From a virus (taxonomy: Duplodnaviria > Caudoviricetes), in the IMG/VR virus record IMGVR_UViG_3300010429_001883, positions 32,001 to 96,000 of that record: a DNA stretch of 64,000 nucleotides; one strand, 5' to 3'. Of the stretch, positions 1-64,000 are shown in pieces. The notes below the pieces were generated by a model, which was not told where the DNA came from, ran no database searches, and saw nothing but the letters and a program-made list of their open reading frames with translations. Numbering within the stretch: position 1 is the stretch's first letter; the number at the start of each line of letters is the position of its first letter. A program made the position numbers and the translations under genes.

Positions 1-1
1 A

Positions 2-928
2 AACTCTTTCGGCCCCTGCCGTGAACATGGTGAGGAACTGCCGATCAGTGAAACAGGCACCGCGATGGTCCACGATACCTCCCACGATCAGCAGGCTGAC
101 CGACGGCAGCCAGTCGGTCTTGAAGTTGACCTCGTGGTAAACGATGTCAACACCAGGACCAAGGCGCCAAGAGACACGAGCATTGCCCTTGACAATGCCT
201 CTGCCCTTAAACACAATTCTCACACACTTGAGAATTGTGCCTTCGGGGAGAGGCTGGACTCCCCGAGCGCGCCAATTAGATCCATATAGCAGGCGCATAA
301 TGTACTCGCCTGATACATGAATACACCCGTCATGGGCAGCCTTAAGGCTGGCTTCGAGAACGTCGTCAATTTCGACGCCCTCAGAAGCCGTAACCTCTCG
401 CTGCCCCTCGTCGGTGAGCACCGCGTACCGAAGGCTTTCCGACTGCCAGTCGACAGCCAGAACGCCGCCCAGTAAGGCGCTCATCCGAGCGAAGACGGTG
501 CCCATGATGGCTTTCATGGGCTTGTCTGATGTAGGCATGCCCCACATGGACATGCCCTTGACCACTCCGTCAGCCCAATCGGGGTGGACATAGAACGTCC
601 ACTTGGACTGTCGGATGACGCACCACAGGGTCGTGGGCTTACGGAGCTCACCACGAAGAAGGGTTACCGCCTTCTTTCGCAGCCACGCCTTTCGGGTGCG
701 GACGACAGAAGCATCGACGTCCCAAGACTCAATTCTGAGCTTGGAAGCATCGAGCTTCTTTGATTCGAGGAAGCCCAAGAGGACGGCAAATCGGCCCGTC
801 TCCTGGGATTCCTCACGCTCAACGTTGAGGTACCGGCCTTCCTCAACCGAAACAGTCACTTTCGTTTTAGGAAAGCGGCTGTTGTTGAGGAGTGTCCCCA
901 ACTTTCGCATGGCTTTCAGTACAGCCAT
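2..928 (-). CDS. N-terminal ~309 aa of a putative YonO/QDE-1-like single-subunit two-barrel RNA polymerase (runs off window edge)
   Basis: Translated by hand because it is absent from the ORF track (no stop in window). ATG at 928-926 with RBS AAGGAGGAG; frame open to base 2. Motifs in order: FARMS, HDGCIHVS, R..KGRGIVKG, DIVYHEVNFK, TDRQFL, matching the AR / DG..IS / R..KG / I...K / NRQ order of the RdRP/YonO family. Confidence 0.65.
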   Translation of the reverse strand, partial: MAVLKAMRKLGTLLNNSRFPKTKVTVSVEEGRYLNVEREESQETGRFAVLLGFLESKKLDASKLRIESWDVDASVVRTRKAWLRKKAVTLLRGELRKPTTLWCVIRQSKWTFYVHPDWADGVVKGMSMWGMPTSDKPMKAIMGTVFARMSALLGGVLAVDWQSESLRYAVLTDEGQREVTASEGVEIDDVLEASLKAAHDGCIHVSGEYIMRLLYGSNWRARGVQPLPEGTILKCVRIVFKGRGIVKGNARVSWRLGPGVDIVYHEVNFKTDWLPSVSLLIVGGIVDHRGACFTDRQFLTMFTAGAERV

Positions 929-938
929 GGCTCCTCCT

Positions 939-1280
939 TTATTCCCAAGGAGGGAGATCGGTGGCCGGACATTCGGTGTCCGGCTCTCGCCCTCCAGAAG
1001 GAATCGGCTCTGTGGGGATTAGCCACGACTTGGCCGCAGCCAAGGAGCTAAATCCCCGGAAATTGGCACCCGACAGGTTCTGAGTGAACCCGTAGGCGCC
1101 TTTCTGGCCATACCATCCCTCGATGATAAGGCCTTCCGGGTACAAGAAGACGGACTTGCCGATGTCCGCCTTCGTGTAGCGGGATTTGATCCGCTCTCGG
1201 ATCTCCTCCCGGTTCTTTTCGGAGATCTTAATGGAGAAGAAGCGGAAACGCTCCTTCACCTTATAATAAGGTGCTGCCAT
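939..1280 (-). CDS. Protein with RNase H1 N-terminal hybrid-binding (Cauli_VI/viroplasmin-like) domain
   Basis: GGAGG RBS. C-terminal half GLIIEGW..AYGFTQNLSGANFRGFSSLAAAKSWL resembles the GIY..W......GYSGA.YK.F.....A..FL pattern. Confidence 0.55.
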   Translation of the reverse strand: MAAPYYKVKERFRFFSIKISEKNREEIRERIKSRYTKADIGKSVFLYPEGLIIEGWYGQKGAYGFTQNLSGANFRGFSSLAAAKSWLIPTEPIPSGGREPDTECPATDLPPWE

Positions 1281-1289
1281 CTTGGCCTC

Positions 1290-1382
1290 CTAGTGCTTGC
1301 GGAGATAGCGAGCGGTGGCCTCGCAGATCTCCACAAGAACCCAAAAAATGAGGATAGCGAACACTGGCCAAAAGTAGGCCAT
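1290..1382 (-). CDS. Small single-TM protein (30 aa)
   Basis: MAYFWPVFAILIFWVLVEICEATARYLRKH; TAATG coupling to upstream gene and GAGGAG RBS. Confidence 0.55.
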   Translation of the reverse strand: MAYFWPVFAILIFWVLVEICEATARYLRKH

Positions 1383-1528
1383 TAGCTGTTCTCCTCGATG
1401 TGCTCGAGGACAGTCATCGCAACGGTGACTGCCCCGAACAAGATGACCACCGCGCCCACTGCGTATGCAATGAGCAACGGTGGGTACAAAATACAAGATT
1501 GGAGCAGCTGCTCCAATCCCAACGCCAT
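1382..1528 (-). CDS. Small membrane protein (48 aa)
   Basis: Hand-translated MALGLEQLLQSCILYPPLLIAYAVGAVVILFGAVTVAMTVLEHIEENS; TAATG coupling and CAGGAGG RBS. Confidence 0.55.
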   Translation of the reverse strand: MALGLEQLLQSCILYPPLLIAYAVGAVVILFGAVTVAMTVLEHIEENS

Positions 1529-2418
1529 TACGCCACCTCCTGGAGGAGGACGCCCAGCCGGGCGAGCTGGACGTCCACCACCGCCTGAGCCCTTGCGAGG
1601 CTCAGGTCGGTGGCCTCCATACGGGCCTTCTGGGCCCGGAGTTGGGCGGCGCCGGAGTGGATCGCCGCCAGGATCGCCGCGTTGTCCTTCAACGCGGCGA
1701 TAAACTCCGGATGCCTTGCTGTGGCATCCAGAGCGGCGACGACGTCCGCCGCGGCGAGGCGGCGGGAGGCTTCAAGCCCCCGGAGCCGAAGCTCCAGGGA
1801 CTTGATCCGCCGGGCAGTTTCCCGGCGGCGGACAGCAAGCCCTGCCCATTCCTGGGCGAGGGCCACCTGGCGGAGGCGCATCCGCCAGATGTTGAGGGCC
1901 TTCTCGGCCTTGGCCGCGTCGGGCCGCGTCCAGGCCGAGCCGCTCCCCCACTGCTTGGGGGAGCGGGTCTTGGTCTCCACCGGCTTGCGCCAGCGAAGAA
2001 GCCGGGCCTTGCGGGCCGCAGCCCGCTTGGCCCGACGTTCCTCCAGCCGCGGGTGCTGGAGTGCCTGCTCCAGCGCCGCAGCCTCTTCGCGCCGTTGGCG
2101 GCGGCGCGAAGCTTTGGAGGAATGGCCCTCCAAGCGGGTCAGCACCCGCTTGGAGGGGTTGGCCGAACACATTCGGGCCTGCGCCTCAGAAGCGAGGCGG
2201 GCAGCCCGAAGCTGCTTGGACGCGACAGCCCGGCGGAGCCGAGCTGTCCGGATAGCCTGGGCGCAGGGGCCGGCGCCCACGGTGGCGCCCCGGAAGGCGC
2301 CCAGGATGGTCCGCCCCTTGGGCGGGCGAACCATCCCCTCCTGGGCCAGCAGGGCCAGCCCGATCAGGGCCAGCGCCTGAAGGCCCATGAGGACGGTCAG
2401 GACGAGGATGATGCTCAT
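1528..2418 (-). CDS. Membrane-anchored Ala/Arg-rich coiled-coil protein
   Basis: AAGGAGG RBS, N-terminal hydrophobic helix, coupled to the next gene. Confidence 0.65.
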   Translation of the reverse strand: MSIILVLTVLMGLQALALIGLALLAQEGMVRPPKGRTILGAFRGATVGAGPCAQAIRTARLRRAVASKQLRAARLASEAQARMCSANPSKRVLTRLEGHSSKASRRRQRREEAAALEQALQHPRLEERRAKRAAARKARLLRWRKPVETKTRSPKQWGSGSAWTRPDAAKAEKALNIWRMRLRQVALAQEWAGLAVRRRETARRIKSLELRLRGLEASRRLAAADVVAALDATARHPEFIAALKDNAAILAAIHSGAAQLRAQKARMEATDLSLARAQAVVDVQLARLGVLLQEVA

Positions 2419-2420
2419 TA

Positions 2421-2482
2421 GAGCACCTCCTTGTTGTTGCGTTTAAGCTAGCTGTATGTCGCTAGCGGGCACGTCGTAGCCC
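2421..2482 (-). promoter_or_regulatory. Structured 5' leader, copy 1 (two hairpins + TTAAACGCAA + RBS)
   Basis: Near-identical to 3359-3415; stem 2 is GCTAGC/GCTAGC. Confidence 0.7.
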
Positions 2483-2596
2483 ATATGTCAACCCATGGGT
2501 GTAAGCGTCAATACCGCCGCTACCATGGGGTACTACTACAGATAGCCCTGTAGCACAGCCGCTCCTCTTTTACGTCTTTGGAGTCGCGCTCGGACT

Positions 2597-2652
2597 GGGG
2601 CATGACACTCCATGCCCCTGTAAAAGATCATACTCCCATGAGTGTATGGGAG
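2597..2652 (-). ncRNA. Two hairpins with mutually complementary 6-nt loops (kissing-loop candidate)
   Basis: + strand GGGGCATG-ACACTC-CATGCCCC and CTCCCAT-GAGTGT-ATGGGAG. Confidence 0.6.
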
Positions 2653-2667
2653 GGAACGTTACTTTGA

Positions 2668-2835
2668 CTACTTGGTGGTCATGGTCTCGGCGGCCGCCAC
2701 CAACACCACCCGGTCGGCGGCCGACATGGCCGCCAGGTAGCGGCGCATGAACGCCACAGCCTGGGCCGTGGCGCTCACCTTCTGCTCCACCGTTGTCAAG
2801 GCCGCAGCCTTGACATTCGTCTTCTTCTCGGTCAT
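2668..2835 (-). CDS. Hypothetical protein (55 aa)
   Basis: ATG at 2835 with TGGAGG RBS (MTEKKTNVKAAAL...). Confidence 0.6.
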   Translation of the reverse strand: MTEKKTNVKAAALTTVEQKVSATAQAVAFMRRYLAAMSAADRVVLVAAAETMTTK

Positions 2836-2991
2836 GGTATCTATCCTCCACTGGGCGGGGCGTGCCGTTGCAGAGAGCCCCTTTAACCCATACTTAACCC
2901 CATAATCCATATTATGAGGTTGAGTATGAGTGCCCGATATTTATTATCGCCTCGGAGCAGGGCGATATCTTACATCCCCTTAGATCGGGGC

Positions 2992-3357
2992 TTAGTTGGT
3001 CTGGGTAGCCACCTCAATGTGGGTGAACTCTCGGCGGGGGGCATACACCGCCTGAAGGGAGAACAGCATGTCGATTGCCTCTTCCCGGTAAGAGGCTCGG
3101 GTTGACTTGAAGAGGTGGTTGTCGATCATAAGATTAACAACCCAATACCCGGAGTTCAGTTCTCTGATGTAGCCGGAACAGAGCCCGTTCCGGCCATCAT
3201 ATTTAAAGCTGCGGGTGGTGGTGGTCATGTCCTTGACCACACGTGGGGTGGCGGGGACGGCCTTGGCGTTGGCCTTGGCCTTGGCGTCGAGGGCGGCGGC
3301 GATCACGATGATGCCGATGATCACGACGATTCCGATCACGATGGCGATGATGCTCAT
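2992..3357 (-). CDS. Membrane-anchored hypothetical protein
   Basis: GAGGAGG RBS; N-terminal Ile/Val-rich TM helix; starts MSII like 1528-2418. Confidence 0.7.
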   Translation of the reverse strand: MSIIAIVIGIVVIIGIIVIAAALDAKAKANAKAVPATPRVVKDMTTTTRSFKYDGRNGLCSGYIRELNSGYWVVNLMIDNHLFKSTRASYREEAIDMLFSLQAVYAPRREFTHIEVATQTN

Positions 3358-3358
3358 A

Positions 3359-3415
3359 GAGCACCTCCTCTTTTTGCGTTTAAGCTACCTTAAGGTAGCG
3401 GGCACGTCGTAGCCC
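3359..3415 (-). promoter_or_regulatory. Structured 5' leader, copy 2
   Basis: Repeat of 2421-2482; stem 2 is GCTACC/GGTAGC (compensatory change). Confidence 0.7.
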
Positions 3416-4030
3416 TTTAAACCACATTAAAGCACATTAACATTACTGCTAATGTACTTTAAAATGGGGAGGGGACTACCTACCCATAGCCCATGGTATG
3501 TACCTTGTGGTACTCATGGAGCTAGGACTATGGCATAGGCAGTCCCCTCTAGTGGAGGGAGATACCAACCCACTAGCTGTCACCTAGTGAGTTGATATGG
3601 ATTTATGCTACTACTTGCACCGTAGCATCTGGTGCGTGTCAGTAGCCAGGGACTACACACTAGTGACCACTATTTGTGGTATAGTGCGCTGTTGGGCAAC
3701 TCGGGTATAAGGCAATATGCCTACCCTTGGCCCATCCTGGGTAACCAACACATGTATTGTCGTACTAGCACACTGGTATGCTAGAGTACCTGGTATTCTC
3801 CTTCAAAGGAGATAACAGAATAGGTACTTTACGGTATGTCCACCATCTTATGGACATAGCCCTACTGTTTGATGTAGGACATCATCTGTGTGGGAATAAG
3901 CCACACTCTTCTCTCGCTTTTCTAGATAAAGCAAGGCAAACTGTTGATGGGGTGATTGCCAATGGAGATGGCCCATCAACCGACGGGGTGGCATTGAAAC
4001 GAATTGCTTCGTCACAACACCACTACTAGG
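3416..4030 (-). ncRNA. Putative ~600-nt highly structured non-coding RNA or leader
   Basis: More than ten inverted repeats back to back; stem mismatches become G-U pairs on the minus strand; no credible ORF. Confidence 0.6.
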
Positions 4031-4213
4031 TAACCTCTAAAAAATATAAGTCCTTTTTTCCCTATATAAGGCTTTTTCCTTTTTTTCTAATTTCCTTTTT
4101 TCCTTTTAACCTTACACCTTCCTTAAAATAATTTTAAGTATTGTGATTTTTCTTGTTTATTTCTAGGTAAAGTTAGTGTATAATAGAGATAAGTCTAAAG
4201 AAGGAGAAAGCAG

Positions 4214-4429
4214 ATGTTTAATGATAGGTTTAAATGGTTAGTGATTGAGGAGGACGGGTGGGGTGACAGAACAAGTGGGGCTTGTTTCAAGAATAAGAGG
4301 GATGCAATTAAGAGGCTAAAGGAAATTAATTTAATGAATGGGTACACAGGGAAGTGTGCGGGTGCTCAATTATACAAGTTAGAACTGGTTGATACGAGTG
4401 ATGTTAATTGCATTTTGGAGGACAACTAA
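4214..4429 (+). CDS. Hypothetical protein
   Basis: AAGGAG RBS; TATAAT at 4179-4184 upstream. Confidence 0.65.
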   Translation: MFNDRFKWLVIEEDGWGDRTSGACFKNKRDAIKRLKEINLMNGYTGKCAGAQLYKLELVDTSDVNCILEDN

Positions 4430-4430
4430 G

Positions 4431-4676
4431 GTGTTCAAGTTACCGGGCAGGGTCAATGAAATAGCCAAAGTCTATTTAATTAAGAAGGGCGATGAAACTC
4501 CTAGGATTATTCAAGCGAAGCAGGCGATAGACGACATGCAATATTTATTATGTGTTTTAGCTGTAGTGAGTAATGCTTATGAGAATTTAATGGAGGGTGC
4601 AGACGATGAAGCTGTAGACTTATCTATGGATGTGGATAAATTAATAAGTAGTGGAACTGACATTTTATATAGGTGA
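4431..4676 (+). CDS. Hypothetical protein
   Basis: GTG start after GGAGG; in frame with ORF 4389-4676. Confidence 0.55.
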   Translation: MFKLPGRVNEIAKVYLIKKGDETPRIIQAKQAIDDMQYLLCVLAVVSNAYENLMEGADDEAVDLSMDVDKLISSGTDILYR

Positions 4677-4688
4677 GGTATTTAAACC

Positions 4689-4970
4689 GTGGCAATAGAA
4701 TTAAGAGAGAGTTTAGTACTGGTAGTAGATGGGGCGGAGCTTGAGGTAACTAGGGAGGAAGCGGAGGAGATATATGAGGTATTGAAGAGGTACTTAAACA
4801 AGGGTGAGGAGATCAAGTGGGTACCGTGGTATCCCACACCATATTTTTATGAAACCACTTATCCACCGGAAGGGGGGAAGTGGGAGGTTACTATTACTAC
4901 GAATGCGGAGGATGGCAACGAAGGGCCTTGTTATATATCTGACATGAACCAACCTAACAGGGTATGGTAA
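4689..4970 (+). CDS. Hypothetical protein
   Basis: GAGGT RBS, GTG start, tandem operon packing. Confidence 0.6.
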   Translation: MAIELRESLVLVVDGAELEVTREEAEEIYEVLKRYLNKGEEIKWVPWYPTPYFYETTYPPEGGKWEVTITTNAEDGNEGPCYISDMNQPNRVW

Positions 4971-4973
4971 GGT

Positions 4974-5162
4974 ATGGGACAATCAATAAACAAGGATGAA
5001 GTAATGGTAGGTGAGGTACTAGTGGATGTAAAGGACAATTTACTTCACGAGAGGTATTTTGATAATCCTTGGCTAGCTGAGAAGACGATATATGAATTAG
5101 TAGGGATAGTGGAGCAACTACTTGTTTACATAGAGGTATTATCGAATGAAGGTGGGCGGTGA
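4974..5162 (+). CDS. Hypothetical protein
   Basis: Tight operon packing. Confidence 0.5.
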   Translation: MGQSINKDEVMVGEVLVDVKDNLLHERYFDNPWLAEKTIYELVGIVEQLLVYIEVLSNEGGR

Positions 5163-5237
5163 GTATAATATACAGAAGTGTAAATTTTAGTTATACTATA
5201 TAACTTGGGAATTTCCCTGTAAGGGAGGTAGTTAAGT

Positions 5238-5444
5238 ATGAAATTTGGATTTAAAAGAAACACCAAGTTTATGGAGAAGATAGCTGACAGGTTAGAGAAT
5301 GGTTATTATGATGTAGACAGTTACCTAGACATATTGGAGAAGTGCTGTGATGAGTTTGAGGTGGGGGCGGAGGAGCTATACGAGGAACTCCGCAAAGAGA
5401 AGTATTTAAGGGATTTAGCTATAAAGAAGAATTTTTCTGACTAA
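5238..5444 (+). CDS. Hypothetical protein
   Basis: AGGGAGG RBS; TATACTAT motif upstream. Confidence 0.6.
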   Translation: MKFGFKRNTKFMEKIADRLENGYYDVDSYLDILEKCCDEFEVGAEELYEELRKEKYLRDLAIKKNFSD

Positions 5445-5557
5445 CAATTAAAAAGGGAATTAAAAAGCATATATTCTAGGTATAAGTGTGTACCTAAAAT
5501 ATAGTGATATAAGGAATTAGAGATTTTAAAAACGCCGCGGCGGCTTCAGGAGTATAG

Positions 5558-5959
5558 ATGGCCAATTACATATTGATTGAAATACCTGAGACAGATGAGA
5601 ATGGGGATGACATAGATCTTTATCAATTGGATAAGATAGTCTTCATGATAAAGACTAGTTTAGATCCAGTAAGTGTACGGAACGTATTAAGTGTAGCGTA
5701 CAGGAAGATAAATGATTCAGTTCAAGGCGAGTTATGGTATAATGAATGGTTAGGTTCTCACAGTGATTGTAGTAAGGTAATTGAGGCCATGGGGTACTTA
5801 GGTGAATCTGTAGGTAAGAAGTTAGTGGATACTTATAAAGCAATGAATGAAAGTCAGTTAGTTAATTTAGAAGAGTTTTTAGAGGAGTACAAGAACAGTC
5901 CTGATTTAACGGACATAGTGATGAAGAAGGATGACAAGAGGGAAGAGGATGGTTACTAA
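5558..5959 (+). CDS. Hypothetical acidic protein
   Basis: CAGGAG RBS. Confidence 0.65.
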   Translation: MANYILIEIPETDENGDDIDLYQLDKIVFMIKTSLDPVSVRNVLSVAYRKINDSVQGELWYNEWLGSHSDCSKVIEAMGYLGESVGKKLVDTYKAMNESQLVNLEEFLEEYKNSPDLTDIVMKKDDKREEDGY

Positions 5960-6581
5960 GCCATTTACTATAAGTTTTGACATTGATGGTGTCTGGTGTG
6001 ATTTTGTTTTTGGGTTTACCAAGATAGCTCAAGAACTGGGTATGATAACCCACGTTAACAAAGTTCAAGAACAAAAATACTGGTCATTTAAAGATTCTCA
6101 TGGTTTAACTGATAAGGAACATGAGAGGTTAGTTGAGAGGTTAGAGGAATTAGGGGACAGGTTTTGGGTTAGCATCCCGCCGGTTAATGGGATTACTCCT
6201 TGGGAAACGTATAAGAGCTTGAATAGGAGATCGGATACTAGAATAGTCTTTATTACTTCCAGGCGGTTTTGTACCCTTGGTGGGATTCAAGAGTGGTTCA
6301 AGCAATACGGGCAGATAGACATAAAGAAAGAACAGATTTATATGGTTACTAATAATGACAAAAGGTCGGCGGCCATGCAGGCAGAAGTAGATATACATAT
6401 CGACGATAGCCCCGAGGCGCTGGAACTGTTACTCGATAAACCCTACCCTAAACAAGTAGTCGGGATAAAGTATAAGTATAACGAACATCTGTGGGCAGAT
6501 AAACGTATTATGTGGGTTGATTCTTTAATTGATTATTTATTGCTTTGCCAACAAACCTTACGAAAAGAATATGCGTATTAG
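5949..6581 (+). CDS. HAD-superfamily 5'(3')-deoxyribonucleotidase-like protein
   Basis: Motif I FDIDGV, motif II FITSR, motif IV IHIDDSP. Confidence 0.8.
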   Translation: MVTKPFTISFDIDGVWCDFVFGFTKIAQELGMITHVNKVQEQKYWSFKDSHGLTDKEHERLVERLEELGDRFWVSIPPVNGITPWETYKSLNRRSDTRIVFITSRRFCTLGGIQEWFKQYGQIDIKKEQIYMVTNNDKRSAAMQAEVDIHIDDSPEALELLLDKPYPKQVVGIKYKYNEHLWADKRIMWVDSLIDYLLLCQQTLRKEYAY

Positions 6582-6589
6582 GAGAGAAC

Positions 6590-7111
6590 ATGACTAAAAT
6601 TAATGAAAACCCTCCAACTATTTATCTGTCTGGTGCTATTGAAAACTTGAAGAATTTTGGTTCTGATTGGAGATTGGAAGCTGAAAAAAAGTTGAGATCT
6701 TTAGGATTTGAGACTGTAAACCCCGTTGACCTGGTTGATGACTTTTCTCGTATCACTGGGTTTGAAAGAAAGGATATTCCAACTTTAAAGAAAAAGAACC
6801 CAGCCAAGTTGGCTCAAGGGTTTAAAGAAATAATTAAACGAGATTTAGAGGCAGTTTCTTATAGTGATTATATACTAGTGTACTGGGATAAAGCCGCAGC
6901 TGAAGGGGCTGGTACCCACGGCGAAGCAACCTATGCATTTTCTCTTGGAATACCAGTTTACTTGGTTGCTAAAATTAAACCTGAACATGTCCCCGTATGG
7001 TTGCTTGGCTGCTGTGAAGGTGTTTTTGAAAGTTTGGTAGATGCGCTAAGCTTCTTTAGAGAAATTGCGCAACAAAGAGGATTAAGATTAAGGATACCCG
7101 ATGTAGATTAA
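6590..7111 (+). CDS. Nucleoside 2-deoxyribosyltransferase / nucleotide N-hydrolase-like protein
   Basis: IYLSGAI, RDLEAV..SD, GTHGEATYA..GIPV motifs. Confidence 0.75.
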   Translation: MTKINENPPTIYLSGAIENLKNFGSDWRLEAEKKLRSLGFETVNPVDLVDDFSRITGFERKDIPTLKKKNPAKLAQGFKEIIKRDLEAVSYSDYILVYWDKAAAEGAGTHGEATYAFSLGIPVYLVAKIKPEHVPVWLLGCCEGVFESLVDALSFFREIAQQRGLRLRIPDVD

Positions 7112-7130
7112 TTAGCGGAGGTAACTAGTT

Positions 7131-7304
7131 ATGACCGAACTTAAAAATATGAAAAAAGATGATTTAAAGAAACTTATCGGCAAACTGGAATACCTCCGTC
7201 GAGTGGCTACTAAGCAAGGTAAAAAAGAAAAAGAAGATGACTATACCCGCTATCTTATCTACTTGAGGAAATTATATCGTATGAAGATGAAGGAAGAACT
7301 TTAA
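7131..7304 (+). CDS. Small basic hypothetical protein (57 aa)
   Basis: GGAGG RBS, hand-translated MTELKNMKKDDL..., TAATG coupling to the next gene. Confidence 0.55.
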   Translation: MTELKNMKKDDLKKLIGKLEYLRRVATKQGKKEKEDDYTRYLIYLRKLYRMKMKEEL

Positions 7305-7906
7305 TGGAGCCATTCATACCACAGGGAGAACGTGCTCTCGTTGCTAGATATGTTAGGGGACTTATTAGAAGAGTCCCCTATACTTTATATGTTGAACCTA
7401 GAATAGGGGATGGCATGTTTGCTTATGGGGTATATCCTCATAATGCAATATTAAATGACGTTGGTACCGGCGCCGCTAATGCACTGAGAGTTATCAAAAA
7501 TAATATCTCAGCTTTCTTTAATACGGTAGAAGAATTAAGAAAAGAACCAATTAATCAAAACTATATAGATCATGTAAAACGAGCAGTTACTTATTGCGCT
7601 AATAAAAATAACTACGCTTTCATTGATGAAAACTTCTATAACTTGGTTGAATTGTCTCAATACTTGAATGATAATAATGTATTAATAAATAGCGGCGATA
7701 ACATAGAAGGTTGCTTGAGTAATGTAGAAAGAAAAAATCTGGTTGTTATTAGCAATCCAGATCTTGATGAAAACTTACTTGAAATGTTAGAAGCTACTAA
7801 AGCGTATTATATATTGATTTTGACTAATTCCTCTGATGAAAGCATTCCACTTATATCATCTGGCCTAGAAGAAACATCTTCTAGGTGTCTTAAGAATTTC
7901 CGCTAA
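7304..7906 (+). CDS. Degenerate Dam/D12-class DNA adenine methyltransferase-like protein
   Basis: YVEPRIGDG and AILNDV resemble YVEPFxGGG / AILNDIN; no DPPY motif (ISNPDL at the expected place). Confidence 0.5.
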   Translation: MEPFIPQGERALVARYVRGLIRRVPYTLYVEPRIGDGMFAYGVYPHNAILNDVGTGAANALRVIKNNISAFFNTVEELRKEPINQNYIDHVKRAVTYCANKNNYAFIDENFYNLVELSQYLNDNNVLINSGDNIEGCLSNVERKNLVVISNPDLDENLLEMLEATKAYYILILTNSSDESIPLISSGLEETSSRCLKNFR

Positions 7907-8837
7907 GTTTTAACAGTTCTTCGGTTTCTTGGGCTATTGTTTCTAGTGATGTCCAATGGGGCTTGTCAAAGTGTGACGAGCCTTGTAACACAGTAGGAAC
8001 ATAGTTTGTTTTCTGCCCAGTTGCCGTTGGGAAAGCGTCGTCGGTGAACTCGTATTTCAGCCCATAGTTCGTTTTAAAATATTCCAGTAAAGAGTATTTA
8101 TTTACTGGGGCTTTACTGCCTACTTCTAGTGCTCCGTTACTGCCAGCCATTATGCAACTAACAATAGCACAGAATAAATCTTCAGGATGAATGTAGTCTC
8201 TAACTATATCAATTTTATTGGTATAAAATATTTTATTTTGTAAAACAGCTTGAACAAGATCTGAAATAAAATACCCATCATAGATATCAGCGTATCTGCT
8301 AAAGTAGGAGTATAGCCGTATGTCTGTAATGTGCAAGTGCCTAAGAGCCCGGTGCTTGGCTTCCGATGTGAGTTTGGAAATTGTATTGTAAGTGTTTACG
8401 TTATATGGATCAATAGAGCCTGCAACTATGTGGGATAGCTGTCCGGTACTAAAACTAATATAGGAAGCTTTTGGGTTATACTCACGCAGATAGTCTATAC
8501 ACAAATTATCATATTTTTCAGTAATTGTGAAGTAGCGGCTAAAGTCGTTGTTTAGTTTCTTGAATGTTCCAGCGCCCGTGCAGTTAATCAATGCATTGTA
8601 TTTTCCAGAATTAAATTCATCGTATGTTAGGATTTTATGGTTGTTTTTAAAAGTTCTTATAAATTTTTCAACTTCTTGTGGATGAGTAGAACATAGAGTT
8701 AAGGAAACTTCTTCTGGATATGCAATGGAAAAGTTTCTAATCAGTCCTTTTGCTATGTGGGATGTTGCGCCCAATATTACTATATTGATTCCAGGACACG
8801 TATTCATAGATAATTGATTCCTCTTTTTTGTAACCAA
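7890..8837 (-). CDS. NAD-dependent epimerase/reductase (extended SDR)
   Basis: ILGATSHIA Rossmann motif, INCTG, YNTISK. Confidence 0.8.
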   Translation of the reverse strand: MVTKKRNQLSMNTCPGINIVILGATSHIAKGLIRNFSIAYPEEVSLTLCSTHPQEVEKFIRTFKNNHKILTYDEFNSGKYNALINCTGAGTFKKLNNDFSRYFTITEKYDNLCIDYLREYNPKASYISFSTGQLSHIVAGSIDPYNVNTYNTISKLTSEAKHRALRHLHITDIRLYSYFSRYADIYDGYFISDLVQAVLQNKIFYTNKIDIVRDYIHPEDLFCAIVSCIMAGSNGALEVGSKAPVNKYSLLEYFKTNYGLKYEFTDDAFPTATGQKTNYVPTVLQGSSHFDKPHWTSLETIAQETEELLKLSGNS

Positions 8838-8854
8838 ACCTCAAAAGCCTCTTT

Positions 8855-9859
8855 TTAATATAAGGATTTTAATGATTCAGCAACAGAATCAATATCGTCT
8901 TCTGGGAATATTCTATATTTATTTATATTACATTCACGGCAAATGCTGTGTGTAGACTTACCTTCATCTAACATATTTAATCTAAAGTTTCTAAGTTTTT
9001 CCCCATTCCATATATCATATAAAGATTCTTTTGTACAGTTGCCAATTATCTCTGGATAGGCTATGGAGTAACATGGGACAACATTGCCATCTGGGTTTAT
9101 CTGCATGGTAAAAAAGGGTTGTGGGCAAACTTTTGTTGTTCTGGCAGTAAGCCCAAACTGTGTTAGTTCCTCTTTTCCTAGCTCCGAATTCATCTCCACA
9201 CCTGGATAAATTGGGCTGGCATGCTCAACTGACATGGAATCACAAATTTCTCCAAACATATCGTAAAATTTTAGTTTGTCTTCGTCGTTTCGCAATGCCA
9301 CATCTATTATCTTGATGTATATGTGTAATTTGTCTTTATGCTTGTACAAATAACGGATGTTGTTGACAAATTCAGCCATATCAATATTAACATTACTTAC
9401 TTCTTCATATCTTTCAGATGTGGTACCTTGCAGTGAGATAACTAGTCGGTCAAGACCAGCAGCTATGATAGAATCTGACATGGCATTTGATAATAAGTCA
9501 GCATTTGTTAATATTTCAGTTCTTTCTGCTCTTCCGCTTTGCTTGGCATAGGCAACCATGTCTGCAATATTTTTGTGTAGAAGTGGTTCACCCATACCAA
9601 CAAATCGAATGACTTTAATGGTATTTGGGAACTCCTTTAGGTCTTCAATACACTTAGTGTAAAGTTCATAATCCATTAACGTTTTGTTGGAGATAAAACC
9701 TCGGTCTTCTCTGGGAATTGAAAACACACAGTATTTACATCGAAAAGTACATGCGTATACTGGAAAGAATTGAATTAAAATTGGGGTATTTAGAGGCAAA
9801 ATGTCAGCTAGAGGTGTTCTTTGCCCGCCAGGTGCTGCTTTATCTATAATGATGGCCAT
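8855..9859 (-). CDS. Radical SAM protein with SPASM/Twitch domain
   Basis: CTFRCKYC, GMGEPLL, CPQPF..INPDG.V.PC, C..C. Confidence 0.9.
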   Translation of the reverse strand: MAIIIDKAAPGGQRTPLADILPLNTPILIQFFPVYACTFRCKYCVFSIPREDRGFISNKTLMDYELYTKCIEDLKEFPNTIKVIRFVGMGEPLLHKNIADMVAYAKQSGRAERTEILTNADLLSNAMSDSIIAAGLDRLVISLQGTTSERYEEVSNVNIDMAEFVNNIRYLYKHKDKLHIYIKIIDVALRNDEDKLKFYDMFGEICDSMSVEHASPIYPGVEMNSELGKEELTQFGLTARTTKVCPQPFFTMQINPDGNVVPCYSIAYPEIIGNCTKESLYDIWNGEKLRNFRLNMLDEGKSTHSICRECNINKYRIFPEDDIDSVAESLKSLY

Positions 9860-10932
9860 TATTCAAAGTCTTCCTTATCAAATACATCTTGCCATATCAC
9901 AGGCAGTTCCTTTCCATATATGCGTCCAATTTCATATTTTTCTATGAATTCTTTATCTTCGGCTATTAAGCAGGTGTTTTTCTTAAACGGTTTTAGTCTC
10001 ATACACCTATCTAAGATATTTTTCAGCGGTTCTTCAAAAACATTACCTAAAGAACAATGAAAATAAGGGCACGGCAAAACATCCCCATACTGAGTAATTG
10101 ATACAATATTACTACCAGCTATACACCCCAAATTCAAACCGTAGGCTGGCGTTATGTGAGTATATACCCAATGTTTCTTTTCCAATTCTCTAAAATAGTC
10201 CATGTCTTTCATATCAATTAAAATATCTGTGTTTCCTTCCCACGCACCTACCGGTTTAGCATACGTAACGAATACTCCTATGTTCCTATTGTTAAAGTAT
10301 TGTATGAAGTTAATAAACTCATCTGAATATAGGCGCTGTTTTGTAACAACAGTTTGAATAAATATGTCTAGCCCAGCATTTAACGTCGCATCAACAGCAG
10401 CCATACATCTAGCATGAGAACCACGAGCTTTTCTAAAATCATCGTGTTCTTTTGGGTCAAGACTGTCGATACTTAATTGAATTCTATCTATGCCAATGTC
10501 TTTTAGATGCTTAGCTCTTTCTTCGTCAAGAAACCACCCGTTGGTATCAACGTTAATATAAAATCTTTCAGGGCCAATTGTTTGTATTAGTTCATCAAAA
10601 TCTTTAAATATTAGGGGTTCTCCCCCAGTTATGACGAACCTAGCTAAGCCCAAGGCATCTGCTTGATCGGCCAGATTTCTGACATCTGGCATTGTAAATT
10701 CTCTTTTATTCTTTTTACCTTGAAATTTTTTTATGGAACAATGCTGGCATTTAAAATTGCATTTATAATTATATTGAAACTGTAGTATAGCAATACTTTC
10801 ACCACGAGATATCTTATCATCAAATTTTATTACTTTTTCATAAACAAGAGGTTTTTCTTTTCTTAATTTTTCTCGTCTATCAAGTTCTTTTTGTTTAAGT
10901 AAGTGATCCACTATAGTGCCTCCTAATTTCAT
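9859..10932 (-). CDS. Radical SAM protein with SPASM/Twitch domain
   Basis: CNFKCQHC, TGGEPL, CIAG..ITQYGDVLPCPY. Confidence 0.9.
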   Translation of the reverse strand: MKLGGTIVDHLLKQKELDRREKLRKEKPLVYEKVIKFDDKISRGESIAILQFQYNYKCNFKCQHCSIKKFQGKKNKREFTMPDVRNLADQADALGLARFVITGGEPLIFKDFDELIQTIGPERFYINVDTNGWFLDEERAKHLKDIGIDRIQLSIDSLDPKEHDDFRKARGSHARCMAAVDATLNAGLDIFIQTVVTKQRLYSDEFINFIQYFNNRNIGVFVTYAKPVGAWEGNTDILIDMKDMDYFRELEKKHWVYTHITPAYGLNLGCIAGSNIVSITQYGDVLPCPYFHCSLGNVFEEPLKNILDRCMRLKPFKKNTCLIAEDKEFIEKYEIGRIYGKELPVIWQDVFDKEDFE

Positions 10933-12799
10933 TCAACTCGCTTTCTGGTAAAAAGGGCCACAGGTCGTCTAAAGCAGAAGTTACCATTGTTGCTTTATGA
11001 TCATCAGTTATAGATACCTTGGATGTAACTTTACATACAGTTGAATTTTCCATTGGCATTTTGACAATACAAACAACAGGTTCGCTGTATCTAGACGCCT
11101 CTTCGTATGCAATGGGTATAACAACATCAGCATTATATCCGTAAGCCTCAATTGTATGTAATCCATAGGCCTTACACACTCTTTTTAAATTGGGTAAATT
11201 AAGGCCGCTGGTTTTGGTGCTACCCACATAATTCATATTAAAATGTTGTTCCTGTGTACTTCTGATAGAAGCATATCCGCTATTATCCCACACATAGACA
11301 ACTATTGGTTTTTTCAATGCGCTTAGGGTGGCCAACTCTTGTATATTAAGCTGTAGGCTTCCGTCCCCTTCAATGCATACGACAGTACCTAAACCAAACT
11401 TGGCGTGGGCGGCGCCAATCGCTGCCGGCAAACCAAACCCCATTGAACCTAATCCTGGGTTGTTTAATATTCTGGTTCCAGCAGGCAAGTTAATGTGCTG
11501 CATTGTTATTTCAGCACAGCCCCCTGAACTGCCAGGAACTACAATGTCATCTTTCTGCAATAGCCCAGATAAAATATTGATAAACTCATATGGGTCTAAG
11601 TATTCATTACAAGTTTGCCTGGGAGTTATTTTATACTTTTTCTTCCACTCTTGGCAAAGTTGTAGCCAGCTAATATCTTTTTTGGTGAATATCTCGTTCT
11701 TATCATGCAAAATTTCCAAGAAAATCCTTGCATCTATTTGTATCTTTTTTGTATTTTCTATTTTATTCAATTCATCTTGATCTATATCTACAACATATTT
11801 TACAGCATTCGGTGCAAAACAATCTGGCCTGTACCCGGTTTGTCCAAGGTCTAACCTTGCCCCTATACTTAGAACAAAGTCTGCGCCTTGCAGTGTAAAA
11901 TTGGCCGCACGTTGACCAACAGATCCAGGCAATCCTATATAGTTTTCCCACTGAGAGCACATATCCATAGCTCTCCAGGTAGCCAATAATGGAATGTTAT
12001 TTCTAGCCAACGTCTCTAAAAATGTTTTTAACCAACAAGAGTTATATGAAGACCTTAATCCATTACCAATTAGCACAACAGGATTATTGCTTTTTCTTAG
12101 ATCAACAAGCATATCATCGGCGGCTCTTCTTGCAACCATTGCTGCTTGGTATGATAATTTATCTTCATTTGTCTCTAGCGTATTATCTGAGTATTTTTTA
12201 TAATACGGATATTTTCCAATTGGATTTAATGTGTTATTAAAAATATAGAATTCTGCTAAACAGTCATTATAATTTAAGATTGCTGCCTGAATATCTAGTG
12301 GGATATCCAACCAGACTGGCCCTTTCCTGCCAGTAGTTGCTGTCTTAATTAGGTCAAATACAGTTTTTGTTATAAGGGCAGGGTCCAAAAGAGTCTCAAC
12401 TTGTTTAACAACTGGAGCAACCAAGGCTGCGGTATTAACTTGTTGAAATCCGTATTGTCGCAAATTACCCGTTTTATTGAGATCGGTGGTTTTAACCTGA
12501 CCAGATATAAAAAGACAGGGAGTTGAGTCTAACCACGCGGCTGTCGCTGCTGTGATGGCGTTGGTCACTCCTGGACCTGTTGTTACTAAACATACCCCCA
12601 ATTCGTCAGTTAGCTGGCCGTAGGCATCCGCAGCAATTCCTGCTGCTTGTTCGTGTAACATACAAACAGGAGTTATGCTGCTTCTGCTCAACGAATCAAC
12701 AAGATGCATAGCTCCTCCGCCGGGGAGATAAAACACGTGTTTGATTCCAAGCTTTTCTAATATAACGAAAAGATAGTCAGATAATTTAATTTTCCTCAC
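10895..12799 (-). CDS. ThDP-dependent acetolactate-synthase-family enzyme (YerE-like carboligase)
   Basis: HEQAA, TTGPGVTN, GSMGFGLPAAIGA, GDGSLQLNIQEL..N.GY; lies in a CDP-dideoxysugar cluster. Confidence 0.85.
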   Translation of the reverse strand: MRKIKLSDYLFVILEKLGIKHVFYLPGGGAMHLVDSLSRSSITPVCMLHEQAAGIAADAYGQLTDELGVCLVTTGPGVTNAITAATAAWLDSTPCLFISGQVKTTDLNKTGNLRQYGFQQVNTAALVAPVVKQVETLLDPALITKTVFDLIKTATTGRKGPVWLDIPLDIQAAILNYNDCLAEFYIFNNTLNPIGKYPYYKKYSDNTLETNEDKLSYQAAMVARRAADDMLVDLRKSNNPVVLIGNGLRSSYNSCWLKTFLETLARNNIPLLATWRAMDMCSQWENYIGLPGSVGQRAANFTLQGADFVLSIGARLDLGQTGYRPDCFAPNAVKYVVDIDQDELNKIENTKKIQIDARIFLEILHDKNEIFTKKDISWLQLCQEWKKKYKITPRQTCNEYLDPYEFINILSGLLQKDDIVVPGSSGGCAEITMQHINLPAGTRILNNPGLGSMGFGLPAAIGAAHAKFGLGTVVCIEGDGSLQLNIQELATLSALKKPIVVYVWDNSGYASIRSTQEQHFNMNYVGSTKTSGLNLPNLKRVCKAYGLHTIEAYGYNADVVIPIAYEEASRYSEPVVCIVKMPMENSTVCKVTSKVSITDDHKATMVTSALDDLWPFLPESELNEIRRHYSGSLT

Positions 12800-14309
12800 T
12801 TGCTTCTCTCCAATAAGTTACAAATGTTTTTCTATTCTTATTTTTATTAATTTCTTCAACAGAATAATAAGAATCCGAGCTATCGTGAGTTGTTGACAGT
12901 TCTTCAATAACTGCTCCTGACGCAGTTTCCATTTTATGCTTTACGCCAGGCTCTACAACAACAATATCTCCTTTTGTATATGTTTTAGTTACATCATTTA
13001 GTGTTATATCTACATCACCCCAAATAATATAAAAGGCTTCCTCCTTTTTCAAATGGTACTGTTCAGGATGCTTTTGGCACGGAAGAAGCACTAAATATTT
13101 TTTACAATATTCTCTGTTTATTATTGTAAACATGGCCATTCCATACATAAAGAATTGATAAAGGCCGTAATGGTGAGAAAGCTCTATTTTTGTATTTTCA
13201 GGTATAACTATTCCACTTTTTTCAACCAATTCTTGAACAACTTGAACAGCTGACAAAACATATGACCTGTGGTCGTATCTTTTAACAGTGTTGTGTTTTA
13301 TGGCAGAATTGGCCTTCAAAGATGAAGTGGCTGTAAATGAACAATACTTAGATACATCATTAGAGTAATACTGTTCATCTTCGGCAGGTATGGCATAGAA
13401 AAAATCTTTTTCAAACAGCCTTTCACCGGCATCAACATCTCTGTTAACAAAAACACCGCGCTTTAATGAATTTAAAGAATCTTGCTCTTCTTTTATGTTG
13501 GCTTCGCTAGATTCATACATTGCGCAAGCCTCTCGAAGAGCATTTAGCCAGCATTCCAGTTGCGGTGGCCTAACAGAATAAGAGTTAACGGCATTAGGAT
13601 GTTTAATAGATGGTAGTGCTACGTGCTTTTCAAATATGTTGGCTCCACACGCTACAGCCATGAAGACAGATGAATATATGTTAGGATCTTCGTGTGTTGA
13701 GAAACCAACGTGCTTTAATTTAGGGAACATGCTTTGTATCTTTTGTAGACGAGAAACATTTAGATCTTGTGGTTCAGATGGATATTTTGCAACACAGTGC
13801 ATAATGGCGTGTTCAATTTTACGGTGTCTGAAAAAGTTATGAACTTTTTTGACTTCATACAAATCAATACCGGCCGTAGATGCAATTACAGGTAAACCGG
13901 CTTCAGCCACTTTAGTTAATAGGGGCCAATCGTTAATAGAACAGCTACCAATCTTTATTGCATCATAACCATGTTTAACTATCTTATCTACAGAAATTTC
14001 ATCAAAAGGCGTGCAAATAACTTTAAATCCAAGACTCTTAGCCCTTTCTATCAACCGAATAAACTCTTCCTCTGACAATCGTGTTTCAGAAAATCTTTTT
14101 ACATATTTTATATCCATACGATCTTTATAATCTGGATGTATAAATGTGTCTAAATCTCGGTACTGAAATTTAAATGCAAAAGTAAATTCTTTATAGTTTT
14201 CTACAACACCATGAAAGGCATTAATAATATCTAAGCCATGGGAAACATCTCCCATATGATTATTTGCCATTTCCAGAATAATTAGTTTCTTGTTAAATAG
14301 GTCTGTCAT
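12786..14309 (-). CDS. NeuB/N-acetylneuraminate-synthase-family protein with SAF and C-terminal cupin domain
   Basis: LEMANNHMGD, KFQ, TPFD, KIGS, HCVAKYP, GFSTHE, FEKH; C-terminal HPEQYHLKKEE..PGVKH cupin. Confidence 0.85.
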   Translation of the reverse strand: MTDLFNKKLIILEMANNHMGDVSHGLDIINAFHGVVENYKEFTFAFKFQYRDLDTFIHPDYKDRMDIKYVKRFSETRLSEEEFIRLIERAKSLGFKVICTPFDEISVDKIVKHGYDAIKIGSCSINDWPLLTKVAEAGLPVIASTAGIDLYEVKKVHNFFRHRKIEHAIMHCVAKYPSEPQDLNVSRLQKIQSMFPKLKHVGFSTHEDPNIYSSVFMAVACGANIFEKHVALPSIKHPNAVNSYSVRPPQLECWLNALREACAMYESSEANIKEEQDSLNSLKRGVFVNRDVDAGERLFEKDFFYAIPAEDEQYYSNDVSKYCSFTATSSLKANSAIKHNTVKRYDHRSYVLSAVQVVQELVEKSGIVIPENTKIELSHHYGLYQFFMYGMAMFTIINREYCKKYLVLLPCQKHPEQYHLKKEEAFYIIWGDVDITLNDVTKTYTKGDIVVVEPGVKHKMETASGAVIEELSTTHDSSDSYYSVEEINKNKNRKTFVTYWREASEEN

Positions 14310-15601
14310 ACATTATTCTCCACAAACGTTTTTAAAACACTTCCAATCCACTTAACTTGTTCAACGTTTATTCCAGGATAAACTCCTATAAAAAACGAAT
14401 TATTTAGAACAGTGTTTGTATTTAATTGATTGCCGTATATTCTATATTTAATGTCTTTAAATGCTGGGTGGTAAAGCAGATTGCCAGCAAAGATTGGCCT
14501 TGTTTCAATTTTCTTTCTTTCAAAATAAGAAACCATGTCGTTTCTTGTAAATCTTGCTTTATTGGTTAACGTAACAACATAACAAAACCATGAAGGAAAA
14601 TCGGTTGGCAACTCGGTTTGATGCGGAATAAATAACCTGCCGTATTCGTCAAATAAAGAAGCTATTCTAGAATGATTATCTCTTCTAGACTGTACAAAGG
14701 ATGGCAGCTTTTCTAGTTGTGCACAACCAATAGCAGCCTGCATTTCTGTCATTTTAAGATTATACCCAATATGCGAATATACGTACTTGTGGTCATACCC
14801 TTCGGGCAATTCTCCGTGTTTACCAGTAAAACGTAATCCACACGAGTTACTTTGGCCGGACTTGCATACACAGTCTCTACCCCAATCTCTGAAAGATTTA
14901 CAGATATCAGCAAGAATAGAGTTGGAAGTTAAGACTGCTCCACCCTCTCCTGTTGTTATCATGTGAGCCGGATAAAAGGATAATGTTGAGATATGCCCAA
15001 TAGCGCCTGTTTTTCTTACTCCAGACATTGCACCAAGAGCATCACAATTGTCTTCAATAATCCATAAATCAAATTCATTGGCAATACTAAAAATGGCGTC
15101 AACATCAAACGGAACACCAAAAGAGTGAGGAATAAAAATTGCTTTAGTTTTTGGTCCTATAGCCTTTCGTATTAGGTTAGGGTTAATATTATACGAACCA
15201 AGCTCTATATCTACAAACACAGGGACTAAAGAATTTTGTATGATTGGTGCAAGCGTGGTTGGGAATCCAGCTGCCGTAGTAATTACTTCATCCCCAGGTT
15301 TAAGTCGTCTATCACCAAGTTTTTTAGAAGTGAGTGCCGAAATAGCAATAAGATTTGCTGAAGATCCAGAATTTACAGCAATTGCATGCTTAACGCCTAT
15401 ATAATTTTCCAAGCCTTTTTCAAACTTATTGATATACTTACTTTCCGTAAGTTGGAACTCTAGACACGCGTCGACAGCATATTGTATTTCTTTCTCATCA
15501 AAAACCCTGCCAGCATAGTGGACAAGGTCTATCCCAGGTCTAAACTTTTTTTTAGGGTGTAGTTTAAGGAATTCTTCCTTTATTATATCATTCATATCCA
15601 T
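14306..15601 (-). CDS. rfbH: CDP-4-keto-6-deoxyglucose 3-dehydratase (E1, DdhC/RfbH)
   Basis: VNSGSSANL, SFYPAHMITTGEGG (His instead of Lys), DWGRDCxC..C Fe-S motif, YDHKY. Confidence 0.92.
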   Translation of the reverse strand: MDMNDIIKEEFLKLHPKKKFRPGIDLVHYAGRVFDEKEIQYAVDACLEFQLTESKYINKFEKGLENYIGVKHAIAVNSGSSANLIAISALTSKKLGDRRLKPGDEVITTAAGFPTTLAPIIQNSLVPVFVDIELGSYNINPNLIRKAIGPKTKAIFIPHSFGVPFDVDAIFSIANEFDLWIIEDNCDALGAMSGVRKTGAIGHISTLSFYPAHMITTGEGGAVLTSNSILADICKSFRDWGRDCVCKSGQSNSCGLRFTGKHGELPEGYDHKYVYSHIGYNLKMTEMQAAIGCAQLEKLPSFVQSRRDNHSRIASLFDEYGRLFIPHQTELPTDFPSWFCYVVTLTNKARFTRNDMVSYFERKKIETRPIFAGNLLYHPAFKDIKYRIYGNQLNTNTVLNNSFFIGVYPGINVEQVKWIGSVLKTFVENNV

Positions 15602-16664
15602 TTAAACTCTCTTCAATTTGGTTTATACAAACTTCAAACACATCTTTATTATCTTTAAAGGCAACAGTAAAATCTACTACATTTTTAATAGTTTTATCAA
15701 TGTCAGTTATCGGTTTCCAATTCAATTTACTTCGTGCTTGTGTGCTGTCTAGTTTTAAAATTTCTGTTTCATGCTCTTTGTCTATGGACGATTCTGCTTT
15801 TATCGGTACTGGATGACCATTAGCCTCTACCCAATAATACATGAATTTTTCTACTAAGTCAAGGGTTTCTAAGTATTGATCATCGTTTGGACCAAAATTC
15901 CAAGAGTCAGCTAAATCGCCGCTTATGTATAAGTTTTGTGCTAAAAGTAAATAACCAATAAGAGGATCTAGCACAAACTGCCACGGTCTAATTGCTCTTA
16001 TGTGTCTTATTGTTATTGGTGTTCCTGAAAGGACGGCCCTAACACAGTCAGGTATTAATCTATTCTTAGCCCAATCTCCTCCGCCTAAAACATTTCCAGA
16101 TCTAGCAGTAGCAACAAATTGTGTATCTTTAAAAAAGGAGTTTCTATAAGATGCTGTTACAATCTCAGCCGCAGCTTTACTAGCGGCGTAAGGATCATAT
16201 CCACCTAACGTATCGTTTTCTCTATATGGCCATGGCCACTGTTTGTCATAATAAACTTTATCAGTTGTAACGACGACTATAGCTTTAACGCTAGGAGTTG
16301 TTCTACATGCCTCTAAAACATTAACAGTTCCTAATGTATTTGTCTCAAAAGTATAGACAGGTTTATCATAAGAATCAATAACTAAAGGCTGTGCGGCGAG
16401 ATGGAATACAACTTCTGGTTGTACTCTCTCAAAAACGTGTTTAACTCTGGAAAGATTTCTAACATCTCCTACAGTTTGATTAAACCCCCAAAGCCCCTCT
16501 AAATCAACTAAATCAAATAAAGATGGGATAGTAGGCGGAGGCAATGAAAATCCAGTTACTAAAGCACCCAGCCTTACAAGTAAAAGGCTTAACCAAGACC
16601 CTTTAAACCCAGTACTGCCGGTAAGGAGGACATTCCTGTGGTACCAAAAATTATTATCAATCAT
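15588..16664 (-). CDS. rfbG: CDP-glucose 4,6-dehydratase
   Basis: TGSTGFKGSWL, HLAAQPLV, TTDKVY, DPYAASKA, RPWQFVLDPL. Confidence 0.93.
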   Translation of the reverse strand: MIDNNFWYHRNVLLTGSTGFKGSWLSLLLVRLGALVTGFSLPPPTIPSLFDLVDLEGLWGFNQTVGDVRNLSRVKHVFERVQPEVVFHLAAQPLVIDSYDKPVYTFETNTLGTVNVLEACRTTPSVKAIVVVTTDKVYYDKQWPWPYRENDTLGGYDPYAASKAAAEIVTASYRNSFFKDTQFVATARSGNVLGGGDWAKNRLIPDCVRAVLSGTPITIRHIRAIRPWQFVLDPLIGYLLLAQNLYISGDLADSWNFGPNDDQYLETLDLVEKFMYYWVEANGHPVPIKAESSIDKEHETEILKLDSTQARSKLNWKPITDIDKTIKNVVDFTVAFKDNKDVFEVCINQIEESLNGYE

Positions 16665-17421
16665 GCCACACCTTCCAAGGAGCATTACCAGAATTCCATA
16701 AATCTTCTAATTCGTTTTTATCTCTCAGATTATCCATGCACTTCCAAAAATCGAAGTGTTTGTATGTTTGTAATTTTCCATCGTTGCAAATATCCCTAAG
16801 AGCCTCTCCTTCCCAAGAGGTTTTGTCACTTTCTATGTAATCAATGGCTTTTTTGTCACAAACAAAAAATCCACCATTTATCCAAGTACCGTGGGGTTTT
16901 TCTGCAAAAGCAGTTGCTTTCCCAGTTAAATCTGTTTCTACTGCACCAAAACGGCCTGGCTGTTGTATTGCTGTCATAGTGACTAATGAGCCGTTTAGAT
17001 CGTGGGTGGATACCAAGGCTTGTAAATTTATATTGGCAACACCATCCCCATACGTAAGCATGAAAGTATCACCATCTATATAATCACAAATTCTTTTTAT
17101 TCTTCCTCCTGTCTGTGTGGTTAGCCCAGTATCAATCATTGTAACAGCCCAATCTTCATCATCCTTGCTGTGATAAAAGATACTGCCCCCTCTAATTGTA
17201 ATATTTGATTGATAAAGGAGGTAGTGATGAAAATATTCTTTAATCATATGCCCTTTATATCCAAGGCACAGAATGAAATCCTTAAATCCATAGTAGGAGT
17301 ATAGTTTCATGATATGCCATAGAATGGGCTTACCTCCAATTTCAACCATGGGCTTTGGTCTAAGTTGAGTGTCCTCGCTAAGCCTAGTCCCCATTCCACC
17401 AACAAGTATAACTACTTTCAT
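16657..17421 (-). CDS. rfbF: Glucose-1-phosphate cytidylyltransferase
   Basis: GGMGTRLSE..PKPMVEIGGKPILWHIMK, TYGDGV, INGGFF, FWKCMD. Confidence 0.95.
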   Translation of the reverse strand: MKVVILVGGMGTRLSEDTQLRPKPMVEIGGKPILWHIMKLYSYYGFKDFILCLGYKGHMIKEYFHHYLLYQSNITIRGGSIFYHSKDDEDWAVTMIDTGLTTQTGGRIKRICDYIDGDTFMLTYGDGVANINLQALVSTHDLNGSLVTMTAIQQPGRFGAVETDLTGKATAFAEKPHGTWINGGFFVCDKKAIDYIESDKTSWEGEALRDICNDGKLQTYKHFDFWKCMDNLRDKNELEDLWNSGNAPWKVWHD

Positions 17422-18257
17422 ACATTCCTCTCAGTTGCTATTTTTTGGGTGTATTCTATGAACCTCGTTAAACTATCCTGAAATTGTTGATACTTTTCTA
17501 CATAAATATTTCTCATAGCTTCACTGTTCATTGTTGATTTAGCTTTATCTGTTTCTTCAATACCCCACCCACACCCCAACCACCCCGTTTCTAGGTTTAT
17601 TTCGTCTTTTTTAAAGTAACCATCAGGAACTATTACTACTGGGCACCCACATAATCTGGCATTATCATATAAAGATGTAACTACATCATACGTTATGAAA
17701 AGTTCAGACCTACAAAATAATTCAGCCAGTTGGTTTTGTTCTTGTGGCCACCCTCGTGTTATTTCTTTTGCTCCAGCTGTTTCTGGAATTCGTTTAGTTC
17801 TCGATCCTTTTCCTACATAAAAACAAATACCTGATCTTGGTAATTTACGATCATAATAAATATCCAATTCGATTGTTGGAAGGAAAAGTTGTCTTTCATC
17901 AGGCAATCCAAACATGCCATAGGCTTTTGAAAACGGATAAATTAGATCTTCTGGTGGGTATTCTGTTGGGCCACCTATTTTACCTGGCCTGTTTAAAACC
18001 CACCTAACGACTGTTTTGCAATTAAATGGATTACCGAATATAATTTCTGGGTATACTGCGATAGCCCCTGACTTTGAAATTCTTTCAATTGCTGGATCAT
18101 TGGTTAGGGGGGCAACTTTCCACGGCGGATGCTGCACATCCGTATTCATGTATACATATGCGTTTCTTTTTTGTATTTCATAAGCCAATGCGTGTAATGT
18201 TTTACATCCGCCGCTTCTTCTATCAAATGGAGGTGCCCAAACAATATATGGAAACAT
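17418..18257 (-). CDS. Polysaccharide-locus protein, probable GT-B-fold glycosyltransferase
   Basis: SGG..LH.L, AVYPE..GNPF, FYVGKG, A.LCGCPVV; context. Confidence 0.5.
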   Translation of the reverse strand: MFPYIVWAPPFDRRSGGCKTLHALAYEIQKRNAYVYMNTDVQHPPWKVAPLTNDPAIERISKSGAIAVYPEIIFGNPFNCKTVVRWVLNRPGKIGGPTEYPPEDLIYPFSKAYGMFGLPDERQLFLPTIELDIYYDRKLPRSGICFYVGKGSRTKRIPETAGAKEITRGWPQEQNQLAELFCRSELFITYDVVTSLYDNARLCGCPVVIVPDGYFKKDEINLETGWLGCGWGIEETDKAKSTMNSEAMRNIYVEKYQQFQDSLTRFIEYTQKIATERNV

Positions 18258-18265
18258 GGTTTGTA

Positions 18266-19024
18266 CTACTCAACAAAATTTTCTATCTTCCTATTATAAA
18301 AATTATTTACATAATATTGTTTTGTGTTAACCAACTCTTCTCTCCTTTTATTAAATTTATATATAAATTGCTTGGCTTCTCTTTCTTTAAATGCAGTATA
18401 CTCTGATTTTGCTCCGGTGTCAATTGGTTTAGTATTAAAATGCAAAACAAAGCAAAACAATTTATTTAGTAAATATATTCTATAGAATAATTCAGAGTCT
18501 TCGTATCCATACTTGGTAAACTCGTAAAAGAAGCCTAATGCCTTTCTGAGTGCTGGACCAATCATTATAAAGTCACCGGTTATGCCACCATATGTTGTTG
18601 TCCCAACTTCTACGCCGTCTTCTAACCTGAACCTAGAAACTATTGGTCTATCTTTGTAGGTGTGAACACCTAGAACACCTATTTTAGGGTTTTCTGCTAA
18701 GCAATACATCATCCATTGATCCCAGTTAGGTGTATTAATTTCTACATCATTGTCTATTTTAGTAAAGTAATAATTATCTGGTATGTAAGAAAGCACTTGA
18801 TTAAGTGCGCCACCAACACCAATGTTCTTTTTATTGAGAACTAATTTTATTCTCGGATTTTCTTTTTTAAATGCTTTTAAATACGAAACTGTTTCTGTAT
18901 CAGACCCGTTATCAATAACAAAAATTTCAGTATCTCTAGAAGTGTTTTCTACAAGCTTTGGCAATGACTGTTGTGTTAAATAGAGCCTATTGAAAGATGT
19001 ATAACAAATTGCACCAAGCATCAC
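18266..19024 (-). CDS. GT2 glycosyltransferase
   Basis: IDNGSD, NIGVGGALN, KIDND, GYEDSE. Confidence 0.85.
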   Translation of the reverse strand: MMLGAICYTSFNRLYLTQQSLPKLVENTSRDTEIFVIDNGSDTETVSYLKAFKKENPRIKLVLNKKNIGVGGALNQVLSYIPDNYYFTKIDNDVEINTPNWDQWMMYCLAENPKIGVLGVHTYKDRPIVSRFRLEDGVEVGTTTYGGITGDFIMIGPALRKALGFFYEFTKYGYEDSELFYRIYLLNKLFCFVLHFNTKPIDTGAKSEYTAFKEREAKQFIYKFNKRREELVNTKQYYVNNFYNRKIENFVE

Positions 19025-19815
19025 AGTTCTCCTGGAAATTTAGGAACTGTTAGCTGCCCTCTTAAACTTTTAGTTTTTGTTTCAGCAATTATCTTTGTTT
19101 CTTCTAGTTGTCCAAGATCTATGTGCTTACCAATGAAATCTATTAAGTAAATAGCTTCTCCATGTTTTCTCAATGTTTGAGAAAGCCGAGTATCTTCAAA
19201 ACCATATATTCTTTCTTCACTAAATCTTTTATTCTTTAAAAGATCTGCTCTGTACATGCTGCAAGCTCCAAGTAAGTGAGGAACTTTACCAATAGCATAC
19301 TTGTTGCCGGTTGTTGTTTCTATGTAGTACTTTGGGTTCCAGTTTTCATCCACAAAGTTATTTTTTATATCAAGTTCACTGTGTGGAGTTAGCCCAACTT
19401 GGCTATAACTGCCATTTGAGTTTTCAAGGACATCAACCAAACCGAAGAGCCAATCTTTACGAACCTTTTCTTTTGGTATGCACAGGAAAGGGATATGGAC
19501 AATTCTTTCTTTGGTTGGAACTATGAAATCATTATCTAATTTTAGGAAGTGTTGTTCTGGTTTTCTAATGTCCAAAACAGTATTTAGAACTTTACCAACC
19601 CCATAATTCTTGTCAAAGAAATGCACTTTAAAGGTTGACCCGTTGTCAAGAACCTTTCCGTCCCAAGTCTTTAAGTATTCAACTACATCCTGGGGTGAGC
19701 CGTTGTCGCAAATGACGCAATCAAATGGCATATTTGTAAGCTCTAATGCTTCCAAACACTCTTTTGTATAAGAAAGCCTATACCAACTTGTAATTCCAAT
19801 TAATACTTTATTCAT
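19021..19815 (-). CDS. GT2 glycosyltransferase
   Basis: CDNGS, NYGV..LN, KLDND, YGFED. Confidence 0.85.
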   Translation of the reverse strand: MNKVLIGITSWYRLSYTKECLEALELTNMPFDCVICDNGSPQDVVEYLKTWDGKVLDNGSTFKVHFFDKNYGVGKVLNTVLDIRKPEQHFLKLDNDFIVPTKERIVHIPFLCIPKEKVRKDWLFGLVDVLENSNGSYSQVGLTPHSELDIKNNFVDENWNPKYYIETTTGNKYAIGKVPHLLGACSMYRADLLKNKRFSEERIYGFEDTRLSQTLRKHGEAIYLIDFIGKHIDLGQLEETKIIAETKTKSLRGQLTVPKFPGEL

Positions 19816-20567
19816 TTCAACCTGCCTTCTTTAATCCACTGCTCGTGTTTTTTTGACATCCTGTTTGCTGCCTTAACATGCTCTCCGGCGATATTAGGAA
19901 CCTTGCTTATGCTTCGACTACCATAATGTAAGATCCAAGAATTACCGACGATATAGGCCGTATATTTGTTTCTTTCCATTCGCCAGTGGTAATCAACATC
20001 TTCCATCATGCCAAATGGGGCTATTTCTTCGTCTAAAAATCCAACGTCGTCTAGAAGATTGCGCTTGAACAGTAAACAAACAAACGGAACGTGGGAGTTG
20101 TAATGATGAACGTTGTCATTGTACCATGAGGGCTTCTCCGAAGCCGATTTGACAACCTGGGCAGGCACACACGCAAAGGTCGTAAGTGGGGCGACATACC
20201 CCAGCTTGCGATCCCCCAATGTAGAACTTACCTTGTAGCTTCTTAAGCAGTCTTCATACCCTGAAGTTAGTGCCGATAGCCAGTTTTCCGACACTACGGT
20301 ATCATTATTCAAGATACAATAATAGTCTTCATCGGATTCGGAAAACCTTAAACAGTACCTCAATCCGTGATTATATCCGCCAGCAAAACCAGTGTTTGTG
20401 GACAGATTAAGATAATCTACACCAATATGTTCTAAGAAATTAGTATTATCCGTTGATCCGTTATTCACGAACACTATGTGTGCTTTTGGCGAAAAGGCCT
20501 TAACACTTTCTATACATCCCATGGAAAGTTCCCAATTATTCCAACCAACTATAACAACGTGTACCAT
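19812..20567 (-). CDS. GT2 glycosyltransferase
   Basis: VNNGSTD, NTGFAGGYN, LNNDT, GFLDE..EDVDY. Confidence 0.88.
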   Translation of the reverse strand: MVHVVIVGWNNWELSMGCIESVKAFSPKAHIVFVNNGSTDNTNFLEHIGVDYLNLSTNTGFAGGYNHGLRYCLRFSESDEDYYCILNNDTVVSENWLSALTSGYEDCLRSYKVSSTLGDRKLGYVAPLTTFACVPAQVVKSASEKPSWYNDNVHHYNSHVPFVCLLFKRNLLDDVGFLDEEIAPFGMMEDVDYHWRMERNKYTAYIVGNSWILHYGSRSISKVPNIAGEHVKAANRMSKKHEQWIKEGRLK

Positions 20568-21337
20568 TAGTTGACCAGCCTTACTTTTTTGATCGCTAGC
20601 CACGGAATAGCAATCTCCCCTGCAACAAAAGCAGTTATATTAAGAACTTGTAAAAACTTTTGCCAGTTGGAAACGTTCAATATCTTGTTCTTGTAATGCT
20701 CTGTTACTTCGGAAACATCTTGAGCAATTTGTGCTATATAAAATGTTGAATCGTTCATGCCTTCCGCCGTTGCTTGAACTTCAGTTAATAGAATGTTAAC
20801 ATTGCCAAAGATTTCTTGAAGTTGTGTACCTATGATATTCAAGTCATTTGTACCAGCTTCCAGGAATCCTACAATTTGGTCTTTTATAACAATAGTTACC
20901 ATCCCACGAAGCTCAATGATTGTTCTTCGTATTTCAGGTAGAACGCCCATTTCCTGATCATTCATATTATAATTTGTATCTTGAATGAATACTCTAAAAT
21001 CTGTAATAGCTAAATTAGCTGTATCAAATGTTTGAGACATTTTTGAGTTCATATTGCTAAAGGATTTATCAAGGTTTTTATTAACATTTGTTACAGCATC
21101 GACTGTTTGTACTTGAAGCTTTTCCAGGATTTCATTATCATGAATAAATTTTTTATGTGCCTCTACTGTGGCAACTTTTAAATACCTTGCAGTATCTCTT
21201 ATGCTGTCCGTAGTCTGTTCATACTTTGGTTTTAAATCTGCCAAATAAAGATATTCCCAAATAGCTGTTTGCCAAACCAGTACACACAGCCCAGCAACTA
21301 GAAAACATTTTAAATAAAAATACACTTTTTCTTTCAT
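20567..21337 (-). CDS. Helical protein with N- and C-terminal TM segments
   Basis: Hydrophobic ends with a long heptad-like middle. Confidence 0.6.
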   Translation of the reverse strand: MKEKVYFYLKCFLVAGLCVLVWQTAIWEYLYLADLKPKYEQTTDSIRDTARYLKVATVEAHKKFIHDNEILEKLQVQTVDAVTNVNKNLDKSFSNMNSKMSQTFDTANLAITDFRVFIQDTNYNMNDQEMGVLPEIRRTIIELRGMVTIVIKDQIVGFLEAGTNDLNIIGTQLQEIFGNVNILLTEVQATAEGMNDSTFYIAQIAQDVSEVTEHYKNKILNVSNWQKFLQVLNITAFVAGEIAIPWLAIKKVRLVN

Positions 21338-21882
21338 CTGTGAGTAACCCCGCTGGATACAAAAGTTGCTATTTTATTTCCAACAAGAAGTCTCATTAGC
21401 GTGTTAGGGTCTGTGAACGATGGCCTTATTGTTCCATTAAGAATACCTGACTTGGCAAGACCGCCCATAATAAGTTCTGAGCAAAACCACTTCGTTGGAT
21501 TTTCTTTATCTTCGTTTGTTTTATCAAGGATTGGATCATAAACTGGATTTAGTAAGAAATTTAACATTGCCCTAAAATCATATTTCTTATAAACCTGTTC
21601 TAGGACGAATCGTTCAAAAGCCATTTTCTGTGCCAGAGTACAGGGAATGTTAAATATATCATACTTTGTTCCACTTCTGTGTGAAAAATTTATATCAGCT
21701 ATTCTTACCCAGCCTCTCCAAGCTTCGACAACTATTGGCACATTTTTACAGTAACAAATGTTTGAGTTTGGTAATAAATAGGCTATGTGTGAGTACGGTC
21801 CGTTTGTTCTTAATTTTATTAGTTTAGATAATATAGACTTTCCTGAACAAGCTAATAGATTAATACTATCTGTCATTATCAC
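21334..21882 (-). CDS. Permuted papain-like NlpC/P60 (YiiX/YebB-like) amidase
   Basis: PYSHIAY, KYDF, WFCSELI (His before Cys). Confidence 0.75.
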   Translation of the reverse strand: MIMTDSINLLACSGKSILSKLIKLRTNGPYSHIAYLLPNSNICYCKNVPIVVEAWRGWVRIADINFSHRSGTKYDIFNIPCTLAQKMAFERFVLEQVYKKYDFRAMLNFLLNPVYDPILDKTNEDKENPTKWFCSELIMGGLAKSGILNGTIRPSFTDPNTLMRLLVGNKIATFVSSGVTHR

Positions 21883-22250
21883 TCCTGCGGCGAACCTTCT
21901 TCTATTTTTTGAATTTCTCCCCTTAGTTTATACAATTCTACACCAAGATCATGTAACTCGTACTCAAGCTCACCAATTTTGTTTAATATAATTTCTTCTT
22001 TAGACAACAATTCTTCTAGATTAATGGGTTTTCCCTCTTCATTTACTTTTACCATATATTTTCCCTTCACAAAACACTCTTTCGCTTTAAATGATTCAGA
22101 CGGATTGGCAAGGTCAGATAATGCCTTTAATTGCTTTGACCATAACGTACAATAGGCTCCGAACTTAAACATTCTAACCCAAAAATAGCAATTAGAACAA
22201 AATATGCCTTGAGGTATTTCTATTTCATTTTTAAGTTTTCTTTTTGCCAT
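21879..22250 (-). CDS. Hypothetical Cys-rich protein with C-terminal coiled coil
   Basis: CSNC..C..C pattern. Confidence 0.6.
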   Translation of the reverse strand: MAKRKLKNEIEIPQGIFCSNCYFWVRMFKFGAYCTLWSKQLKALSDLANPSESFKAKECFVKGKYMVKVNEEGKPINLEELLSKEEIILNKIGELEYELHDLGVELYKLRGEIQKIEEGSPQE

Positions 22251-22270
22251 TTTCTCTCTTTAAATGGAGC

Positions 22271-22336
22271 GGGCCGGGTGTTTACCTTTTAAGGTTTTTA
22301 TCAGCTAAGTGCTGAGACATTGTAAAACTCCGGCCC
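22271..22336 (-). ncRNA. Structured leader/sRNA (three-way-junction candidate)
   Basis: GGGCCGG/CCGGCCC closing stem, TCAGC/GCTGA and ACCT/AGGT hairpins, starting at the predicted TSS. Confidence 0.45.
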
Positions 22337-22342
22337 ATTACC

Positions 22343-22371
22343 ATTTTACTAATTTATTTATTATTTGTCAA
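22343..22371 (-). promoter_or_regulatory. Sigma70-type promoter
   Basis: TTGACA-17 nt-TAAAAT. Confidence 0.75.
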
Positions 22372-22382
22372 GAAGTTTATTA

Positions 22383-22700
22383 TTACTTTTGTCTAAACAG
22401 CTTCTTAGAATCATCTGATAACTTATCATAGTTTCTTCTAGTAATAATTATGTTAAAAGCTCCATCTCGTATTGCTGAAGCAATCGCTTTCAAAATCTCT
22501 TCATATGGCAAAGAAGGAATAATTTCATAAAACACGGGACGATTATCTATATCTTCAAACGCGCTATGTTTTATATCACTACTAACAATTTTTAAAAAGT
22601 CTTGGGGGTTTAGTCCTTGCGGGCTAAACTCCCCAAGAGATATCTCTGTTTCATTGTCAGTGTCTATAGAAGTTTCTTCTACAACAACTTTTAATTCCAC
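22383..22700 (-). CDS. Hypothetical protein
   Basis: Coupled to the upstream gene. Confidence 0.6.
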   Translation of the reverse strand: MELKVVVEETSIDTDNETEISLGEFSPQGLNPQDFLKIVSSDIKHSAFEDIDNRPVFYEIIPSLPYEEILKAIASAIRDGAFNIIITRRNYDKLSDDSKKLFRQK

Positions 22701-23335
22701 TACTTTTTCTCCAGTTCTTTCAATAGAGCTTCCATTTCCTTTGTCTTTTCTGGCTGTGTCTTTAGTGCGCCAAGCAATTTATCATCATCGTAGGGGGCCG
22801 CAGCCACGCTAATAGTTGCTGTCTTGTCCGTTGTTACTTCAGGAATTGCTGGACAAACAACGTCAATCTTCAAATAAGCCAGATCAACCTGATCGCCATC
22901 TTTGATTTCTACATTAGGCAAGACAATAGTTATCACTGTTTGCACTGTGGATATAACAACATTGACGTACAACTGTGCCTTTGGATCTACATCTAGTTCG
23001 TCGAACAGAGCCTGCATAACTTCCTTAGCACTTGATAGATTAACCGTAATCTGCTCAGTACCTATGTCCTTGTTTTCAAGATATGCTTGTAGTCCGTCAA
23101 TGCCTATATTCCAAAAAGCTTGGAACTTCATATGAGCTTTGCAGGTTTTATCAAGCTTATCAAATTCGCCAGTAGTTGCAAACAGATTCATTGTGTTTGT
23201 AATAACACTCTTATAGGCTTGACCGCCTATGTACAAATAACTCTTCAACTTATCGACACTTTCTCCGCCGCATGACACCAACAGAACTACTGCCGGTATA
23301 AGTAGAAAAGACAACATAATTTTTAGATATTTCAT
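22700..23335 (-). CDS. Putative lipoprotein
   Basis: GGAGGAG RBS; MKYLK + hydrophobic stretch + lipobox LVSC. Confidence 0.7.
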   Translation of the reverse strand: MKYLKIMLSFLLIPAVVLLVSCGGESVDKLKSYLYIGGQAYKSVITNTMNLFATTGEFDKLDKTCKAHMKFQAFWNIGIDGLQAYLENKDIGTEQITVNLSSAKEVMQALFDELDVDPKAQLYVNVVISTVQTVITIVLPNVEIKDGDQVDLAYLKIDVVCPAIPEVTTDKTATISVAAAPYDDDKLLGALKTQPEKTKEMEALLKELEKK

Positions 23336-23381
23336 ACACTCCTCCAAATAATCAGTTAGTGGTCTGTTGCCACTTATGTGT

Positions 23382-23409
23382 AGTATAGCACAAAAATTTC
23401 AAATGTCAA
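23382..23409 (-). promoter_or_regulatory. Sigma70-type promoter
   Basis: TTGACA-16 nt-TATACT with extended -10 TG. Confidence 0.65.
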
Positions 23410-23554
23410 CTAGATATTTTATGCGAATTGGCATGAAATTTGCTATATATAATATATTATTAATTACTGTATATGATCAGCTACAGTAACTAGTAAAATT
23501 ACAGTATCTAGTCAGCTACTACAGTAACTGTAGACTTACAAGATACAGAGAGTA

Positions 23555-23587
23555 AATTCTATTTCCCCTGTAAGGGGAAATAGAATT
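23555..23587. repeat. Perfect 15-bp inverted repeat with GTA loop
   Basis: AATTCTATTTCCCCT-GTA-AGGGGAAATAGAATT. Confidence 0.85.
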
Positions 23588-23609
23588 ATATACTCTATAG
23601 AAAATTTAC

Positions 23610-23969
23610 TTGCTTAGTTGCATAGTTGGTGGTATACTATGTCTGCGAAAGCACCCTTCTGCGGAGGTTGAAGTGAAGTTAAAAGTAGATAAATCTGTGT
23701 TTTCTGATGAGCTAGATGCCCTAAGTGTAGAACTGGTGCCAAGATTTGAAGAGGCTGTTAGTGGGAGCGAAGAGATACTTAGTGCTATAAAGACTGCATC
23801 ATATAGGTTTAATGCTAACGGCGAGCTGCTAGTCAGAACAATGAAAAAGTATGACCATATAGACAGCATTAAATTACAAAATGCCGTAAAAATTTTTATG
23901 GATCAGTTACTTATATCTGTTGACAAGAAGTACGGCAAACTAAAGGTACTGCTAGATAGGAGACAATAG
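23610..23969 (+). CDS. Hypothetical protein (start uncertain, likely downstream)
   Basis: GGAGG at ~23663 suggests a later GTG start. Confidence 0.5.
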   Translation: MLSCIVGGILCLRKHPSAEVEVKLKVDKSVFSDELDALSVELVPRFEEAVSGSEEILSAIKTASYRFNANGELLVRTMKKYDHIDSIKLQNAVKIFMDQLLISVDKKYGKLKVLLDRRQ

Positions 23970-24319
23970 TGGATTTTCTATTACAATCAGATATTGCCGG
24001 TACTTTTGATTCTTACAGACGTATATTTGATTATGGTCTGGCGGGATTTCTGGTTCTTTTTTATGTGTTTAAAATTGTTAGAATGGGTGATGAACATAGA
24101 CAGGAATTATTAAAAGTAAGAAAATCAATACTTTTACGTATTGCTAGAATAGAGTCAGCAATGGTCCTATTATCTTCATTGTTACAGATGAGACCCTGTA
24201 TGTTTGAGAAGCGTATAGAAATCGAGAGTACGTTTAAGCACATGTTGACACCAGAAGAGTTTGATGATTTGGACCTTGTGAAAGAAAAAGAGAGGAAAAC
24301 AAACGATGAGCAATATTGA
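23969..24319 (+). CDS. Single-TM protein, possible holin
   Basis: N-terminal TM (YGLAGFLVLFYVF) with a charged tail. Confidence 0.4.
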   Translation: MDFLLQSDIAGTFDSYRRIFDYGLAGFLVLFYVFKIVRMGDEHRQELLKVRKSILLRIARIESAMVLLSSLLQMRPCMFEKRIEIESTFKHMLTPEEFDDLDLVKEKERKTNDEQY

Positions 24320-24902
24320 AATGCTGCTAACTATTGCTATTATTGGGCTTTTAATTTATGAATTTTTTCACAAAAGGTCTGCTAAAATTCAGTTTAAAGA
24401 AGATATGGACAAAATGGACAACAGTATCTCTAAATTTAACAAATTTGTAGACACTGTTGCTTTTCATGAAATTGGTTTTGGTATTGGAGAAGTTTATAAA
24501 GATTCACAACACCACGACCACTCCAACGGCAAACTAAAAATAAGTTTTAAAGAAAAAAATGTTGATGTTTTAGTGGTACATTCTTCCAAAGAGAATGGTT
24601 ATGGAATATATAAAATATTTGCTGACAGTGGGTTTTCTACTAAGTGTGTAAGTTGGGATAAAAATGCCGCTATTATTTGGGTTTTAAAGGGTAAAGCAAC
24701 TTTTAAAATTTTTGATGATTCAGAAAAACTTACATCTTTAAGCACTCTTGATCCTGGAGACTATATTAATTTGGCTCCAGGCACTAAACATACTATGGAA
24801 GTTGATAGTAATACAGCGATGTTGGCTATTTTTATACCGCCGCTGTGTGCTACTGTTGATGATATAAAACGAATGCGAGAGGAAATAGGGTTTGAGGTAT
24901 AG
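24306..24902 (+). CDS. Membrane-anchored cupin-fold protein
   Basis: N-terminal TM; IWVLKG..LDPGDYINLAPGTKH..MLAIFIPP. Confidence 0.65.
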   Translation: MSNIEMLLTIAIIGLLIYEFFHKRSAKIQFKEDMDKMDNSISKFNKFVDTVAFHEIGFGIGEVYKDSQHHDHSNGKLKISFKEKNVDVLVVHSSKENGYGIYKIFADSGFSTKCVSWDKNAAIIWVLKGKATFKIFDDSEKLTSLSTLDPGDYINLAPGTKHTMEVDSNTAMLAIFIPPLCATVDDIKRMREEIGFEV

Positions 24903-27900
24903 ACGAAGGGGAGAAGAATTCATCTTTGATTACGGGGAGGCCTTCCCCGAAAATCCAAAGATATTTACTTTTTTTATTCGTACAGATCTGATCGAAAGTG
25001 AAGATGTACAGATACCTCTTTTTTTCTATAATGGCAAGAAATGGATACCAATTGCCGGTAACGACGCGTTTTCTGTCGAAGCAGAAACAAGTCGTGACTA
25101 TAATATTAAACCAATAACTAGAGATCAGATCGGTAGAAATAGTTTAATTTTTCCTGATCAGTCAACTTCAAAAAATCCCCCCAGTGCAAAACAAGTACAA
25201 GATGCAATAGAAAAGGTAAAAGATTTTCTTGGATCTTCTCCTTTGGCCCAAAGTTTAATAGATAAGTTAAGAACAGGTCCCACAAGTACAGGTGTTTCTA
25301 GCAGTTCGGATGATTTTTCAAACGATGGCAAATTTGTACCAAGAGCTGCAGAACAAACAGCTGCCGAAGCAGAAGAAAGTATAGATACTTCTGGAGCAGC
25401 GCAGTTTGATTCTGAAGGCAATTTTATACCGAGACCCGTAAATCCTGATTTTGATGCTTATCGTTTTAATGGGGTCAGTACAACTCCATATGAACAATGC
25501 GGATTAGTAGAGTCTGGTAGTTTATGTCCAGAGATAGAGTATGTTGTTGTTGAAACCTATAAGGATGATCCAAGAATTCCATACGATTGTTATAGGGTTA
25601 GTTGGTCTATACCTGACGTAAAAGTATGGTCTTACTATGTCGAAGGGATTGATGTTAGTAAAGATTTTCCTAGTGAGGGCAATCGTTACGACCTTTTTGA
25701 GTCTGGAAGTGGCTTACTTTCCTCGGACGGAAACTGGTTAACTCTCCCTGTTGAATTAACAGGCGGATCTTATGCTAACAAGTCTATAGAAATTTTTGAC
25801 AATAACAGTAGCTGTAAGATAATAAGAACAATTAAACAAAATACTTCAACAGCAATTGCATTTGAGGCTAAGGTTGATTGGCCGCAAGACACATATACAT
25901 TTGAAATTGTTGAACCGTCACACCTTTTTGTTGATTTTTCTAAAACAGTACCGGTAACAAATGACAATAGCTATGAGAATATTAGTCAAAGGTCTGGTTA
26001 TTTTGGTGTATTGATCAGATATAATTGGCGTGATTTAAAGTTTAGGGTTCGTGCAACTAACTGGGCTGGAACAGGCGAGTATTCTATTGGTGTTTATAAT
26101 GATTTTCCTGGCGTTCCTATAGACAATAAAATTCGTATAGATACTGAAAATTCTTACGGTGATTATGTTACTGTTTCATTAGATGATGATAGAAATCCTG
26201 TTTTTCTTGTTTTTGATGGAGACGACTCTTTAATAGAAGTTATTCCTATAACTGGCGGTTTCGGAGAATCTGGTTATTCTGGTTACTCTGGGTACAGCGG
26301 CAAGTCTGGCTATTCTGGTTATAGCGGAATATCTGGATATTCCGGAAAAAGTGGTTATTCAGGATACTCGGGAGTTTCCGGGTATTCTGGGTATTCTGGT
26401 TATTCTGGAATAAGCGGATATTCTGGCTCGGGGGTTTCTGGATATTCGGGTTCTGGAGTGTCTGGATACAGTGGCTATTCTGGAACTAGTGGTTATTCTG
26501 GGATTTCAGGATATTCTGGTATAAGTGGTTATAGCGGAATATCTGGTTTTAGTGGAATATCTGGGTACTCTGGATCTGGAATATCTGGATATTCAGGAAC
26601 TTCTGGTTACAGTGGCTTTAGTGGTTTATCTGGGTATTCAGGTATTTCGGGGTATTCTGGAAATAGTGGATATTCAGGTTCATCGGGATATTCCGGATAC
26701 AGCGGCACGTCTGGTTACTCCGGGTTAAGTGGTTATTCAGGTATTTCCGGATATTCTGGTTCAGGGACATCAGGATATTCTGGCTACAGTGGCGTTTCTG
26801 GATATTCTGGGATATCGGGTTATTCTGGTAATTCAGGATTCAGTGGATACTCAGGCACAAGCGGATATTCAGGTACAAGCGGATATTCTGGCTATTCTGG
26901 TAGTGGTGTTTCTGGTTATAGCGGCTACTCGGGAATTAGTGGATATTCAGGATCAGGAGTAAGCGGATATTCAGGGTATTCTGGCATAAGTGGGTATTCT
27001 GGTTCAGGAGTTTCGGGGTATAGCGGATCTGGAGTATCTGGTTATTCTGGTTATTCTGGAATTTCTGGCTATTCGGGATCTGGAATTAGTGGATATAGTG
27101 GTATTGGGACATCAGGATATTCTGGGTATAGCGGTATCTCGGGGTATTCAGGCTTTAGTGGAATCTCAGGTTATTCTGGGATTTCAGGATACTCTGGGTC
27201 TGGGGTAAGCGGCTATTCTGGCTCTGGAATTTCTGGGTACAGTGGTTCAGGTATTTCAGGATATTCTGGATATTCTGGTTCAGGAATCAGTGGGTATTCT
27301 GGAATTTCTGGCTACTCTGGCTACAGCGGCATATCTGGATACAGCGGGTACTCAGGACCTTCAGGCTACTCCGGTTATAGCGGTACGTCAGGATATTCAG
27401 GCTACTCTGGTATTTCAGGTTATTCTGGTTACTCCGGATCAGGCGTTTCCGGCTATTCTGGTTATTCAGGCGCAAGCGGTTATTCAGGTTACTCTGGAAA
27501 ATCAGGCTACTCTGGCTATTCTGGATCTGGCATAAGTGGATACAGTGGTTATTCTGGTTCTGGGCTTTCTGGCTATTCAGGATATTCGGGTCAAGTAGGC
27601 CCCCCGGGTCCACAAGGGACCTCCGGATATAGCGGTTATTCAGGGGCCCAAGGTGAGGGTGGGGGTTCGTCCGAATTTTCTGTCCTTCAAACCGGTCACG
27701 GATTTTCTGTAGGAAATGTTTTAAAGCCCACCGAAACAGAAAATATTTACGCTTTGGCTCAAGCGGATTCTTATGAAAATGCGGATGCCGTGGGTATTGT
27801 TAGCGAAGTTGTTGGTCCGGACGAATTCAAGTTATTTACTGCCGGGGAGTTAACTACCGGAGTTCCGAATTTTCCAGCCGGATCTCCTGTATTTTTATCC

Positions 27901-28665
27901 GATGTTACCGCCGGATTGATGACGGATACCGAACCCGACACGGAACTTCATATTTCTAAAGTTCTGGGGTATATCATCGACCCCGAAGATAAAATGATTG
28001 TTCAGATCATGCGGGGGGTTGAACTAATTTATAATATCGGAACTTCCGGATATAGCGGGATTTCAGGATACAGCGGATATTCCGGGGGAGTTGGGGGAAC
28101 TGGTCCAGCCGGTACTTCTGGGTATAGCGGTTATTCTGGGGCGAGCGGAAGATCGGGTTATTCTGGTGCCAGCGGAATCTCAGGCTATTCTGGAATTTCT
28201 GGTTATTCAGGTTCCAGCGGTATTTCTGGGTATTCTGGAATTTCTGGTTATTCTGGGGCGAGTGGGAGATCTGGTTATTCGGGATACTCCGGTCTCGGGA
28301 TTTCGGGATATTCAGGTTATTCCGGGGCAATTGGGTCTAGATATAGATCATATACATGGGTAGTTTCTACTCCAGCTACCGGGGGTATTCCCGGTACTCG
28401 ATTGTATGCGGCTTCTACTGCCATTAGATTGAGTTCTTATGTGACTTCTGCTACTTCCGCTACTTTTAATATCGAGGAAAGAACTTCTCCCGATTCTTCA
28501 GGAACCAATCTTTTAGGTTCTGATCAAGTAGCTACTACTACGGGGGCTTCTACCACTTCGTTCTCTAATAGTTCTTTGGCGGCGGATTCATTTTTGTGGT
28601 TAGATATTTCTGCTATTAGTGGGAGCCCCGGATATCTTCAAGTTACGTTAGTTGTTAAGGAGTAG
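24892..28665 (+). CDS. Virion fibre-like protein with long (Gly-X-Ser)n collagen-like repeats
   Basis: SGYSGISGYSG repeats at ~26269-27645 and ~28039-28327, a GPPGPQG stretch, FN3-like FRVRATNWAGTGEYS, C-terminal beta domains. Confidence 0.75.
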   Translation: MRYRRRGEEFIFDYGEAFPENPKIFTFFIRTDLIESEDVQIPLFFYNGKKWIPIAGNDAFSVEAETSRDYNIKPITRDQIGRNSLIFPDQSTSKNPPSAKQVQDAIEKVKDFLGSSPLAQSLIDKLRTGPTSTGVSSSSDDFSNDGKFVPRAAEQTAAEAEESIDTSGAAQFDSEGNFIPRPVNPDFDAYRFNGVSTTPYEQCGLVESGSLCPEIEYVVVETYKDDPRIPYDCYRVSWSIPDVKVWSYYVEGIDVSKDFPSEGNRYDLFESGSGLLSSDGNWLTLPVELTGGSYANKSIEIFDNNSSCKIIRTIKQNTSTAIAFEAKVDWPQDTYTFEIVEPSHLFVDFSKTVPVTNDNSYENISQRSGYFGVLIRYNWRDLKFRVRATNWAGTGEYSIGVYNDFPGVPIDNKIRIDTENSYGDYVTVSLDDDRNPVFLVFDGDDSLIEVIPITGGFGESGYSGYSGYSGKSGYSGYSGISGYSGKSGYSGYSGVSGYSGYSGYSGISGYSGSGVSGYSGSGVSGYSGYSGTSGYSGISGYSGISGYSGISGFSGISGYSGSGISGYSGTSGYSGFSGLSGYSGISGYSGNSGYSGSSGYSGYSGTSGYSGLSGYSGISGYSGSGTSGYSGYSGVSGYSGISGYSGNSGFSGYSGTSGYSGTSGYSGYSGSGVSGYSGYSGISGYSGSGVSGYSGYSGISGYSGSGVSGYSGSGVSGYSGYSGISGYSGSGISGYSGIGTSGYSGYSGISGYSGFSGISGYSGISGYSGSGVSGYSGSGISGYSGSGISGYSGYSGSGISGYSGISGYSGYSGISGYSGYSGPSGYSGYSGTSGYSGYSGISGYSGYSGSGVSGYSGYSGASGYSGYSGKSGYSGYSGSGISGYSGYSGSGLSGYSGYSGQVGPPGPQGTSGYSGYSGAQGEGGGSSEFSVLQTGHGFSVGNVLKPTETENIYALAQADSYENADAVGIVSEVVGPDEFKLFTAGELTTGVPNFPAGSPVFLSDVTAGLMTDTEPDTELHISKVLGYIIDPEDKMIVQIMRGVELIYNIGTSGYSGISGYSGYSGGVGGTGPAGTSGYSGYSGASGRSGYSGASGISGYSGISGYSGSSGISGYSGISGYSGASGRSGYSGYSGLGISGYSGYSGAIGSRYRSYTWVVSTPATGGIPGTRLYAASTAIRLSSYVTSATSATFNIEERTSPDSSGTNLLGSDQVATTTGASTTSFSNSSLAADSFLWLDISAISGSPGYLQVTLVVKE
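26269..27645 (+). repeat. Coding 9-bp-period Gly-X-Ser repeat, block 1
   Basis: Directly visible; synonymous codons are highly varied. Confidence 0.95.
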
Positions 28666-28668
28666 ATC

Positions 28669-29406
28669 GTGGCGGTTGTTCAAGATTACGATACAATTCA
28701 AACCTCGGTTCTTAAATCTGGCGGGACAACTAGCGTTGAGTTTACGTTGGAAGTCGATGATTGGGATTATGTGGCGTTAATATACGCCCATAATAGTGGG
28801 TCGGCTTTAGATATTACTTGGCCAACTGGTTTAGGGTCTCAGGAAACTTTGTTTAGCGTAACTTCCGGTAATGGGTATCTTTTGGTGGGTAAAGGATTCC
28901 CTTGGAGAAATGGATATGGGAAAAGTTTAACAGCGGCTATCCCGGTACTTGGAGACATAGCGTGTGTTGCTTGTCTTCAAATATATCATTCTTCAGCATT
29001 TGATCAATCAACTACATTTACTGATGTTTGGCAATCTAATCCGGTTTCGACTTCTTCAGGAATAGATCCGACAACTGCCTATTCTCATATAGTAGTCGCC
29101 GCCGCTTATTATGGGGATACTGTAGCGTCTTTCTCTAGTCATGCAACGGCCACCCAACCCGGGGCGTTGACTGAACGGTGTGATATAAATGGATTAAAAA
29201 CCGGAACACCTAATAAAGCGGTCTCTTTATCGGTGGCTTCTGCCCAGTCTTCAAGTTCAGGTATTACTGGAGCGTATAGTTGTTCTCTTTCAGGAGCCAA
29301 TTATGTTGAGGGAGAGGAAGAGTACGATTATAGTTTGGCTTTGTTTAATATTACGAGTATAGCCAATTCAAATGTGAATAAAATGATTGCGATTCACGGT
29401 GGGTAG
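28669..29406 (+). CDS. Putative virion structural protein
   Basis: Ser/Thr/Ala-rich beta-type sequence between fibre genes. Confidence 0.55.
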   Translation: MAVVQDYDTIQTSVLKSGGTTSVEFTLEVDDWDYVALIYAHNSGSALDITWPTGLGSQETLFSVTSGNGYLLVGKGFPWRNGYGKSLTAAIPVLGDIACVACLQIYHSSAFDQSTTFTDVWQSNPVSTSSGIDPTTAYSHIVVAAAYYGDTVASFSSHATATQPGALTERCDINGLKTGTPNKAVSLSVASAQSSSSGITGAYSCSLSGANYVEGEEEYDYSLALFNITSIANSNVNKMIAIHGG

Positions 29407-29414
29407 GACATCTT

Positions 29415-30608
29415 ATGCCGACGGCTCATACAGCCATACGATTAGTTGGAAAATCCGGTTACTCCGGCTATTCGGGGGTTTCCGGGTATAGTGGGTATTC
29501 CGGAATTTCAGGCTATTCCGGTTACTCGGGGATTTCTGGATATTCCGGCTATTCGGGGGTTTCCGGTTATTCTGGATACTCCGGGATATCTGGGTATTCA
29601 GGAACTTCCGGAATTTCTGGCTATTCTGGAATATCAGGCTATTCTGGATACTCAGGATATTCAGGTCAAGATGGGGTGATTGGTGGGGATGGTGCCTCCG
29701 GCTATTCAGGATATTCGGGATATTCGGGATATTCGGGAATTTCCGGCTACTCCGGAATCTCGGGCTACTCGGGCATTTCCGGATACTCCGGGATATCTGG
29801 TTATAGTGGGATTTCTGGTTACTCAGGAATTTCAGGCTACAGCGGATCTGGAGTGAGTGGTTATTCTGGTAGCGGGATTAGTGGATACAGTGGCTACTCT
29901 GGAATTTCAGGTTATTCAGGTTCGGGAACAAGTGGATATAGTGGTGCTGGAACTTCAGGGTATTCAGGATATAGTGGTGGTGCCGGTGCAGCGTCAATGT
30001 GGGTCACGGTGCCGGGGTCTCCTTCAAGAACAGATGGGGATACTTTTACTATAGCTGACGTTGGTAACGCCGGACTTTATAATTATCTTTTACAGCGTGG
30101 GACTATTTTGAAATGGACGGATACCACAACTCATATGGCTTGTGTAGTGTCAGCTAGTTATGCGGGGGATGTGGTTACTGTAAACATAATGGGGGATACT
30201 CTCGATTCTTCTGCAACTATGAATACAATGCAGTATTTCTGCGGCGAGAAGGCCCGAGTAACTTCTTTTGCTTATGCTGGGACTGTCTATGTTGGAACGA
30301 ATATTATGGGTCAATATAATATGCCCATGCCAGCTAAAATATTTGGTGCTGACGGGTATCATGGAACGGCTGGGTCAAAAAACGCCACAACATATGATAT
30401 AAATAAAAACGGTTCAACTGTTTTTACAGCCAAAGTTTCTATTGCGTCGGGCCAGACTAAGGGAGAGGGCTATACAGCAAACGACAATACAACAGCAGCA
30501 GTAGGAGATTATTTCACCGTTGACTGTGATTCGGTAAGCACCACAAAACCTATTGACGCTTATATCAATTTGCTCTGGTGCCCACTGTATATTCAATATT
30601 TGACATAA
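29415..30608 (+). CDS. Second (Gly-X-Ser)n fibre protein
   Basis: Repeat at ~29452-29980 followed by a globular C-terminal region. Confidence 0.75.
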   Translation: MPTAHTAIRLVGKSGYSGYSGVSGYSGYSGISGYSGYSGISGYSGYSGVSGYSGYSGISGYSGTSGISGYSGISGYSGYSGYSGQDGVIGGDGASGYSGYSGYSGYSGISGYSGISGYSGISGYSGISGYSGISGYSGISGYSGSGVSGYSGSGISGYSGYSGISGYSGSGTSGYSGAGTSGYSGYSGGAGAASMWVTVPGSPSRTDGDTFTIADVGNAGLYNYLLQRGTILKWTDTTTHMACVVSASYAGDVVTVNIMGDTLDSSATMNTMQYFCGEKARVTSFAYAGTVYVGTNIMGQYNMPMPAKIFGADGYHGTAGSKNATTYDINKNGSTVFTAKVSIASGQTKGEGYTANDNTTAAVGDYFTVDCDSVSTTKPIDAYINLLWCPLYIQYLT

Positions 30609-30617
30609 GGTAATTAT

Positions 30618-31382
30618 ATGGCCTATCTTGGTGAGTATCATCTAAATTCAAATACATTGGCCTACTATAAGTTTGATAATAATTTGAATGATAGTAGTGG
30701 GGCTGGACTAACTTTATCAAACAGTGGGGCAGACTATTCTTTTGATAGGTTAAAAATAGGGTCGCATTCGTTGGTAGGGTCTGGAGCATATCTTTTTAGA
30801 AATGATACTTTTCTTTGGAGTATGCACACCAATCACACTTATGGTTTCTGGTTTAGTCCTGTAAAAGTCGATGCTACCAACGATTTGGAATTATTTTATT
30901 CGTCTGACGGGACATATTATAAAGGCGCAATCGCCATGATGATACAATACAGTTCGAAAATAATTGTTTGGCCAAGGATTTATCGATACGATTCTGGTTC
31001 TACTACATGGACAGATTCATCCGGAACACTAAGTTTAGCGGAAGGCAAGTGGTATTTTATTTTGTTACGATATCTTTGGTCGGTAAATTATTATTATTTG
31101 TATTTATATGTTTATCAAAACAAAACCGAAGTCGGTGCCGGGTCTCCCAAGGGACGTTGGGAATGGAACGTGGTTTCTGAGTATGTAAGAGTAGCTTCAT
31201 TCACGGGCAGTAGCACATCCCTAGCGGATTATTTTAGAATATTCCCGGCGTCGTATTCGGACCAATATTATGCTATAGATGAATTATTTATCGAATCCGG
31301 AGCTTGGGGAGCTTCTCCAGTTGATGAGTTTATTCCGTATTGGCAGCAAACTAGAGGAGTTAGAACACCTAGGTGTTCATAA
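30618..31382 (+). CDS. LamG/concanavalin-A-like lectin-fold virion protein
   Basis: AYYKFDNNLNDSSG, T.GFWF.P, GKWYFI, IDEL.I. Confidence 0.65.
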   Translation: MAYLGEYHLNSNTLAYYKFDNNLNDSSGAGLTLSNSGADYSFDRLKIGSHSLVGSGAYLFRNDTFLWSMHTNHTYGFWFSPVKVDATNDLELFYSSDGTYYKGAIAMMIQYSSKIIVWPRIYRYDSGSTTWTDSSGTLSLAEGKWYFILLRYLWSVNYYYLYLYVYQNKTEVGAGSPKGRWEWNVVSEYVRVASFTGSSTSLADYFRIFPASYSDQYYAIDELFIESGAWGASPVDEFIPYWQQTRGVRTPRCS

Positions 31383-31397
31383 ATATAGGAGGACGGT

Positions 31398-31661
31398 ATG
31401 TCAACACTAAATCAAATTTACGATTTTATTCGTAATACTAGAACTCAGACCAATGCTTTGATTGATGCAATTGAAGAATTGGATGCTCTTAAAGCGGAGT
31501 GGGATGCCGTGGATATGGGGAATCAGTTAGATGCCGAGCATTTTATTAGCAACGACACCGGTTTAGCTCCGGCCGATATTACCGCCGTGTTCACAACCCT
31601 TGCTGCTATAAAAGCACTGCTGGCGGAAGGCCATGCAACTAATTTGTATAAAGTGAAATAA
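31398..31661 (+). CDS. Hypothetical protein (possible fibre chaperone)
   Basis: AGGAGG RBS; small helical protein after the fibre module. Confidence 0.55.
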   Translation: MSTLNQIYDFIRNTRTQTNALIDAIEELDALKAEWDAVDMGNQLDAEHFISNDTGLAPADITAVFTTLAAIKALLAEGHATNLYKVK

Positions 31662-31745
31662 TCATATAAAATTTTCAGAAATTTGTTGCCCTTTTTAAGT
31701 TTTTATGCTATAGTTTTAATGAATACTTAAAGAGGGTTATTTTAT

Positions 31746-34700
31746 ATGTACTCAATCATAATTCCAACATACAACCACCTTGAAGATTGTCTTAAACCGT
31801 GTATAGAAAGTTTAAAGAAGTATACGGAGTTATCTAGACAAGACATAGAACTAATCGTAGTTGCTAATGGGTGCGTTGATGGCACAAAAGAGTATTTAGC
31901 TGCCGAAAAACAAATTGATAAAATTATTTGGGTAGACGAAGCCTGTGGATTTCCAATAGCTGTTAATAAAGGTATAGAAGCTGCTAAAGGAAAATACATT
32001 GTATTATTAAACAATGATACTGTATTGCTAGATCAAAAAACAAACAGTTGGCTTGAAATATTGAGAGAACCTTTTCTTAAGGACCCGGCTGCTGGAATAA
32101 CCGGGCCTATGCTAACAATGAACGTTCCTGGTGTAAATAGGGTTTTTTTAATATTTTTTTGTGCCATGATATCCAGAGAAGTTATACAAAAAATAGGGCT
32201 TCTTGATGAAAGCTTTAGTCCTGGATTTGGAGAAGACTGTGATTTTTGTTGGCGAGCAGAAGATGCAGGTTACAAATTAATCCAAGTCCCTGATAATAGT
32301 AGTTTTGAACCTTCTGCTAATTTTAGAGTAGGTTCTTTCCCAATTTATCATAAGGGTAATTTAACTTTTAAAGAAACTGGAGAATCTGTTAGTGAGTCTT
32401 TTACGCGAAATCTTGCTAGATTAAAAGAGATGTACGGTGCAGATTTAGATAAGGCAATGTCTTTAGACGGCTATATGCCAGTTGCTGAGCTTCATTGGCT
32501 TGCCCGAGCTGCGCAAAAACACAATAAAATATTGGAAATAGGAAGTTGGCACGGAAAATCAACTAGGGCGTTAGCAGATAATACTTCTGGTAAAGTTTTT
32601 GCTGTGGATCATTGGCAGGGCAGCGCCAACGAGCCTGAAAATCATTTTAGTGCTGAGTGGGAGGAAGGCGACCATGCTTTCATGGAGTTTTTTAGTGGAA
32701 ACAAAGATCTAATTGAGTCTGGTAAAATAATTCCACTTAGAATGAGAAGTTTTAATGCTTGTAAAACATTACAACAATTAAACGAAAAATTTGATATGAT
32801 TTTCATAGATGGTGAGCATACTTACGATGGCGTTAAAAAAGATGTAATTGGATGTTTGCCATTATTAGATAGTGGTGGATTAATATGTGGGCATGATTAT
32901 GGCGCATGGGTTGGAGTTAAAGAAGCAGTAGAGGAATCTTTAAATGTTGATGGTGTTTTTCACACGATCTGGTTTAAAGAGTTTGGAGAAGTTAATGCTG
33001 TTAATACATCCGAAAAGCCTAAAGTTTTTGATTGTTTTCTTTTTTATAATGAATTGGAATTACTTGAACTTAGACTAAATGAATTGGATTCAGTTGTAGA
33101 TCAATTTATAATACTGGAGTCTCCAATAACAACTACGGGGCAACCCAAACCGCTGTACTTTACAGAAAATAGAGAAAGATTTTCTAAATTTTTGCATAAG
33201 ATTAGATGTATTATTTTGAACGACTTACCTACTGACGGGGATACTTGGGCCAGAGAACGGTTTGCCAGAGACAAGTTTAACTCTCTAGTAACGGGTAAGG
33301 ATACGGACATAGTTATAATTTCTGATCTAGATGAAATACCTTCAGCAGAAGCAGTAAAGAAGTATAAGCCTGAAATGGGGTTAATGTCTTTTGACCAGAA
33401 ACTATACTACTATTGGCTCAATTGCTATAACGATCAATGGGACTGGGCAAAAATACTATCTGTTGGTCTTTTTAAAACCATGACAGCGTGCCAGGTGAGG
33501 TATACAAAAGCTCCGTCTATCGAAGGCCCTGGGGGCTGGCACTTTAGTTTTCAAGGCGGTGTTGATAGGATCATGCAAAAAATTTCTGCATGGACACACT
33601 CCGAGTATAATAGGCCTGACATAAACAATAAAGAGCATATTGAAAACTGCATCAATACTCCTTGTGATGTACTTAAGCGAGAAAACATCCCAATGAAGTT
33701 TGTTGGTCTAGATGAATCTTTTCCGAAGTTTGTATTGGATAATCAAGATACTATTTTTAAAGGGTGGATAAAGAAAGTAAATCCTATGATTGAAGTTAGC
33801 AATAAAGAGAAACCAGTAGCAGAACTTAAACGTGGAGTTACTGCGTATATATCAACGAAGGACAGATATTTTAGTTCTCTTCCTTTAGCAATTAACTCTA
33901 TAATTAGTCAATCATTGAAGCCAAATAAATTGGTTATTTATGATGATGGGGAACAAAAGAATTTAACTAATGAACCGCTTTATCTTCAACTTTTCAAGAT
34001 GTTGGAAATTAATTCAATTGAATGGGAAGTGAGGTTTGGCCCAAAGATCGGGCAAGTGAAGAATCATCAGAGCATGTTAGATACTGCTGAAACAGAATAT
34101 TTGTGGCGGCTGGATGATGATAATGTTGCTAATCCTGATGTTCTTGAAACACTGGTAAATTACTTAGATACCAACCCAAAAGTTGGTGCAGTTGGTGGGT
34201 GCGTCATAGATCCCAACAGACCAATTATTTGTAATCCGGCTGTTGCTTCTTCTAATTTAGCGGATATTTATTTAGGAGCAAACTCCCAGTGGTATAAGTA
34301 TACCGAACCCTCCCCCAAACATGTTGAGCATTTATACAGCACTTTTTTATATAGAGTTGAAGCCGGTAAGCATGGGTATAACGAATCGTTATCTCCGGCT
34401 GGCCACAGAGAAGAAACCATGTTTACTTATGAGATGATTAGGAATGGATGGGAATTGGTGTTTTTGCCCGGAGTGACAACTTGGCATTTTAGGAACAATA
34501 GTGGGGGTATTAGGTCTTTTATTTATCAAGACTACTGGTTAAGAGATGAACAAATATTCCAAAGTAAATTAAGAGAGTGGGGCATAAAAACAAATAGCTA
34601 CAAGTTCTTCCTAAACAAGGGAGGCCTAGGAGACCACTTTGCCATGAAGAAGGCTATTATGAATCATGTTGATAAATTGAGTGGAATAATTCCTGTAGTT

Positions 34701-34880
34701 TTTACCACATATCCTGGAATTTTTGGGGATATTGGATTAGTTGAAGCAAGTGTTGCTGAAGGCGCACTCATTCTTGGTTCAGATGAAGTGCATAATGTTT
34801 ATCACTTCATGGCAGATAAGGGTTGGGACAAAAAACTTTACCAAGCATATGAACAGATGTATTTTGGAGAAATTAGATGA
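31746..34880 (+). CDS. Multidomain GT2 - SAM methyltransferase - GT17 - GT2 - GT9(N-half) protein
   Basis: SIIIPTYN/LNNDT/GEDCD; LEIGSWHGKST/FIDGEH/GHDY; FDCFLFYNELELL/SDLDEIP/GWHFS; IYDDG/RLDDDN/HREET; GGLGD. Confidence 0.85.
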   Translation: MYSIIIPTYNHLEDCLKPCIESLKKYTELSRQDIELIVVANGCVDGTKEYLAAEKQIDKIIWVDEACGFPIAVNKGIEAAKGKYIVLLNNDTVLLDQKTNSWLEILREPFLKDPAAGITGPMLTMNVPGVNRVFLIFFCAMISREVIQKIGLLDESFSPGFGEDCDFCWRAEDAGYKLIQVPDNSSFEPSANFRVGSFPIYHKGNLTFKETGESVSESFTRNLARLKEMYGADLDKAMSLDGYMPVAELHWLARAAQKHNKILEIGSWHGKSTRALADNTSGKVFAVDHWQGSANEPENHFSAEWEEGDHAFMEFFSGNKDLIESGKIIPLRMRSFNACKTLQQLNEKFDMIFIDGEHTYDGVKKDVIGCLPLLDSGGLICGHDYGAWVGVKEAVEESLNVDGVFHTIWFKEFGEVNAVNTSEKPKVFDCFLFYNELELLELRLNELDSVVDQFIILESPITTTGQPKPLYFTENRERFSKFLHKIRCIILNDLPTDGDTWARERFARDKFNSLVTGKDTDIVIISDLDEIPSAEAVKKYKPEMGLMSFDQKLYYYWLNCYNDQWDWAKILSVGLFKTMTACQVRYTKAPSIEGPGGWHFSFQGGVDRIMQKISAWTHSEYNRPDINNKEHIENCINTPCDVLKRENIPMKFVGLDESFPKFVLDNQDTIFKGWIKKVNPMIEVSNKEKPVAELKRGVTAYISTKDRYFSSLPLAINSIISQSLKPNKLVIYDDGEQKNLTNEPLYLQLFKMLEINSIEWEVRFGPKIGQVKNHQSMLDTAETEYLWRLDDDNVANPDVLETLVNYLDTNPKVGAVGGCVIDPNRPIICNPAVASSNLADIYLGANSQWYKYTEPSPKHVEHLYSTFLYRVEAGKHGYNESLSPAGHREETMFTYEMIRNGWELVFLPGVTTWHFRNNSGGIRSFIYQDYWLRDEQIFQSKLREWGIKTNSYKFFLNKGGLGDHFAMKKAIMNHVDKLSGIIPVVFTTYPGIFGDIGLVEASVAEGALILGSDEVHNVYHFMADKGWDKKLYQAYEQMYFGEIR

Positions 34881-35368
34881 AGAAGAGTATAATTATAAGC
34901 CCATACAGCCAGAAGCTTAAAACAGGCAAAAGAAATCCAAAGAACTACCCATACTGGCCGGAAGTTATATCTAGGCTGAGTGATGATTACCATATTACCC
35001 AAATAGGCGTAAAAGGAGAAGATCGTTTTAATGGGGTTCATGAATTTATTACAAATCTTCCACTAAACAAGCTTGCTTTAAAATTAAAGGAAGTTGGTGT
35101 ATTTGTTTCTGTTGATAACTTCCTACCACACTTTTGTCAGCATTTGGGTGTTCCAGGTGTCGTAATATTTGCTCAATCTGATCCTAATATATTTGGATAC
35201 AATGAAAATATAAATCTACTGAAGAACCGTATTTATTTAAGGAAAAATCAATTTGGTATTTGGGAAGAATCTGATTATCGTGCCGACTCTTTTATTGAGC
35301 CACACGCGGTTATTAGTGCAGTAAAACAGCTTATCCAGAATGTAGGAGTAATAACAAACGATGCATAA
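34877..35368 (+). CDS. GT9 (heptosyltransferase-family) C-terminal half
   Basis: KNYPYW, FVSVDNFLPH..LGVPGVVIF..SDP; ATGA overlap with upstream gene. Confidence 0.75.
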   Translation: MKKSIIISPYSQKLKTGKRNPKNYPYWPEVISRLSDDYHITQIGVKGEDRFNGVHEFITNLPLNKLALKLKEVGVFVSVDNFLPHFCQHLGVPGVVIFAQSDPNIFGYNENINLLKNRIYLRKNQFGIWEESDYRADSFIEPHAVISAVKQLIQNVGVITNDA

Positions 35369-35963
35369 ACAACTCTTTGCCTCAGATTCAGATAACTGCC
35401 AGACAATACCTAATGTATTGTATTATCCAGAGAATAAAATCATTTCTATATTTGATGAAATAAATGAAGAAACTGTTAAGCTTATTTGGGCTATTTTTGT
35501 TTCGGGAGGCTGTGAAGTTCGCGGTATTGTTATAAACAGTACCGGAGGAAGCCTTCTAGATGCTAATGCTATTGTTGATATTATAGGAAACAGACAAATT
35601 ACTACTATAGCTCTTGGTAAGGTGTTTTCTGCCGCCGCGTACATATATGCTGTTGGTAAAAAAAGGTTTGCTTTTAATAATACAACTTTTATGATACATA
35701 GCGGGTCTATAACACATTATGGTGAGGTTCAGTTTAGCCAGTCGCAAGCAATGAATGAAATGTGGGCGAAGGAAGTGCCGACAATGTTAGATACTATCCT
35801 TAAGGCTACTAATATAAAAAATAAACAGAAACTTAAGAATGATTTAATGAATGGAATCGATTTATATTGGTCTGTAGAAGATGCATTGCAAAATGGTTTC
35901 GTTCATGGAGTAGTTAATATCAAAGATATTATGAAGTATGGAAAATCAAAACATTCTTCGTAG
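35361..35963 (+). CDS. clpP: ClpP-family protease
   Basis: INSTGG, FSAAAYI (catalytic Ser), FMIH, A...GFV. Confidence 0.75.
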   Translation: MHKQLFASDSDNCQTIPNVLYYPENKIISIFDEINEETVKLIWAIFVSGGCEVRGIVINSTGGSLLDANAIVDIIGNRQITTIALGKVFSAAAYIYAVGKKRFAFNNTTFMIHSGSITHYGEVQFSQSQAMNEMWAKEVPTMLDTILKATNIKNKQKLKNDLMNGIDLYWSVEDALQNGFVHGVVNIKDIMKYGKSKHSS

Positions 35964-36831
35964 TATAATTTCGTCTAATGTCTTAGGACATTGCCCGAAG
36001 GTAAGGCCAAAGCATTTGGCCAATCTTAGGGTTCTTGGTATAGATGAAGTAGGTATTTCAGATAAAGTTGGTCCAATTATAGTTGGTTTCTATATTCACG
36101 AAGGGACTAAATTAAATATAAGAGATACCAAAGCATTAAATAGGCCCCGTGTTGAAAAATACGGCAGCCGGTTGACAGGTAAGAAGCATATTGAAATTAT
36201 CCATCAAGAAGAAATAATTAGCTTTAGTAAAATACCTATACTTCTGTCTAAGGCAATCTACAGGGGCATTAATACTTTCTCTCAAGATGATTATGACCTT
36301 ATTGTTATTGATGGAAAGAAAGAACTTGTAAGTCAAGAAAAAATTTTAAAGCCCGTACTGTTTATGCCTAAAGCAGATGAAAAAGTATATTCAGTTACTG
36401 CTGCCTCAATTATAGCTAAAGTAGAGTACTATAAACATCAAGATAGGGTAATTTCTTATTATAAGGATAATTTTAATTTAGACCTAGTTTCCCTAAATGA
36501 TGAAACATTGAACCAATTGTATAAATTATATGGCCCAACAAAGTACCATCGTACTGTGTTTACTTTGGCTGGAGCATTTAAAGGGAGATTGATGCAAATA
36601 AAAAATGATTTAGCTATGTTGGAAGGGATGTCTTCTGACCTTGGCAGGAAGGCCTATCTTAATCGGTGCATTTCTTATCTTGACAATGCTAAGAAATTTG
36701 GTATAATAAGTAAGTATAAGGAGCCTCGCTACTCGGTTAACGATGGCGGAAAGCACATTGTACTAGAATTACAGCCAATAAAATATGGTAAATGGTTTAA
36801 AACAAAACTATTAATTAAGAAGGGTTTATGA
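35938..36831 (+). CDS. rnhB: Ribonuclease HII-like protein
   Basis: GIDEVG..VGP, IRDTK, IDG, KADEK..SVTAASIIAKV, GPT.YHR. Confidence 0.8.
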   Translation: MENQNILRSIISSNVLGHCPKVRPKHLANLRVLGIDEVGISDKVGPIIVGFYIHEGTKLNIRDTKALNRPRVEKYGSRLTGKKHIEIIHQEEIISFSKIPILLSKAIYRGINTFSQDDYDLIVIDGKKELVSQEKILKPVLFMPKADEKVYSVTAASIIAKVEYYKHQDRVISYYKDNFNLDLVSLNDETLNQLYKLYGPTKYHRTVFTLAGAFKGRLMQIKNDLAMLEGMSSDLGRKAYLNRCISYLDNAKKFGIISKYKEPRYSVNDGGKHIVLELQPIKYGKWFKTKLLIKKGL

Positions 36832-37049
36832 GATTAGAAGAAGAGATTAAAAATTATTTGGTAGAATTAGAGCATCACCTTACTTATTTAGATATTGATC
36901 AGCCGCTACAAATGACAGATTATGTTTTAACAAGTACGTGGATCAATGCTTTAGAGTGGGTACTAAATAATAAGGCACAGGAAGAGGAAAATCCCGATAT
37001 AGTAGGAATATATAGAAAACCTGGGATGAGGAGGAAAGTTGGTCAATGA
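36828..37049 (+). CDS. Hypothetical protein
   Basis: ATGA overlap; operon packing. Confidence 0.55.
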   Translation: MRLEEEIKNYLVELEHHLTYLDIDQPLQMTDYVLTSTWINALEWVLNNKAQEEENPDIVGIYRKPGMRRKVGQ

Positions 37050-38022
37050 TATTGAGTTGAAACAAAAAGCTTTTGATGTTCAGATAAAGAAACTACAAAA
37101 GCAATTTGGTTCAGATTTTCTAATTTCACTAGAGGATATTCCACCAATACCTGTAATTAAGACAAGACTTTTAAGTCTTAATCTTGCCTTTGGTGTTGGA
37201 GGCTTACCTCTTGGTAGGGTAATTGAAATAGTAGGAGACGAGGGTTCTGGTAAAACCACGCTCTCTCTTACATTGTTTGCAGATGTTCTGAATGCTGGCC
37301 ACAAAGCAGTATACGTAGATATAGAGCGTAAAGTAACTGCTGAGTATGCTACTAAGCTTGGCGTGCCGCTCTCTGCACAGATTATAAGGCCAGCTAGTGC
37401 TGACGCAGCCGCCATAGCCATTGATGGTCTTGCTGGCACTGGGGCAGTTTCTGTTATTTTTGTTGACTCTGTTGCTCAAATGGTAACAGAATCAGAATTA
37501 GAGAAAGAAGTAAATGACTCTAACGTAGGTAACATCCCTAGATTGCTCTCCCAGGCGTTTAGGAGGCTAGTACCAAAGTTATCTATGAATGAAGTTACTT
37601 TGGTTTTTATTAATCAGTATCGTCAAGAAATAGGTAAAATGTTTGGTAACCCTAATAAATCTAGCGGGGGTAGGTCCCTACAATACGCATCTTCCCTAAA
37701 GTTGGAAATGCGAGATGGACAAAGAATACTTGAAGATAAAGCAGAAATAGGGAAAGAAATTAAAATTAAAATTTCTAAGAACCAGTTGGGCGGCTCCCCC
37801 GGAAAAGAAGTTGTTTTAAAGATGCTCCATACACAAGGATTTGATATTTATGATGACTTTTGTTCTGCCGTTTTATCTAAAGGCGTAGTGAAACTAAACG
37901 GATCTTACTTTTATTTTGGTGACGAAAACGTCGCTCAAGGTAGGGCAGGATTTATTGAAGTATTGAAAGAAAACAAAGAATTATTTAATAAAATTACAGA
38001 TAAGTTCTACGAGGTACTATGA
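37039..38022 (+). CDS. recA: RecA/UvsX recombinase
   Basis: GVGGLPLGRVIEIVGDEGSGKTTL, VDSVA, FINQ.R..IG.MFGNP..SGGRSL. Confidence 0.95.
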   Translation: MVNDIELKQKAFDVQIKKLQKQFGSDFLISLEDIPPIPVIKTRLLSLNLAFGVGGLPLGRVIEIVGDEGSGKTTLSLTLFADVLNAGHKAVYVDIERKVTAEYATKLGVPLSAQIIRPASADAAAIAIDGLAGTGAVSVIFVDSVAQMVTESELEKEVNDSNVGNIPRLLSQAFRRLVPKLSMNEVTLVFINQYRQEIGKMFGNPNKSSGGRSLQYASSLKLEMRDGQRILEDKAEIGKEIKIKISKNQLGGSPGKEVVLKMLHTQGFDIYDDFCSAVLSKGVVKLNGSYFYFGDENVAQGRAGFIEVLKENKELFNKITDKFYEVL

Positions 38023-38567
38023 TTGAGAAAGCAATAGCTGTATTGGCAGTATGTATATTAATTGGTGTAGCTGTTTTAATTTACTTAGTTATTAAACGTG
38101 AATTAAATAAGAAGGTATATGATTTAGCGCTTTATGAGCAAAAACTTGCTGCTATTTTGAATGCCACTAATGATAAGGTAGCTGTTATGAGCCAAACGTT
38201 GGATAAAACATCTTCTACCTTGGACGATGTTCCTTCTAAGGTGTTTAATATGATTAAAGGATCTAATCATACCTTACGTGGGGAATTGGGGGAATTTATT
38301 CAATATACTAGGTTGAAAGCTGACTATGATACTATCATTCCTTTAGGAGACGTGGTTGATTACCTATGTATTAAGTTCCCGCGGCCTGAAGCGGGCATAG
38401 ATGGTAGTATCGATTTCGTCGAAGTTAAGACTAACAAGGCCCGACTGACCACGTCTCAAAAAGCAGTTAGAGCCTTAGTTGCAGATAAGAAAGTTGGTTG
38501 GAAAAATGTTAAGATACAGATGTCAGGTCAGGAGTGTCAGCAAGATGAAAATGACTCTATTGGATAA
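38019..38567 (+). CDS. Membrane-anchored PD-(D/E)XK Holliday-junction-resolvase-like nuclease
   Basis: N-terminal TM; GELGE..VDY..FVEVKT..L...QK. Confidence 0.7.
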   Translation: MIEKAIAVLAVCILIGVAVLIYLVIKRELNKKVYDLALYEQKLAAILNATNDKVAVMSQTLDKTSSTLDDVPSKVFNMIKGSNHTLRGELGEFIQYTRLKADYDTIIPLGDVVDYLCIKFPRPEAGIDGSIDFVEVKTNKARLTTSQKAVRALVADKKVGWKNVKIQMSGQECQQDENDSIG

Positions 38568-39045
38568 ATTCCCAGTAACAACCGAAGATTTTGCTAGGAT
38601 GTATTTTACAGCCGTAAAATCTGATTTCCCTCTGTTTGTTCTCCACGTATATAGCGGGCTTAGTGGATCAGAGGACATTTCAAGAGATACCATTGATGGT
38701 TTATTAGATGCATCTAAACAACTAAGTAAATATATGAAATTTTTATTAAGATTTCCGGAACGCAATTTTAGAGAGATAGACCTAGATATTTTGAAGAGAA
38801 CAGCACAAGATTTGCCCCAATTTGATTCAAAACAGTATCTAGAAAATTCTCTAACGTTTGTAGAAGGACTGTCTGAGTGTGTTGTTTCTACTCTTGTTAA
38901 ATGCAATACGGCTAGAGGAAATATAGATTCTTTTATAATGTCTCCTGTTATTGATTATATGCGTAATTGCGGTGTTGATTATTTTTTGGAGGATCTAATT
39001 GCCAGTGTCGACGATTCCGGAGCCGAACACTCCGCAGCAAATTAA
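38545..39045 (+). CDS. Hypothetical protein
   Basis: CAGGAG upstream; in frame with ORF 38479-39045. Confidence 0.55.
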   Translation: MKMTLLDKFPVTTEDFARMYFTAVKSDFPLFVLHVYSGLSGSEDISRDTIDGLLDASKQLSKYMKFLLRFPERNFREIDLDILKRTAQDLPQFDSKQYLENSLTFVEGLSECVVSTLVKCNTARGNIDSFIMSPVIDYMRNCGVDYFLEDLIASVDDSGAEHSAAN

Positions 39046-39580
39046 AATTACTGTTATTTGGGTTGTTGAGGAAATTGACCAGCCTGCTGTTTCTAGGATG
39101 GCAGCTGCTTGGTGGAAATATCTTCCACAAGACGTAAGATTTGTCATTATTTTAAAAACTCAAGACCCGTATATAAATAATTTTATAGGGACACATCTGT
39201 ATAGAGGTATCCCGCGATGTATAGTTGTAAATGTGCCAGAAAGTACCACTATCAAACAATGTTTTAGGATTGGTGAAAACCTGGCACACAAAAACAGTAA
39301 CATTTATATAACGTTTTTCAACGAAGTGATTTTGGACAAAGAGGCGCTAATTAAGGCCATACAAGTTTTGGCTAAAGATGAAAAGAATGAGATTTGTGTG
39401 TTCAAAGAAGCCATTGGACCAAGCGGAGTACCAGAACAGGTGCCATTTGAAATGAATAATTTTTATATAAGTAAGTGGGGATTAAGTACTATTCAGCCCG
39501 GACAGCACATCTATGTTGCTTTAGCTGAGCCAAAGCATATTACTGTCGGGAGCAAAAGAACTGATCAACTGACTGTCTAA
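38999..39580 (+). CDS. Degenerate GT2-fold protein
   Basis: ITVIWVV..RFVII..G.NLA..IYITFFNEVILDKEAL follows GT-A topology but lacks DxD. Confidence 0.4.
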   Translation: MPVSTIPEPNTPQQIKITVIWVVEEIDQPAVSRMAAAWWKYLPQDVRFVIILKTQDPYINNFIGTHLYRGIPRCIVVNVPESTTIKQCFRIGENLAHKNSNIYITFFNEVILDKEALIKAIQVLAKDEKNEICVFKEAIGPSGVPEQVPFEMNNFYISKWGLSTIQPGQHIYVALAEPKHITVGSKRTDQLTV

Positions 39581-39629
39581 AAGTAAGTTGTAAGTTAAAT
39601 ATTTATACTATTATGCTAAGGAGGGAAAA

Positions 39630-39911
39630 ATGAAAACTATTTGGAGATTTTTGGTTGGTATCTTTAGATTTATCAAGCCTGTATTTGAAGATCCTGAATT
39701 TGCAGAGTTTTTCGAGTATGTACAGGAAACTGTAATTTCTGCTATTTTAGGTGCCAAAGATATGGACCTTGATAATGATGGAAAGAGAGAACACGTCTTG
39801 CATGAGATTGGTTCTTTTTGTCTAAAGGCCGCTTGGGAATACAGAGAGTCGTTCGCTAGATTGGCTCTAGAGTTGGTTTACAACTCGCTGAAAAAGAAAG
39901 GTGAGGTTTGA
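39630..39911 (+). CDS. Small protein, possibly holin-like
   Basis: AAGGAGG RBS, amphipathic N-terminus, DGKREHV; own promoter motif and terminator. Confidence 0.45.
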   Translation: MKTIWRFLVGIFRFIKPVFEDPEFAEFFEYVQETVISAILGAKDMDLDNDGKREHVLHEIGSFCLKAAWEYRESFARLALELVYNSLKKKGEV

Positions 39912-39972
39912 AGCGGCCTTAATAGGTGCCTAGGTTCCTCACCTAGGTTTTCTATATAGCTTCTTCCTACCG

Positions 39973-39999
39973 AGGGCTGGGCAACCAGCCCTTATTTTT
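39973..39999 (+). terminator. Rho-independent terminator
   Basis: AGGGCTGG-GCAA-CCAGCCCT followed by TATTTTT. Confidence 0.75.
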
Positions 40000-40003
40000 C
40001 TTG

Positions 40004-40032
40004 TTGACTTTTTCCGTTAAATGATGTAATAT
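40004..40032 (+). promoter_or_regulatory. Sigma70-type promoter
   Basis: TTGACT-17 nt-TAATAT. Confidence 0.6.
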
Positions 40033-40066
40033 AAATTCACTGATAGTCCATCAGGAGGTTTAAAAA

Positions 40067-40546
40067 ATGGATAAAAATGTTATTAATTTTCCGGGTCAGG
40101 GCGGCATTTCCGCGAAACCAGATGTTTCTGTTATGCTTGATGGTTTGATGTTTAGGTTTGATCAGCTTGCTGCTGCGCTAGAGACAATTAGTAGAAACGT
40201 TAATGAGCTTGCGCTAGATCAAAGAATTATGTACCAGACTCTTGTTGATAATGGAATTATTACAGACGATCAACTAAAGGATGTTGCCGAACTTGAACTA
40301 GAAATGATGAATAAGGTAAACGAGCTTCTGAAAGAAGCAGATACCCCAAAAGATATTCTAACTAAGGCAAACGAGGTTGGCGTTCCGCTCACGCGTCTTC
40401 CACTACACAAAATCATTTTGCATAACAAAGATCTAACCTATAACGAGAAGTTAGATATTTGTAAGGAATTTAGTTTGGAAAGCGTAGAGAAAGTACTTAT
40501 TGATCACAAAGAATATTTTTTAGCTAATACGGAAGTAAGCATCTAA
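40067..40546 (+). CDS. Hypothetical protein
   Basis: AGGAGG RBS. Confidence 0.7.
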   Translation: MDKNVINFPGQGGISAKPDVSVMLDGLMFRFDQLAAALETISRNVNELALDQRIMYQTLVDNGIITDDQLKDVAELELEMMNKVNELLKEADTPKDILTKANEVGVPLTRLPLHKIILHNKDLTYNEKLDICKEFSLESVEKVLIDHKEYFLANTEVSI

Positions 40547-40552
40547 TTAACA

Positions 40553-41632
40553 ATGAAGCTTTTCTGCTATAATACCGATACGTCGGGTTGCTATTGGTAT
40601 CGTCTTTTTACGCCATTTACTAAACTAAAGGAAATAGCGAAGGACGATACCTTTAGCTTTGAGTTTAAACTTAAACACATTAGTGATTTAGAACAATATG
40701 ATATTGTTGTATTACAACGAGCAACAGATGCTTTGGGCATAGAAATTTTGGAAAAGTGCAAAGAACTTCACATTCCAGTAATTTATGAAGTTGATGATTC
40801 GTTGTTTAATATTGTCCAATCCAATCCTGCAGCCAAGTATTATGGCAGAGCAGACGTTAATTATTGTGCTAACTATTTATTGGAACATTGTGATTATTTA
40901 ACAACAAGTACTCAGAATTTGGCAAGATATTATTGTGCGTATTTTAATGAAAATAACATATATGTTTTGCCAAATTCTGTTTCACTTTCTAAGCCATTTA
41001 GTGATATTAAAATAAAAAATGATGAAAAGTTTAAGCCGGCGTTTCGCCTACTAATAGCTGGCAGTTCCTCTCATAAAGAAGATTGGGAATTTTTAGCAGC
41101 ATCATTTAGAGATCTTGTTTATGGAAGCCGCGGACAAATAGATGTTACCATATTTGGGTATGTCCCACCGGCATTTGAGGGAATACCCAATACCCGCGTT
41201 GTAAAACCAGTTCCTGTTACTAACTACTTTGACGTGTTATATGCGCTGAAATGTGATCTTATGTTAACTCCACTAGCAGATATTGATTTTAATACATATA
41301 AAAGCAATTTAAAGTTCGTAGAGGCCGGCGCGTTAAGCATGCCCCTAGTTGCTTCTAATGTTATTGCATATAATCAAGATGTAGTAGACGGAGTAAACGG
41401 CTGGTTACTCCCAAACAAGCCATATCACTGGACTAAATTACTTATGAAGTTGCTTAGAGATAAGAGCATAGTAAAAGAGGCCGGGAAGAAAGCAAGACAG
41501 GTTGTTGAACAAAAATACAACCTAGATAATACAGTAATGGATTGGTTTAATTGTTACAATAAAATTATGGAAGATTTTGATCAACCACAGAAGGCAGTTG
41601 TTCTAAAGGAGGAGGCAAATGATTCGGTTTGA
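40553..41632 (+). CDS. GT4-like (GT-B) glycosyltransferase
   Basis: GCYWYRL..P, YEVDD, V.PNS, PL....FN..KSNLKFVEAGAL..P.VAS, DGVNG. Confidence 0.85.
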   Translation: MKLFCYNTDTSGCYWYRLFTPFTKLKEIAKDDTFSFEFKLKHISDLEQYDIVVLQRATDALGIEILEKCKELHIPVIYEVDDSLFNIVQSNPAAKYYGRADVNYCANYLLEHCDYLTTSTQNLARYYCAYFNENNIYVLPNSVSLSKPFSDIKIKNDEKFKPAFRLLIAGSSSHKEDWEFLAASFRDLVYGSRGQIDVTIFGYVPPAFEGIPNTRVVKPVPVTNYFDVLYALKCDLMLTPLADIDFNTYKSNLKFVEAGALSMPLVASNVIAYNQDVVDGVNGWLLPNKPYHWTKLLMKLLRDKSIVKEAGKKARQVVEQKYNLDNTVMDWFNCYNKIMEDFDQPQKAVVLKEEANDSV

Positions 41633-44600
41633 AGATGTAAAAGATATTTCAATTGATGAATATTTTAAAGGGAATGCCTTTTCTGTAAACACGTTTAGGG
41701 ATAAATATGCGTACAAGAAACAAGATGGAGTTAAAGAAACTGTCGCTGAAGTCTTCTGGCGTGTTTGCACTAAAATAGCTGAGATGGAAGAAACAGAGGA
41801 GTTAAAGGAGTACTGGAGTAGAAGATGGTTTGATGAAATTTGGAACGATTGGTGGCGTCCTGGTGGGAGCATAATCGCTGGAACTGTTGATACTAAAAAG
41901 GTTAGCACAAGCAACTGTTTTAGCGCTGATACTGAGTTTATAACATCTACCGGAACCCGTGCGTTTTCAGAATACAGTGATGGTGACCATGTGGATGTTC
42001 TTACTTCAGACGGTGGGTTTAGGTCCGCTACTGTTAGATGTTTTGGTAAAGACAAGCTTTACAAAGTGAACTTGTCTAGGAATGGACACCATAAATATGT
42101 ATATGCAACAGGAAATCACAATTGGAGGGTTTCAGGCAAGGACCCTGTTATTCAACTTGTTGATACGTTATCTTTACTCCCAGGAGACAAACTGCCTTAT
42201 ATTAAGAGAAAGTGGATGCCTTCAGCTAATGGGTCTAGGTATTTCTGTCCGCTGGGTTTAATTCATGGTTTGGTTTTTGGTGACGGATATTATAATAAGA
42301 ATACAGATGTTTGTAATTTAGATCTTTGTGGTGATTCTGTTGGTTTGGTTGATCTATTCCAAGGCTTTGGATGGCACATTGGTAAGAGCAGTAATACTGA
42401 CAGGATACGTATCTACGGTTTGCCAAATTACATGAAAAGATTCCCGGATGTTGCTGTTAATGAAGAGTATTTGTTGGGATTTTTGATTGGTTGGTTTACT
42501 GCGGATGGTACGGTATCTAATCTTGGGATAGCGGAGATATCATCAGCAAGGCTAGAAAATATTTTTAAATTTAAACACTTAGGAGAGCGTGTTGGCATCT
42601 ATACATCAACACCCAGGCTCTTAAGGGATGAATCACCATTTACTGGAGATAAAACTCAGAAACTGTACTCAGCCTATATTATTAAAGATTGCCTATTTGA
42701 TTCGTTTTTTGTTAAAGAGTCGCACCGTTTAAAGTATAATACATATAAAACTAATGCCAAAAACATATCTAAACATCGATCTAATTGGAAAGTTGAATCA
42801 GTAGAAGAGACTTCTAGGTTTGAGGACGTGTGGTGTGTAGATGTTCCGGAAGTTCATGAATTTGTTTTATCTGATGGCGTTGGGACACACAACTGTACCA
42901 CGACTTCTGTCAATGGCGATAACTTAGAGGAGATATTTCAGACAGGGTTTAGATTGGCAAAAAACTGTGCATATAGGCAGGGCATTGGCATTGACCTTAG
43001 CCCTATCCGCCCAAGAGGAACCAAGATTAATAACTCCGCAGAAGTATCTATAGGTGCCGTACACTGGGGTAAGTTCTATGATAATATTGCTAATTATGTT
43101 GGTCAGGCCGGCAGAATACCAGCTATTTTATTGAGCCTAAAAGTTGATCACCCAGATATTGAAGAGTTTATTAAATCTAAATCAGATCTACACTCAGTTC
43201 AAAATGCTAACATATCGGTGCAAATAACCGATGCCTTTATGGAAGCTGTAGAAAAAGACAAAGATTGGTTACTAAGTTATGAAGTAAAAGATACTGGGGA
43301 GAAACTAGAAAAGACTGTTAAGGCAAGAGATTTAATGCATCTCATTGCTGAAAGGGCTTGCAACTTTGGTGAACCTGGCATTCAGTTGATAGATACAATA
43401 CAAAGAGATGTTAATACATCTTATGTAAAGGACCCAACAACTGGCAAGAATTTTGTTCCTATCTCTAGCAATGCTTGTTCTCTGGCAGGTGACACCGAAA
43501 TGCTTGGTACGTGGGGAGGGCAGACAGGATATAGAACAATTAAAGAACTTGCTGAAACCAATAACGCGATGCATGAGCTATATAATCCGGCAACAGGTTC
43601 ATTTCATTTGTGCCGCGTATATAAGTCTGGCGTGGCAGATAATCTTGTGGAGCTAACTATACAAGAGGTCGATGGGGATAGGAACTCTAAGATTAAATGT
43701 ACTGATAATCATGTATTTCTTTGTGATGACGGCGAACAAGTCCAGGCTCGAGACTTGTGCGGTCGTTTACTCCGTAGTTTTAGCTTAGTCGGGCAATTAC
43801 TTAATAGTTATAGTGGCACGGGGGGCGTCAAAGTAATTAATGTTGATTCTTTATCTGCCTCTGAGGATGTTTATGATTTTACCATGCCAGAGGAGGTTGC
43901 GCCTTGGCCGTGGGGCGTTGCTAATGGAGTATGGACACACAACTCTGAAAAACTAATGTATCCAGATTCTACTTGTGTGCTTGCTAGCATTAATGTTGGC
44001 AGGTTTTCAACTGCAAAGAGTAACAAAAATTTATATCAAGAGATATGTACTATTGGTGAAAGTATAACAAGATTTTTGGATAATGTAGTTACCTATGAGT
44101 TAAGACTTAATAAATCACCGATACCAGAACAAAAGTATGTAGTTGAGATGTTGCGGGAAATTGGCGTTGGTATCACTAATCTTCATGGCTGGCTTTTGAA
44201 TATGGGGCTATGTTATGATTCAGATGAAGCTAAGGAAGTTACTGAAAAATTTGTAAATAAGCTAGCATATGTTTGTTACAAAACTTCTATTGATTTGGGA
44301 AAGGAGAAGGGTAACTTCGGGGCGTTTAACGGAAAAGATTATAGAAAATCGCCGTATATAAAAAGATTAATGGGTGCTTTTCCTGACTTGAAGTTTAAGA
44401 CTATGCGAAATTCTATGGTTTTGTCTATTGCTCCGACAGGATCTTTATCTTTAACATTTGCTAAAACTCCAATATCTACTGGAATTGAACCTGCGCCCGG
44501 TTTCTATTATTGGAAAAGATCACGTACTTCGGGTTATTGGAGATGGTATTTTGTTGTTCCCACAGCTGTTCAGGAATATTTGAAAGATAAATATGGCTTA

Positions 44601-45500
44601 AGCTTTGAGTGGGAAACTATAGAAGATCCAGACGGTAAAATTGGACTTGCAACAATAGATTTGATTGAATCAAGGTTGGGTGATTTTAAAAATTTGTTTA
44701 AACCGGCGCATTTAATTGATCCACTAAAAAAGGTAGATTTAATGGCTGCTGTTGCTAAGTGGATTGATAGTTCTATTTCCACAACTTACAATATGCCTGA
44801 GACTGCAACTCCAGAGTTGGTTGAAGAAATTTATAAAAAAGCCTGGAAACTTGGTATTAAGTCTGTTGCTGTATATCGAGATAAATCTAGGCAGGGTGTA
44901 ATTGAATTTGATCCGCCGCCGATTGTTGAGAAAAGATTTGCTAGTAAACAAAAGCAAGAAAGGCCGGCCACAATTGAAAGACATTTTGCACCAAAAAGAC
45001 CAGCTGAATTGCCTTGTGATATATACAACGTAACTGTTAGTGGAACTAAGTGGGTGGTTATTGTTGGTCTTTTAGGCAAAGAGCCGTTTGAGGTTTTTGC
45101 TGGCAAGAGTGAAGATATAACTATTCCAAATAAATTTAAGAGTGGTATAATTAGGCGACGTGGTAAGGGAACATACGATTTAGTTATACCACTGGATGAC
45201 GATGAATTAGTATTTAGAGACATAGTTAATCTATTTAAGAACGATACATATACAGATACAACACGACTAATTAGTTTGTGTTTGCGAAGCGGTGCCCACA
45301 TGCAGTTTGTAACAGAACAGTTGTCTAAAGCCAGTAATTCTATAACTGATTTTTCTGCTGCCGTTGCTAGAGTATTAAAGAAGTACTCTGAGGAAATTGT
45401 TGGGCGTGAATTTAAATGTCCCAATTGTGGTGGAACTGAAGTAGACAATTCTTCTGGTTGTAATGTTTGTAAATCTTGTGGCTGGAGCCGATGTGAATAA
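41619..45500 (+). CDS. nrdJ: Class II (adenosylcobalamin-dependent) ribonucleotide reductase with two inteins
   Basis: SNC, GIGIDLS..RP.G, NACSE after splicing, IAPTGS, GIEP, SISTTYN, YRD.SR, C-terminal CPNCG..C..CGW; no nrdB nearby. Confidence 0.9.
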   Translation: MIRFEDVKDISIDEYFKGNAFSVNTFRDKYAYKKQDGVKETVAEVFWRVCTKIAEMEETEELKEYWSRRWFDEIWNDWWRPGGSIIAGTVDTKKVSTSNCFSADTEFITSTGTRAFSEYSDGDHVDVLTSDGGFRSATVRCFGKDKLYKVNLSRNGHHKYVYATGNHNWRVSGKDPVIQLVDTLSLLPGDKLPYIKRKWMPSANGSRYFCPLGLIHGLVFGDGYYNKNTDVCNLDLCGDSVGLVDLFQGFGWHIGKSSNTDRIRIYGLPNYMKRFPDVAVNEEYLLGFLIGWFTADGTVSNLGIAEISSARLENIFKFKHLGERVGIYTSTPRLLRDESPFTGDKTQKLYSAYIIKDCLFDSFFVKESHRLKYNTYKTNAKNISKHRSNWKVESVEETSRFEDVWCVDVPEVHEFVLSDGVGTHNCTTTSVNGDNLEEIFQTGFRLAKNCAYRQGIGIDLSPIRPRGTKINNSAEVSIGAVHWGKFYDNIANYVGQAGRIPAILLSLKVDHPDIEEFIKSKSDLHSVQNANISVQITDAFMEAVEKDKDWLLSYEVKDTGEKLEKTVKARDLMHLIAERACNFGEPGIQLIDTIQRDVNTSYVKDPTTGKNFVPISSNACSLAGDTEMLGTWGGQTGYRTIKELAETNNAMHELYNPATGSFHLCRVYKSGVADNLVELTIQEVDGDRNSKIKCTDNHVFLCDDGEQVQARDLCGRLLRSFSLVGQLLNSYSGTGGVKVINVDSLSASEDVYDFTMPEEVAPWPWGVANGVWTHNSEKLMYPDSTCVLASINVGRFSTAKSNKNLYQEICTIGESITRFLDNVVTYELRLNKSPIPEQKYVVEMLREIGVGITNLHGWLLNMGLCYDSDEAKEVTEKFVNKLAYVCYKTSIDLGKEKGNFGAFNGKDYRKSPYIKRLMGAFPDLKFKTMRNSMVLSIAPTGSLSLTFAKTPISTGIEPAPGFYYWKRSRTSGYWRWYFVVPTAVQEYLKDKYGLSFEWETIEDPDGKIGLATIDLIESRLGDFKNLFKPAHLIDPLKKVDLMAAVAKWIDSSISTTYNMPETATPELVEEIYKKAWKLGIKSVAVYRDKSRQGVIEFDPPPIVEKRFASKQKQERPATIERHFAPKRPAELPCDIYNVTVSGTKWVVIVGLLGKEPFEVFAGKSEDITIPNKFKSGIIRRRGKGTYDLVIPLDDDELVFRDIVNLFKNDTYTDTTRLISLCLRSGAHMQFVTEQLSKASNSITDFSAAVARVLKKYSEEIVGREFKCPNCGGTEVDNSSGCNVCKSCGWSRCE
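41916..42893 (+). mobile_element. Intein with LAGLIDADG homing endonuclease (326 aa)
   Basis: CFSADT...ATGNH...GLVFGDG...GWFTADG...THN|C. Confidence 0.9.
43479..43943 (+). mobile_element. Mini-intein (155 aa), Ser1 type
   Basis: SLAGDT...CTDNH...VYDF...GVWTHN|S; no endonuclease domain. Confidence 0.85.
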
Positions 45501-46475
45501 ATGTTAGTACCGGCCGATAACTTAGTTTTTAGTTATGACCAACAATCAGAATACAGAAATGTTGGTGAACACGCATTACTTTATACTTTGAAGTTAGTTA
45601 ATGGACCAACTGTAACGATTTGTAAGGGAAGCGGCCTTTGTGTTCCAGAAGGCGGAAAACTAGTTGTTAAAGACATAGTTGATATAGATTTAAATAAAAT
45701 TAAACATATTGCTGTAGACCACAGTGTACCACACAGCGGTAAAATAACAAGTAGAAGCAAGTTAGTTGGTTACCTTGTAGCCTGTGGTGAGTTGACGGCT
45801 GCTGGCGCTACTTTTACAATACCCAAAGAATACTACAATGAAGTTAATAGGAATCTAATTAATATCTTTAAGCACCTTGCTGTGACTGTTGAATATAGGC
45901 GAGCGAAGGAAAACGGTTCTTATAAAATACTAATTGATCCGTCAATTATTGATACGCTTATTTCTTTAAAGAAAGAAATTCTATGTTTAGCTAGTAATGA
46001 ATTTCCTGGACTTCTTAAAGGGATTATGGAAGTTGTTCCTAAGAAAGTTGATAAGAAAAAGAAGAGGCTAGAAATTTATCCTACTAGAGAAGAAACATTC
46101 AAATACTTGCCGGCATTGTTGCTTGGAATGGGTGTTTATCCTTTTGTGTATAGTGATAAGATTGTGATTTCTCACGCCGATTCTCAAGAAAATCTGGAAG
46201 TTCTTGGTAACATTACATTTGATAAGTACGGAGAATCCGAGTATCTATGGCCTATTCCTGTGCTAGTTGGGGATGAGGAGATTTATTTAAAGAAATCTGA
46301 ATTTATGCGGTTATTGTCAAAGCACGCCCCCAACAAACTTAATTTATTTAATAATTATTTCTTTTATAAGATATCCGATATTTCGTTCAGCGGGTATACA
46401 AATAACACATTAGAAGTAACAAATGAGAAAGTAATGTCAGATGGAATTACACTCTATAACATATCAAAAAGCTAA
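45501..46475 (+). CDS. Free-standing decayed intein-like (Hint + LAGLIDADG) protein
   Basis: LVPADNLV, LYTLKLVNG, LVGYLVACG, LLKGIME, LLGMGV, C-terminal KISDI..LEV..MSDGITLYN. Confidence 0.55.
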   Translation: MLVPADNLVFSYDQQSEYRNVGEHALLYTLKLVNGPTVTICKGSGLCVPEGGKLVVKDIVDIDLNKIKHIAVDHSVPHSGKITSRSKLVGYLVACGELTAAGATFTIPKEYYNEVNRNLINIFKHLAVTVEYRRAKENGSYKILIDPSIIDTLISLKKEILCLASNEFPGLLKGIMEVVPKKVDKKKKRLEIYPTREETFKYLPALLLGMGVYPFVYSDKIVISHADSQENLEVLGNITFDKYGESEYLWPIPVLVGDEEIYLKKSEFMRLLSKHAPNKLNLFNNYFFYKISDISFSGYTNNTLEVTNEKVMSDGITLYNISKS

Positions 46476-47337
46476 AGACCTGCTTGTAGCTGGTCATCTG
46501 GCCGGGACTTTAACTTATGATAAAAAGTCTATCAATGGACATCTATATAAAATTAGAAACAATTCTTTATTGTTAAATTTTAATCACCGCCGTGTGTTGG
46601 CTCTTAGTACTCTTGCTTCTAAAGCTGATTTTATTAAAGAAACAACTCTAGGCAGCTTAGTTGATCTTTTGGTGGAACCTATAACAGATGAAATGGCTGT
46701 AGCCAACATAAATTTGGCAGTGCTTCATTATGCATATATGGAGATAGGCACTTTTAAGAAAGACATAATATTTATTTTAAAGAACATTGACACAAGATTT
46801 TTACCTACACTCAAGGCCACTATAGATGCACTAGGTATTTATTCTGTTATAAATAGAACAGGCAATAGAACAATTGTTCGTGTTTTCAGAGAGGATTCCA
46901 AAGATATATTTTTTAATACCATGCAATCTAATATGTTCTTTCAATATAAGAATAACAAACACGCGGCTTTGGCATTTGATTTAAGTGATTACGATAAGGT
47001 ACTTAGGTATCTTAATGATGTTAAACATTCTTTTATTTTACACCATGTATATAATAAAACATTTTGGTCTTTTAAGTGTCTAGGTATTTCATTTAATTTA
47101 TTTCCTAAGTTAAATGTTGTTACGGACATGGAGGCCGAAAAGGCCCTTTTAACGGCACTGGTAAAGAATAGTCCCACGTGTGCTGTTGGTGTAATATCTG
47201 AGCCAATTATAAATCTTTGTAGAGAGTTTAATGTTAAAATAATATCATTTACACCAAGTGTAACTAGTGACTATATGATACCGTTTGAGTCTCATGAACT
47301 TGCAGTAAACAAGTTGAAGGAGTTTTTGTATGCGTAA
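46441..47337 (+). CDS. Hypothetical protein, possible degenerate LAGLIDADG fold
   Basis: LLVAGHLAGT; FL..LK..IDALGIYS.I...IVRV. Confidence 0.4.
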   Translation: MELHSITYQKAKDLLVAGHLAGTLTYDKKSINGHLYKIRNNSLLLNFNHRRVLALSTLASKADFIKETTLGSLVDLLVEPITDEMAVANINLAVLHYAYMEIGTFKKDIIFILKNIDTRFLPTLKATIDALGIYSVINRTGNRTIVRVFREDSKDIFFNTMQSNMFFQYKNNKHAALAFDLSDYDKVLRYLNDVKHSFILHHVYNKTFWSFKCLGISFNLFPKLNVVTDMEAEKALLTALVKNSPTCAVGVISEPIINLCREFNVKIISFTPSVTSDYMIPFESHELAVNKLKEFLYA

Positions 47338-47731
47338 AAAGAAATCTAAAGTAGATTGGCATAAGGTTGGTCGGAAGTCTAAGACAAAGGGCAATTCATA
47401 CGAACGGCTTATTGCTAAGATCTTTAGTGAGTATTTTAATGAAGAATTCATACGAACTCCTTCTAGTGGGGGTATGGATCTTAAAGGGGACATCTGCTTT
47501 AAAGAGTTTTATAAAAAGAGAATGCCGGTTCTTATTGATACTAAGGATCAAAAAACACTTCTTGGTGCTAGAATGAAGCAAGAACTTCTAAAGGCAAGAC
47601 AAGATGCAGATTATTCTAAAGTTGGGGATAGATACTTTTTGGTAGTACACGAACCTGGGACATCTAACCACTTTGCGATGTTGCCGTTAGATTTCCTTCT
47701 TGAACTACTTAAGAAATCTTCTATTTTTTGA
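47330..47731 (+). CDS. Phage Holliday-junction resolvase (PD-(D/E)XK)
   Basis: SKTKGNSYER..A, RTPSSGG, KGDI, IDTK. Confidence 0.75.
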   Translation: MRKKKSKVDWHKVGRKSKTKGNSYERLIAKIFSEYFNEEFIRTPSSGGMDLKGDICFKEFYKKRMPVLIDTKDQKTLLGARMKQELLKARQDADYSKVGDRYFLVVHEPGTSNHFAMLPLDFLLELLKKSSIF

Positions 47732-47756
47732 TTATACTATAACATGGAGGTAGAGT

Positions 47757-48308
47757 GTGAATCTAGAGTCAGAGGTAGGTCCAGTGGTTTCGACAGGTGG
47801 AATGAAGTATGTGGGGCCGTTTGAGTTATCAAAGGCTAACTCAACTGATCTTTGTTATGACTTATATGCTGCTAGTATTTATGCGATAGAGAGTTTACTC
47901 TCTGGGGCAATGACAACGAAAGAGAACCTAACATGTTTTGATTCAAAGGACTTAGAAACATCTAATTTTGAATTTCCATTTGTCCTTAAACCACACACCA
48001 GGGTTTGCATAGATACAGAAACTGTTATTGAATTTACAGAAGAAGTGGGTGCGATTATTGGCCCTAGAAGTGGTTTGGCTTTTATGTATGGGATTGATGT
48101 ACTGGCTGGCATTATTGACCCTGGGTATAGAAACTCAATTAGAGTTATTTTGATAAATCATGGGGAACAGCCATTTACAATTAATCGTGGTGATAGAATA
48201 GCCCAGCTAAGATTAGTTCCAGCTTATCCGTATGGACTAATAAAGGCTAAAGAAATTAATCTTAAAACGGATAGAGGTACTAAGGGTTTTGGTTCAAGTG
48301 GGGTTTAA
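47757..48308 (+). CDS. dut: Trimeric dUTPase
   Basis: YDL, PRSGLA, GIIDPGYR, GDRIAQL, RGTKGFGSSG. Confidence 0.93.
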   Translation: MNLESEVGPVVSTGGMKYVGPFELSKANSTDLCYDLYAASIYAIESLLSGAMTTKENLTCFDSKDLETSNFEFPFVLKPHTRVCIDTETVIEFTEEVGAIIGPRSGLAFMYGIDVLAGIIDPGYRNSIRVILINHGEQPFTINRGDRIAQLRLVPAYPYGLIKAKEINLKTDRGTKGFGSSGV

Positions 48309-49039
48309 TGTCTAAAGGTAAAAAGAGCGTCACATCTTTATTGAAGTATCATAAAGATCTGGAGGGCGGATTACGTACAGAATCCGCCCAAAAATATTTT
48401 AATAAGATGCTTGAAGAAGTTCAAGAGGACTATAGCAATATTGAATTGACCGATGCTGAAAAGGATCAATTACAGAAAGATCTTTTTTTGCTTAAGTATG
48501 GTCATGGTGTTTTTGAACCTAAGAAATGTGATAAAAACTGTACATGTAGTTTAAAAGAAATGGGCAAGGCGCCCGAAGGCAAGCCCTGCCCATTTGAAAT
48601 AGCATTTATAGGTGACCGTTTTAAATTCTGGGCTGAAACATTCCAGCAAAACGAAATAGATGTAGAAAACCCTCTTTATCAAACTTATATATCAGAATTG
48701 GCTTATTTAGATAATCTTATTCATCGTTGCGCGCAAGCACTTGCTACAACATACCAAACGCCCATAGTTGAGTCAGTTTCCGGAGTAACAAAATCAGGAG
48801 ACGTGTTAATAGAACTAATTGAAAATCCAGTAATAGGAGTTATGGATAAATTGGAAGCCAGAAAGAATAAACTCCTTAATGATTTAGTATTAACGCCACG
48901 AGAAAGCTATAAGCGTAAAGTAGCTTTAAAAATAAAAACACAAGATGACTATGCTTCTATCCAAGCAGCTAAACGTGTAATTGAGATTTCACCTGACCAT
49001 TTGATGGAAGCACCAGACCACTTGTCTGATGATGAATAG
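48308..49039 (+). CDS. Probable terminase small subunit
   Basis: P27-like ENP....L..L.LTP motif; upstream of TerL. Confidence 0.5.
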   Translation: MSKGKKSVTSLLKYHKDLEGGLRTESAQKYFNKMLEEVQEDYSNIELTDAEKDQLQKDLFLLKYGHGVFEPKKCDKNCTCSLKEMGKAPEGKPCPFEIAFIGDRFKFWAETFQQNEIDVENPLYQTYISELAYLDNLIHRCAQALATTYQTPIVESVSGVTKSGDVLIELIENPVIGVMDKLEARKNKLLNDLVLTPRESYKRKVALKIKTQDDYASIQAAKRVIEISPDHLMEAPDHLSDDE

Positions 49040-49050
49040 GAGGCACAGAT

Positions 49051-50019
49051 ATGGCAATACCTACACAGGCTGTTAAAATGGGGTTAAAGGGATTATGGGA
49101 AGGTATGCAGGGGGGATTAGCTAAATTTGGTTCTAATGTTGCAGAAGCATGGAAAACAAGGGGTATGTCTAACCTTGTTGTAGAGAATGCATTAACAGAA
49201 CAACACTACGCTGCCAGTGCTGCTGTTAGAATGAATCCAGTAATGCCAACAGGAGACGATGCCACCCGAAAAGCAATCGCTAAAAATATACGCAGACTAA
49301 GAGAAAAAATGCGTTCAGGTGACATAAGTGAAGACGCAAAAAGTAATCTAGAATTAGCTGTGAAAGGCCTTAGGGGACACACGGTTGCTCCGCTGCAGAA
49401 ACAGCGTAATGCACCACGAGCAGGTTTTGCTGCCACTAGGAAACAAGTAAAAGAAGGAGTTGCAGCAGGGAAAAATTTTTTAGAGATGGCAAAATCTGGG
49501 GAACTAGAACGTCAATATTATTCTCGAGCCTATTTTGCTAAAGGAATTAATCGTACTCTTTCTTTAGCATCAACTGGGGCTATAGCTGGTGGGGCAAAAG
49601 GTGCATACGATTCTACGTTAGGTCCAGATTCTGAAAGTAAAGGATTTATTGGTTCTACTCTTGGTGGGGCATTAAAAGGTGCATTTATTGGTGCCGGTGC
49701 TGGTGCAGGATTTCATCTAGCTCGTGGAGCTAAAATCAAGCAATTTGGTGCTGCTGGACTAAAATCAAACGCAGCTGTTAAAAGAGTAGGACTAAAGGAG
49801 GCAATGGCGTCCGATCTAACAAAGATGAACTTGCCAGATAATCTTTCAGATTTTGCCAAGTCTGTTGAAATAAGGCATCGCGTGGCGAAACAATTCGGAG
49901 TAAGTACAAGAAAGTGTAATGAAGCACTAAATTCCAAAACCCCAGACTTCCGAAAAGCAAAACCAGCCAAAGTTTCTAAAATTCCAAGAAAAAGAATCAA
50001 TTTTGCCAACAAAGGATAA
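49051..50019 (+). CDS. Basic Gly/Ala-rich protein with glycine-zipper helix (possible internal virion protein)
   Basis: GGALKGAFIGAGAGAG; GGAGG RBS. Confidence 0.55.
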   Translation: MAIPTQAVKMGLKGLWEGMQGGLAKFGSNVAEAWKTRGMSNLVVENALTEQHYAASAAVRMNPVMPTGDDATRKAIAKNIRRLREKMRSGDISEDAKSNLELAVKGLRGHTVAPLQKQRNAPRAGFAATRKQVKEGVAAGKNFLEMAKSGELERQYYSRAYFAKGINRTLSLASTGAIAGGAKGAYDSTLGPDSESKGFIGSTLGGALKGAFIGAGAGAGFHLARGAKIKQFGAAGLKSNAAVKRVGLKEAMASDLTKMNLPDNLSDFAKSVEIRHRVAKQFGVSTRKCNEALNSKTPDFRKAKPAKVSKIPRKRINFANKG

Positions 50020-50058
50020 TATGCCGTTTCAGCAAGCAAATGATAGGTATTAATATAA

Positions 50059-50520
50059 ATGGCAATAGTAGAACAAGCAACAAAAATGGCTGCCAAAAAA
50101 GCCCCCAAAATGTTAGGAGGGGGTGTTTCTAAATTATCCATGGCTGGGTATGCTGTAGCTCCTCTCTTTTCTTTGTGGGGGCTACATACTGCATGGACTT
50201 CTCATGAAATGACTTCCATGAAAATTTTAGATGTTGCTGGAACAGCTATAACAGAGCCTTTAACCTATATTCCATTTGTTGGTATACCAATAGCGTTTGG
50301 CGTACAATTGCCTTTTAGTATTGGTGTATCGATATTAGAATCTATAGCTCAAAATGCCGGATCTCAGAATCAATTTAAAACATCTCCAATGGTTTATAAT
50401 AACAAAGTAGCTCAATCCATTTCCAGAGCTACATCAAAGATGGGCGCACTGGCTGGAACTAGCATGTCTTCACAAAACCGTGCATATGGTTTGCACAGAA
50501 AATATGGACTTAGTTTATAA
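50059..50520 (+). CDS. Hydrophobic hypothetical protein
   Basis: Two hydrophobic segments; coupled to TerL. Confidence 0.55.
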   Translation: MAIVEQATKMAAKKAPKMLGGGVSKLSMAGYAVAPLFSLWGLHTAWTSHEMTSMKILDVAGTAITEPLTYIPFVGIPIAFGVQLPFSIGVSILESIAQNAGSQNQFKTSPMVYNNKVAQSISRATSKMGALAGTSMSSQNRAYGLHRKYGLSL

Positions 50521-52493
50521 TGAAAGATGCCTATACCTTTCTTAAAGAAATACTTGATACGCCCGAAAGAATAGCCAAAAGAAAGGCGATGCACCCGTAT
50601 TGTCAAGAATGCCTCTACGCAACTAATCCTAAAAATTATATTGGCAGTCAACCTGAAAGAAGGTCTCGCGAAACAACAAAGGAGCGTGGCGATCCAGAAT
50701 GTGTTGGCATTTATCTAAAAGAAGATTTTGAATATGGATATACTGAATTACAGAAAGCTGGTTATGTGCAAGTTACGCTTGATGATGTTGTTGATTGGTT
50801 AAACCCGTCTCACTGGGTTCAAAAAAATCTAAGCCTAACTGGGACAGAATTTAAACCATATTGGTATCAAGACAGAACTTTAAAGTGTACAGCTAGACTA
50901 AAAGCATTACGTAAAGGCCGCCGCGCCGGCAAGACAGAATTCATTGCTGCGTATGCTGTTTATAGATTATTTAATCCCCCTAAACCGTTTTGGAAAATTC
51001 TTATAACTTGCCCACAGCAACCACATTCTAAAGAAATATATGAAAAGATTAATGAATTCTTAACAGCTAACCCTGCACTTATAGACTCTGTTATTATTAA
51101 GAAAACACCTTATTTTGAATTAAAGGTTAAGGGTACTAGGGCCAGATTAAGGATATTTACAGCAGGTTCTAAGTCTGGTAATAAAGCATTGGGTGTTCGT
51201 GGTCAGGGTGCCAACGAAATAGTTCTTGATGAAACAGACTACTTGTCTGAAGACGATACAAATACTATTTCTCCTATTTTAACAGATCCTGGTGGAGGTA
51301 TGCTACTTGCAGCCTCGACACTTAATGGTCAAGAAAACACATTCTTTTATAAATTATGCCACATGACAAGTGTTAAGGAATTTTATATTCCTTTTCGAGC
51401 CAGGCCAGATTGGACGCCGGAAAAAGAGCAGTTAGCGAGAGATACTTGTGCCAATGAATTGACTTGGGAACTTGAATATAATGTTCGGTGGGTGGGCCAA
51501 GTTGCCGGGGTATTTCAAAAACAATTTGTTGGTATTGCGTTTAATAGGCATCCATACACATATGAAGATATGAAATTTAATCCTGGATGGAAATATTACT
51601 TGGGCATTGATTGGAATGGAGACAATAACGGCACAAGGTTGATGATTGTTGGGTTTAACCCAGACAAGAAAACACTCCATACAGTTGCTAAAGAAATTGT
51701 GGCATATGAAGGCTGGACGCAGACCAAGGCTATAAGCAAAATAATTGAATTAAATAGAATATGGAAACCCGATCTAATTGTAATAGATAAGGGGTTTGGT
51801 CAATGCCAAGATGAAATTATTAGATTAGTTGGTATTGAGGCAGATAAAGCAGTCCACATGAATAAGGACTTAGGCGAGAGTATTAAATATGACGCTAGAT
51901 TGAAAGATATTGTTGAAGTTGTAGATTTTGGTGGTACAATAGTAGTACCTAATTTGTTTACTAAAACAGATGAACAAAAGTATGCTAAACAATATTTGGT
52001 TGAAAACTTGCAGAGGTTATTTGAATTGCAAGCAATAAGCCTGGCCGAGGATGAGACACTTAAACACCAACTACTTAATTATGTTGTGGGTAAATTTGGT
52101 ACTAAGGGACCTGTGTACAAGGCAGGTAAGGAGGGTGACCACGATCTAGATGCTTTGGCTCTAGCTTGTTTTGGTTTTGCAAAGAAATGTCATTATGAGT
52201 TCCAAGAGAGCGACTCCGTGATAGCAGCAGTTGTTGTAAAGAAAAGTGCCGAGCAACTACAGGCCGAATCAGAGGAGCAGCCACAAAGTTTAGCCATATT
52301 GCATGAAGAACAAAAATACAATAAACATAACGATCCACCACAGATTGCTATTATGCCGAAGTTTAAGAATAAATCAAAAGAGTCGAGGGCAATAACTAAA
52401 AACACTAAAGTAAATAAGGTTCCATCTAGAGTAATTAATAAAGAACCTAATAATATTATAGGTTTTATGCGAGGAAGACATGGGCAGAATTGA
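50520..52493 (+). CDS. terL: Terminase large subunit
   Basis: YQ motif, Walker A GRRAGKT, Walker B IVLDE, ASTL, LGIDW, DHDLDAL. Confidence 0.93.
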   Translation: MKDAYTFLKEILDTPERIAKRKAMHPYCQECLYATNPKNYIGSQPERRSRETTKERGDPECVGIYLKEDFEYGYTELQKAGYVQVTLDDVVDWLNPSHWVQKNLSLTGTEFKPYWYQDRTLKCTARLKALRKGRRAGKTEFIAAYAVYRLFNPPKPFWKILITCPQQPHSKEIYEKINEFLTANPALIDSVIIKKTPYFELKVKGTRARLRIFTAGSKSGNKALGVRGQGANEIVLDETDYLSEDDTNTISPILTDPGGGMLLAASTLNGQENTFFYKLCHMTSVKEFYIPFRARPDWTPEKEQLARDTCANELTWELEYNVRWVGQVAGVFQKQFVGIAFNRHPYTYEDMKFNPGWKYYLGIDWNGDNNGTRLMIVGFNPDKKTLHTVAKEIVAYEGWTQTKAISKIIELNRIWKPDLIVIDKGFGQCQDEIIRLVGIEADKAVHMNKDLGESIKYDARLKDIVEVVDFGGTIVVPNLFTKTDEQKYAKQYLVENLQRLFELQAISLAEDETLKHQLLNYVVGKFGTKGPVYKAGKEGDHDLDALALACFGFAKKCHYEFQESDSVIAAVVVKKSAEQLQAESEEQPQSLAILHEEQKYNKHNDPPQIAIMPKFKNKSKESRAITKNTKVNKVPSRVINKEPNNIIGFMRGRHGQN

Positions 52494-52830
52494 ACCATAT
52501 AAATTTGAACCGCCTCCGAGCGAAATACGTTTAGAGGATAAAAAGTCGGCTGTTAAGCCAAAGGATACAACTCAGGAAATTTATCAGCAGAGACTGAAAG
52601 ATTTAATTGATTTGTTAGATTTGATTGCTGAATTGTGTGATTATTCGGAACAACTGATTGATCAAGAAATGAAAGATGTTACTTTAGTTTTTGATCCTCA
52701 GAATTTTCCCGAACTTCATGCTAGTATGAAACGACGGTTTCCTTCAGCCGATCCTACAAAAGTAACATATGAACAATATAAGGATACGTTTAACCTGATT
52801 TCTGATCTTGTTGTTAATGGGGTATGGTAA
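52480..52830 (+). CDS. Hypothetical protein
   Basis: GAGGA RBS; head module. Confidence 0.6.
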   Translation: MGRIEPYKFEPPPSEIRLEDKKSAVKPKDTTQEIYQQRLKDLIDLLDLIAELCDYSEQLIDQEMKDVTLVFDPQNFPELHASMKRRFPSADPTKVTYEQYKDTFNLISDLVVNGVW

Positions 52831-54011
52831 TGGAAATTACTGCTAAAGTGCCGGGACTAGATTTGACCAATAAAGTCATTCAAGGATCTACAGCCGCTAA
52901 AAGGTTGGGAGTTGATCGTGGCATGACTGCTGCGGACTCTTGGAATCAATTAATAAGAGGGACTTATGATTTAACTTACCCGCACATTGTTGGTGATTTT
53001 AGGCATATGAAGGATGACTATCAGATTACTAAATTCTCTGTTGCTTCTATCAAAAGGAAAATTCCTGCCTTTGGAAACGTGATGTCTTTGTTTCCTAATA
53101 AATTAGGTTGGAATTTGGCCCTGCCTGATCCTGTGCATGGTTTTGTAAAAAAATCAAAAGTAAGTGCTGAAACGGTTTTTGAATCAGTACAGAATATGGA
53201 CTATACAACTAAGGCGGCAGAAAAACTATTTAATATCGATACCGCTGCATCAACAGCAGCTAAGGGATTATTTTCTGATTTAAATAGTACTTTTCCAGAT
53301 ACCAGTACGAGAGTTGATCTTATTGCTGGGCTAAACCCAGACAATGTTTTAAATGCAGCGTTCTCTGACGGTCAGACCGCAACGCAGTTTAGCTCTTCAA
53401 CCACACAAGCCGCCCCAAGTTCCGCTGTTGATCAAGCTAAACAAAGTGTAATTACACAATTACATGAATCTATTGATGAGGCGGTTTTTGGCGATTCAGA
53501 AGCTATGTTGCCTGCTGTTGGGTACCCAGGAAGCAATATGAATGGTTATGTTTTCTACCAAAAATCAAAGAGCAACAAATGGCTTGTTCCAAACAGTTTA
53601 AGCAGTTTAAATTCTAATAAGCTTATGGTCGTGGTATTTGATGAAGAAGGCTATGAGATTCTTTATGATGAGTTTTTTGTAGATAAAAATTATAACGTTA
53701 CTTTAACTTTTGAAGAGCCTGTTATTGGCCGAGCAGTTATTTTTAGACTGGACGAAGTATATAGACCAGAAATACCCCCAGTGGATGTTGATGAACTTTT
53801 AGAAGCTTTAAGTGAAGATGAGGCTGCTGGAGCCGCCGGAACAACTTCCCCTGTTGACACATTAGATCCGTTGGCTAACTCCCAAATTGGGCCTGATCTT
53901 AGTCAGGTTGATTTAAATGATCCAGCAACTAAAGCCAAGGTTGAAGAAGATTTGATGGGCGGTGAGACGGTTTACAAATTTGAAGATCGTGCTATGCTAA
54001 ACAGGAATTAA
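52824..54011 (+). CDS. Putative virion protein
   Basis: Contains a small phage beta domain (W...L...VVVFD..G......VTLTF...GRA). Confidence 0.55.
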   Translation: MVMEITAKVPGLDLTNKVIQGSTAAKRLGVDRGMTAADSWNQLIRGTYDLTYPHIVGDFRHMKDDYQITKFSVASIKRKIPAFGNVMSLFPNKLGWNLALPDPVHGFVKKSKVSAETVFESVQNMDYTTKAAEKLFNIDTAASTAAKGLFSDLNSTFPDTSTRVDLIAGLNPDNVLNAAFSDGQTATQFSSSTTQAAPSSAVDQAKQSVITQLHESIDEAVFGDSEAMLPAVGYPGSNMNGYVFYQKSKSNKWLVPNSLSSLNSNKLMVVVFDEEGYEILYDEFFVDKNYNVTLTFEEPVIGRAVIFRLDEVYRPEIPPVDVDELLEALSEDEAAGAAGTTSPVDTLDPLANSQIGPDLSQVDLNDPATKAKVEEDLMGGETVYKFEDRAMLNRN

Positions 54012-54013
54012 TT

Positions 54014-55366
54014 ATGTTACCAGATAAAATATTAGCTAACGATTTAATTGTTGTTTCTAATACATATGAAAATCAAGTAATGAACTCCGGAGAAGAGTAT
54101 CAAGGAACATTTCATTTTAGCCTCCTTAAGAATCTTCGAATGCTTAAGAATACTGCTCAAACGTTGTCTGAAACATTAAAATCTGTTCCTAGCTATGAGC
54201 CTCCTACAGAGGAAGCTGGCTCAACGACAGAGGAAACAACTGGGAGTACAACAGATGTAGCAAGCGGGGTTAGTTCTGGTTCTGTTAATTCCCTTGTTGG
54301 TGGTTCAGGCGTATCTAGAGGAAGTACCAGCGGCGGTTCTGGTGCAGGTAGTTCTGGGATAAGAGTATCTGGTTCTGGTGGTATTGGCGGTAATTTTGGA
54401 ATTAGAAATGCCATAAGACGCGGATCAATAAACTCAAGAATTGCCGGACCTATTGATACTAAACTTAAAGGAACAGTACCTGGTGATATTTTAGATACTG
54501 TTGAAAAAATTGGTAATATTAGTCTAGGTAATTTGGCAGACGTTATCGATAATTTGACAGGCAATACTGACGCCGTAAAGGCAGCCGGATGCGCGGCCAC
54601 TGCTTTAAGTGTTCTTGGCATGTTTGATAGAAATATTATGGTACAAATTAATAAGGCCTTTTCTTATGCTGGAGCAGTTTCAAACATGATCTCTGCCTTT
54701 ACTGCTGCTCCAATGTCATTCTTTTCATCCTTTTTCGCAGGTGGTGGTCTGTCGGCGTGCATAGACATACCAGTACTTAGTAATATTATTGGCCCTATAA
54801 CTGTTGGTTTGTCTGGTGTTGGTGTTATGGGTCCACACGGGTCTTTAGTATCCGCTGCCGCTTCGGCATCTATGTATGGTAATATGCCATTACTTAGACA
54901 ACTAAAAAGAGTAAGTGCCTTGGCCAGCGGAGTTGCCAATGCCTGTACTGGAAGTCCAGATAATCCTATAAGCCAACTTCTAGAAAAGAGCACAACAGAA
55001 ATGGATAGGCTGTCTCAGCTATTTAAAGATGAAGTAGCTAAATTTTCAGATGTACTTAATAAAGGAATGAAAACAATCAACGACCAAATAAGTGATATAG
55101 GAACTAATTATTTATTTAACAAAATGTCAGACAGTGCGACAAATGATTTTAATTCTTCTGCAAACATTCAAGCACCCGCCGGCGGAAACATTAATATAAG
55201 TGCTGGTAGTTTATTACAAACATTTGGTATATTCCCTCCTACATCTAGTTCAACTAACAGGAAACTAGATTATTTCAGTACCAAACCAAAAACAGGTAAA
55301 GCTGCTGGCAGAATAAAAAGCACATTACAATTATCTGGTACGACTACTAAGCTTTCGTTGAGGTAA
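54014..55366 (+). CDS. Gly/Ser-rich putative virion protein
   Basis: Low-complexity linker and hydrophobic helices; lies between TerL and portal. Confidence 0.55.
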   Translation: MLPDKILANDLIVVSNTYENQVMNSGEEYQGTFHFSLLKNLRMLKNTAQTLSETLKSVPSYEPPTEEAGSTTEETTGSTTDVASGVSSGSVNSLVGGSGVSRGSTSGGSGAGSSGIRVSGSGGIGGNFGIRNAIRRGSINSRIAGPIDTKLKGTVPGDILDTVEKIGNISLGNLADVIDNLTGNTDAVKAAGCAATALSVLGMFDRNIMVQINKAFSYAGAVSNMISAFTAAPMSFFSSFFAGGGLSACIDIPVLSNIIGPITVGLSGVGVMGPHGSLVSAAASASMYGNMPLLRQLKRVSALASGVANACTGSPDNPISQLLEKSTTEMDRLSQLFKDEVAKFSDVLNKGMKTINDQISDIGTNYLFNKMSDSATNDFNSSANIQAPAGGNINISAGSLLQTFGIFPPTSSSTNRKLDYFSTKPKTGKAAGRIKSTLQLSGTTTKLSLR

Positions 55367-55369
55367 ATT

Positions 55370-57067
55370 ATGGAAAACAATGATAACAATGATGAGATAA
55401 CTGCTGTAGCAGCATACGATCAGCTACTAGAAACAAAGTTGATGGAACCCCATTCATTTGAGAATGGTCGTTTGGTTGTTGTGCGAAGAACCGATTTTAT
55501 GGATAAAGTGTCAATGCGTTCTATCACTAAACCAGATTATGTTGATAGGGGATCTTTTTATTTTAAGTATGATAGAGAGCGGATAGTAAACCCTGAATTT
55601 GATTTTCAGCAAGTATTTACTTATTACCATAATGAGCCTCTAATTGAGAGGGCAATATCTAAACGTGTTAGTTTAATGTTCAAGAATGGTTGGAAGATAG
55701 TAGGTAAGGATAAGAGCCTAGTAAAGCAAATCAATGAAAGGTTTTTTGAGAAATGCTTGATTAGTGGTAAGACTCCTACTAGTTTTCTTATTGAGTTATG
55801 TGAATTATTGCTTAGGTATAGCAATGCATTCATTTATAAGAAAAGAGTAGCTTCTGAAGAAACCAATGAATCGGGTGTTGTTTATAAGGTTGGTAAAAAA
55901 ATAATTAAACCTACAACTACTTACCAACTTATAAGCCCGCTTGTGATGAAGCCAAAATTAGATAAAGATGGCAGAATCATTCAATGGCTTCAATATTCTG
56001 TTGATAAGTCCAGAGAAGTTGCTAAATATAACCCGAACGATATAATTCATTTGCATATGAATAGGGAAACAGGGTTTATATTCGGTAAGCCAAAGATTTT
56101 ATCAATAGTTCAAGATGTTGATGCTCTTAGAAGAATAGAAGAAAACGTGCAAATGCTTATTGCTATTCACTTGTTTCCTCTGTATCAGTATATAGTAGGT
56201 ACTGAAGAGCGTCCTGCAAAAATTCTTCCCAACGGCACAACGGAAGTAGATGCAGTTCAAGAAATGGTAGAATCTCTTCCTACTCAGGGCGTTATTTTTA
56301 CACCAGAGCGGCATAAAATTCAGGCAGTATCCACAGATAGTGTTATGGATGTAAACCCATACCTGAGTTATTTTAAGAATAGATTGTATACTGGTTTGGG
56401 TGTTTCTAGTGTCGACATGGGCGAAGGCGATACTTCTAATAGAGGGACAGCAGTTACTATTTCTCAAGCATTGAAAGATTCAATCGGCTTTGATCAAACA
56501 CTGATTTCTGAAATGCTCAACGCTACAATACTTAAGGATATTATTTTAGAAATTCCAGGGACAAAGAACGAACTTGTTCAGTTATTAATGAGCACCAACT
56601 TCAGATTCTTAACTATTGATGTTGATGAGAAAATAAAGAAAGAAACACATGCTCAGGCTCTATATAATTCTGGGGCAATTTCCCACAATGAGATGAGAGA
56701 CGCCGTTAACCAAGATCCTTGGGTTAGTGAGCAAGATCTTATTGATAATACTACGACTGGAATTAAGTTTAAATTCCAAGTTGTGTTGGCAGAGCTAGCA
56801 GCCAAACTTAAGTCGCAAATGACTACAGCTTCGGCTGGAGGTACAGAACCGAAGACCTCTGCAGCTAAATCCTCTGCATCCACTGAAAGATACACAAGTA
56901 ACATACTTAGGCCCGAAAATGCACAAGGAAAGAAGCTTGATCCTAAAAGACTTACCAATAGTTTGGATTGGTCGGCGTTTGGCCTAGATGCGGAAACTGA
57001 TTCAGATAAGATTAACACAATCTCGGAATGGCTTATAGAAGAGATAGATAAGATCTTTTTAACTTAA
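55370..57067 (+). CDS. Portal protein
   Basis: Size and position; YSNAFI, DIIHL....FG.P, GLGV..V.MG, G.IS.NEMR. Confidence 0.8.
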   Translation: MENNDNNDEITAVAAYDQLLETKLMEPHSFENGRLVVVRRTDFMDKVSMRSITKPDYVDRGSFYFKYDRERIVNPEFDFQQVFTYYHNEPLIERAISKRVSLMFKNGWKIVGKDKSLVKQINERFFEKCLISGKTPTSFLIELCELLLRYSNAFIYKKRVASEETNESGVVYKVGKKIIKPTTTYQLISPLVMKPKLDKDGRIIQWLQYSVDKSREVAKYNPNDIIHLHMNRETGFIFGKPKILSIVQDVDALRRIEENVQMLIAIHLFPLYQYIVGTEERPAKILPNGTTEVDAVQEMVESLPTQGVIFTPERHKIQAVSTDSVMDVNPYLSYFKNRLYTGLGVSSVDMGEGDTSNRGTAVTISQALKDSIGFDQTLISEMLNATILKDIILEIPGTKNELVQLLMSTNFRFLTIDVDEKIKKETHAQALYNSGAISHNEMRDAVNQDPWVSEQDLIDNTTTGIKFKFQVVLAELAAKLKSQMTTASAGGTEPKTSAAKSSASTERYTSNILRPENAQGKKLDPKRLTNSLDWSAFGLDAETDSDKINTISEWLIEEIDKIFLT

Positions 57068-57161
57068 AATTCAAATTTTGAATTTTATCTAGAATCTTTT
57101 TAAATTACTATACTATGAGAGCGTACACTTTGTTGTACGCTTATTTTTTATGGAGGGCGAG

Positions 57162-59096
57162 ATGGCCGATAAAATTATATTACCAAGTTTTATGGATACG
57201 ATTGAAGCGGAGTTGAACAAAGATGATGCCAACCTTGCGTGGAAGAACTTTAAACAACAGGATAGTTCTAATGTTGTTAGGGGCCTTTATGTAAAGGCAG
57301 TTGCTACTCACGCAGATAAAATAATTAATGGTCGTATATATGTCAGAGATAGGGTTGCTGCTGGTAGCCAGACATTTATAAAGCCATTTCCTAAGCCAGT
57401 TTCTAAACAACATTCTGATGCAGATCCAATTGGTAGGGTTATAGAGCAAAAGTTTATTGATACAATTGATCTGTTGGGGCCTAAGTTTTACTCATTTAAA
57501 CAGCTTACTTCTAAAGTACATCGGGATAAGTACATAGATTTTTTAGCTGATAACGTTCTTTTTAAAGACAATAATTTAGGCACCGGTTACATTGAATTAG
57601 GTATGGACATCACAGATAAAGAAGCAATTGAAAAAGTTATGGATGAACGATACCTTACAATGTCAATTGAATTTGATACAGATCACTATTATTGTAGTGC
57701 TTGTTATGCCGACTGGAAGGCTGGGGAAGTGTGTGAGCACCGGCCAGGTCAGGTTGTTGAGGAGCGCCCTGTTTTCAATATTACAGATAAGTTGATTTAT
57801 AAGGGTATTGATTTTGTCAATAAGCCTGCCGACGACGGTTCAATTGTTATTCATAAGGGCGAAAAGCCGGCGCATGTTGATGCCTATGTTTTACGAACTT
57901 ATGAAGATAAAATGACTTATTTTAAAGATCACCTGGAGGATTTTAGTATGTTTAAACAACTATTAGAGGGTTTAAAGGCCGGAGAGAAAATTAGTATAGA
58001 TTCCCTTTGGGAAGCCGAAGATTTTAATAGCTATGAGCTTTATAAATTTCTTGGTATTGATGAGAAGCATCAATTAACAGAAGAGGGCTACGCCGCACTA
58101 CCTAAATCTAAATATTGTGGTTTTGGTAACTCGTTGCCAATTGTGGACTCTGTTCACTTTAATGCCATTAAAGAGTTTCTTAAACTATTTGGGCCTAGTG
58201 ATGGAGTTAGCAAGGTTCGCAATCGTGCTTACTATGAAGCACAAAAACTTGGACTACTTCCTTCTTCTGAAGTAACGATTGAGTTAGCTACCGGTGCTGA
58301 CAATGCCAATGAAACTTGGTCTATTAAATCAAACGACGATGTAGCTAAACTTTGCCATAAGCTGTGGGAAACAAACATTGATTCTGAAATACCAGAGCAA
58401 GTTAAACAGAGAATGCTGATCCTAAATCTAGATGCCGAAGAGCTTAAGAATCAGTTTGTTGAACAAAAAGCAGCCCAAGACAGTGCTGAGGTCGAAGAGA
58501 CCAAAACAGAAGAGGAAACAAAGGAAGAGATAAAAGAAGAGATTCAAGAGCAAGCCGATAGTGCTGAGCCCAAAGATGATACTGAACAGAAAAAGGAAAC
58601 TTCTGTAAATGATTTGTATACTATTTTTACGAGTTTGGGAGAAGACCAGCAATGTGAGTTTCGCTCTTTGATAGGAATGGATTCCAATATTGTTCAGCTT
58701 GAAGATAAGATAGGGGCCCTTCAAGCTGAGTTGGAAAAAACAAATAAAGAGCTAGAAGTTCTTAAAGCAGAGTATGAAAATAAAACAAAAGAGATTTTGG
58801 ATTACCATTCTGCTTTAGCAAGCGCTGTTGTTGACCTAAGGATGATTTCAAGGAAACCTGAAACAACTAAGGACAATTACTCAAGAGAAACAGCAACGAA
58901 AGAATTTGCCGGTAGAACAAAAAGCTCATTAATCGATTCTTTGAAGGATTTAAGATCTGAACTTTTCGATCCCTCAGATGAAGGGGCACCTGAAGAGACC
59001 GGAAAAGATGCCGTTGTTGCCAAAGTTAAAGAAGGGCTTGGTAATGCGGTTGATCAGAGTGAATTCTTTAAGATTTTTAGACAACGGAATTATTAA
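57162..59096 (+). CDS. Prohead protease / scaffold fusion
   Basis: N.R.Y, PV...H...PIGRV, AIEKV.D.RYLTMSI, CSAC..CEH, FVNKPAD; acidic coiled-coil C-terminus. Confidence 0.8.
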   Translation: MADKIILPSFMDTIEAELNKDDANLAWKNFKQQDSSNVVRGLYVKAVATHADKIINGRIYVRDRVAAGSQTFIKPFPKPVSKQHSDADPIGRVIEQKFIDTIDLLGPKFYSFKQLTSKVHRDKYIDFLADNVLFKDNNLGTGYIELGMDITDKEAIEKVMDERYLTMSIEFDTDHYYCSACYADWKAGEVCEHRPGQVVEERPVFNITDKLIYKGIDFVNKPADDGSIVIHKGEKPAHVDAYVLRTYEDKMTYFKDHLEDFSMFKQLLEGLKAGEKISIDSLWEAEDFNSYELYKFLGIDEKHQLTEEGYAALPKSKYCGFGNSLPIVDSVHFNAIKEFLKLFGPSDGVSKVRNRAYYEAQKLGLLPSSEVTIELATGADNANETWSIKSNDDVAKLCHKLWETNIDSEIPEQVKQRMLILNLDAEELKNQFVEQKAAQDSAEVEETKTEEETKEEIKEEIQEQADSAEPKDDTEQKKETSVNDLYTIFTSLGEDQQCEFRSLIGMDSNIVQLEDKIGALQAELEKTNKELEVLKAEYENKTKEILDYHSALASAVVDLRMISRKPETTKDNYSRETATKEFAGRTKSSLIDSLKDLRSELFDPSDEGAPEETGKDAVVAKVKEGLGNAVDQSEFFKIFRQRNY

Positions 59097-59116
59097 TTCT
59101 GCTATGGAGGATTTAA

Positions 59117-60052
59117 ATGGCTAGAAATACTTACGGACAGTATACCGCAACTTCACTAACACCTGTGGGGCGCGGTGAAACAACTCCTGGCGTTGAATTG
59201 TGCGAATCAGTAGTGCCCTGGATTGGTAGTAGAGCACTACCGGCTCCATGGCTCCCCATTAAGCGTTGGGATGAGCATGCCAAAAGCGGCGTGGTTATCT
59301 CAGTAGGTGTGGCTGTTGGTTATGATATTAATGGTTATCTTGTTCCCGCCGGCATGGTTGGGGGCACAACCACAGTTACTTATACTTCTTATGACGTAGA
59401 TATGGGCGTCATCAACGTTGCGGACGGAGAGCCTGTCGAAACTGGTGACATCGGAAGTGTAACAGTTCCTTCAGGTCTATTGGGAGGCACTAGCGGGGTT
59501 ATTCCTGTTGGTTTTGCTTCTTATAATTATTATCAACATCTCGGTGGGTTTACAGCTACTGGTACATATGCTTCTGATTATGGGTATACAGTAGATAATG
59601 ACAATCCCATCAAGTATAGACTACACAACACATCTAAAGAAGATCTAGTTGCATTTACTTGTGACTATGTAATTGAAGTACCTTGGATTGGTACGGCTGA
59701 AGATTCTATCTCTGGACTAACTACTAAGGCTTTGTCCTATGCTCACGCATATGGCACATTCTCTTATGGTGGGTTTGTGAAGGTCGATGCAAAGGGTATG
59801 TATATTCCTTCAACTACAAATTATGATAATTTGTTTGTTGGTCAGGTTCTTGGTTACAGAACATACCCTGCTGACGCTCTAAACAGAGTAAAGACGGCGT
59901 ATGAAGGCGCGACTAATACTAGCTGGTCAATGCCCGGCAGTGCTACTGGTGGTGTGCCGAGAGCTATTCATTTAGCTACTGATGGCGCTTACTATGGCGG
60001 AGATACAACTTCTCGTGCCTGCACCAGCATAATCATTAATTTCCAGAAGTAA
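59117..60052 (+). CDS. Capsid-associated/decoration protein
   Basis: Between protease and MCP; strong RBS. Confidence 0.6.
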   Translation: MARNTYGQYTATSLTPVGRGETTPGVELCESVVPWIGSRALPAPWLPIKRWDEHAKSGVVISVGVAVGYDINGYLVPAGMVGGTTTVTYTSYDVDMGVINVADGEPVETGDIGSVTVPSGLLGGTSGVIPVGFASYNYYQHLGGFTATGTYASDYGYTVDNDNPIKYRLHNTSKEDLVAFTCDYVIEVPWIGTAEDSISGLTTKALSYAHAYGTFSYGGFVKVDAKGMYIPSTTNYDNLFVGQVLGYRTYPADALNRVKTAYEGATNTSWSMPGSATGGVPRAIHLATDGAYYGGDTTSRACTSIIINFQK

Positions 60053-60069
60053 TGGAGGGGTGTATAATT

Positions 60070-61353
60070 ATGAACGGCAACTTTAAAGACTACGAGGATT
60101 ATCAGAATCAGTACGCCCAAATGAAGCACATCTGGGCAACCAACGGGTTCGATTTTGATCCCGTTGATAAGCGGCCCCTTCCGAAGCGTCTATCCCTGAA
60201 GGATACTTTGGCATTACCTAATGCCACTTTTTTGATTCCACAGGTATTGACTGAATTTGTCAGAGAGGGCATTGAACCTCTGCTTGTTGGTCCTTCGCTA
60301 CTGCGGAGAATTGATTATAAAGCAGGCATGACAATTAGCTTCCCCGCCATTGGCGGTATGGCTGCTGCTGATTTGGCTCCTGGACAAGAATTTCCGGAAT
60401 ACGGGCCAGACTTGGCCGGCGCTGAACAGACAGAGATCAAGATCTCCAAAAGCGGTCTTGCTCTAAAGTTCCTAGACGATATAATCGAACAGGATAACTT
60501 TGGTCTTATTAGACTCTGGGTTCAGTTGGCTGGTAATGCTTTGGCTCGGCACAAGGAAGTCAAAATTTTCAACTATATCGATGCGTCTGGTGTAACACTT
60601 TACAACAACGCGACAACTCCTGCTACCTATGAAACACCAATGATTGGTAAAACAACCGGTCGTAATGCTGCTGGTGCTTTCAATGGTACTCTAACTCATG
60701 ACGACTTCTTCGAGGCAGTTGCTTTTGGGATGTCTCAGGGTTATGTGTATAATACGGTTCTTATGCACCCATTGACTTGGTCAATGTGGGTTAAGGACCC
60801 ATATATGCGGGCGTTTGCTCTGCAGGCCGGCCGTCCAGATTTCTTCCAAAACTGGACAGGCAACCGCGCAGTAAAGGGCAACAATTGGAATGATCCTATC
60901 CAGGAACTTGGTCCTACCGCTCCTGGTCAGAATGTGACATATGGTTCAGAACTCTCAACCATGCCACAGTGGCTGAACACTGCTCCGCAGTTCCCCAGCT
61001 ACTTCCCATTCCCGATGACAATAATAGTGTCACCGTTTATGCCTATCACTGAAACAACAGATTCCTATGGGAATAAGATGAAGCTAACTGACATCATCCT
61101 ATTTGATCGTAGCAATCTTGGTGCTCTCGTTGTGAAAGACGAGATTCAGACAGCGGAGTGGAAAGAACCTTTCCGCGATGTAACCAAGATGAAGATCTGG
61201 GAATCCTATGCAATCGCTATTTTGAATCAGGGCCAAGGAATTGGCGTACTACGCAATATCCGCGTTGATTCTAATCAGCTGGTGCTACCTGCTCAGACTA
61301 CACTCGATGTTTCTAGCATCCTAGCCACCACTGGTTGGACAGGTTTCGCATAA
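60070..61353 (+). CDS. Major capsid protein (HK97 fold)
   Basis: LIPQV....EP, A.DLA.GQE.PE, K.G.......II, L..HP..W, E.Y.I.ILN; followed by a terminator. Confidence 0.85.
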   Translation: MNGNFKDYEDYQNQYAQMKHIWATNGFDFDPVDKRPLPKRLSLKDTLALPNATFLIPQVLTEFVREGIEPLLVGPSLLRRIDYKAGMTISFPAIGGMAAADLAPGQEFPEYGPDLAGAEQTEIKISKSGLALKFLDDIIEQDNFGLIRLWVQLAGNALARHKEVKIFNYIDASGVTLYNNATTPATYETPMIGKTTGRNAAGAFNGTLTHDDFFEAVAFGMSQGYVYNTVLMHPLTWSMWVKDPYMRAFALQAGRPDFFQNWTGNRAVKGNNWNDPIQELGPTAPGQNVTYGSELSTMPQWLNTAPQFPSYFPFPMTIIVSPFMPITETTDSYGNKMKLTDIILFDRSNLGALVVKDEIQTAEWKEPFRDVTKMKIWESYAIAILNQGQGIGVLRNIRVDSNQLVLPAQTTLDVSSILATTGWTGFA

Positions 61354-61376
61354 GTCTAACTAACTCAAGTTAATAT

Positions 61377-61409
61377 AAAAGGCGGCACTAGTTGCCGCCT
61401 TTTTATTTT
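61377..61409 (+). terminator. Rho-independent terminator after MCP
   Basis: AAAAGGCGGCA-CTAGT-TGCCGCCTTTTT. Confidence 0.85.
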
Positions 61410-61450
61410 GAGTATACTATTCTTTTGACCCCAAAAGGGAGGAAAAATAG

Positions 61451-62176
61451 ATGAGTTTAACCATTGTTTCAAATTCCCCAGCAGATGGCGCAGTTGACGT
61501 TGTATTAAGAACTAAGATAACAATAACTTTTAGTGAAGCTGTTGTATCTGCATCAATTAATGATGATACGGTTGTTGTGTATAGTGCTGGCAGCACCGTC
61601 TACCGAGATATTGGTGGTAGCCTGCCTTATGACGCGGATAGTGTATCCGATAGTTATTTAGATACAGATTTTGTTGAAGGTACTTTAACAGTTACTGGAG
61701 CAATTGTAGAATTTACACCCGATAAGCCATTTAAAACAAACACAGTTTATACGATACTGGTGGCTGGTTTTGATACTAGCATAGAAGATTATAAATATGT
61801 TGAGGCTACTGGTGGTGACTTTTTGTCCGAGACCGTTAGATGGTCTTTTACAACAGGGCAACTTGATATTGCTACTCCTCCTGATTCTGCTGTACCTATA
61901 GATTATGATTCTTTGATTGAAGCAATCAGCGAACTAGATGATTCTTCTGTATCCTCAACTGCAACCGTATCCGTTAGCCCAACTAACGGATCATACGGTA
62001 CAATAATAGTTAATGATACTTTATTTACATTCACTTTTGATAATGATGTAGATTTATCTAGTGTTGATGCTTCTGTTTATGTAACGGATTACGATGATCC
62101 ACAACGCAGACGGTATTCCATACCTGTTAAATTTGAACTAGAGGGCACTAAAATATTAAGGGTTAAAATGGTGTAA
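61451..62176 (+). CDS. Ig-like (Big_5/SbsA-type) domain virion protein
   Basis: SPADGAVDV...ITITFSEAV...FTP..P...T.Y...WSFTTG. Confidence 0.75.
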   Translation: MSLTIVSNSPADGAVDVVLRTKITITFSEAVVSASINDDTVVVYSAGSTVYRDIGGSLPYDADSVSDSYLDTDFVEGTLTVTGAIVEFTPDKPFKTNTVYTILVAGFDTSIEDYKYVEATGGDFLSETVRWSFTTGQLDIATPPDSAVPIDYDSLIEAISELDDSSVSSTATVSVSPTNGSYGTIIVNDTLFTFTFDNDVDLSSVDASVYVTDYDDPQRRRYSIPVKFELEGTKILRVKMV

Positions 62177-62178
62177 CT

Positions 62179-62469
62179 ATGTTTAAACAATTAATACATG
62201 ACTTAATTTCTGATTATGCTGATTATGTTATTCTTGTTCTTTTAATGATTATGTTTTTCTTTGGGTATACTTTTGCACCCGGAGATAATACTTTCTATGA
62301 ACGAATTCTAGACACGCTTATTGGTGCTTTTTTAGGAGTATTTAAATCCCTACATGGAAGAACAAATAATAAGGTTAATGGAGATTTAGCCAAAACTGCC
62401 GCAACAACCAAAGCGAAAACAAAGGCCAGAAATATTAAAGCTAAATCAAAACTATTGGAGAATTCCTAA
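62179..62469 (+). CDS. Small membrane protein
   Basis: Two hydrophobic segments and a basic tail. Confidence 0.55.
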   Translation: MFKQLIHDLISDYADYVILVLLMIMFFFGYTFAPGDNTFYERILDTLIGAFLGVFKSLHGRTNNKVNGDLAKTAATTKAKTKARNIKAKSKLLENS

Positions 62470-63404
62470 TGATTGTTACACTTACAGCAACATTTGTTCC
62501 AGAAGGAAGTTACTATGGCATAGAGATGGATGAAGTAACTTTGGCTATTAATAACTTTTTAGGAACAACACTGGCATCTTTAAGTTTAACTGGTGGTACT
62601 ATAACCGGGGGTTTGAATTATTCCGGCGTGCAATACACGGTTGATTATGATACTGGCGGCTCTCTTGGTCCCTATTTGACAACAGAGTGGACAGGTTATT
62701 ATGATAATGATATTTATTCTGTTACTGGTAAAGTTCCACTTGTTCCAGATAATACAAAAGTTTGCATTGTATTTAACGACCCAGTACTTGATACAGACGG
62801 AGTTGCTGCAATACCGAAAGATACTACTTATTGTTATGCAACGAGTTTTGATCCATTTTATATTTCTGTAGATTACTTTAGATCGTCTACTTATGATCTA
62901 TTTACTTCTGCTACTGATTTAGAATTAGCCATAGAAATATGGATGGCTTCTAAAGAAGCCGATGCAGAAACATTTTGTGATCCAGATCCAGATGGAGTAG
63001 AGTATCCTTATTTTGAATATGCAAGACAACAGTATGTTTTGCTTAAACCCCTCGTACGTGGTATTCAATATATTTTATCTAGTGGCGCCAATAGCGTGAC
63101 TAAACGTTTGGCAGATTTAGAAATAAGCGTTGAACGTGGTTCTGGAATGAGCGTTAGAGATGCTTTTAAAGACTGGGCCACAATGCTTAAAGATTTAAGA
63201 ACAGTATTAAATAGTTGTGGTGAATTGTCTGCGGGGGCTAGTGTAGGTATTCAAGTTGGTAGGATTGCTAATGATTATGATTGGTCTAAGTTTGGTCGAT
63301 ATTTCCAAACATACGTTCCTGCATTAGGTATGGACTTTTATCCAATACCTGTTAAACACAACCACCTATTTACAGACCCATACAGCACTTACTGGATATA
63401 TTAA
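62469..63404 (+). CDS. Putative head-tail connector/neck protein
   Basis: Position; SVTKRLADLEISV resembles an adaptor beta-hairpin. Confidence 0.5.
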   Translation: MIVTLTATFVPEGSYYGIEMDEVTLAINNFLGTTLASLSLTGGTITGGLNYSGVQYTVDYDTGGSLGPYLTTEWTGYYDNDIYSVTGKVPLVPDNTKVCIVFNDPVLDTDGVAAIPKDTTYCYATSFDPFYISVDYFRSSTYDLFTSATDLELAIEIWMASKEADAETFCDPDPDGVEYPYFEYARQQYVLLKPLVRGIQYILSSGANSVTKRLADLEISVERGSGMSVRDAFKDWATMLKDLRTVLNSCGELSAGASVGIQVGRIANDYDWSKFGRYFQTYVPALGMDFYPIPVKHNHLFTDPYSTYWIY

Positions 63405-63406
63405 TT

Positions 63407-63973
63407 ATGGCAGCAACAATTATTGATTTAAGGGCTGAACTGATTAAAATACTTGATGGAGATGAATATAATGTTGGTGTATCAATTCCAGTAATTTTGC
63501 GCGTTGTTGACAAACAAAACCGATGTCCATGTAATACTGCAGATACTGGGGATAGGCTTGATTCGGATTGTACTTACTGTGACAATGAGGGATTTTTGTG
63601 GACAGAGTATGTTGCTAAAGCTTATATGGCTCAAACATCTAATACCTTATCTTCTTATGGAACAACTAAATTAGATGATATTTATAAACCAAACCTAGTA
63701 GATCAAAATGATACGGCTGTCGTCTTCCTAAGGTATTCAAATACACCGCCTAAGATCGGTGACAGCATGTATCAAATTAGGCTAAATTCTGACGGATCTG
63801 TATACTATCGTATTGATTCAGAGGGTAATAGATATTTTGAAAGACTTGTAAGGTGGATTATTAAAGAATCAACAAGGGTTTACGGTGATAACGGTGAGTT
63901 AATTTATTATCGCGCTGTGGTCAAAAAAGACCAAACTTGGTTTGAAAATTTTGCCGGAAATAAAAAATACTAA
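63407..63973 (+). CDS. Putative head-closure/neck protein
   Basis: CPC...C..C..EG Zn motif, PKIGD; position. Confidence 0.5.
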   Translation: MAATIIDLRAELIKILDGDEYNVGVSIPVILRVVDKQNRCPCNTADTGDRLDSDCTYCDNEGFLWTEYVAKAYMAQTSNTLSSYGTTKLDDIYKPNLVDQNDTAVVFLRYSNTPPKIGDSMYQIRLNSDGSVYYRIDSEGNRYFERLVRWIIKESTRVYGDNGELIYYRAVVKKDQTWFENFAGNKKY

Positions 63974-64000
63974 TGACAGATATTGATATTGGCAGCATGC

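Follow-up and report, generated by a model that had tools for sequence, protein, structure and literature searches.

The first 4030 nucleotides of the window, by which we mean the whole stretch of 64,000 nt analysed here (positions 32,001-96,000 of IMGVR_UViG_3300010429_001883, from an uncultured tailed phage), appear to form the promoter-proximal half of a leftward transcription unit of about 7 kb, extending from contig position 36,030 to about 29,000. We propose that this is an early or pre-early unit encoding small membrane proteins and a non-virion two-barrel RNA polymerase of the QDE-1/YonO/P23-45 gp64 kind, and that its transcript has been selected for dense structure, perhaps with a protective effect; the probability that we give to this reading as a whole is about 0.55. 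By analogy with genes 59-77 of P23-45, the unit would start a cascade of phage polymerases. We infer its early timing, promoter, transcript ends and transcribing enzyme, and its place as the first-expressed unit is suggested by the same analogy. Base-pairing would extend from end to end, through a 670-nt hairpin-array leader, the spacers and the synonymous sites, and the high GC content, chiefly at third codon positions, would be largely a means or by-product of this selection rather than a mark of foreign origin. A phage polymerase uncoupled from ribosomes would make few long transcripts from the single incoming genome, and dense pairing could shield these scarce molecules from RNA-targeting defences or from host RNases that attack single strands, with local hairpins over ribosome-binding sites enforcing translational coupling. 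That the structure serves as a protective shield is put forward only tentatively.

The GC-rich island and its operon

A sequence-only reading of this DNA had described a leftward operon with TAATG coupling that adjoins an AT-rich phage genome, and this tightly coupled arrangement is borne out. Its GC spot counts (42/60, 31/60 and 15/60) were reproduced exactly on recount. The GC content is 58.2% at positions 1-4030 versus 37.8% at 4031-64000, and it drops from 0.44 to 0.33 between 3750 and 4350 in sliding windows of 300 nt, in agreement with the abrupt switch claimed near 4030. The GC-rich block is thus real, but the window edge is not its end: it extends leftward to about contig position 23,700, for a total of about 12.3 kb. 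The AT-rich side is that of a tailed phage, with terminase, portal, major head protein, tail fibres and ribonucleotide reductase, and a completeness estimate of 78% gives a phage size of about 190 kb.

L007, a Logan contig assembled independently, runs across the junction and matches window positions 3452-4206 at 94.6% and 4690-4901 at 91.5%; four assemblies continue through this point. In L009 and L010, the polymerases of which are 30-31% identical to that of this phage (P0001), islands with a GC content of 0.55-0.75 lie within DNA of 0.40-0.47. There, a folded zone of 13-15 kb (z -3 to -13) begins sharply at the divergent junction, with flanks at about 0. The presence of a GC-rich structured island in relatives with 30% protein identity marks it as a maintained lineage trait and not a recent import; that it is real and conserved is almost certain. 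Adaptation to a GC-rich host, as previously suggested, is not supported, the same island lying within lower-GC DNA in these relatives.

With regard to third codon positions, P0001 has GC1/2/3 values of 0.61/0.41/0.71, and the GC3 of ribonucleotide reductase is 0.30. An SNF2 helicase cassette within the island has a GC3 of 0.88 without any folding excess, and is mobile, being 99.85% identical in L017 in an unrelated context and absent from L007. GC-richness and folding are separable, since contig positions 23,700-29,000 are high in GC yet not folded, whereas P0017 and RNAP-1 are folded yet not GC-rich.

The genes of the operon in the window are as follows.

1-928, minus strand: first 309 codons of P0001, a gene that runs on leftward to contig position 29,575 (L005:11575-14928)
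939-1280, minus strand: ORF of 113 aa directly upstream of the polymerase gene, with an AGGAGG ribosome-binding site
1290-1528, minus strand: two small hydrophobic peptides, of 48 aa (1382-1528) and about 30 aa (1290-1382)
1528-2418, minus strand: 296-aa protein with an N-terminal membrane helix, then a long Ala/Arg-rich region
2668-2835, minus strand: small ORF of 55 aa, with ATG at 2835 and a GGAGGA ribosome-binding site (80 aa if the start is 2910)
2992-3357, minus strand: 121-aa protein with an N-terminal membrane helix, beginning with MSII like the 296-aa protein

The strong ribosome-binding sites, TAATG coupling and small membrane proteins noticed earlier are all present. Each of the ORF starts at 3357, 2418, 1528, 1280 and 928 follows a GGAGG-type site, and a TAATG stop/start overlap is found at 1528. 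By reading of the sequence, a second TAATG overlap lies at 1382, each hydrophobic peptide being joined in this way to the preceding gene, and the internal start at 2835 has its own GGAGGA. Genes of matching size occupy the same position in L007 and L011 for both the 113-aa ORF (107 and 110 aa) and the 296-aa protein (298 and 299 aa), and an N-terminus similar to that of the latter can be read in L009 at about 6593; neither of the two matched a Pfam or PHROG family. The 1528-2418 gene, with 70-74% GC and a GC3 of 0.85, is the stretch with the highest GC and the strongest folding. The DNA of the small ORF at 2668-2835 is 80% identical to L007. In L007, the segment 1290-1528 has no match (alignment gap at window 1260-1523) and the stretch 2992-3357 has no counterpart, and no hydrophobic peptide genes were called at the corresponding place in L011. 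For the RNA/hybrid-binding protein that had been suspected in the block, Pfam and PHROG searches gave no support.

The polymerase P0001

The ORF cut by the window edge is the start of P0001, a protein of 1117 aa, residues 185-740 of which were modelled with AlphaFold2 (pLDDT 82). Aligned over 380 residues, the modelled core matches QDE-1 with a Z score of 17.1 (Foldseek E 8e-10); the scores are 15.9 for RDR2 and 13.2 for P74-26 gp62, and the fold of the core also matches Thermus phage gp64; sequence identity of QDE-1 and RDR2 to the core amounts to 11-17%. Residues K247, G248, Q297, D499, D501, D502 and D712 of P0001 are invariant across the family. A GGADLDDE motif replaces DxDGD in P0001, and RNAP-1 of the same phage carries the canonical GDFDGD motif. 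A direct Pfam search with P0001 yielded no match, and the Pfam RdRP family PF05183 is matched by the distant homologue P0017 (1.5e-10) and weakly by P0005 (0.048). Judging from the structural model, P0001 is very probably a single-chain two-barrel RNA polymerase. A polymerase had indeed been proposed for the block; the loose likeness to T7 drawn at the same time is not supported, the enzyme being of the two-barrel QDE-1/YonO/gp64 kind.

Folding of the transcript

The following elements accompany the genes; spacers were folded on the minus (sense) strand and compared with shuffles.

908-953, minus strand: two hairpins over the P0001 translation start, with perfect 7-bp inverted repeats
2415-2495, minus strand: conserved leader element, copy 1, with a 20-nt core; the element is conserved in L007 and L011
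2419-2667, minus strand: structured spacer (z -3.19; 0 of 200 shuffles as stable)
2836-2991, minus strand: structured spacer (z -3.80; 0 of 200 shuffles as stable)
3354-3425, minus strand: conserved leader element, copy 2, with the same 20-nt core
3358-4030, minus strand: ORF-poor leader of 673 nt with about 15 consecutive hairpins (z -10.1)
3985-4045, minus strand: conserved boundary element, AATTTT..AGAG, then 33 nt, then GTTTCA(N3-4)CCACCCC
4046-4140, minus strand: purine-rich tract of about 100 nt, pyrimidine-rich on the plus strand, between the divergent units

The three large spacers previously described as folded all beat their shuffles (z -3.2, -3.8 and -10.1), the leader reaching -287.8 kcal/mol versus -201.2 for shuffles, and the AT-rich neighbour at 4031-4700 having a z of +2.35. 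Control by RNA structure in the spacers, as envisaged before, was right in that structure is a dominant feature, but too narrow, since the structure is pervasive and present in synonymous sites too. The folding excess spans the whole operon of about 7 kb, coding DNA and spacers alike: the coding stretch 1-600 on the minus strand has a z of -12.85 (100 shuffles), and the zone has a mean z of -4.97 with 79% of its 200-nt windows below -3, against a mean of -0.5 for the right arm. Perfect inverted repeats with stems of at least 7 bp occur at 6.8 per kb, versus 0.97 per kb after shuffling and 0.87 per kb in the right arm.

When the energy of native mRNAs was compared with that of synonymous-codon shuffles, the P0001 mRNA (-1515 versus -1172 +/- 18 kcal; z -19) proved 29% more stable, and six further polymerase genes showed a folding excess as in P0001. 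The z values obtained were -12.8 for P0005, -14.8 for P0004, -8.5 for P0006, -11.1 for P0010 and -16.6 for P0017, and those of the controls were -1.2 for ribonucleotide reductase and -1.0 for the SNF2 helicase. P23-45 gp64, shown experimentally to be a pre-early gene (PMC10770324), has an excess of 23% (z -16.5), and the TerL and portal genes of that phage are near 0. The other pre-early genes of P23-45 have an 8% excess, like the rest of its genome; as the excess is strong in gp64 only, the link of folding to the pre-early class as such is weak. In the same test, SPbeta yonO displayed an excess of 0%.

With regard to selection, pairs changed on both sides were kept in 43 cases and broken in 24, compared with about 25 kept and 38 broken in shifted controls, and third-position divergence is 0.29 at paired versus 0.40 at unpaired sites. 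In all likelihood, the structure has been selected and is not incidental. The sense strand has a lower z than the antisense strand (-4.97 versus -4.03, p 0.03) and, despite its nearly symmetric base composition, gives the more stable fold in 21 of 23 windows; better folding of the sense strand is also seen in a control region with G>C skew. Relative to L007, the hairpin stretch of the leader shows scattered differences only (coding DNA is 79-87% identical). In one stem, two double changes are compensatory, and several changes on one side of a stem retain G-U pairs on the minus strand. Within coding sequence, a substitution on one side leaves G-U no more often than A-C (62 versus 59, and 46 versus 32), so that the structure may instead have its cause in the DNA or turn over through template switching. 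On balance, the structure probably works at the RNA level.

The leader matched no Rfam family at E <= 10. The conserved leader element, with exactly two copies of its 20-nt core in the 148-kb contig, is ordered as TTGACA-TAT, GGGCTACGACGTGCCC, GCTA, a variable hairpin, GC-TTAAACGCAA, SD and ATGAGCATC. The inner-hairpin arms of its two copies differ, each pair being complementary (GCTAGC/GCTAGC versus GCTACC/GGTAGC). The element may be a promoter plus 5' hairpin, or a processing site. Over the P0001 start, the hairpin at 933-953 pairs an anti-SD with the SD (CCTCCTT...AAGGAGG) and that at 908-929 encloses the ATG, an arrangement that could gate or couple translation of P0001. The boundary element lies at the exact onset of GC-richness and folding. 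It occurs once in this contig, is also found in L007 and is present twice each in L009 and L010 (the 3' half of the upstream L010 copy is degenerate), at loci sharing no other DNA similarity; we regard it as a candidate operon promoter. The adjoining purine tract is 100% identical in L007, and comparable A/G-rich tracts stand at its place in L009 and L010.

Alternative explanations and known systems

Nascent RNA structure restricts backtracking, which would suit a folding ratchet in transcription-coupled genome entry. A virion polymerase, tethered and possibly without a clamp, would transcribe the block as the first DNA to enter, and the RNA, folding at once, would prevent backtracking and R-loops and help to pull or hold the DNA. 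The P23-45 virion polymerase gp96 has no clamp and has been proposed to be active during DNA translocation; the stretch that it covers is the 9-kb pre-early region, located at the physical genome end of that phage (PMC10770324). The GenBank end of P23-45 is the divergence point between leftward early and rightward structural genes, a geometry found here too, with the folding onset coinciding exactly with the boundary element. Such a ratchet is nevertheless unlikely given that four assemblies continue through the junction, that a search for a virion polymerase in this phage gave no evidence of one, that folding covers 13-15 kb in L009 and L010, and that RNAP-1, distant from the junction, is folded as well. 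Pairing might instead keep Cas13 or type III crRNAs, antisense RNAs or toxin RNases from reaching the essential polymerase mRNA; the strongest folding is in the polymerase genes of several lineages, and the hairpins turn over individually, as expected if general inaccessibility counts. As a separate explanation, this seems improbable, and it overlaps the RNase-shield reading and is inseparable from it here.

A property of the DNA itself, whether cruciform or N4-like single-strand hairpin promoters, an origin or packaging region, protection of the entering DNA or a local excess of quasi-palindrome mutations from template switching, would agree with inverted repeats folding on both strands (antisense z -4.03), with the G-U and A-C counts in coding DNA, with the boundary motif being located inside a hairpin and with a leader set between divergent units beside a purine tract, a typical origin site. 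It is given a low probability because the sense strand is favoured, leader substitutions retain G-U pairs on that strand only and ribozyme-like motifs lie on the sense strand in L010; moreover, an origin leaves 7-15 kb of folded coding sequence and the hairpins sequestering ribosome-binding sites unexplained. Elsewhere, a folding excess this large is characteristic of single-stranded RNA viruses, and the best structural matches of P0001, QDE-1 and RDR2, have RNA-dependent activity, so the folded transcript could be imagined as a template or replicon-like RNA amplified by a QDE-1-like polymerase. This is highly improbable: the studied phage members YonO, gp64 and gp66 work on DNA templates (PMC5467207, PMC10770324), no replication signals were identified at the termini, and the polymerase gene needs DNA-templated transcription first anyway. 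Foreign DNA or artefact, that is, a recent GC-rich import, host chromosome by an att site or a chimeric assembly, might be suspected from the compositional jump and the truly mobile SNF2 cassette. Host chromosome and chimera had been named in the sequence-only reading as what would undo it. L007 crosses the junction, phage genes lie on both sides, and neither a tRNA nor, among the proteins scanned, any integrase family was found. With the recurrence of the island at 30% protein identity and its phage-specific promoter-like motifs, this explanation is largely refuted.

The closest known arrangement to that proposed here, an early polymerase unit with a structured transcript, is the P23-45 cascade, in which the virion RNAP is gp96, a fusion with the tape measure protein, and is followed by pre-early genes 59-77 including gp64 (PMC10770324). 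Both have a single-chain two-barrel non-virion polymerase, a leftward unit from a divergence point, phage-specific promoter motifs downstream and a synonymous-site folding excess in the polymerase gene. However, P0001 is nearly double the size of gp64 (1117 versus 616 aa) and structurally nearer QDE-1 (Z 17.1 versus 13.2), and no counterpart has been described for the GC island, the leader of 670 nt or such extreme folding along a whole unit; the text of PMC10770324 uses none of the terms "hairpin", "stem-loop", "RNA structure" and "secondary structure". YonO of SPbeta (PMC5467207) and PF05183 belong to the same superfamily, with a single chain and two double-psi beta-barrels, but P0001 lacks DxDGD and a direct Pfam match, and yonO lacks the folding excess. 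Neurospora QDE-1 and plant RDR2, the best fold matches, are eukaryotic silencing enzymes with a presumably different role.

Clusters of self-cleaving ribozymes (hammerhead, twister) are known from phage and bacterial DNA (PMC3088659, PMC6765202). At the same operon place, a correspondence of position and not of sequence homology, the sense strand of the L010 spacers contains two hammerhead-like motifs and a twister-like one, with scores below Rfam gathering, whereas no known ribozyme class in Rfam scores in the spacers of the window. The N4 and T7 early regions resemble the proposed unit in their polymerase-cascade logic. The polymerases of N4 and T7 are T7-like, not two-barrel, and the N4 early unit, served by a virion RNAP, is headed by three small DNA-hairpin promoters, in contrast to the kilobases of folded sequence found here. 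As in GORS of single-stranded RNA viruses and RNA phages, the excess runs across coding sequence and stems turn over with foldedness retained, but here it stays within a single transcription unit, and the phage has double-stranded DNA. Its occurrence in distant relatives and, more weakly, in P23-45 points to an undescribed selection acting on the first phage transcripts.

The GC-rich block and the candidate polymerases

The source record is linear, 148,472 bp long and an estimated 78% complete, and the window corresponds to its bases 32,001–96,000. The right part encodes a terminase, a portal, a major head protein, tail fibres and a ribonucleotide reductase. The source is a tailed phage without a close cultured relative; its terminase shares only 26–30% identity with terminases from phages of Moorella, Bacillus and Acinetobacter. 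No tRNA genes were found. Window positions 1–4030 are 58.2% GC compared with 37.8% for the remainder; the three spot counts of the sequence-only reading were all exact, and the switch is abrupt, as it had stated, from 0.44 to 0.33 over 3750–4350. The leftward genes carry the strong ribosome-binding sites that it described, of GGAGG type, upstream of the ORF starts at 3357, 2418, 1528, 1280 and 928, and the TAATG coupling is present as stop/start overlaps at 1528 and 1382. The block is real in composition and organisation, and it is larger than first described, continuing past the window edge to contig ~23,700 (in coordinates of the whole record).

A chimeric assembly had been named as a possible source of the junction. 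The Logan contig L007, which comes from a different run, matches window 3452–4206 at 94.6% and 4690–4901 at 91.5%, that is, on both flanks, and therefore crosses it. In the two distant loci L009 and L010, the polymerase genes again sit in a block of 0.55–0.75 GC within DNA of 0.40–0.47 GC, and these loci share almost no DNA similarity with the window, the sole match being 91 bp in L009. On this evidence, the GC-rich block is neither a chimera nor a recent import. One piece of the island is mobile, an SNF2-helicase cassette of 2.64 kb (contig 23,680–26,317; L005:5680–8317), which encodes 711 aa with a DUF5710 domain, has a third-codon-position GC (GC3) of 0.88 and shows no folding excess; it is 99.85% identical to positions 244–2881 of an otherwise unrelated contig (L017:244–2881) and is missing from L007, and looks recently mobile. 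At the end of the record, 472 bases (contig 148,001–148,472) reach 67% GC vs ~37% before them, which could mark the edge of a further GC-rich island or be an artefact of the contig end.

P0001, a protein of 1117 aa, begins in the ORF that the window edge truncates. Sequence searches of Pfam, PHROG and PDB with all seven ORFs and P0001 returned nothing usable, and P0001 gave no match to the Pfam RdRP family PF05183 at E <= 0.1, nor did anything else in its own genome; among its relatives, P0017 matches this family at 1.5e-10 and P0005 weakly, at 0.048. An AlphaFold2 model of the core (residues 185–740), built from 20 sequences, reached a pLDDT of 82, and a full-length model from 5 sequences (pLDDT 36.6) was left out. 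The core model has a pair of double-psi beta-barrel domains in the arrangement known from QDE-1, its best match (Z 17.1, rmsd 4.6, 380 aligned, Foldseek E 8e-10), followed by RDR2 of maize (Z 15.9), gp62 of Thermus phage P74-26 (Z 13.2) and gp96 of P23-45 (Z 10.4), with gp66 of phi14:2, a crAss-like phage, as a weaker match. Residues invariant across 20 family members include K247-G248 and D499, D501 and D502 in GGADLDDE, a variant of the DxDGD / NADFDGD acidic loop with the third acid one position earlier and a candidate for metal binding. On the basis of these fold matches and the invariant loop variant, P0001 is predicted to be a single-chain two-barrel RNA polymerase of the QDE-1 / YonO / P23-45 gp64 kind. 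The likeness to the T7 early region that had been proposed does not hold, as this fold is not the Pol I-type right-hand fold of the T7-like polymerase.

A second candidate, RNAP-1, is an ORF of ~1146 aa (L004:14298–17738, minus strand) carrying GDFDGD. It probably gives the phage a second two-barrel enzyme, its look-alikes in the atlas being clusters of PF05183 (score 0.91); P0001 and RNAP-1 share no pairwise similarity, and the family profile matches P0001 alone in the genome. The tape-measure slot holds an ORF of 1649 aa (L015:7488–12437), which gave no PDB or PHROG match and no polymerase signal by sequence; its look-alikes in the atlas, at only 0.83–0.85, are proteins of the tail or tape measure.

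Only four close homologues of P0001 were found among 5.8 billion clusters, the two distant ones, 30–31% identical, being those of the L009 and L010 loci; when 1.84 billion representatives were searched with a profile, 21 relatives emerged. Repeating the homologue search with a wider alignment made no additions, the IMG/VR search gave no further relatives, GenBank phages held no match to P0001 or P0017, and a metagenome scan returned a single related contig of 1.5 kb, from activated sludge. In L009, the polymerase (L009:10001–15196, 1731 aa) has a C-terminal fusion to NUDIX and PIF1-type helicase domains. Another contig, L018, is 96–98% identical to contig 17,167–23,064, yet its polymerase slot (L018:1365–4412, corresponding to contig 29,575–32,928) holds P0010, only 20% identical to P0001; from this alignment, near-identical phages appear to have exchanged highly divergent polymerase modules.

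Pervasive folding encoded in synonymous sites

The sequence-only reading had described the large spacers as hairpin arrays. Against dinucleotide shuffles of the sense strand, the three spacers have z values of -3.19, -3.80 and -10.1 (z being the folding energy relative to shuffles, negative when more stable), compared with +2.35 for the adjoining AT-rich DNA. The folding extends well into coding sequence: between the junction and the P0001 end (contig 36,030–29,000), mean z is -4.97 and 79% of 200-nt windows lie below -3, whereas the means are -0.9 for GC-rich DNA further downstream and -0.5 for the right arm (55 kb sampled). These scans used 10–14 shuffles per window and are noisy singly; it is their consistency that carries the conclusions, together with runs of 100–200 shuffles, such as that giving z -12.85 for coding window 1–600 (100 shuffles). 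A count free of any energy model agrees, with 6.8 perfect inverted repeats per kb (stems of at least 7 bp) in the folded zone vs 0.97 after shuffling and 0.87 for the right arm.

The structure is encoded in synonymous sites, since shuffling synonymous codons, with protein and codon usage kept, raises the folding energy of the P0001 gene from a native -1515 to -1172 +/- 18 kcal/mol (z -19). The same shuffling yields z near -1 for the genes of ribonucleotide reductase and SNF2. GC is likewise concentrated at synonymous sites (GC3 0.71 vs 0.30). By composition- and codon-preserving shuffles, genome-scale ordered RNA structure thus spans the coding sequence regionally, not genome-wide. The operon hairpins share no stem or loop motif, which makes a repeated protein-binding site unlikely. 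Elsewhere in the window, an isolated stretch at ~23,501–23,700 (contig 55,501–55,700), between leftward and rightward gene blocks, folds strongly, with z -10 on the plus and -6.8 on the minus strand.

The polymerase operon is conserved, and its base pairing is both pervasive and selected. In L010 and L009, folding also begins sharply at the divergent junctions and extends 13–15 kb, and synonymous-codon shuffles give z -12.8 and -14.8 for their polymerase genes. The same shuffles give z -8.5, -11.1 and -16.6 for the more distant family members P0006, P0010 and P0017; the last has a GC content of only 41% and is nevertheless folded, so GC-richness is not required. The RNAP-1 gene, at only 45% GC, has z -9.6 and a folding excess (energy beyond that of shuffles) of 22%. 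Between the window and relatives 79–87% identical, single stems turn over; among pairs changed on both sides, 43 were kept and 24 broken, vs about 25 kept and 38 broken in shifted controls, and third-position divergence is lower at paired (0.29) than at unpaired sites (0.40). The region of the leader (the leader itself being window 3358–4030, minus strand) matches L007 at 94.6%, with scattered differences in the hairpin stretch, compared with only 79–87% for coding DNA, and its changes relative to L007 include compensatory and wobble-preserving ones.

Candidate promoters and ribozyme-like motifs

The signals recognised in and around the operon are the following.

Window 3985–4045, minus strand: boundary element, AATTTT..AGAG, 33 nt, GTTTCA(N3-4)CCACCCC, present once, at the operon head, where GC-richness and folding begin.
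Inside the operon, two copies, upstream of both MSII... membrane-protein genes: leader element, ~70 nt with an exact 20-nt core.
Contig 17,845–28,751, all minus strand: TTCTCTTTTCATGA motif, 11 copies within 2 mismatches, downstream of P0001.
L010:6696–6752, 7247–7301 and 7684–7736, plus (sense) strand: a twister-P1-like and two hammerhead type III-like motifs, in spacers at the same operon place.

The boundary element is found again in L007, L009 and L010, beside an A/G-rich tract of ~100 nt, and is the candidate promoter of the operon. At the divergent junction, the plus strand carries a pyrimidine-rich tract of ~100 nt (window 4046–4140) that is 100% conserved in L007 and has A/G-rich counterparts in L009 and L010; a P23-45 genome paper names triplex-forming sequences in its title, to which this tract may be related. 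For the rightward AT-rich genes, a sigma-70 promoter is not claimed: TATAAT occurs at 4179–4184, but there is no properly spaced -35 box and no scan match. The leader element, conserved in L007 and in L011, another contig, reads as a putative TATA-GGG start followed by a 5' hairpin, or could be a processing site. In P0001, the ribosome-binding site and start codon are paired in hairpins, which fits translational coupling to the upstream ORF.

The 11 same-orientation copies of the third motif can also be written T(T/A)TTCTCTTTT(C/T)(A/T)TGA, with two looser matches elsewhere in the contig. They often lie directly after terminator-like hairpins and ahead of ORFs, between the two polymerase genes (L005/L004), and the motif is a candidate phage promoter. 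The polymerase swap in L018 poses the question of which enzyme reads this common downstream motif.

With Rfam covariance models, the window spacers gave no match at E <= 10 (window 2380–4100) or E <= 1 (window 1–6000), and no Rfam families were found in L009. The two hammerhead-like motifs of L010 have complete CUGAUGA/GAAAC/GUC cores and score 42.4 and 40.6 bits (E about 1e-6), below the gathering score of 48.5; the twister-P1 match, at 41.1 bits, is below its gathering score of 67.2. By analogy with these ribozyme-like spacers at the same operon place, the 670-nt leader may hold self-cleaving or other undescribed RNA classes. The leader and the L010 spacers are places in which to seek new functional RNAs.

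Level of action and comparison with known systems

We favour action of the folding at the RNA level, with a probability of roughly 0.65, because sense z is lower than antisense z (p 0.03), the sense strand is the more stable in 21 of 23 windows despite near-symmetric composition, substitutions in the leader keep pairing on the sense strand, and the L010 motifs lie on that strand. Two results speak against it, and bear on a DNA-level role of the inverted repeats: in coding stems, G-U arises from one-sided changes no more often than A-C does (strand test, not significant), and a skewed control region favours its own sense strand too. For RNA-level action, we can propose that the unit would be expressed first, from the single incoming genome, by a phage polymerase uncoupled from ribosomes, and that dense pairing would keep long messages intact, chiefly the 3.3-kb polymerase message, shielding them from single-strand-specific RNases or RNA-guided defences.

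Other rivals give the RNA itself work to do, as a folding ratchet for transcription-coupled DNA entry or in RNA-templated synthesis by the QDE-1-like enzyme. On a bolder reading, the folded 7–15 kb transcript would be more than a shielded message, namely a working RNA, either mechanical, in expression or genome entry by the two-barrel polymerases of this lineage and P23-45, or a template or regulator for RNA-dependent synthesis, with a leader holding undescribed RNA classes; we regard this as improbable.

A compositional island in a phage genome is usually taken as a sign of horizontal transfer. Selection for RNA folding seems instead to maintain the present island, and this would call for a different rule in interpreting such islands. 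RNA viruses are known to carry kilobase-scale folding in their synonymous sites; as to transcription units of DNA phages, a literature search that included the P23-45 paper (PMC10770324) found no report, and the RNA-structure terms searched in that 2024 paper were absent.

In P23-45, the 9 kb of the pre-early region, located at the end of the genome, are transcribed by a virion polymerase that forms a fusion with the tape measure protein, and the gene for the non-virion polymerase gp64 belongs to this region (PMC10770324). The gp64 gene has a folding excess of 23% (z -16.5), and the terminase and portal genes of this phage have none. Gene 64 (NC_009803 35,290–37,140; L020:291–2141, minus strand), established experimentally as the non-virion RNA polymerase, is still annotated as 'head protein' in RefSeq. 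Strong folding of the whole P23-45 pre-early class is unsupported, the other pre-early genes having 8%, near the genome background. In SPbeta, a temperate phage, the yonO gene shows no folding excess, which rules out folding as a trait of every YonO-like polymerase gene. This gene is the founding member of the enzyme family and is transcribed by the host enzyme. As gp64 is folded and yonO is not, folding follows the polymerase genes of lytic cascades and not membership of the enzyme family; a single example either way makes this a lead, not yet a rule. The folding may reflect a constraint that acts generally on the earliest transcripts in phages bringing in or encoding two-barrel polymerases of their own. 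The cascade likeness to P23-45 extends to distinct candidate promoter motifs for successive gene classes, which appear to be present here too. Recoding offers a direct test of the idea of selected folding, since the signal occurs in gp64 of this cultured, genetically studied phage and yonO lacks it.

Follow-up and report, generated by a model that had tools for sequence, protein, structure and literature searches.

A divergent YonO/QDE-1-type RNA polymerase candidate with an altered catalytic loop, encoded at the end of an early-looking operon of a tailed phage

The DNA considered here, referred to below as the window, is a stretch of 64,000 nucleotides (C1:32001-96000) of the IMG/VR record IMGVR_UViG_3300010429_001883, a linear phage sequence of 148,472 bp that is estimated to be 78% complete. 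At the left edge of the window a minus-strand ATG (928-926) begins a frame of 309 codons inside the window, open as far as base 2. The first-pass annotation had drawn attention to this hidden frame, to its ribosome binding site and to the fact that it stays open to the edge, all of which are borne out by the sequence. The frame also continues past the edge, for 808 further codons to the left, giving an ORF of 1117 codons in total (C1:29575-32928, equivalent to L002:15575-18928, minus strand), the product of which is called P0001. The gene and its immediate surroundings comprise the following features.

Window 1-928, minus strand: P0001, polymerase-like ORF, residues 1-309 of which lie in the window; assigned from the frame and its homologues
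Window 931-939, minus strand: ribosome binding site AAGGAGGAG, 2 bases 5′ of the ATG, overlapping the stop codon (TAA) of the upstream 113-aa ORF
Window 939-1280, minus strand: upstream 113-aa ORF, separated from the P0001 gene by a 10-nt gap and tightly coupled to it
C1:29556-29576 (L002:15556-15576): terminator-like hairpin AGGAGGGGTGTTACCCCTCCT followed by TTTTATTT, overlapping the TAG stop codon of P0001

A leftward gene series that starts at a divergent intergenic region (window ~3400-4200) and includes five or six small ORFs without assigned function ends with P0001. The proposed position at the end of an early operon fits this arrangement, the strong hairpin at the stop codon being G+C-rich, 9 bp long and accompanied by a T run. 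P0001 is neither located among the structural genes nor fused to a virion protein; the giant genes of the tail block (C1:102971-120845) are ~70 kb away, while a DNA-metabolism block comes after its operon, and genes for an SNF2-family helicase and a DprA-like single-stranded DNA mediator lie 2-5 kb downstream of P0001 in the same gene block. For the 113-aa protein encoded upstream, the pattern GANFRGF...AAAxxWL bears what we take to be a likeness to an RNase H1-type hybrid-binding domain; this assignment was unsupported by profile searches of Pfam or the PDB and was not retained. The base composition of the region is distinctive: a block at C1 ~23.9-35.7 kb has a GC content of 52-63%, compared with ~36% for the genome, and the P0001 gene itself has 57% GC and a GC3 of 0.71, whereas a late gene has a GC3 of 0.30. 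Since the ORF has full-length homologues, it is not to be put down to GC richness.

Just downstream of P0001 begins a series of ten copies of a 14-base motif, TTCTCTTTTYWTGR, each in the form of a hairpin followed by TTCTCTTTT[CT][AT]TG[AG]; they run on the minus strand from C1:28750 to C1:17857, and the record holds none elsewhere. Some copies fall within the GC-rich block (C1:26581-28750), the others to its left in DNA of lower GC content (C1:17857-23093), and the SNF2-type helicase and DprA-like genes sit among them. The final copy is located 119 bp before the start of a gene for a protein of 1146 aa, P0137, which carries RNPN and GDFDGD motifs and has RdRP-like ESM features. P0137 was considered as a paralogue of P0001, and this idea was dropped, since neither BLASTP nor hhalign detects any similarity of P0137 to P0001 or to YonO, and only the ESM features and motifs suggest an RdRP-like protein. 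Elsewhere in the genome, a tail protein of 1649 aa contains the string DRDKD.

A different sequence, TATACTAT, had been put forward as the promoter that the enzyme reads. It occurs in eight copies (3.75 expected), all on the plus strand and among rightward genes at distances of 4-63 kb from P0001, and five of the eight lie just upstream of rightward genes. They resemble -10-type elements of the block of rightward genes, and the proposal that P0001 uses them was abandoned, as nothing ties them to P0001. The TTCTCTTTTYWTGR motif is the better candidate promoter of the two.

By sequence, P0001 has no match in Pfam (even at an E-value of 10), in PHROGs or among PDB chains, and profiles of its family likewise give no significant match in these three collections; the best score of the RdRP family PF05183 within the P0001 family is an E-value of 0.048 in one relative, below the Pfam gathering cut-off. 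A tblastn search with P0001 of 50,697 phage records found no relative, two alignments of the family and two of its individual members, scanned against IMG/VR, brought up no further one, and a scan of GTDB genomes found no relative of P0001. A word-indexed search of 5.8 billion proteins returned two relatives, with 87% and 78% identity, and a profile of the relatives from that search served as the query with which HMMER exhaustively searched 1.84 billion cluster representatives, yielding 13 clusters only. Ten of these 13 proteins are ~1000-1730 aa long and share 16-31% identity with P0001, and all of the relatives found by HMMER are unnamed metagenomic proteins in clusters of one to eight. Some relatives are carried by contigs of 111 and 200 kb. 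One of them, P0004 (1731 aa), has the same core fused to NUDIX and PIF1/RecD-like SF1 helicase domains. At the nucleotide level, a metagenome scan recovered a single 1.5-kb fragment from an activated-sludge assembly (L005; 75% DNA identity, 56% GC), in which the pair formed by the 113-aa ORF and the P0001 gene is kept. Overall, the searches point to a family that is real, phage-sized and very rare.

The conserved positions of this family, in P0001 numbering, were read from an alignment of 13 sequences. Invariant in it are R237, K247, G248, Q297, D415, G497, D499, D501, D502 and G569, as well as E708, I711, D712, N715, K717 and G926 in the C-terminal half; 90% or more of the members have D200, G201, D295, P414, R450 and P452, D200 being missing only from the N-terminally truncated P0015. 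The positions that matter for the comparison with known polymerases, the first five of which are those named by the first-pass annotation, are listed in the order of the protein.

Window 479-493, minus strand: FARMS, residues 146-150; R148 hardly varies across the family
Window 311-334, minus strand: HDGCIHVS, residues 199-206; D200 and G201 occur in 12 of 13 members
Window 185-220, minus strand: RIVFKGRGIVKG, residues 237-248; R237, K247 and G248 are invariant, the proposed basic residues of the beta-like barrel
Window 119-148, minus strand: DIVYHEVNFK, residues 261-270; part of the first barrel's strand region
Window 32-49, minus strand: TDRQFL, residues 294-299; Q297 invariant, D295 kept by 90% or more of the family
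C1:31684-31689, left of the window: P414-D415
C1:31570-31581: RSPH, residues 450-453; proposed counterpart of YonO R492/P494 and Rpb1 R446/P448
C1:31420-31443: GGADLDDE, residues 496-503, the proposed metal-binding loop, with G497, D499, D501 and D502 invariant
C1:31222-31227: I568-G569, at the opening of a 27-residue helix, a possible equivalent of the bridge helix
C1:30772-30807: EEYIDMGNGKHK, residues 708-719; E708, I711, D712, N715 and K717 are invariant

All five motifs inside the window are found, no more than a few bases from where they had been reported and in the order given, which is far beyond chance. The equivalences drawn for them hold in part. HDGC, KG, DIVYHEVNFK and TDRQF do pair with YonO, whereas the reading of FARMS as the 'AR' motif is doubtful, as VIRQ (residues 104-107) and not FARMS is set against YonO SAGQIR by hhalign. 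TDRQ, in turn, had been taken for the NRQ motif, and this identification does not stand; it is RSPH (450-453) that corresponds to the cellular NRQP/NRAP motif.

Eight residues are common to all two-barrel RNA polymerases: the three aspartates of DFDGD, R446 and P448 of Rpb1, K979 and K987 of Rpb2, and Rpb2 D837, which corresponds to QDE-1 D709 (Ruprich-Robert and Thuriaux, PMC2919709). For each of the eight, the P0001 family conserves a proposed counterpart, namely D499/D501/D502, R450/P452, R237/K247 and D200; seven of these count as kept, the third aspartate appearing one position early. D200 would correspond to YonO D249 (in D249-G250), QDE-1 D709 and Rpb2 D837. The nearly invariant R450-S-P452-H lies 46 residues N-terminal of D499, where the RxP motif is expected 35-50 residues before the triad, and the distance from D200 to D499 is 299 residues, compared with 298 from D709 to D1007 in QDE-1.

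The catalytic DxDGD motif, which had been predicted to follow in the same frame, is absent from the whole of P0001 and from all of its relatives. At the homologous loop, GGADLDDE in P0001, all 13 members share GG-x-DxDD and there is no conserved DxDxD. The catalytic Mg2+ of canonical DxDGD enzymes is bound by the corresponding aspartates. DxDD reads as a one-residue contraction of this metal-binding loop. In the literature, DxDxD (usually DFDGD) is treated as a universal signature of the superfamily (PMC7824862; PMC10770324), and a survey of viral two-barrel polymerases published in 2024 filtered its candidates by the pattern [RK]xPx{20,100}DxDxD (PMC10770324, Supplementary Data 4). YonO and P0137 pass this filter and none of the 13 members of the P0001 family does; the string DxDD was not found in the supplementary files of the survey that were searched. 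Because the canonical spacing of the triad is not observed, P0001 is filed as a variant within the YonO/RdRP-like clade and not as a regular member of PF05183.

YonO is the sole family within reach of profile comparison. Starting from YonO of the SPbeta record, an alignment of 18 sequences was built, and hhalign relates it to the P0001 family with an E-value of 9.8e-5 and a probability of 58% over 177 columns at 21% identity; the reversed YonO alignment, used as a control, gave an E-value of 0.65. The alignment pairs PD with PD, RSPH with RSPH and IG with IG, and it sets D499/D501/D502 against YonO D535/D537/D539 with a gap opposite G538. At a permissive threshold the pairing extends to HDGC/TDGC, KG/KG, DIVYHEVNFK/DVYGKEWDII and FTDRQF/FTKSQF (P0001/YonO). 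When the sequences were pooled and aligned with MAFFT, R237, D415, D499, D501, D502, G569 and K717 formed invariant columns common with YonO, and the ESM features of residues 90-760 have PF05183 RdRP proteins in 24 of their 30 nearest clusters.

Structure prediction leads to the same group of enzymes. AlphaFold2 gave a pLDDT of 30 for full-length P0001 with three close homologues, and a pLDDT of 80.4 with a pTM of 0.79 for residues 90-760; the input for the latter model consisted of 13 family rows and 8 rows of the YonO family, and these YonO rows may have biased the prediction towards the fold of QDE-1. The double-psi beta-barrel that had been anticipated is present in this model, which has a predicted two-barrel fold with RDR2 and QDE-1 as its best matches. 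The comparison with QDE-1 and the crAss-like gp66 of phi14:2 that the first-pass annotation had proposed gave matches to both: in a Foldseek search of the PDB, QDE-1 came first (E-value 2.9e-12), followed by RDR2 (4e-8), P32 gp64 (1e-5) and gp66 (5.8e-4), with P74 gp62 also matched and the largest subunits of cellular polymerases ranked after the phage enzymes. VIA-align, run independently of Foldseek against 48,161 PDB representatives, aligned the model across both barrels with maize RDR2 (Z 17.0, 399 residues, rmsd 3.8) and QDE-1 (Z 16.1, 468 residues); lower scores were obtained for P74 gp62 (Z 12.5), P23-45 gp96 (Z 10.4) and crAss gp66 (Z 6.6), for cellular and giant-virus polymerases (~7-8) and for isolated DPBB domains (~6.9, on model residues 312-431). 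In BFVD, the best matches are phage proteins named RNA-dependent RNA polymerase, together with P23-45 gp64 and crAss-like polymerases.

The predicted fold, the hhalign link to YonO and the pairing of motifs support the original proposal of a divergent YonO/QDE-1-type single-subunit RNA polymerase, and P0001 is probably a phage-encoded, single-chain, two-barrel RNA polymerase from the clade that includes YonO, QDE-1/RDR2 and the polymerases of crAss-like and Thermus phages. In such an enzyme, a beta-like barrel (residues ~200-290) would supply D200, R237 and K247 to the putative active site, a helical connector would join it to a beta-prime-like barrel (~405-510), and the second barrel would supply R450/P452 and the aspartates D499, D501 and D502. 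P0001 is best read as a non-virion transcriptase that depends on DNA and is encoded by the final gene of an early operon. We infer that it is active and DNA-dependent, that it is made early and is absent from the virion, and that it would then take over the transcription of a later gene class. Its likeliest targets may be the ten cassettes of hairpin and TTCTCTTTTYWTGR directly downstream, which lead to P0137; this assignment is of low probability, and P0137 or the host polymerase could read the cassettes instead. A still more speculative scheme, which we consider unlikely, has the DxDD enzymes active with a contracted loop and P0001 as the second of three polymerases in a cascade that needs no host enzyme: a polymerase delivered with the tail would make the early operon, P0001 would read the TTCTCTTTTYWTGR cassettes, and these would lead to the gene of a polymerase with the canonical DFDGD. 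The three would be unrelated-looking two-barrel enzymes.

Other explanations have to be weighed against a transcriptase that closes the early operon. The polymerase fold could serve replication, recombination or conflict by working on single-stranded DNA or RNA, perhaps as a primase-like or QDE-1-like enzyme making RNA on single-stranded DNA that helicases supply, and not as a promoter-specific transcriptase. The fusion of the core to NUDIX and helicase domains in P0004 speaks for such a role, as do the neighbouring SNF2-family and DprA-like genes, the fact that the nearest structures are RNAi polymerases and not phage transcriptases, and the properties of QDE-1, which transcribes single-stranded DNA robustly and requires RPA and the QDE-3 helicase (10.1101/2020.03.07.982082). 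The helicase fusion is, however, confined to one of 13 members, YonO, gp66, gp64 and gp96 are all DNA-dependent transcriptases (PMC5467207; PMC10770324), and the gene ends an early-looking operon that is followed by a repeated, promoter-like motif; we consider a role in single-strand metabolism improbable. Loss of the canonical DxDxD from all members, in a phage that also encodes P0137 with its canonical GDFDGD, raises the question of whether P0001 is a catalytically dead homologue that serves as a scaffold or nucleic-acid binder, with transcription left to other polymerase-like proteins of the phage or to the host enzyme. This is very unlikely in view of the three aspartates, RxP, the basic pair, D200, G497, G569 and K717, which are kept at 16-31% identity; conservation over such distances is expected of an active site under selection and not of a relic. 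In addition, hhalign matches the three aspartates one-to-one with those of YonO, and position 4 of the motif varies in active enzymes such as crAss gp66 (DFDID).

The unusual composition of the region could also mean that the GC-rich segment is an assembly chimera or a foreign insertion unrelated to the phage. The GC3 of the P0001 gene, so different from that of the late gene, and the fairly sharp edges of the block at C1 ~23.9 and 35.7 kb would agree with this, yet the TTCTCTTTTYWTGR motif is found inside the block and in its left flank, tying both together, gene orientation is unbroken over both edges, and the independent activated-sludge contig has the same gene pair at similar GC content. 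An artefact or insertion of this kind is very unlikely.

Every member of the family fails the survey filter yet keeps the remaining set of active-site residues, which suggests that motif-based censuses undercount phage polymerases; surveys built on DxDxD would miss the P0001 family. This family represents a natural experiment on the degree of reshaping that the Mg-binding loop tolerates. Should the DxDD enzymes be active, DxDxD would not be obligatory for two-barrel polymerases, and P0001 would constitute an additional deep branch beside YonO and the lineage ancestral to the eukaryotic RNAi enzymes. At the level of the virus, the phage may run its transcription programme with several polymerases of its own.

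How P0001 relates to characterized systems is best seen by comparison with four groups of two-barrel enzymes. The polymerases of Thermus phages P23-45 and P74-26 (gp64/gp62 and gp96; PDB 8f72, 8f5m, 8h2n) are, like P0001, single-chain two-barrel enzymes encoded by phages. Here, gp96 is a virion polymerase fused to the tape measure and gp64/gp62 is a non-virion polymerase; the virion polymerase of P23-45 transcribes the pre-early genes, including that of the non-virion polymerase, and gp64 transcribes the early and middle genes (PMC10770324). This arrangement offers a possible functional parallel to the present phage. These enzymes are shorter, ~600 aa, and have DxDxD; they are structurally farther from P0001 than the RdRPs and share no detectable sequence similarity with it. 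The crAss-like phi14:2 gp66 (PDB 6vr4) has a two-barrel, QDE-1-like architecture as well, and its DFDID is an instance of variation at position 4 of the motif; in contrast to P0001, it is 2180 aa long, packaged in the virion, encoded among structural genes and retains the DxDxD spacing.

The eukaryotic enzymes QDE-1 and RDR2 (PDB 2j7n, 7y7p, 7w84) provide the best structural matches, with Z-scores of 16-17 over 400-470 residues that span both barrels and the connector, and in QDE-1 the distance from the first-barrel aspartate to the catalytic loop is nearly identical to that in P0001 (298 and 299 residues, respectively). Their identity to P0001 is 12-14%, and they act in eukaryotic RNA silencing, whereas P0001 is encoded in a phage operon; QDE-1, moreover, has a DYDGD loop and is dimeric. 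YonO, the single-peptide DNA-dependent RNA polymerase of the SPbeta prophage, transcribes the SPbeta late genes (PMC5467207). It differs from P0001 in several respects: identity in the joint MAFFT alignment is ~20%, its loop is DNDGD and not DxDD, P0001 has five more residues between the arginine and KG of the first barrel and a C-terminal half that is ~350 residues longer and unrelated in sequence, and P0001 is without a PF05183 signal. Nevertheless, the two proteins are alike in being single chains of ~840-1100 aa encoded by tailed phages, and they share the same succession of motifs, namely DG, KG, FTxxQF, PD, RSPH, the aspartate triad, IG and IDxxK.

The same phage has a second large polymerase-like gene, P0137, downstream of the gene for P0001, the 1117-aa predicted RNA polymerase. 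Coordinates below refer to the parent viral record (C1), its left-hand stretch (L002) or its tail-gene stretch (L006), except where the window is named.

L002:298-3738 (C1:14298-17738), minus strand: P0137, 1146 aa, large polymerase-like protein (motifs and ESM features)
L002:3837-14754 (C1:17857-28750), minus strand: ten copies of TTCTCTTTT[CT][AT]TG[AG] (motif count)
L002:10162-12297, minus strand: SNF2-family helicase with N-terminal DUF5710 (phrog_62, E 7e-110)
L002:12942-13445, minus strand: DprA/SLOG-like protein (phrog_768, E 3e-53)

Motif inspection of P0137 reveals a canonical GDFDGD together with SSVKG and RNPN, and among the 30 ESM clusters nearest to it, 24 carry RdRP. Neither BLASTP nor hhalign found P0137 to be similar to YonO or P0001, so this phage may encode two very different single-chain two-barrel polymerases.

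The ten-copy motif is confined to the DNA between these two genes; most copies are immediately preceded by a G+C-rich hairpin and followed, after 20-120 nt, by a gene start. As judged from this arrangement, hairpin and motif form a candidate terminator-promoter cassette. Downstream of the P0001 gene, the SNF2-family helicase and DprA/SLOG-like genes are interspersed with the cassettes.

A further set of features comprises the surroundings and C-terminus of P0001, a recurrent rightward element and one tail gene.

Window 939-1280, minus strand: 113-aa ORF, stop 10 nt ahead of the P0001 ATG
C1:29575-29706, minus strand: acidic C-terminal tail of P0001 (residues 1075-1117, …EDYEEGTDLSEYVLDDGPDPDLVLSQDQADSYYVEE; strongly acidic sequence)
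Window 5192, 23633, 39604, 47733, 57109, 58617, 61413 and 63801, all plus strand: TATACTAT, eight copies in the whole record
L006:13987-18936 (C1:109987-114936), plus strand: 1649-aa, cysteine-free protein of the giant tail-gene trio

An activated-sludge contig (L005:16-348) encodes a counterpart of the 113-aa ORF with 66% identity, equally coupled to a polymerase gene. The GANFRGF...AAAxxWL segment of the 113-aa ORF is reminiscent of RNase H1 hybrid-binding domains; Pfam and PDB profile searches lent such a domain no support.

P0001 lies in an 11.8-kb GC-rich block (C1 about 23900-35700, up to about window 3700) with 52-71% GC versus about 36% for the genome, and its GC3 is 0.71 compared with 0.30 for a late gene. 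Two readings of the block are that it was acquired recently or that it is an early region kept deliberately different in composition.

Five of the eight TATACTAT copies are intergenic, with rightward genes starting 15-35 nt beyond, and one shows a TTGCTT-17-TATACT arrangement; the element is probably a -10-type promoter element serving the rightward block. The 1649-aa tail-trio protein contains DRDKD at residue 1153 and had no match in PHROGs.

The closest relatives of P0001 also have a tail, which is missing from distant ones. In P0004, a metagenomic family member (1731 aa), the polymerase-like core shared with P0001 is joined C-terminally to a NUDIX domain (1149-1199) and a PIF1/RecD-like SF1 helicase (1276-1505), a fusion that hints at RNA 5′-end processing or template unwinding coupled to the polymerase.

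Follow-up and report, generated by a model that had tools for sequence, protein, structure and literature searches.

The window analyzed here is a stretch of 64,000 nucleotides (positions 32,001 to 96,000) from the 148-kb record IMGVR_UViG_3300010429_001883 of an uncultured phage (Duplodnaviria; Caudoviricetes). An operon on its minus strand carries genes for proteins of 121 and 296 amino acids, with another gene between them, and runs into the 5' part of a gene for a protein of 1117 amino acids (Table 1). The genes for the 121- and 296-amino-acid proteins are each preceded by a copy of the same element of about 75 letters, which contains three small hairpins and runs on through a strong ribosome-binding site to codon 3. 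A sequence-only reading of this DNA had placed two minus-strand copies at 2482-2408 and 3415-3347 and a looser GGGGC...GCCCC hairpin before the middle gene, and all three were found there. For the middle gene, translation truly begins at the ATG at 2835 rather than where the longest ORF starts. As had also been claimed, the proteins downstream of the two copies share an MSII start and a transmembrane (TM) helix and are otherwise unrelated (BLASTP E = 0.44 between them). Orthologues of the 296-amino-acid protein were collected as P0005-P0015. Most neighbors in the operon belong to no family, and no candidate for an RNA-binding protein was identified among the neighboring genes.

Table 1. Genes, leader parts, and upstream modules of the operon (positions in the window).
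Feature	Position	Strand	Description
1117-aa gene, 5' part	2..928	minus	operon of the leaders runs into this gene
296-aa gene	1528..2418	minus	MSII start, N-terminal TM helix, then Arg/Ala-rich; no family match
Leader copy 1	2482-2407	minus	before the 296-aa gene
Copy 1 hairpin 3	2427-2410	minus	GGUGCUC-UAAU-GAGCAUC, about -9.4 kcal/mol; encloses AUG (2418-2416) and codons 2-3
Copy 1 extended Shine-Dalgarno	2430-2424	minus	GGAGGUG; overlaps hairpin 3
Copy 1 spacer	2436-2431	minus	CAACAA; variable, A/C-rich, predicted single-stranded
Copy 1 linker	2446-2437	minus	UUAAACGCAA; invariant, predicted single-stranded
Copy 1 hairpin 2, form A	2447..2466	minus	GCUAGC-GACAUACA-GCUAGC, -9.1 kcal/mol
Copy 1 hairpin 1	2467..2482	minus	GGGC-UACGACGU-GCCC, about -6.6 kcal/mol; same in all 21 copies
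Upstream module u1	2483..2522	minus	ends ...GGTTGACATAT directly before hairpin 1
Type 2 leader, middle gene	2833..2881	minus	GGGGC...GCCCC hairpin (2881-2857), GCCCAGU, Shine-Dalgarno GGAGG (2849-2845), ATG (2835-2833)
Upstream module u4	2882..2930	minus	AT-rich (33% GC); tandem TATGGGGTTAAG / TATGGGTTAAAG
121-aa gene	2992..3357	minus	MSII start, TM helix
Leader copy 2	3415-3347	minus	before the 121-aa gene
Copy 2 hairpin 3	3365-3349	minus	GGUGCUC-UAU-GAGCAUC; encloses AUG (3357-3355)
Copy 2 Shine-Dalgarno	3368-3362	minus	GGAGGUG; before/overlapping hairpin 3
Copy 2 spacer	3373-3369	minus	AAAGA
Copy 2 linker	3383-3374	minus	UUAAACGCAA
Copy 2 hairpin 2, form B	3384..3399	minus	GCUACC-UUAA-GGUAGC, -7.7 kcal/mol
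Copy 2 hairpin 1	3400..3415	minus	identical to copy 1
Upstream module u2	3416..3462	minus	AT-rich (28% GC); long A-U hairpin; ends ...GUGGUUUAAA at hairpin 1

Comparison of the two copies confirmed that hairpin 1 and the linker are the same in both, and GGAGGUGCUCU and AUGAGCAUC also show no difference. At the DNA level, the common blocks are GGGCTACGACGTGCCC (hairpin 1), GCTA, TAGC-TTAAACGCAA, GGAGGTGCTCT, and ATGAGCATCATC. The differences are confined to the loop and one pair of stem 2, the A-rich spacer, and one extra A. In stem 2, GCTAGC-GACATACA-GCTAGC of copy 1 corresponds to GCTACC-TTAA-GGTAGC of copy 2, so that the proposed exchange of G-C for C-G, together with a different loop, is real. 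The 16-mer of hairpin 1 has exactly two exact matches in the window, where 0.14 would be expected by chance even at three mismatches, and both it and the element occur only twice in the whole record. The predicted folds of the two leaders are better than those of shuffled sequences (z = -4.9 and -3.3).

The sequence-only reading overlooked the third hairpin, GGUGCUC-UA(A)U-GAGCAUC. This hairpin has 7 bp, is 100% paired in nine distinct sequences, and holds the last bases of the Shine-Dalgarno (SD) sequence, the AUG, and codons 2-3, and the common "MSI" start is thus part of the element. The start codon and SD bases lie inside a conserved hairpin, as in a translational operator. The energies of hairpin 3 are -7.5 to -9.4 kcal/mol, and pairing of the SD with a canonical anti-SD is about -17 kcal/mol. 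The distance to the AUG is 4-5 nt from GGAGGUG and 6-7 nt from the GGAGG core, and the linker and spacer are predicted to be unpaired. Each copy has a strong SD at optimal spacing behind an unstructured stretch, as do leaders of the T7 phi10 or aprE type. Hairpin 1 has only 4 bp, and its 8-nt loop and the 10-nt linker are invariant in sequence. A stabilizer that works by structure alone would not call for such invariance, which is easier to reconcile with binding by a protein or polymerase.

A covariance model found 21 copies of the element in the window and 15 related contigs from digesters or wastewater, so the lack of further homologues that would have refuted the sequence-only reading does not apply. 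In the distant lineages L049 and L064, the same model gave no match. Among all 12 haplotypes, variation is limited to the loop and one (compensated) pair of hairpin 2, the spacer, and one extra A before the AUG, and about 53 other positions are invariant. Apart from that loop, only the spacer is hypervariable, and all of its variants are rich in A. These relatives are close (about 5-15% diverged, with an identity of about 85-100% in the neighboring coding DNA), and invariance among orthologues therefore says little. Several of them have both copies, each with its own spacer type, indicating that the duplication is older than the split of these relatives. L046, L052, L053, L062, and L063 likewise have form A of stem 2 at the orthologous site, and forms B and B' (loop UUAG) are present at the copy 1 site in L044 and L054-L061.

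The exchange in stem 2 had been taken to indicate selection on structure. The exchange stands, but the evidence for such selection is thin: 15 of the 17 pairs do not vary in nine distinct sequences. Covariation in this close clade amounts to one double-sided change, which came together with replacement of the whole loop, and one change from G-C to G-U. Hairpin 3 has an invariant G-U pair, and the sole substitution in its 3' arm (ATC to ATT) preserves pairing as G-U. These G-U pairs fit a sense-strand RNA only.

The relatives share 75-100% identity up to the 5' G of hairpin 1, the first letter of GGGC, and immediately upstream of it the value drops to about 25%, as in random sequence. What lies beyond is one of four upstream modules (u1-u4), which occur in varying combination with two leader types and five or more ORF families. 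The similarity to most relatives ends at u1. In L061, u2 is joined to the other leader type; in L056, u2 and the leader are joined straight to a 299-aa gene; and in L054-L059, u4 is fused directly to a leader of the type found in copies 1 and 2 (type 1). The type 2 leader has a short or long hairpin interior in the relatives and precedes at least three unrelated ORF families. Modules u2 and u4 (28-33% GC) adjoin GC hairpins within a region of 60% GC, and a short AT-rich motif, GGTT(A/G/T)A..., always adjoins hairpin 1. The copies mark breakpoints of gene gain, loss, and replacement between close relatives, as do the PeSL cassettes discussed below. A consensus scan of the minus strand found no sigma-70-like promoter upstream of either copy. 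Readings of u1-u4 as sigma-70 -35/-10 elements were rejected, being inconsistent between modules and without support from the scan.

In the distant relative L049, a near-identical GGTTGACCTATA followed by GGGCU precedes the analogous TM/Arg-rich gene, together with a hairpin of 4-6 bp. Ahead of its 305-aa gene, the plan of the leader recurs: a pair of hairpins is followed by A-rich sequence, by GGAGGUG, and by UGCCC-CAU-GGGCA, a hairpin over the start codon that shows a U-A to C-G change relative to UGCUC-UAU-GAGCA. The leaders of L049 and L064 fold no better than shuffles (z about -1.1), and these cross-lineage parallels may be over-read. The intergenic regions of L049 also hold hammerhead and twister-like self-cleaving motifs, which make cistron-by-cistron formation of RNA 5' ends plausible in this phage group. 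In the operon studied here, self-cleaving ribozymes such as hammerhead, twister, and pistol had no match at E <= 10 in 2300-4100, and the island has no CUGAUGA...GAAA core.

Searches for the element elsewhere were mostly negative. No Rfam family (Rfam 15) matched anywhere in the window at gathering thresholds, in line with the novelty that had been claimed, and at E <= 10 the region 2300-4100 gave far-sub-threshold chance matches only, none of them over the leaders. The 16-mer of hairpin 1 had 39 matches in IMG/VR, which were rejected as chance coding sequence (G-Y-D-V-P) without the rest of the element. The pattern of linker plus SD had no match in IMG/VR or in GTDB genomes. The pattern of hairpin 1 through linker had none in the JGI metagenome contigs, though JGI contigs that carry the element were reached via their proteins. 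Protein-based locus searches found nothing in IMG/VR, and a metagenome scan by protein locus gave one short locus. Cultured phages gave no match by tblastn and megablast. The stretch is present in 14 DNA sequencing runs. No tRNA or tmRNA was found in L003, L044, and L049 by ARAGORN.

Contigs from RNA libraries, which are assembled and cannot show 5' ends, cover the leader region and bridge both upstream/leader junctions (X18 at 3374-3577 and X16 at 2437-2517). Some transcripts at least, unless the signal is carried-over DNA, pass through the leader instead of beginning at it. As for an internal start, the depth differences between unitigs around 2437-2517 (about 3-4x) are too low to support one. 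Parts of the stretch lie outside the cover of RNA-library contigs. A pairing between the hairpin 1 loop and the downstream coding sequence was rejected, as it consists of a 6-nt match in copy 2 only that, judged by eye, the relatives do not keep.

The 1117-aa protein into which the operon leads is probably a YonO/QDE-1-like two-barrel RNA polymerase, judging from sequence. It has an invariant GG.DLDD motif in alignment A1, the relative P0004 has a weak match to PF05183 (E = 0.048), and 21 of the 30 Atlas matches lie in RdRP-bearing clusters. A profile search against the PDB gave no matches, and the AF2 model of the protein (pLDDT 37) is too poor to use. PF00940 was not found in the record, but control genomes were equally silent, which makes this result uninformative.

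Taken together, these findings support a true, conserved sense-strand cis element. Its most favored explanation, at a probability of about one half, is a portable 5'-UTR and translation-start cassette that acts as sense-strand RNA. Both copies end in an SD, an AUG, and two to three codons, which speaks for this explanation, as do the predicted folds, the sense-strand bias of hairpin 3, the few places at which copies vary, the age of the duplication, the recombined modules, the AT-rich modules next to GC hairpins, the parallels in L049, and the RNA-library cover of the leader region. Against it stand the contigs that bridge the junctions, the sparse covariation among close relatives, the invariant loop and linker, the shortness of hairpin 1, and the poor folds of the L049 and L064 leaders. 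The cassette heads two of the small membrane-protein genes in what would be the first leftward (pre-early) operon, which ends in the probable phage RNA polymerase gene. The mRNA may begin with the first G of hairpin 1 or shortly upstream of it, and this 5' end could arise by initiation at the GGTT(A/G/T)A... motif or by cleavage in the AU-rich module. Hairpins 1 and 2 would then shield the message from 5'-end-dependent decay, and the invariant linker and A-rich spacer would offer the 30S subunit an unstructured landing site. By the energies given above, the 7-9-nt SD is predicted to out-compete hairpin 3, which hides the AUG; hairpin 3 would thus set the efficiency of translation start and fix the first codons as Met-Ser-Ile. 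Because one cassette heads different genes, its copies would also be crossover points for gene swap, loss, and gain among relatives. Among the functions that the sequence-only reading had listed, a stability and translation leader fits best. The proposal of a new cis-regulatory RNA is partly supported: the element is real, conserved in related phages, and without a match in Rfam. It resembles an exchangeable module for gene starts, however, more than a novel sort of RNA switch.

A promoter role at the DNA level, absent from that list, is an unlikely alternative. The invariant block of hairpin 1, the hairpin 2 stems, and the linker, alone or with GGTT(A/G/T)A, may serve one of the phage's own two-barrel RNA polymerases as a promoter or region of initiation, whether this is the injected enzyme of the virion or the 1117-aa protein. 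In that case, the hairpins would represent extruded DNA structure, as at the N4 early promoters, or incidental palindromes. N4-type hairpin promoters, which a T7-like virion RNA polymerase reads, have 3-nt loops on stems of 5-7 bp; the loops here have 4-8 nt. It would account for the absence of sigma-70-like sites and for a block that is invariant, including loop and linker, behind upstream modules that are almost wholly different. Moreover, GGTTGAC(C)ATAT(A)GGGCU is kept in L049, whose polymerase is only about 30% identical. Phage P23-45 offers a precedent (PMC10770324): a virion polymerase there uses AT-rich promoters of its own to transcribe the pre-early genes. However, a promoter would not need conservation that continues across the SD and AUG into the coding sequence for two codons; the G-U pairing in hairpin 3 suits only a sense-strand RNA, and RNA-library contigs cross the junctions. 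Two copies in 148 kb are also few for a polymerase-specific class, unless the type 2 leader is a second version. A related reading, in which the invariant two-hairpin block is a recognition or loading signal for one of the non-canonical two-barrel polymerases of this phage, either as a DNA hairpin promoter or as an RNA acting on the enzyme, appears distinctly unlikely.

Similarly improbable is a translational operator, in which a phage or host RNA-binding protein would recognize the hairpin 1 loop and linker, the start-codon hairpin, or both. By analogy with the targets of the MS2/PP7 coat protein, T4 RegA, and T4 gp43, the two membrane-protein genes might be switched together. The invariance of sequence as well as structure in the hairpin 1 loop, linker, and hairpin 3 is consistent with this idea, as is the AUG inside a hairpin, and two unrelated genes that have the element in common would be co-regulated. 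Nevertheless, the operon offers no candidate for the RNA-binding protein, most neighbors being without family, and the extended SD would beat hairpin 3 without any factor.

Alternatively, the element may have no dedicated function, which is still less probable. The 5' end of one gene, with its ribosome-binding site and first codons, would have been copied before another by recombination and homogenized by ongoing exchange, the hairpins being chance palindromes in GC-rich DNA. The relatives are close, covariation is minimal, many start codons of this phage lie in short palindromes (e.g., CCATGG), and the exchange of stem 2 forms A, B, and B' between sites indicates that gene conversion occurs. 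Against this, the differences between copies cluster in loop and spacer and spare the SD, linker, and stems (one compensated stem 2 pair aside), the fold energies are 3-5 standard deviations better than those of shuffles, L049 has the same plan in a different sequence, and both copies are kept in all relatives that cover the region. The put-like antiterminator suggested by the sequence-only reading, in which nascent hairpins would bind the elongating polymerase for read-through of the terminator-like hairpin that follows each gene of the operon, is very improbable: two adjacent stem-loops of about 45 nt in all and RNA-library contigs across the intergenic regions are in its favor, but the fit is poor, since each copy forms one unit with the SD and AUG of its own gene where a single site behind a promoter would be expected, the gene between the copies has a different leader, there is no sequence or Rfam similarity to any antiterminator RNA, and put acts on the host polymerase, which may not be the enzyme that transcribes this operon.

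To our knowledge, phages with single-chain two-barrel RNA polymerases have barely been studied, and the expression of their first genes is unexplained. The type 1 and type 2 leaders mark the gene starts of the first operon and provide concrete sites for 5'-end mapping and in vitro transcription. If the element is only a stabilizer and ribosome-binding-site cassette, it is a useful annotation and no surprise. If the reading as a polymerase signal is true, no earlier control signal would have been defined for a YonO-like or virion two-barrel polymerase, the Thermus phages excepted.

Comparison with known systems gives partial likenesses. In phage HK022, put elements occur once behind each early promoter, are not fused to a ribosome-binding site, and act on the host RNA polymerase. 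The present element likewise has two adjacent stem-loops in the leader of a phage early transcript, but no similarity to put was detected. The translational operators of the MS2/PP7 coat-replicase system and the targets of T4 gp43 and RegA are hairpins that, like hairpin 3, place the start codon and part of the ribosome-binding site of co-regulated genes in a small conserved structure. Unlike in those operators, the hairpin here is weaker than the SD:anti-SD pairing, and the neighboring genes include no candidate binding protein. Stabilizing 5' stem-loop leaders with strong translation are known from T7 gene 10 (phi10), E. coli ompA, B. subtilis aprE, and SP82. The element resembles them in its GGG-starting hairpin right after an AT-rich promoter-like motif, its A-rich unstructured stretch, and its very strong SD. 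It differs in having two hairpins and a third over the AUG, in a 5'-end position that is inferred here, and in invariant loop and linker sequences, which simple stabilizers do not need.

In the Thermus phage P23-45, a virion polymerase fused to the tape measure protein transcribes the pre-early genes, including a second polymerase gene (Chaban et al., 2024; PMC10770324). The pre-early units of P23-45 have their own short AT-rich promoters, defined by mapping of transcription start sites, and unusual conserved terminator motifs (PMC10770324). In both phages, the first genes read would include that for a second, non-virion two-barrel RNA polymerase, whereas no hairpin leader or start-codon hairpin is described for P23-45 (PMC10770324) and there is no sequence similarity.

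The PeSL cassettes of T4-type phages consist of a strong sigma-70-like promoter and a terminating stem-loop (Arbiol et al., 2010; PMC2839356). Unlike PeSL, the element has no sigma-70-like promoter in the scan, and it carries a ribosome-binding site, a start codon, and the first codons. Instead of a U-tract, GCUA and UUAAACGC come after hairpins 1 and 2, which by sequence do not resemble a terminator. In place of the host-type promoter of the T4-type repeats, the repeat here carries the translation start. In both cases, the early region is hyperplastic, rich in small ORFs without known function, and interspersed with short regulatory repeats, and recombination between the copies explains gene gain, loss, and replacement among close relatives (PMC2839356). 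As in the T4-type phages, the early region of this phage evolves by swaps of gene cassettes at regulatory repeats.

In the window, the minus-strand elements heading the 296-aa gene (copy 1) and the 121-aa gene (copy 2), together called the type 1 leader, have the same hairpin 1 (GGGCUACGACGUGCCC; 4-bp stem and 8-nt loop), the same outer parts of stem 2 (GCUA.../...UAGC), the linker UUAAACGCAA, and the sequences GGAGGUGCUCU and AUGAGCAUCAUC. Copy 1 has GCUAGC-GACAUACA-GCUAGC as its stem 2, and copy 2 has GCUACC-UUAA-GGUAGC. The sequence-only reading had described both copies with two hairpins each, a G-C/C-G swap and a different loop in stem 2, and a looser GGGGC...GCCCC hairpin before the middle gene; all of these were recovered exactly on the minus strand. 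RNA folding also gave a third hairpin that this reading had missed, GGUGCUC-UA(A)U-GAGCAUC, which holds the last bases of the Shine-Dalgarno (SD) sequence, the AUG, and codons 2-3, and therefore explains the Met-Ser-Ile start common to two proteins that are, as first claimed, otherwise unrelated (BLASTP E = 0.44). Two occurrences of the hairpin 1 16-mer are present in the window, where 0.14 would be expected even if three mismatches were allowed, and the whole 148-kb IMG/VR virus record, of which the window is bases 32001-96000, has no others. The leaders fold with energies 3.3 to 4.9 standard deviations better than dinucleotide shuffles. Predicted energies are -6.6 kcal/mol for hairpin 1, -7.7 to -9.1 for hairpin 2, and -7.5 to -9.4 for the start-codon hairpin. 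Pairing of the SD (7-9 nt) to the canonical anti-SD is predicted at about -17 kcal/mol, stronger than the start-codon hairpin, and the 15-18 nt A-rich stretch between hairpin 2 and the SD is predicted to be unpaired.

Positions of the leaders, upstream modules, and related features
Feature	Position	Strand	Remarks
Leader copy 1	2482 to 2407	minus	strand read-out
Leader copy 2	3415 to 3347	minus	strand read-out
GGGGC...GCCCC hairpin (type 2 leader)	2881-2857	minus	precedes middle gene, ATG at 2835
Upstream module u1			ends ...GGTTGACATAT
Upstream module u2			ends ...GTGGTTTAAA
Upstream module u3			ends ...GTGTTAA(T/C)ATATA
Upstream module u4			ends ...TATGGGTTAAA
L049 hammerhead and twister-P1-like motifs	6696-6752, 7247-7301, 7684-7736	+	pre-early operon, just upstream of gene leaders
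Hairpin/U-tract and motif regions	L044:8380-10700; L049:15900-19400; L064:16000-17500		all three lineages

The leaders sit within a leftward-transcribed 12-kb block of 55-63% GC in a genome of about 36% GC. Leftward from about 4030, the order is about 600 nt without ORFs, copy 2 and the 121-aa gene, the type 2 leader and the 55-aa middle gene, copy 1 and the 296-aa gene, two small genes, and the 1117-aa gene, with DprA-like and SNF2 helicase genes farther on. The block spans genome positions 24000-36000 (the 8 kb preceding the window plus window positions 1-4000) and reaches 73% GC in the 296-aa gene. An assembly chimera was ruled out, as the same sharp GC-rich/AT-rich junction is present in the independent assembly L044; the block is therefore genuine in this phage group. 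The 1117-aa protein, considered here as context only, has no Pfam or PHROG match. Its GG.DLDD motif is kept in a five-member alignment, one relative has a weak PF05183 (RdRP/QDE-1) match over this region (E = 0.048), and 21 of its 30 language-model neighbors are RdRP-bearing clusters, some of them viral; the structure prediction (pLDDT 37) carries no weight. Judged from these similarities, it is a probable two-barrel RNA polymerase.

Four metatranscriptome libraries, drawn from different studies, provided contigs for comparison with positions 1-4400. The ORF-free stretch at 3530-4011 is represented by RNA-library contigs from three studies, two of which stop at 4004 and 4011, and 2233-2517 is covered by one library. 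Both upstream/leader junctions are bridged (3374-3577 and 2437-2517). The leader region thus occurs in RNA libraries and not solely at molecule starts, in contigs that lack strand and 5'-end information and may include DNA carry-over. The ORF-free operon head (3416-4030, minus strand) has counterparts in L044 (330-1120), L052, L053, and L061; it is near-identical in four relatives, some changes in the more diverged L061 look compensatory, and the stretch has the appearance of an abundant structured RNA or of a long 5' leader. Two hairpins lie behind the middle gene (2597-2652, minus strand; CUCCCAU-ACACUC-AUGGGAG and GGGGCAUG-GAGUGU-CAUGCCCC), with exactly complementary 6-nt loops that are kept in all relatives covering the site. 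Many gene starts across the record have the start codon within a short palindrome (AGCCATGGCT at the polymerase gene, also ACCATGGT, GATCGTATGATC, and CCCTATGGG); hairpins over the start codon may be a recurrent trait of the phage.

Scanning IMG/VR, JGI contigs, and GTDB genomes for exact patterns gave no matches except chance coding ones. Relatives of the 1117-aa and 296-aa proteins, found in assemblies from digesters, sludge, and wastewater, led to leader-bearing contigs (L044-L063), each of which has the leader once or twice. With the window, this amounts to 21 copies (12 distinct haplotypes over -60 to +110, and nine over the 80-nt core), which supply the further homologs on which the proposal of a new cis-regulatory RNA had depended; an Rfam scan, in which a match would have removed novelty, placed the element in no family. 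Hairpin 1 with its loop, the stem 2 GCUA/UAGC, the linker, GGAGGUGCUCU, and AUGAGCAU are unchanged in all 21 copies. Stem 2 takes form A, B, or B' (loop UUAG), the spacer before the SD is 5-8 nt and always A/C-rich (e.g., CAACAA, AAAGA, AACAA, AAAAA, UACAA, AAAAAA, and CAAAA), and the other variable sites are an optional A before the AUG and a C/U position on the 3' side of hairpin 3. On the alignment of a covariance model with three hairpins, all 17 pairs are paired in every sequence. One stem 2 pair changed on both sides (C-G to G-C) in a single event coincident with the loop replacement, and one hairpin 3 pair changed from G-C to G-U. The claim of selection on structure therefore holds in part: every pair is kept and one event is compensatory, but 15 of the 17 pairs never vary and the relatives are close. 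Invariance among orthologs is weak evidence because the adjoining orthologous 5' coding DNA is itself 85-100% identical among contigs. Comparison of the copies within a genome is a better argument for constraint: their differences are confined to the loop of stem 2, a single compensated pair, the spacer, and the optional A, and spare the other stem positions, the hairpin 1 loop, the linker, and the SD. The duplication is older than the split of the relatives, because several hold both copies, each with its own spacer type. In hairpin 3, one G-U pair is invariant and one pair changed from G-C to G-U, both of which make sense only in sense-strand RNA.

The window and most relatives are 75-100% identical as far as the 5' G of hairpin 1, and exactly there identity drops to about 25%; four different upstream modules (u1-u4) abut this G. 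Module u4 precedes the type 2 leader in the window and is joined to the type 1 leader in L054-L059, L061 has u2 joined to the type 2 leader, and in L056 u2 and the leader lie directly on a 299-aa gene, the intervening genes being gone. The type 2 leader heads at least three unrelated ORF families; it consists of a hairpin, GGGGC...GCCCC or GGGGUG...CACCCC, whose interior has been replaced, followed by GCCCAR-GGAGG. Modules u2 and u4 have 28-33% GC within a 60% GC region. These different joins of module, leader, and ORF show an early region made up of swappable units, each with an AT-rich module, a GC hairpin leader with SD, a small ORF, and two hairpins, and exchange occurs at the leaders. L054 (351-1592) and L055 (1-3446) have a DDE_Tnp_1 transposase gene immediately upstream of the cassette region, L055 also having an N6 methylase gene. 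The L054 polymerase gene is apparently interrupted, with opposite-strand ORFs at 5913-8375, and L054 and L055 may be defective or rearranged copies.

In the distant lineage L049 (about 30% polymerase identity), GGTTGACCTATA joined to GGGCU lies upstream of the TM/Arg-rich gene that comes before the polymerase gene; this motif is almost the same as u1 and the start of hairpin 1, and a short hairpin of different sequence follows it. The 305-aa gene has upstream two hairpins, an A-rich stretch, GGAGGUG, and the start-codon hairpin UGCCC-CAU-GGGCA, which shows a U-A to C-G change relative to UGCUC-UAU-GAGCA. The covariance model reached neither L049 nor the other distant lineage, L064, and their leader folds were no better than shuffles; these parallels are suggestive only. 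L049 intergenic regions also hold two type III hammerhead motifs with the complete CUGAUGA/GAAA/GUC core, which score 42.4 and 40.6 bits against a gathering threshold of 48.5, and a twister-P1-like motif that scores 41 bits against a threshold of 67; cistron 5' ends in this lineage are therefore probably made by RNA self-cleavage. No ribozyme counterpart was found at window positions 2300-4100. Downstream of the polymerase gene in L044, L049, and L064, nearly all intergenic regions have a GC hairpin and U-tract followed at once by a TTTTTCTCT(T/C)NNN(T/C)(A/G)TGA-like motif; these resemble terminator-promoter units and seem to form another class than the type 1 and 2 leaders. L044 also has a tRNA-like element (9320-9470, plus strand; counterpart near genome 27900-28050) with an 8-bp acceptor-like stem (GGCGUGUG...CACACGCCA), a perfect T-arm (GGGGG-UGUUCGAAUC-CCCCC), and about 100 nt between, which drew no ARAGORN or Rfam call.

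No sigma-70-like promoter was found before either copy, the nearest leftward one being at 4159-4131. An mRNA beginning at hairpin 1 could arise if a phage polymerase initiates at a short GGTT(A/G/T)A... motif, for which the AT-rich pre-early promoters of P23-45, read by the virion polymerase, provide a model (PMC10770324). Alternatively, a long transcript may be cleaved in the AU-rich modules, a job that ribozymes appear to do in L049. By either route, the transcript would start with two GC hairpins, an unpaired A-rich stretch, and a strong SD. With the 5' end at hairpin 1, the hairpins would stabilize the message and hairpin 3 would tune translation initiation. From the two 5' GC hairpins, the unpaired stretch, and an SD predicted to outcompete the start-codon hairpin, we infer a leader that protects the message, sets translation initiation, and is portable between genes.

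A purely structural role would leave the sequence invariance of the hairpin 1 loop and linker unexplained, which keeps two rivals alive: a DNA-level promoter for a phage polymerase, an unlikely but serious alternative, and a translational operator for a putative RNA-binding protein, to which we give clearly less credence. That the element is a functionless duplicated gene start homogenized by exchange is somewhat more doubtful still, given the placement of the between-copy differences and the fold statistics. A put-like antiterminator, one function offered by the sequence-only reading, is very improbable because the element is fused to the ribosome-binding sites of specific genes.

The element, read here as a portable message-protecting leader, is a real, conserved, and clade-restricted cis element, and it is useful chiefly as an entry point to the way in which phages with YonO-like polymerases begin their program. 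One classical 5' stem-loop and strong-SD leader is that of T7 phi10. Leaders of this type, together with PeSL, are the closest described systems. PeSL are mobile regulatory cassettes of T4-type phages (PMC2839356); the leader differs from them in content and on two of the three PeSL criteria, whereas a role in shuffling is common to both.

Follow-up and report, generated by a model that had tools for sequence, protein, structure and literature searches.

Two adjacent hairpins with exactly complementary six-base loops form a discrete 57-nt unit, which is real and under strong constraint in the early operon of a large virus of the Caudoviricetes. The unit is probably an intercistronic RNA boundary element, and loop-to-loop docking of its two hairpins, as modelled here, is plausible. 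The explanation that we prefer overall, tentatively and with a confidence just short of even, is a cis-acting boundary cassette with docking loops that is also a recombination joint.

The two-hairpin spacer and its operon

The window (the whole stretch of 64,000 nt that was analysed) corresponds to bases 32001-96000 of a single virus record of 148,472 bp, which contains terminase, portal, tail-fibre and ribonucleotide-reductase genes. Its terminase was ~30% identical to Moorella and large Bacillus phage terminases, and near-identical DNA was contained in runs from anaerobic digesters, wastewater and sludge. The G+C content was ~36% genome-wide, with the exception of a block of 58-62% at 24-35.7 kb of the genome (window 1-3700). 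Considering that the genes of this GC-rich block are carried by the minus strand, the hairpin pair should be read as RNA on that strand. The early message runs leftwards from ~4200, via small accessory genes, to a polymerase-like gene. Downstream of this gene and outside the operon studied here, a purine-rich word of ~17 nt occurs in at least 8 plus-strand copies that adjoin terminator-like hairpins (L001:1229-10754, genome 19.2-28.8 kb).

The hairpins lie in a spacer of 249 nt (2419-2667), between the stop codon of a 55-aa ORF (2668-2670) and the ATG of a 296-aa ORF (2418), and neither ORF had a match in Pfam or PHROGs. The features of this region are collected in table 1. A plus-strand open frame of 313 aa (1480-2421) runs antisense to the 296-aa ORF and is codon-aligned with it; most simply, it is a by-product of the GC-rich codon usage of the 296-aa ORF, and the substitutions weakly favoured the minus-strand frame over the antisense one.

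Table 1. Features of the spacer and its flanking genes, in window coordinates and in the order of transcription
Feature	Position	Strand	Remarks
Upstream 55-aa ORF	2668..2835 (codons 2671-2835, stop 2668-2670)	minus	No family match; one of three unrelated small ORFs preceding the cassette
Invariant 57-nt cassette	2596..2652	minus	Comprises both hairpins, the linker and one more base; occurs once in the genome
Hairpin A (transcribed first)	2633..2652	minus	7-bp stem, 6-nt loop ACACUC; starts 15 nt past the stop of the 55-aa ORF
Linker between A and B	2619..2632	minus	14 nt, A/U-rich; invariant in all copies
Hairpin B (transcribed second)	2597..2618	minus	8-bp stem, 6-nt loop GAGUGU
37-nt extension	2559..2595	minus	Accompanies the cassette in some relatives; diverges normally
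6-bp hairpin	2536..2553 (arms 2536-2541/2548-2553)	minus	Stem kept and loop changed in L006
7-bp stem closing a 24-nt insert	2492..2529 (arms 2492-2498/2523-2529)	minus	Only in window-type relatives
Leader cassette of the 296-aa gene	2419..2482	minus	Invariant 4-bp hairpin, second hairpin with a compensatory change, conserved linker, Shine-Dalgarno site; second copy at 3358-3415
Downstream 296-aa ORF	1528..2418	minus	N-terminal membrane helix, Arg/Ala-rich; 13 perfect hairpins of at least 7 bp

The original prediction had placed stems of 8, 7, 6 and 7 bp in a structured spacer of 185 nt. All four stems were found on the plus strand, where stem 2597-2618 has the loop ACACTC and stem 2633-2652 the loop GAGTGT; the loops are exact reverse complements and the hairpins are 14 nt apart, as it had said. 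The spacer is indeed structured (folding z against shuffles -3.2 on the minus and -2.6 on the plus strand), and its predicted length had to be corrected to 249 nt. Both hairpins were predicted on either strand by ViennaRNA. In the RNA of hairpin B an extra G-U pair is possible, by which the loop shrinks to four bases in a plain fold. In its loop and in the three stem pairs next to the loop, hairpin B is the reverse complement of hairpin A, whereas the four outer pairs of the two stems show neither relationship nor complementarity to each other. In a lax scan hairpin A appeared weakly terminator-like, with 5 U among the 8 bases after the stem and several other bases preceding the U run; the terminator scan found no U run after hairpin B. 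No sigma-70-like promoter was found on the minus (coding) strand of 2419-2667, including the linker.

The leader cassette of the 296-aa gene and its second copy (2411-2482 and 3358-3415) each reach into the first five codons of a membrane-anchored protein, and the two proteins are otherwise unrelated. The first hairpin of this leader cassette was invariant in 13 of 13 loci, while the second showed a G-C to C-G swap and a different loop. RNA-library contigs from four runs were compared with positions 1-6000. Those of one run lay on 2233-2517 and 3530-3720, and those of another on 3374-3577 and 3759-4004. The depth was 2-4, and none of the contigs overlapped the cassette, a gap that carries no weight as evidence; such contigs cannot show transcript ends. 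The contigs on 3374-3720 and 3759-4004 come from two studies and fall within or near a leader of ~800 nt without any ORF (3416-4200, z -11.8), which is conserved in L008, L012, L014 and L016.

The whole operon is covered with hairpins. Between 32 and 36 kb of the genome, 33 perfect hairpins of at least 7 bp were found in 4 kb, compared with ~2 per 2 kb elsewhere, a five- to tenfold higher density, and dozens of similar hairpins of 7-14 bp occur in the operon, coding parts included (window 1-4200; genome 28-36 kb; minus strand). The 296-aa ORF has 13 of them, versus 1.2 in dinucleotide shuffles and 2.3 in synonymous-codon shuffles, and the 1117-aa polymerase-like ORF also has 13, versus 1.5-1.9 in shuffles. 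Across nine lineages the stems changed at 4.2% and the loops at 13.2% of positions (p ~1e-21), so that stems evolve about three times more slowly; several stem changes were compensatory across lineages, and the third-position excess in the 296-aa ORF was weak (e.g. 44:41:66). In windows of 150 nt over 1-4200 the mean folding z was -4.2 for the sense and -3.4 for the antisense strand (Wilcoxon p=0.003), and this better folding of the sense strand points to selection at the RNA level. Control genes at 8-12 kb had z ~0. The other spacers were folded to an equal degree, with z -4.3 (2836-2994) and -11.8 (3358-4214). A local exception is the interval 2551-2700, with slightly better folding on the plus than on the minus strand. 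Among stem variants, G-U and A-C pairs numbered 23 and 15, too few to name the folding strand.

Distribution and conservation of the cassette

The relatives investigated were the homologues of the 296-aa protein (ten clusters, 53-96% identity) with their contigs, and three more reached via the polymerase-like protein. We found that the 57-nt cassette was identical in five loci (L004, L012, L014, L016 and L038). In L006 one stem base was changed, which opens the loop-closing pair of hairpin A and leaves both loops intact, and partial copies in L003 and L013 were identical as far as the contigs reach. The neighbouring downstream coding sequence in these loci had 80-85% nucleotide identity. The 37-nt extension had changed at 9 of 185 nt (~5%) in the same loci versus 1 of 242 for the cassette (p=0.003), and the cassette loops had no change in 72 nt versus 146 in 1109 nt of the operon's other hairpin loops (p=1e-4), both probabilities being nominal because the copies are related, the region is mosaic and recombination can spread one sequence. 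These comparisons speak for a constraint on the very sequence of the loops and the unpaired linker, beyond the needs of a plain stem-loop. No homologue with non-complementary loops was found: the loops were identical in 7 of 7 copies and the linker was invariant too, hence compensating loop changes are not on view, and loops that never vary give no positive test of the pairing either.

The cassette always starts 8-20 nt past the stop codon of the upstream ORF, and its upstream partners belong to three unrelated families (55/56 aa, 40/41 aa and 74 aa). Downstream, four different contexts were found, the gene and its distance both varying among relatives. Sequence identity between relatives ends at the cassette edges, the flanks are mosaic, and the cassette sits at breakpoints of gene swaps. 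In the 148-kb genome it is present once, even in a search allowing 2 mismatches per hairpin word. In L008 it is absent, the long leader being directly followed by a 299-aa gene; the cassette is thus dispensable.

Other mobile or exchangeable pieces were observed in the same operons. In some relatives the slot of the two-hairpin cassette is taken by a second invariant cassette (2879-2994, minus strand), made up of a 7-bp and then a 20-bp hairpin. The 7-bp hairpin has a loop that could pair with a conserved tail just downstream, a possible pseudoknot; for this pairing (~2940-2975) one divergent copy keeps a 4-base match, without clear covariation. A DDE transposase gene (PF01609) lies just outside the long leader in L006:351-1592 and L007:1106-2446, which indicates that an insertion sequence landed next to the start of the operon.

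Scans for the same stems with any loops gave no match in viral contigs, 4 matches in genome contigs and 12 in metagenome contigs, all in unrelated DNA; the metagenome scan missed the known JGI relatives, so absence from it is weakly informative. IMG/VR searches with the 296-aa protein, the polymerase alignment, the 285-aa protein of L040 (a distant relative described below) and a leader word returned nothing, and neither did Megablast against GenBank phages.

Loop complementarity and docking

Genome-wide (148 kb), 374 perfect hairpins of at least 6 bp formed 56 adjacent pairs, and only 1 of the 56, namely A-B, had at least 5 complementary loop bases. No such adjacent pair occurred in 30 block-wise dinucleotide-shuffled genomes. 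With the operon's real loops as background, 0.024 adjacent complementary pairs were expected and 1 was observed, and among the 1540 loop pairs of the operon three matched over 6 bases versus 0.63 expected (p=0.02). The loops of A and B cannot count as fully independent of each other, because their likeness also covers the three loop-proximal stem pairs, and judged from the sequences their complementarity could stem from an old inverted duplication. On the other hand, the unrelated outer stem pairs make an extended A-B duplex poor, which is what a kissing design needs and what a fresh duplication would not yield. In fact, a switch to the extended duplex was rejected on energy (-10.6 versus -24.8 kcal/mol, 14 kcal/mol worse). 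The value of -24.8 kcal/mol is the computed energy of hairpins A and B, to which the loop duplex adds -6.4 to -8.3. A compact loop-to-loop fold would therefore be feasible in these models, both sterically and energetically.

A further 11-bp hairpin in the polymerase-like gene (212-239, minus strand) has an invariant loop that shares five bases with loop B and is thus complementary to five of loop A, 2.4 kb away. This five-base match is within chance expectation.

A second pair of similar geometry was found in L040, whose polymerase-like protein is 30% identical to that of the studied phage. Just upstream of its polymerase gene L040 has a 285-aa membrane-anchored, Arg-rich ORF with marginal similarity to the 296-aa protein, and inside this ORF (L040:7539-7596) two 7-bp hairpins with a 14-nt gap have loops that contain the 7-base complements TGGCGGG and CCCGCCA. 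This pair has no relationship to the cassette in either its stems or its loops. When three operons were pooled with the real-loop background, 2 adjacent complementary pairs were observed versus 0.046 expected (Poisson p ~0.001). Two cautions concern L040: its pair is embedded in coding sequence of very high G+C content, and a nested fold there exceeds the two hairpins by themselves in stability. In the model, each of the two pairs would yield a stack of 21 bp tethered by 14 nt, and A-form geometry suggests that 14 nt is roughly the shortest strand that could span a helix of 21 bp. A third candidate pair, in the polymerase gene, shows 5 complementary loop bases across a gap of 12-13 nt in L012, L038, L006 and L008; since this genome and L013 have lost the match and L004 lacks the pair altogether, it was read as chance.

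The support for kissing is indirect: the invariant loops and linker, the non-complementary outer stems, the look-alike in L040 and the feasible energetics together make it plausible. With the pair in an intergenic cassette here and in a coding region in L040, one may go further and propose that tethered intramolecular kissing hairpins (14 nt, ~21-bp stack) are a recurrent, selected device in the hairpin-covered early messages of this group, giving otherwise nuclease-proof RNA one defined site of processing or protection. We consider this broader proposal doubtful, with perhaps a quarter of our belief behind it.

The strongest competing explanation is that A and B are ordinary tandem hairpins of the general hairpin cover, A perhaps being a weak stop signal, that the loop match is chance or the leftover of an inverted duplication, and that the identity of the copies reflects recent recombinational spread. 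Dozens of similar 7-14-bp hairpins are indeed present in the operon and the scan found A terminator-like, yet the loops and unpaired linker of this pair are invariant, compared with changes of 13% in other loops and 5% in the extension. The match of B to the reverse complement of A beyond the loop is what a duplication would leave, whereas the outer stems differ at four pairs with the loops still matched. Recombinational spread agrees with the flanks, whose mosaic pattern sets in right at the borders of the cassette as it does at recombination joints, and loops that never vary offer no covariation to set against it. The explanation as a whole does not sit well with an unrelated pair of the same geometry in the distant L040. 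We regard this explanation as unlikely on balance, though close to a third of our confidence goes to it.

Other readings and the role of the cassette

The cassette could also act as DNA. The two hairpin tops form an inverted repeat on double-stranded DNA, that is, two inverted words of ~12 bp that are 35 bp apart, at which a dimeric phage protein might bind or hairpins might be extruded, as in an operator, a recombination site or a hairpin-type promoter of a phage polymerase. Invariant loops fit recognition by a protein, perfect Watson-Crick stems are strand-symmetric, and folding of the plus strand in 2551-2700 is no worse than that of the minus strand. However, each half-site is itself part of a perfect 7-8-bp palindrome, a feature for which a plain operator has no need, and, given one copy per genome and its absence from L008, the cassette does not serve as an essential promoter or origin. 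Considering also that the coding strand has no sigma-70-like pair and that the surrounding operon folds as sense-strand RNA, we judged an element of this kind improbable.

Still less probable is a cis-acting RNA of the put or nut type that modifies the transcribing polymerase and aids read-through of the hairpins downstream. The put RNAs of phage HK022 are two-hairpin RNAs and in this resemble the cassette. Such a role would suit an invariant two-hairpin RNA that precedes, in an early operon, a long hairpin-rich stretch through which transcription must pass, and the virion RNA polymerase of phage P23-45 has sequence-specific termination signals (PMC10770324). Nevertheless, the cassette is dispensable, as its absence from L008 indicates, its position in the operon varies, and it has no sequence likeness to any catalogued element.

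The original prediction had further offered a riboswitch-like aptamer or a pRNA-like intermolecular contact, and these we can hardly credit: complementary loops could in themselves also pair between molecules, but there is no multi-helix junction or pocket, no expression platform and no packaging context, the downstream genes and distances vary, and Rfam gave no match. Its more general claim of a compact tertiary fold fared better, since the element is real and constrained and a loop-to-loop fold is feasible.

We then return to the boundary cassette with docking loops. The place right after stop codons, the changing partners and the operon-wide RNA folding fit an intercistronic RNA boundary element, and the fixed position is also compatible with the nuclease-blocking role that had been suggested. 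What we observed are two hairpins that are conserved, occupy a fixed position and have mosaic flanks; from this we infer loop docking and a nuclease-related or boundary function. The cassette would be one 57-nt cis-acting RNA unit in a long hairpin-rich early message, directly behind the stop of an accessory small gene. If the loops dock, stem A, a 6-bp loop helix and stem B would stack into a helix of ~21 bp bridged by the linker. Such a compact block may delimit the upstream cistron on its 3' side, by stopping 3' exonucleases or by providing a processing or pause site. The role that we favour is protection or processing at the 3' end of that cistron, by a block that loop docking would tighten. 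Efficient intrinsic termination is unlikely, because the U run of A is displaced, B has none, and the polymerase gene downstream would be cut off. At the DNA level, the invariant sequence may be the joint for gene-cassette exchange between relatives.

Several known systems share parts of this picture. In T4-type phages, promoter-early stem-loop (PeSL) cassettes are present in many copies per genome and contain a strong sigma-70 promoter (PMC2839356, PMC4122927). Both they and the cassette are short, near-identical intergenic stem-loop units between small non-essential genes of the early region, and in both systems gene-swap breakpoints between relatives fall at the cassettes; in contrast to PeSLs, the cassette here has no detectable promoter, is single-copy and consists of two hairpins with complementary loops. 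REP/BIME/REPIN-type repeats were rejected, the cassette being single-copy and the outer stems of A and B not being complementary. T4 species 1 RNA (rnaC), folded for comparison, has a different architecture and shares no loop words.

Loop-loop (kissing) RNA complexes are represented by ColE1 RNA I/RNA II and TAR-TAR*. With these the cassette shares short stems and fully complementary loops of 6-7 nt. In Staphylococcus aureus, RNAIII forms stacked loop-loop complexes with coa or rot mRNA that are recognised by RNase III (PMC2837412), and the ~21-bp coaxial stack predicted for the cassette is the kind of helix that RNase III cleaves there. All of these complexes involve two molecules and regulation in trans, whereas here the pairing is predicted within one RNA over a 14-nt tether.

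The RNase III sites of phage T7 and the sites of Bacillus phage SP82 are conserved structured elements between cistrons of early messages, each of them a single long irregular hairpin of ~20 bp, and cleavage leaves protective hairpins on the upstream fragment. The cassette likewise is a conserved structured element between early-message cistrons, and differs in that each of its stems has only 7-8 bp. The virion RNA polymerase of P23-45 recognises a conserved 26-nt termination motif with seven copies near one genome end (PMC10770324). Like the cassette as interpreted here, this motif is a non-canonical signal with a conserved sequence that lies where early transcription units end, and the phage supplies a polymerase of its own; the cassette differs in being single-copy. 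Rfam covariance models run over the 64 kb gave no match at the gathering score, and the matches at a lax threshold (E ~3) lay away from the cassette.

If the loops do not dock, the cassette would be one more conserved intercistronic hairpin cassette. If they do, it would represent a compact, uncatalogued RNA tertiary motif with a simple rule: two stems of 7-8 bp, 6-7 paired loop bases and a 14-nt tether. Such a motif would provide a handle on how hairpin-covered early messages are cut, protected and punctuated, and also on how small accessory genes are shuffled between related phages.
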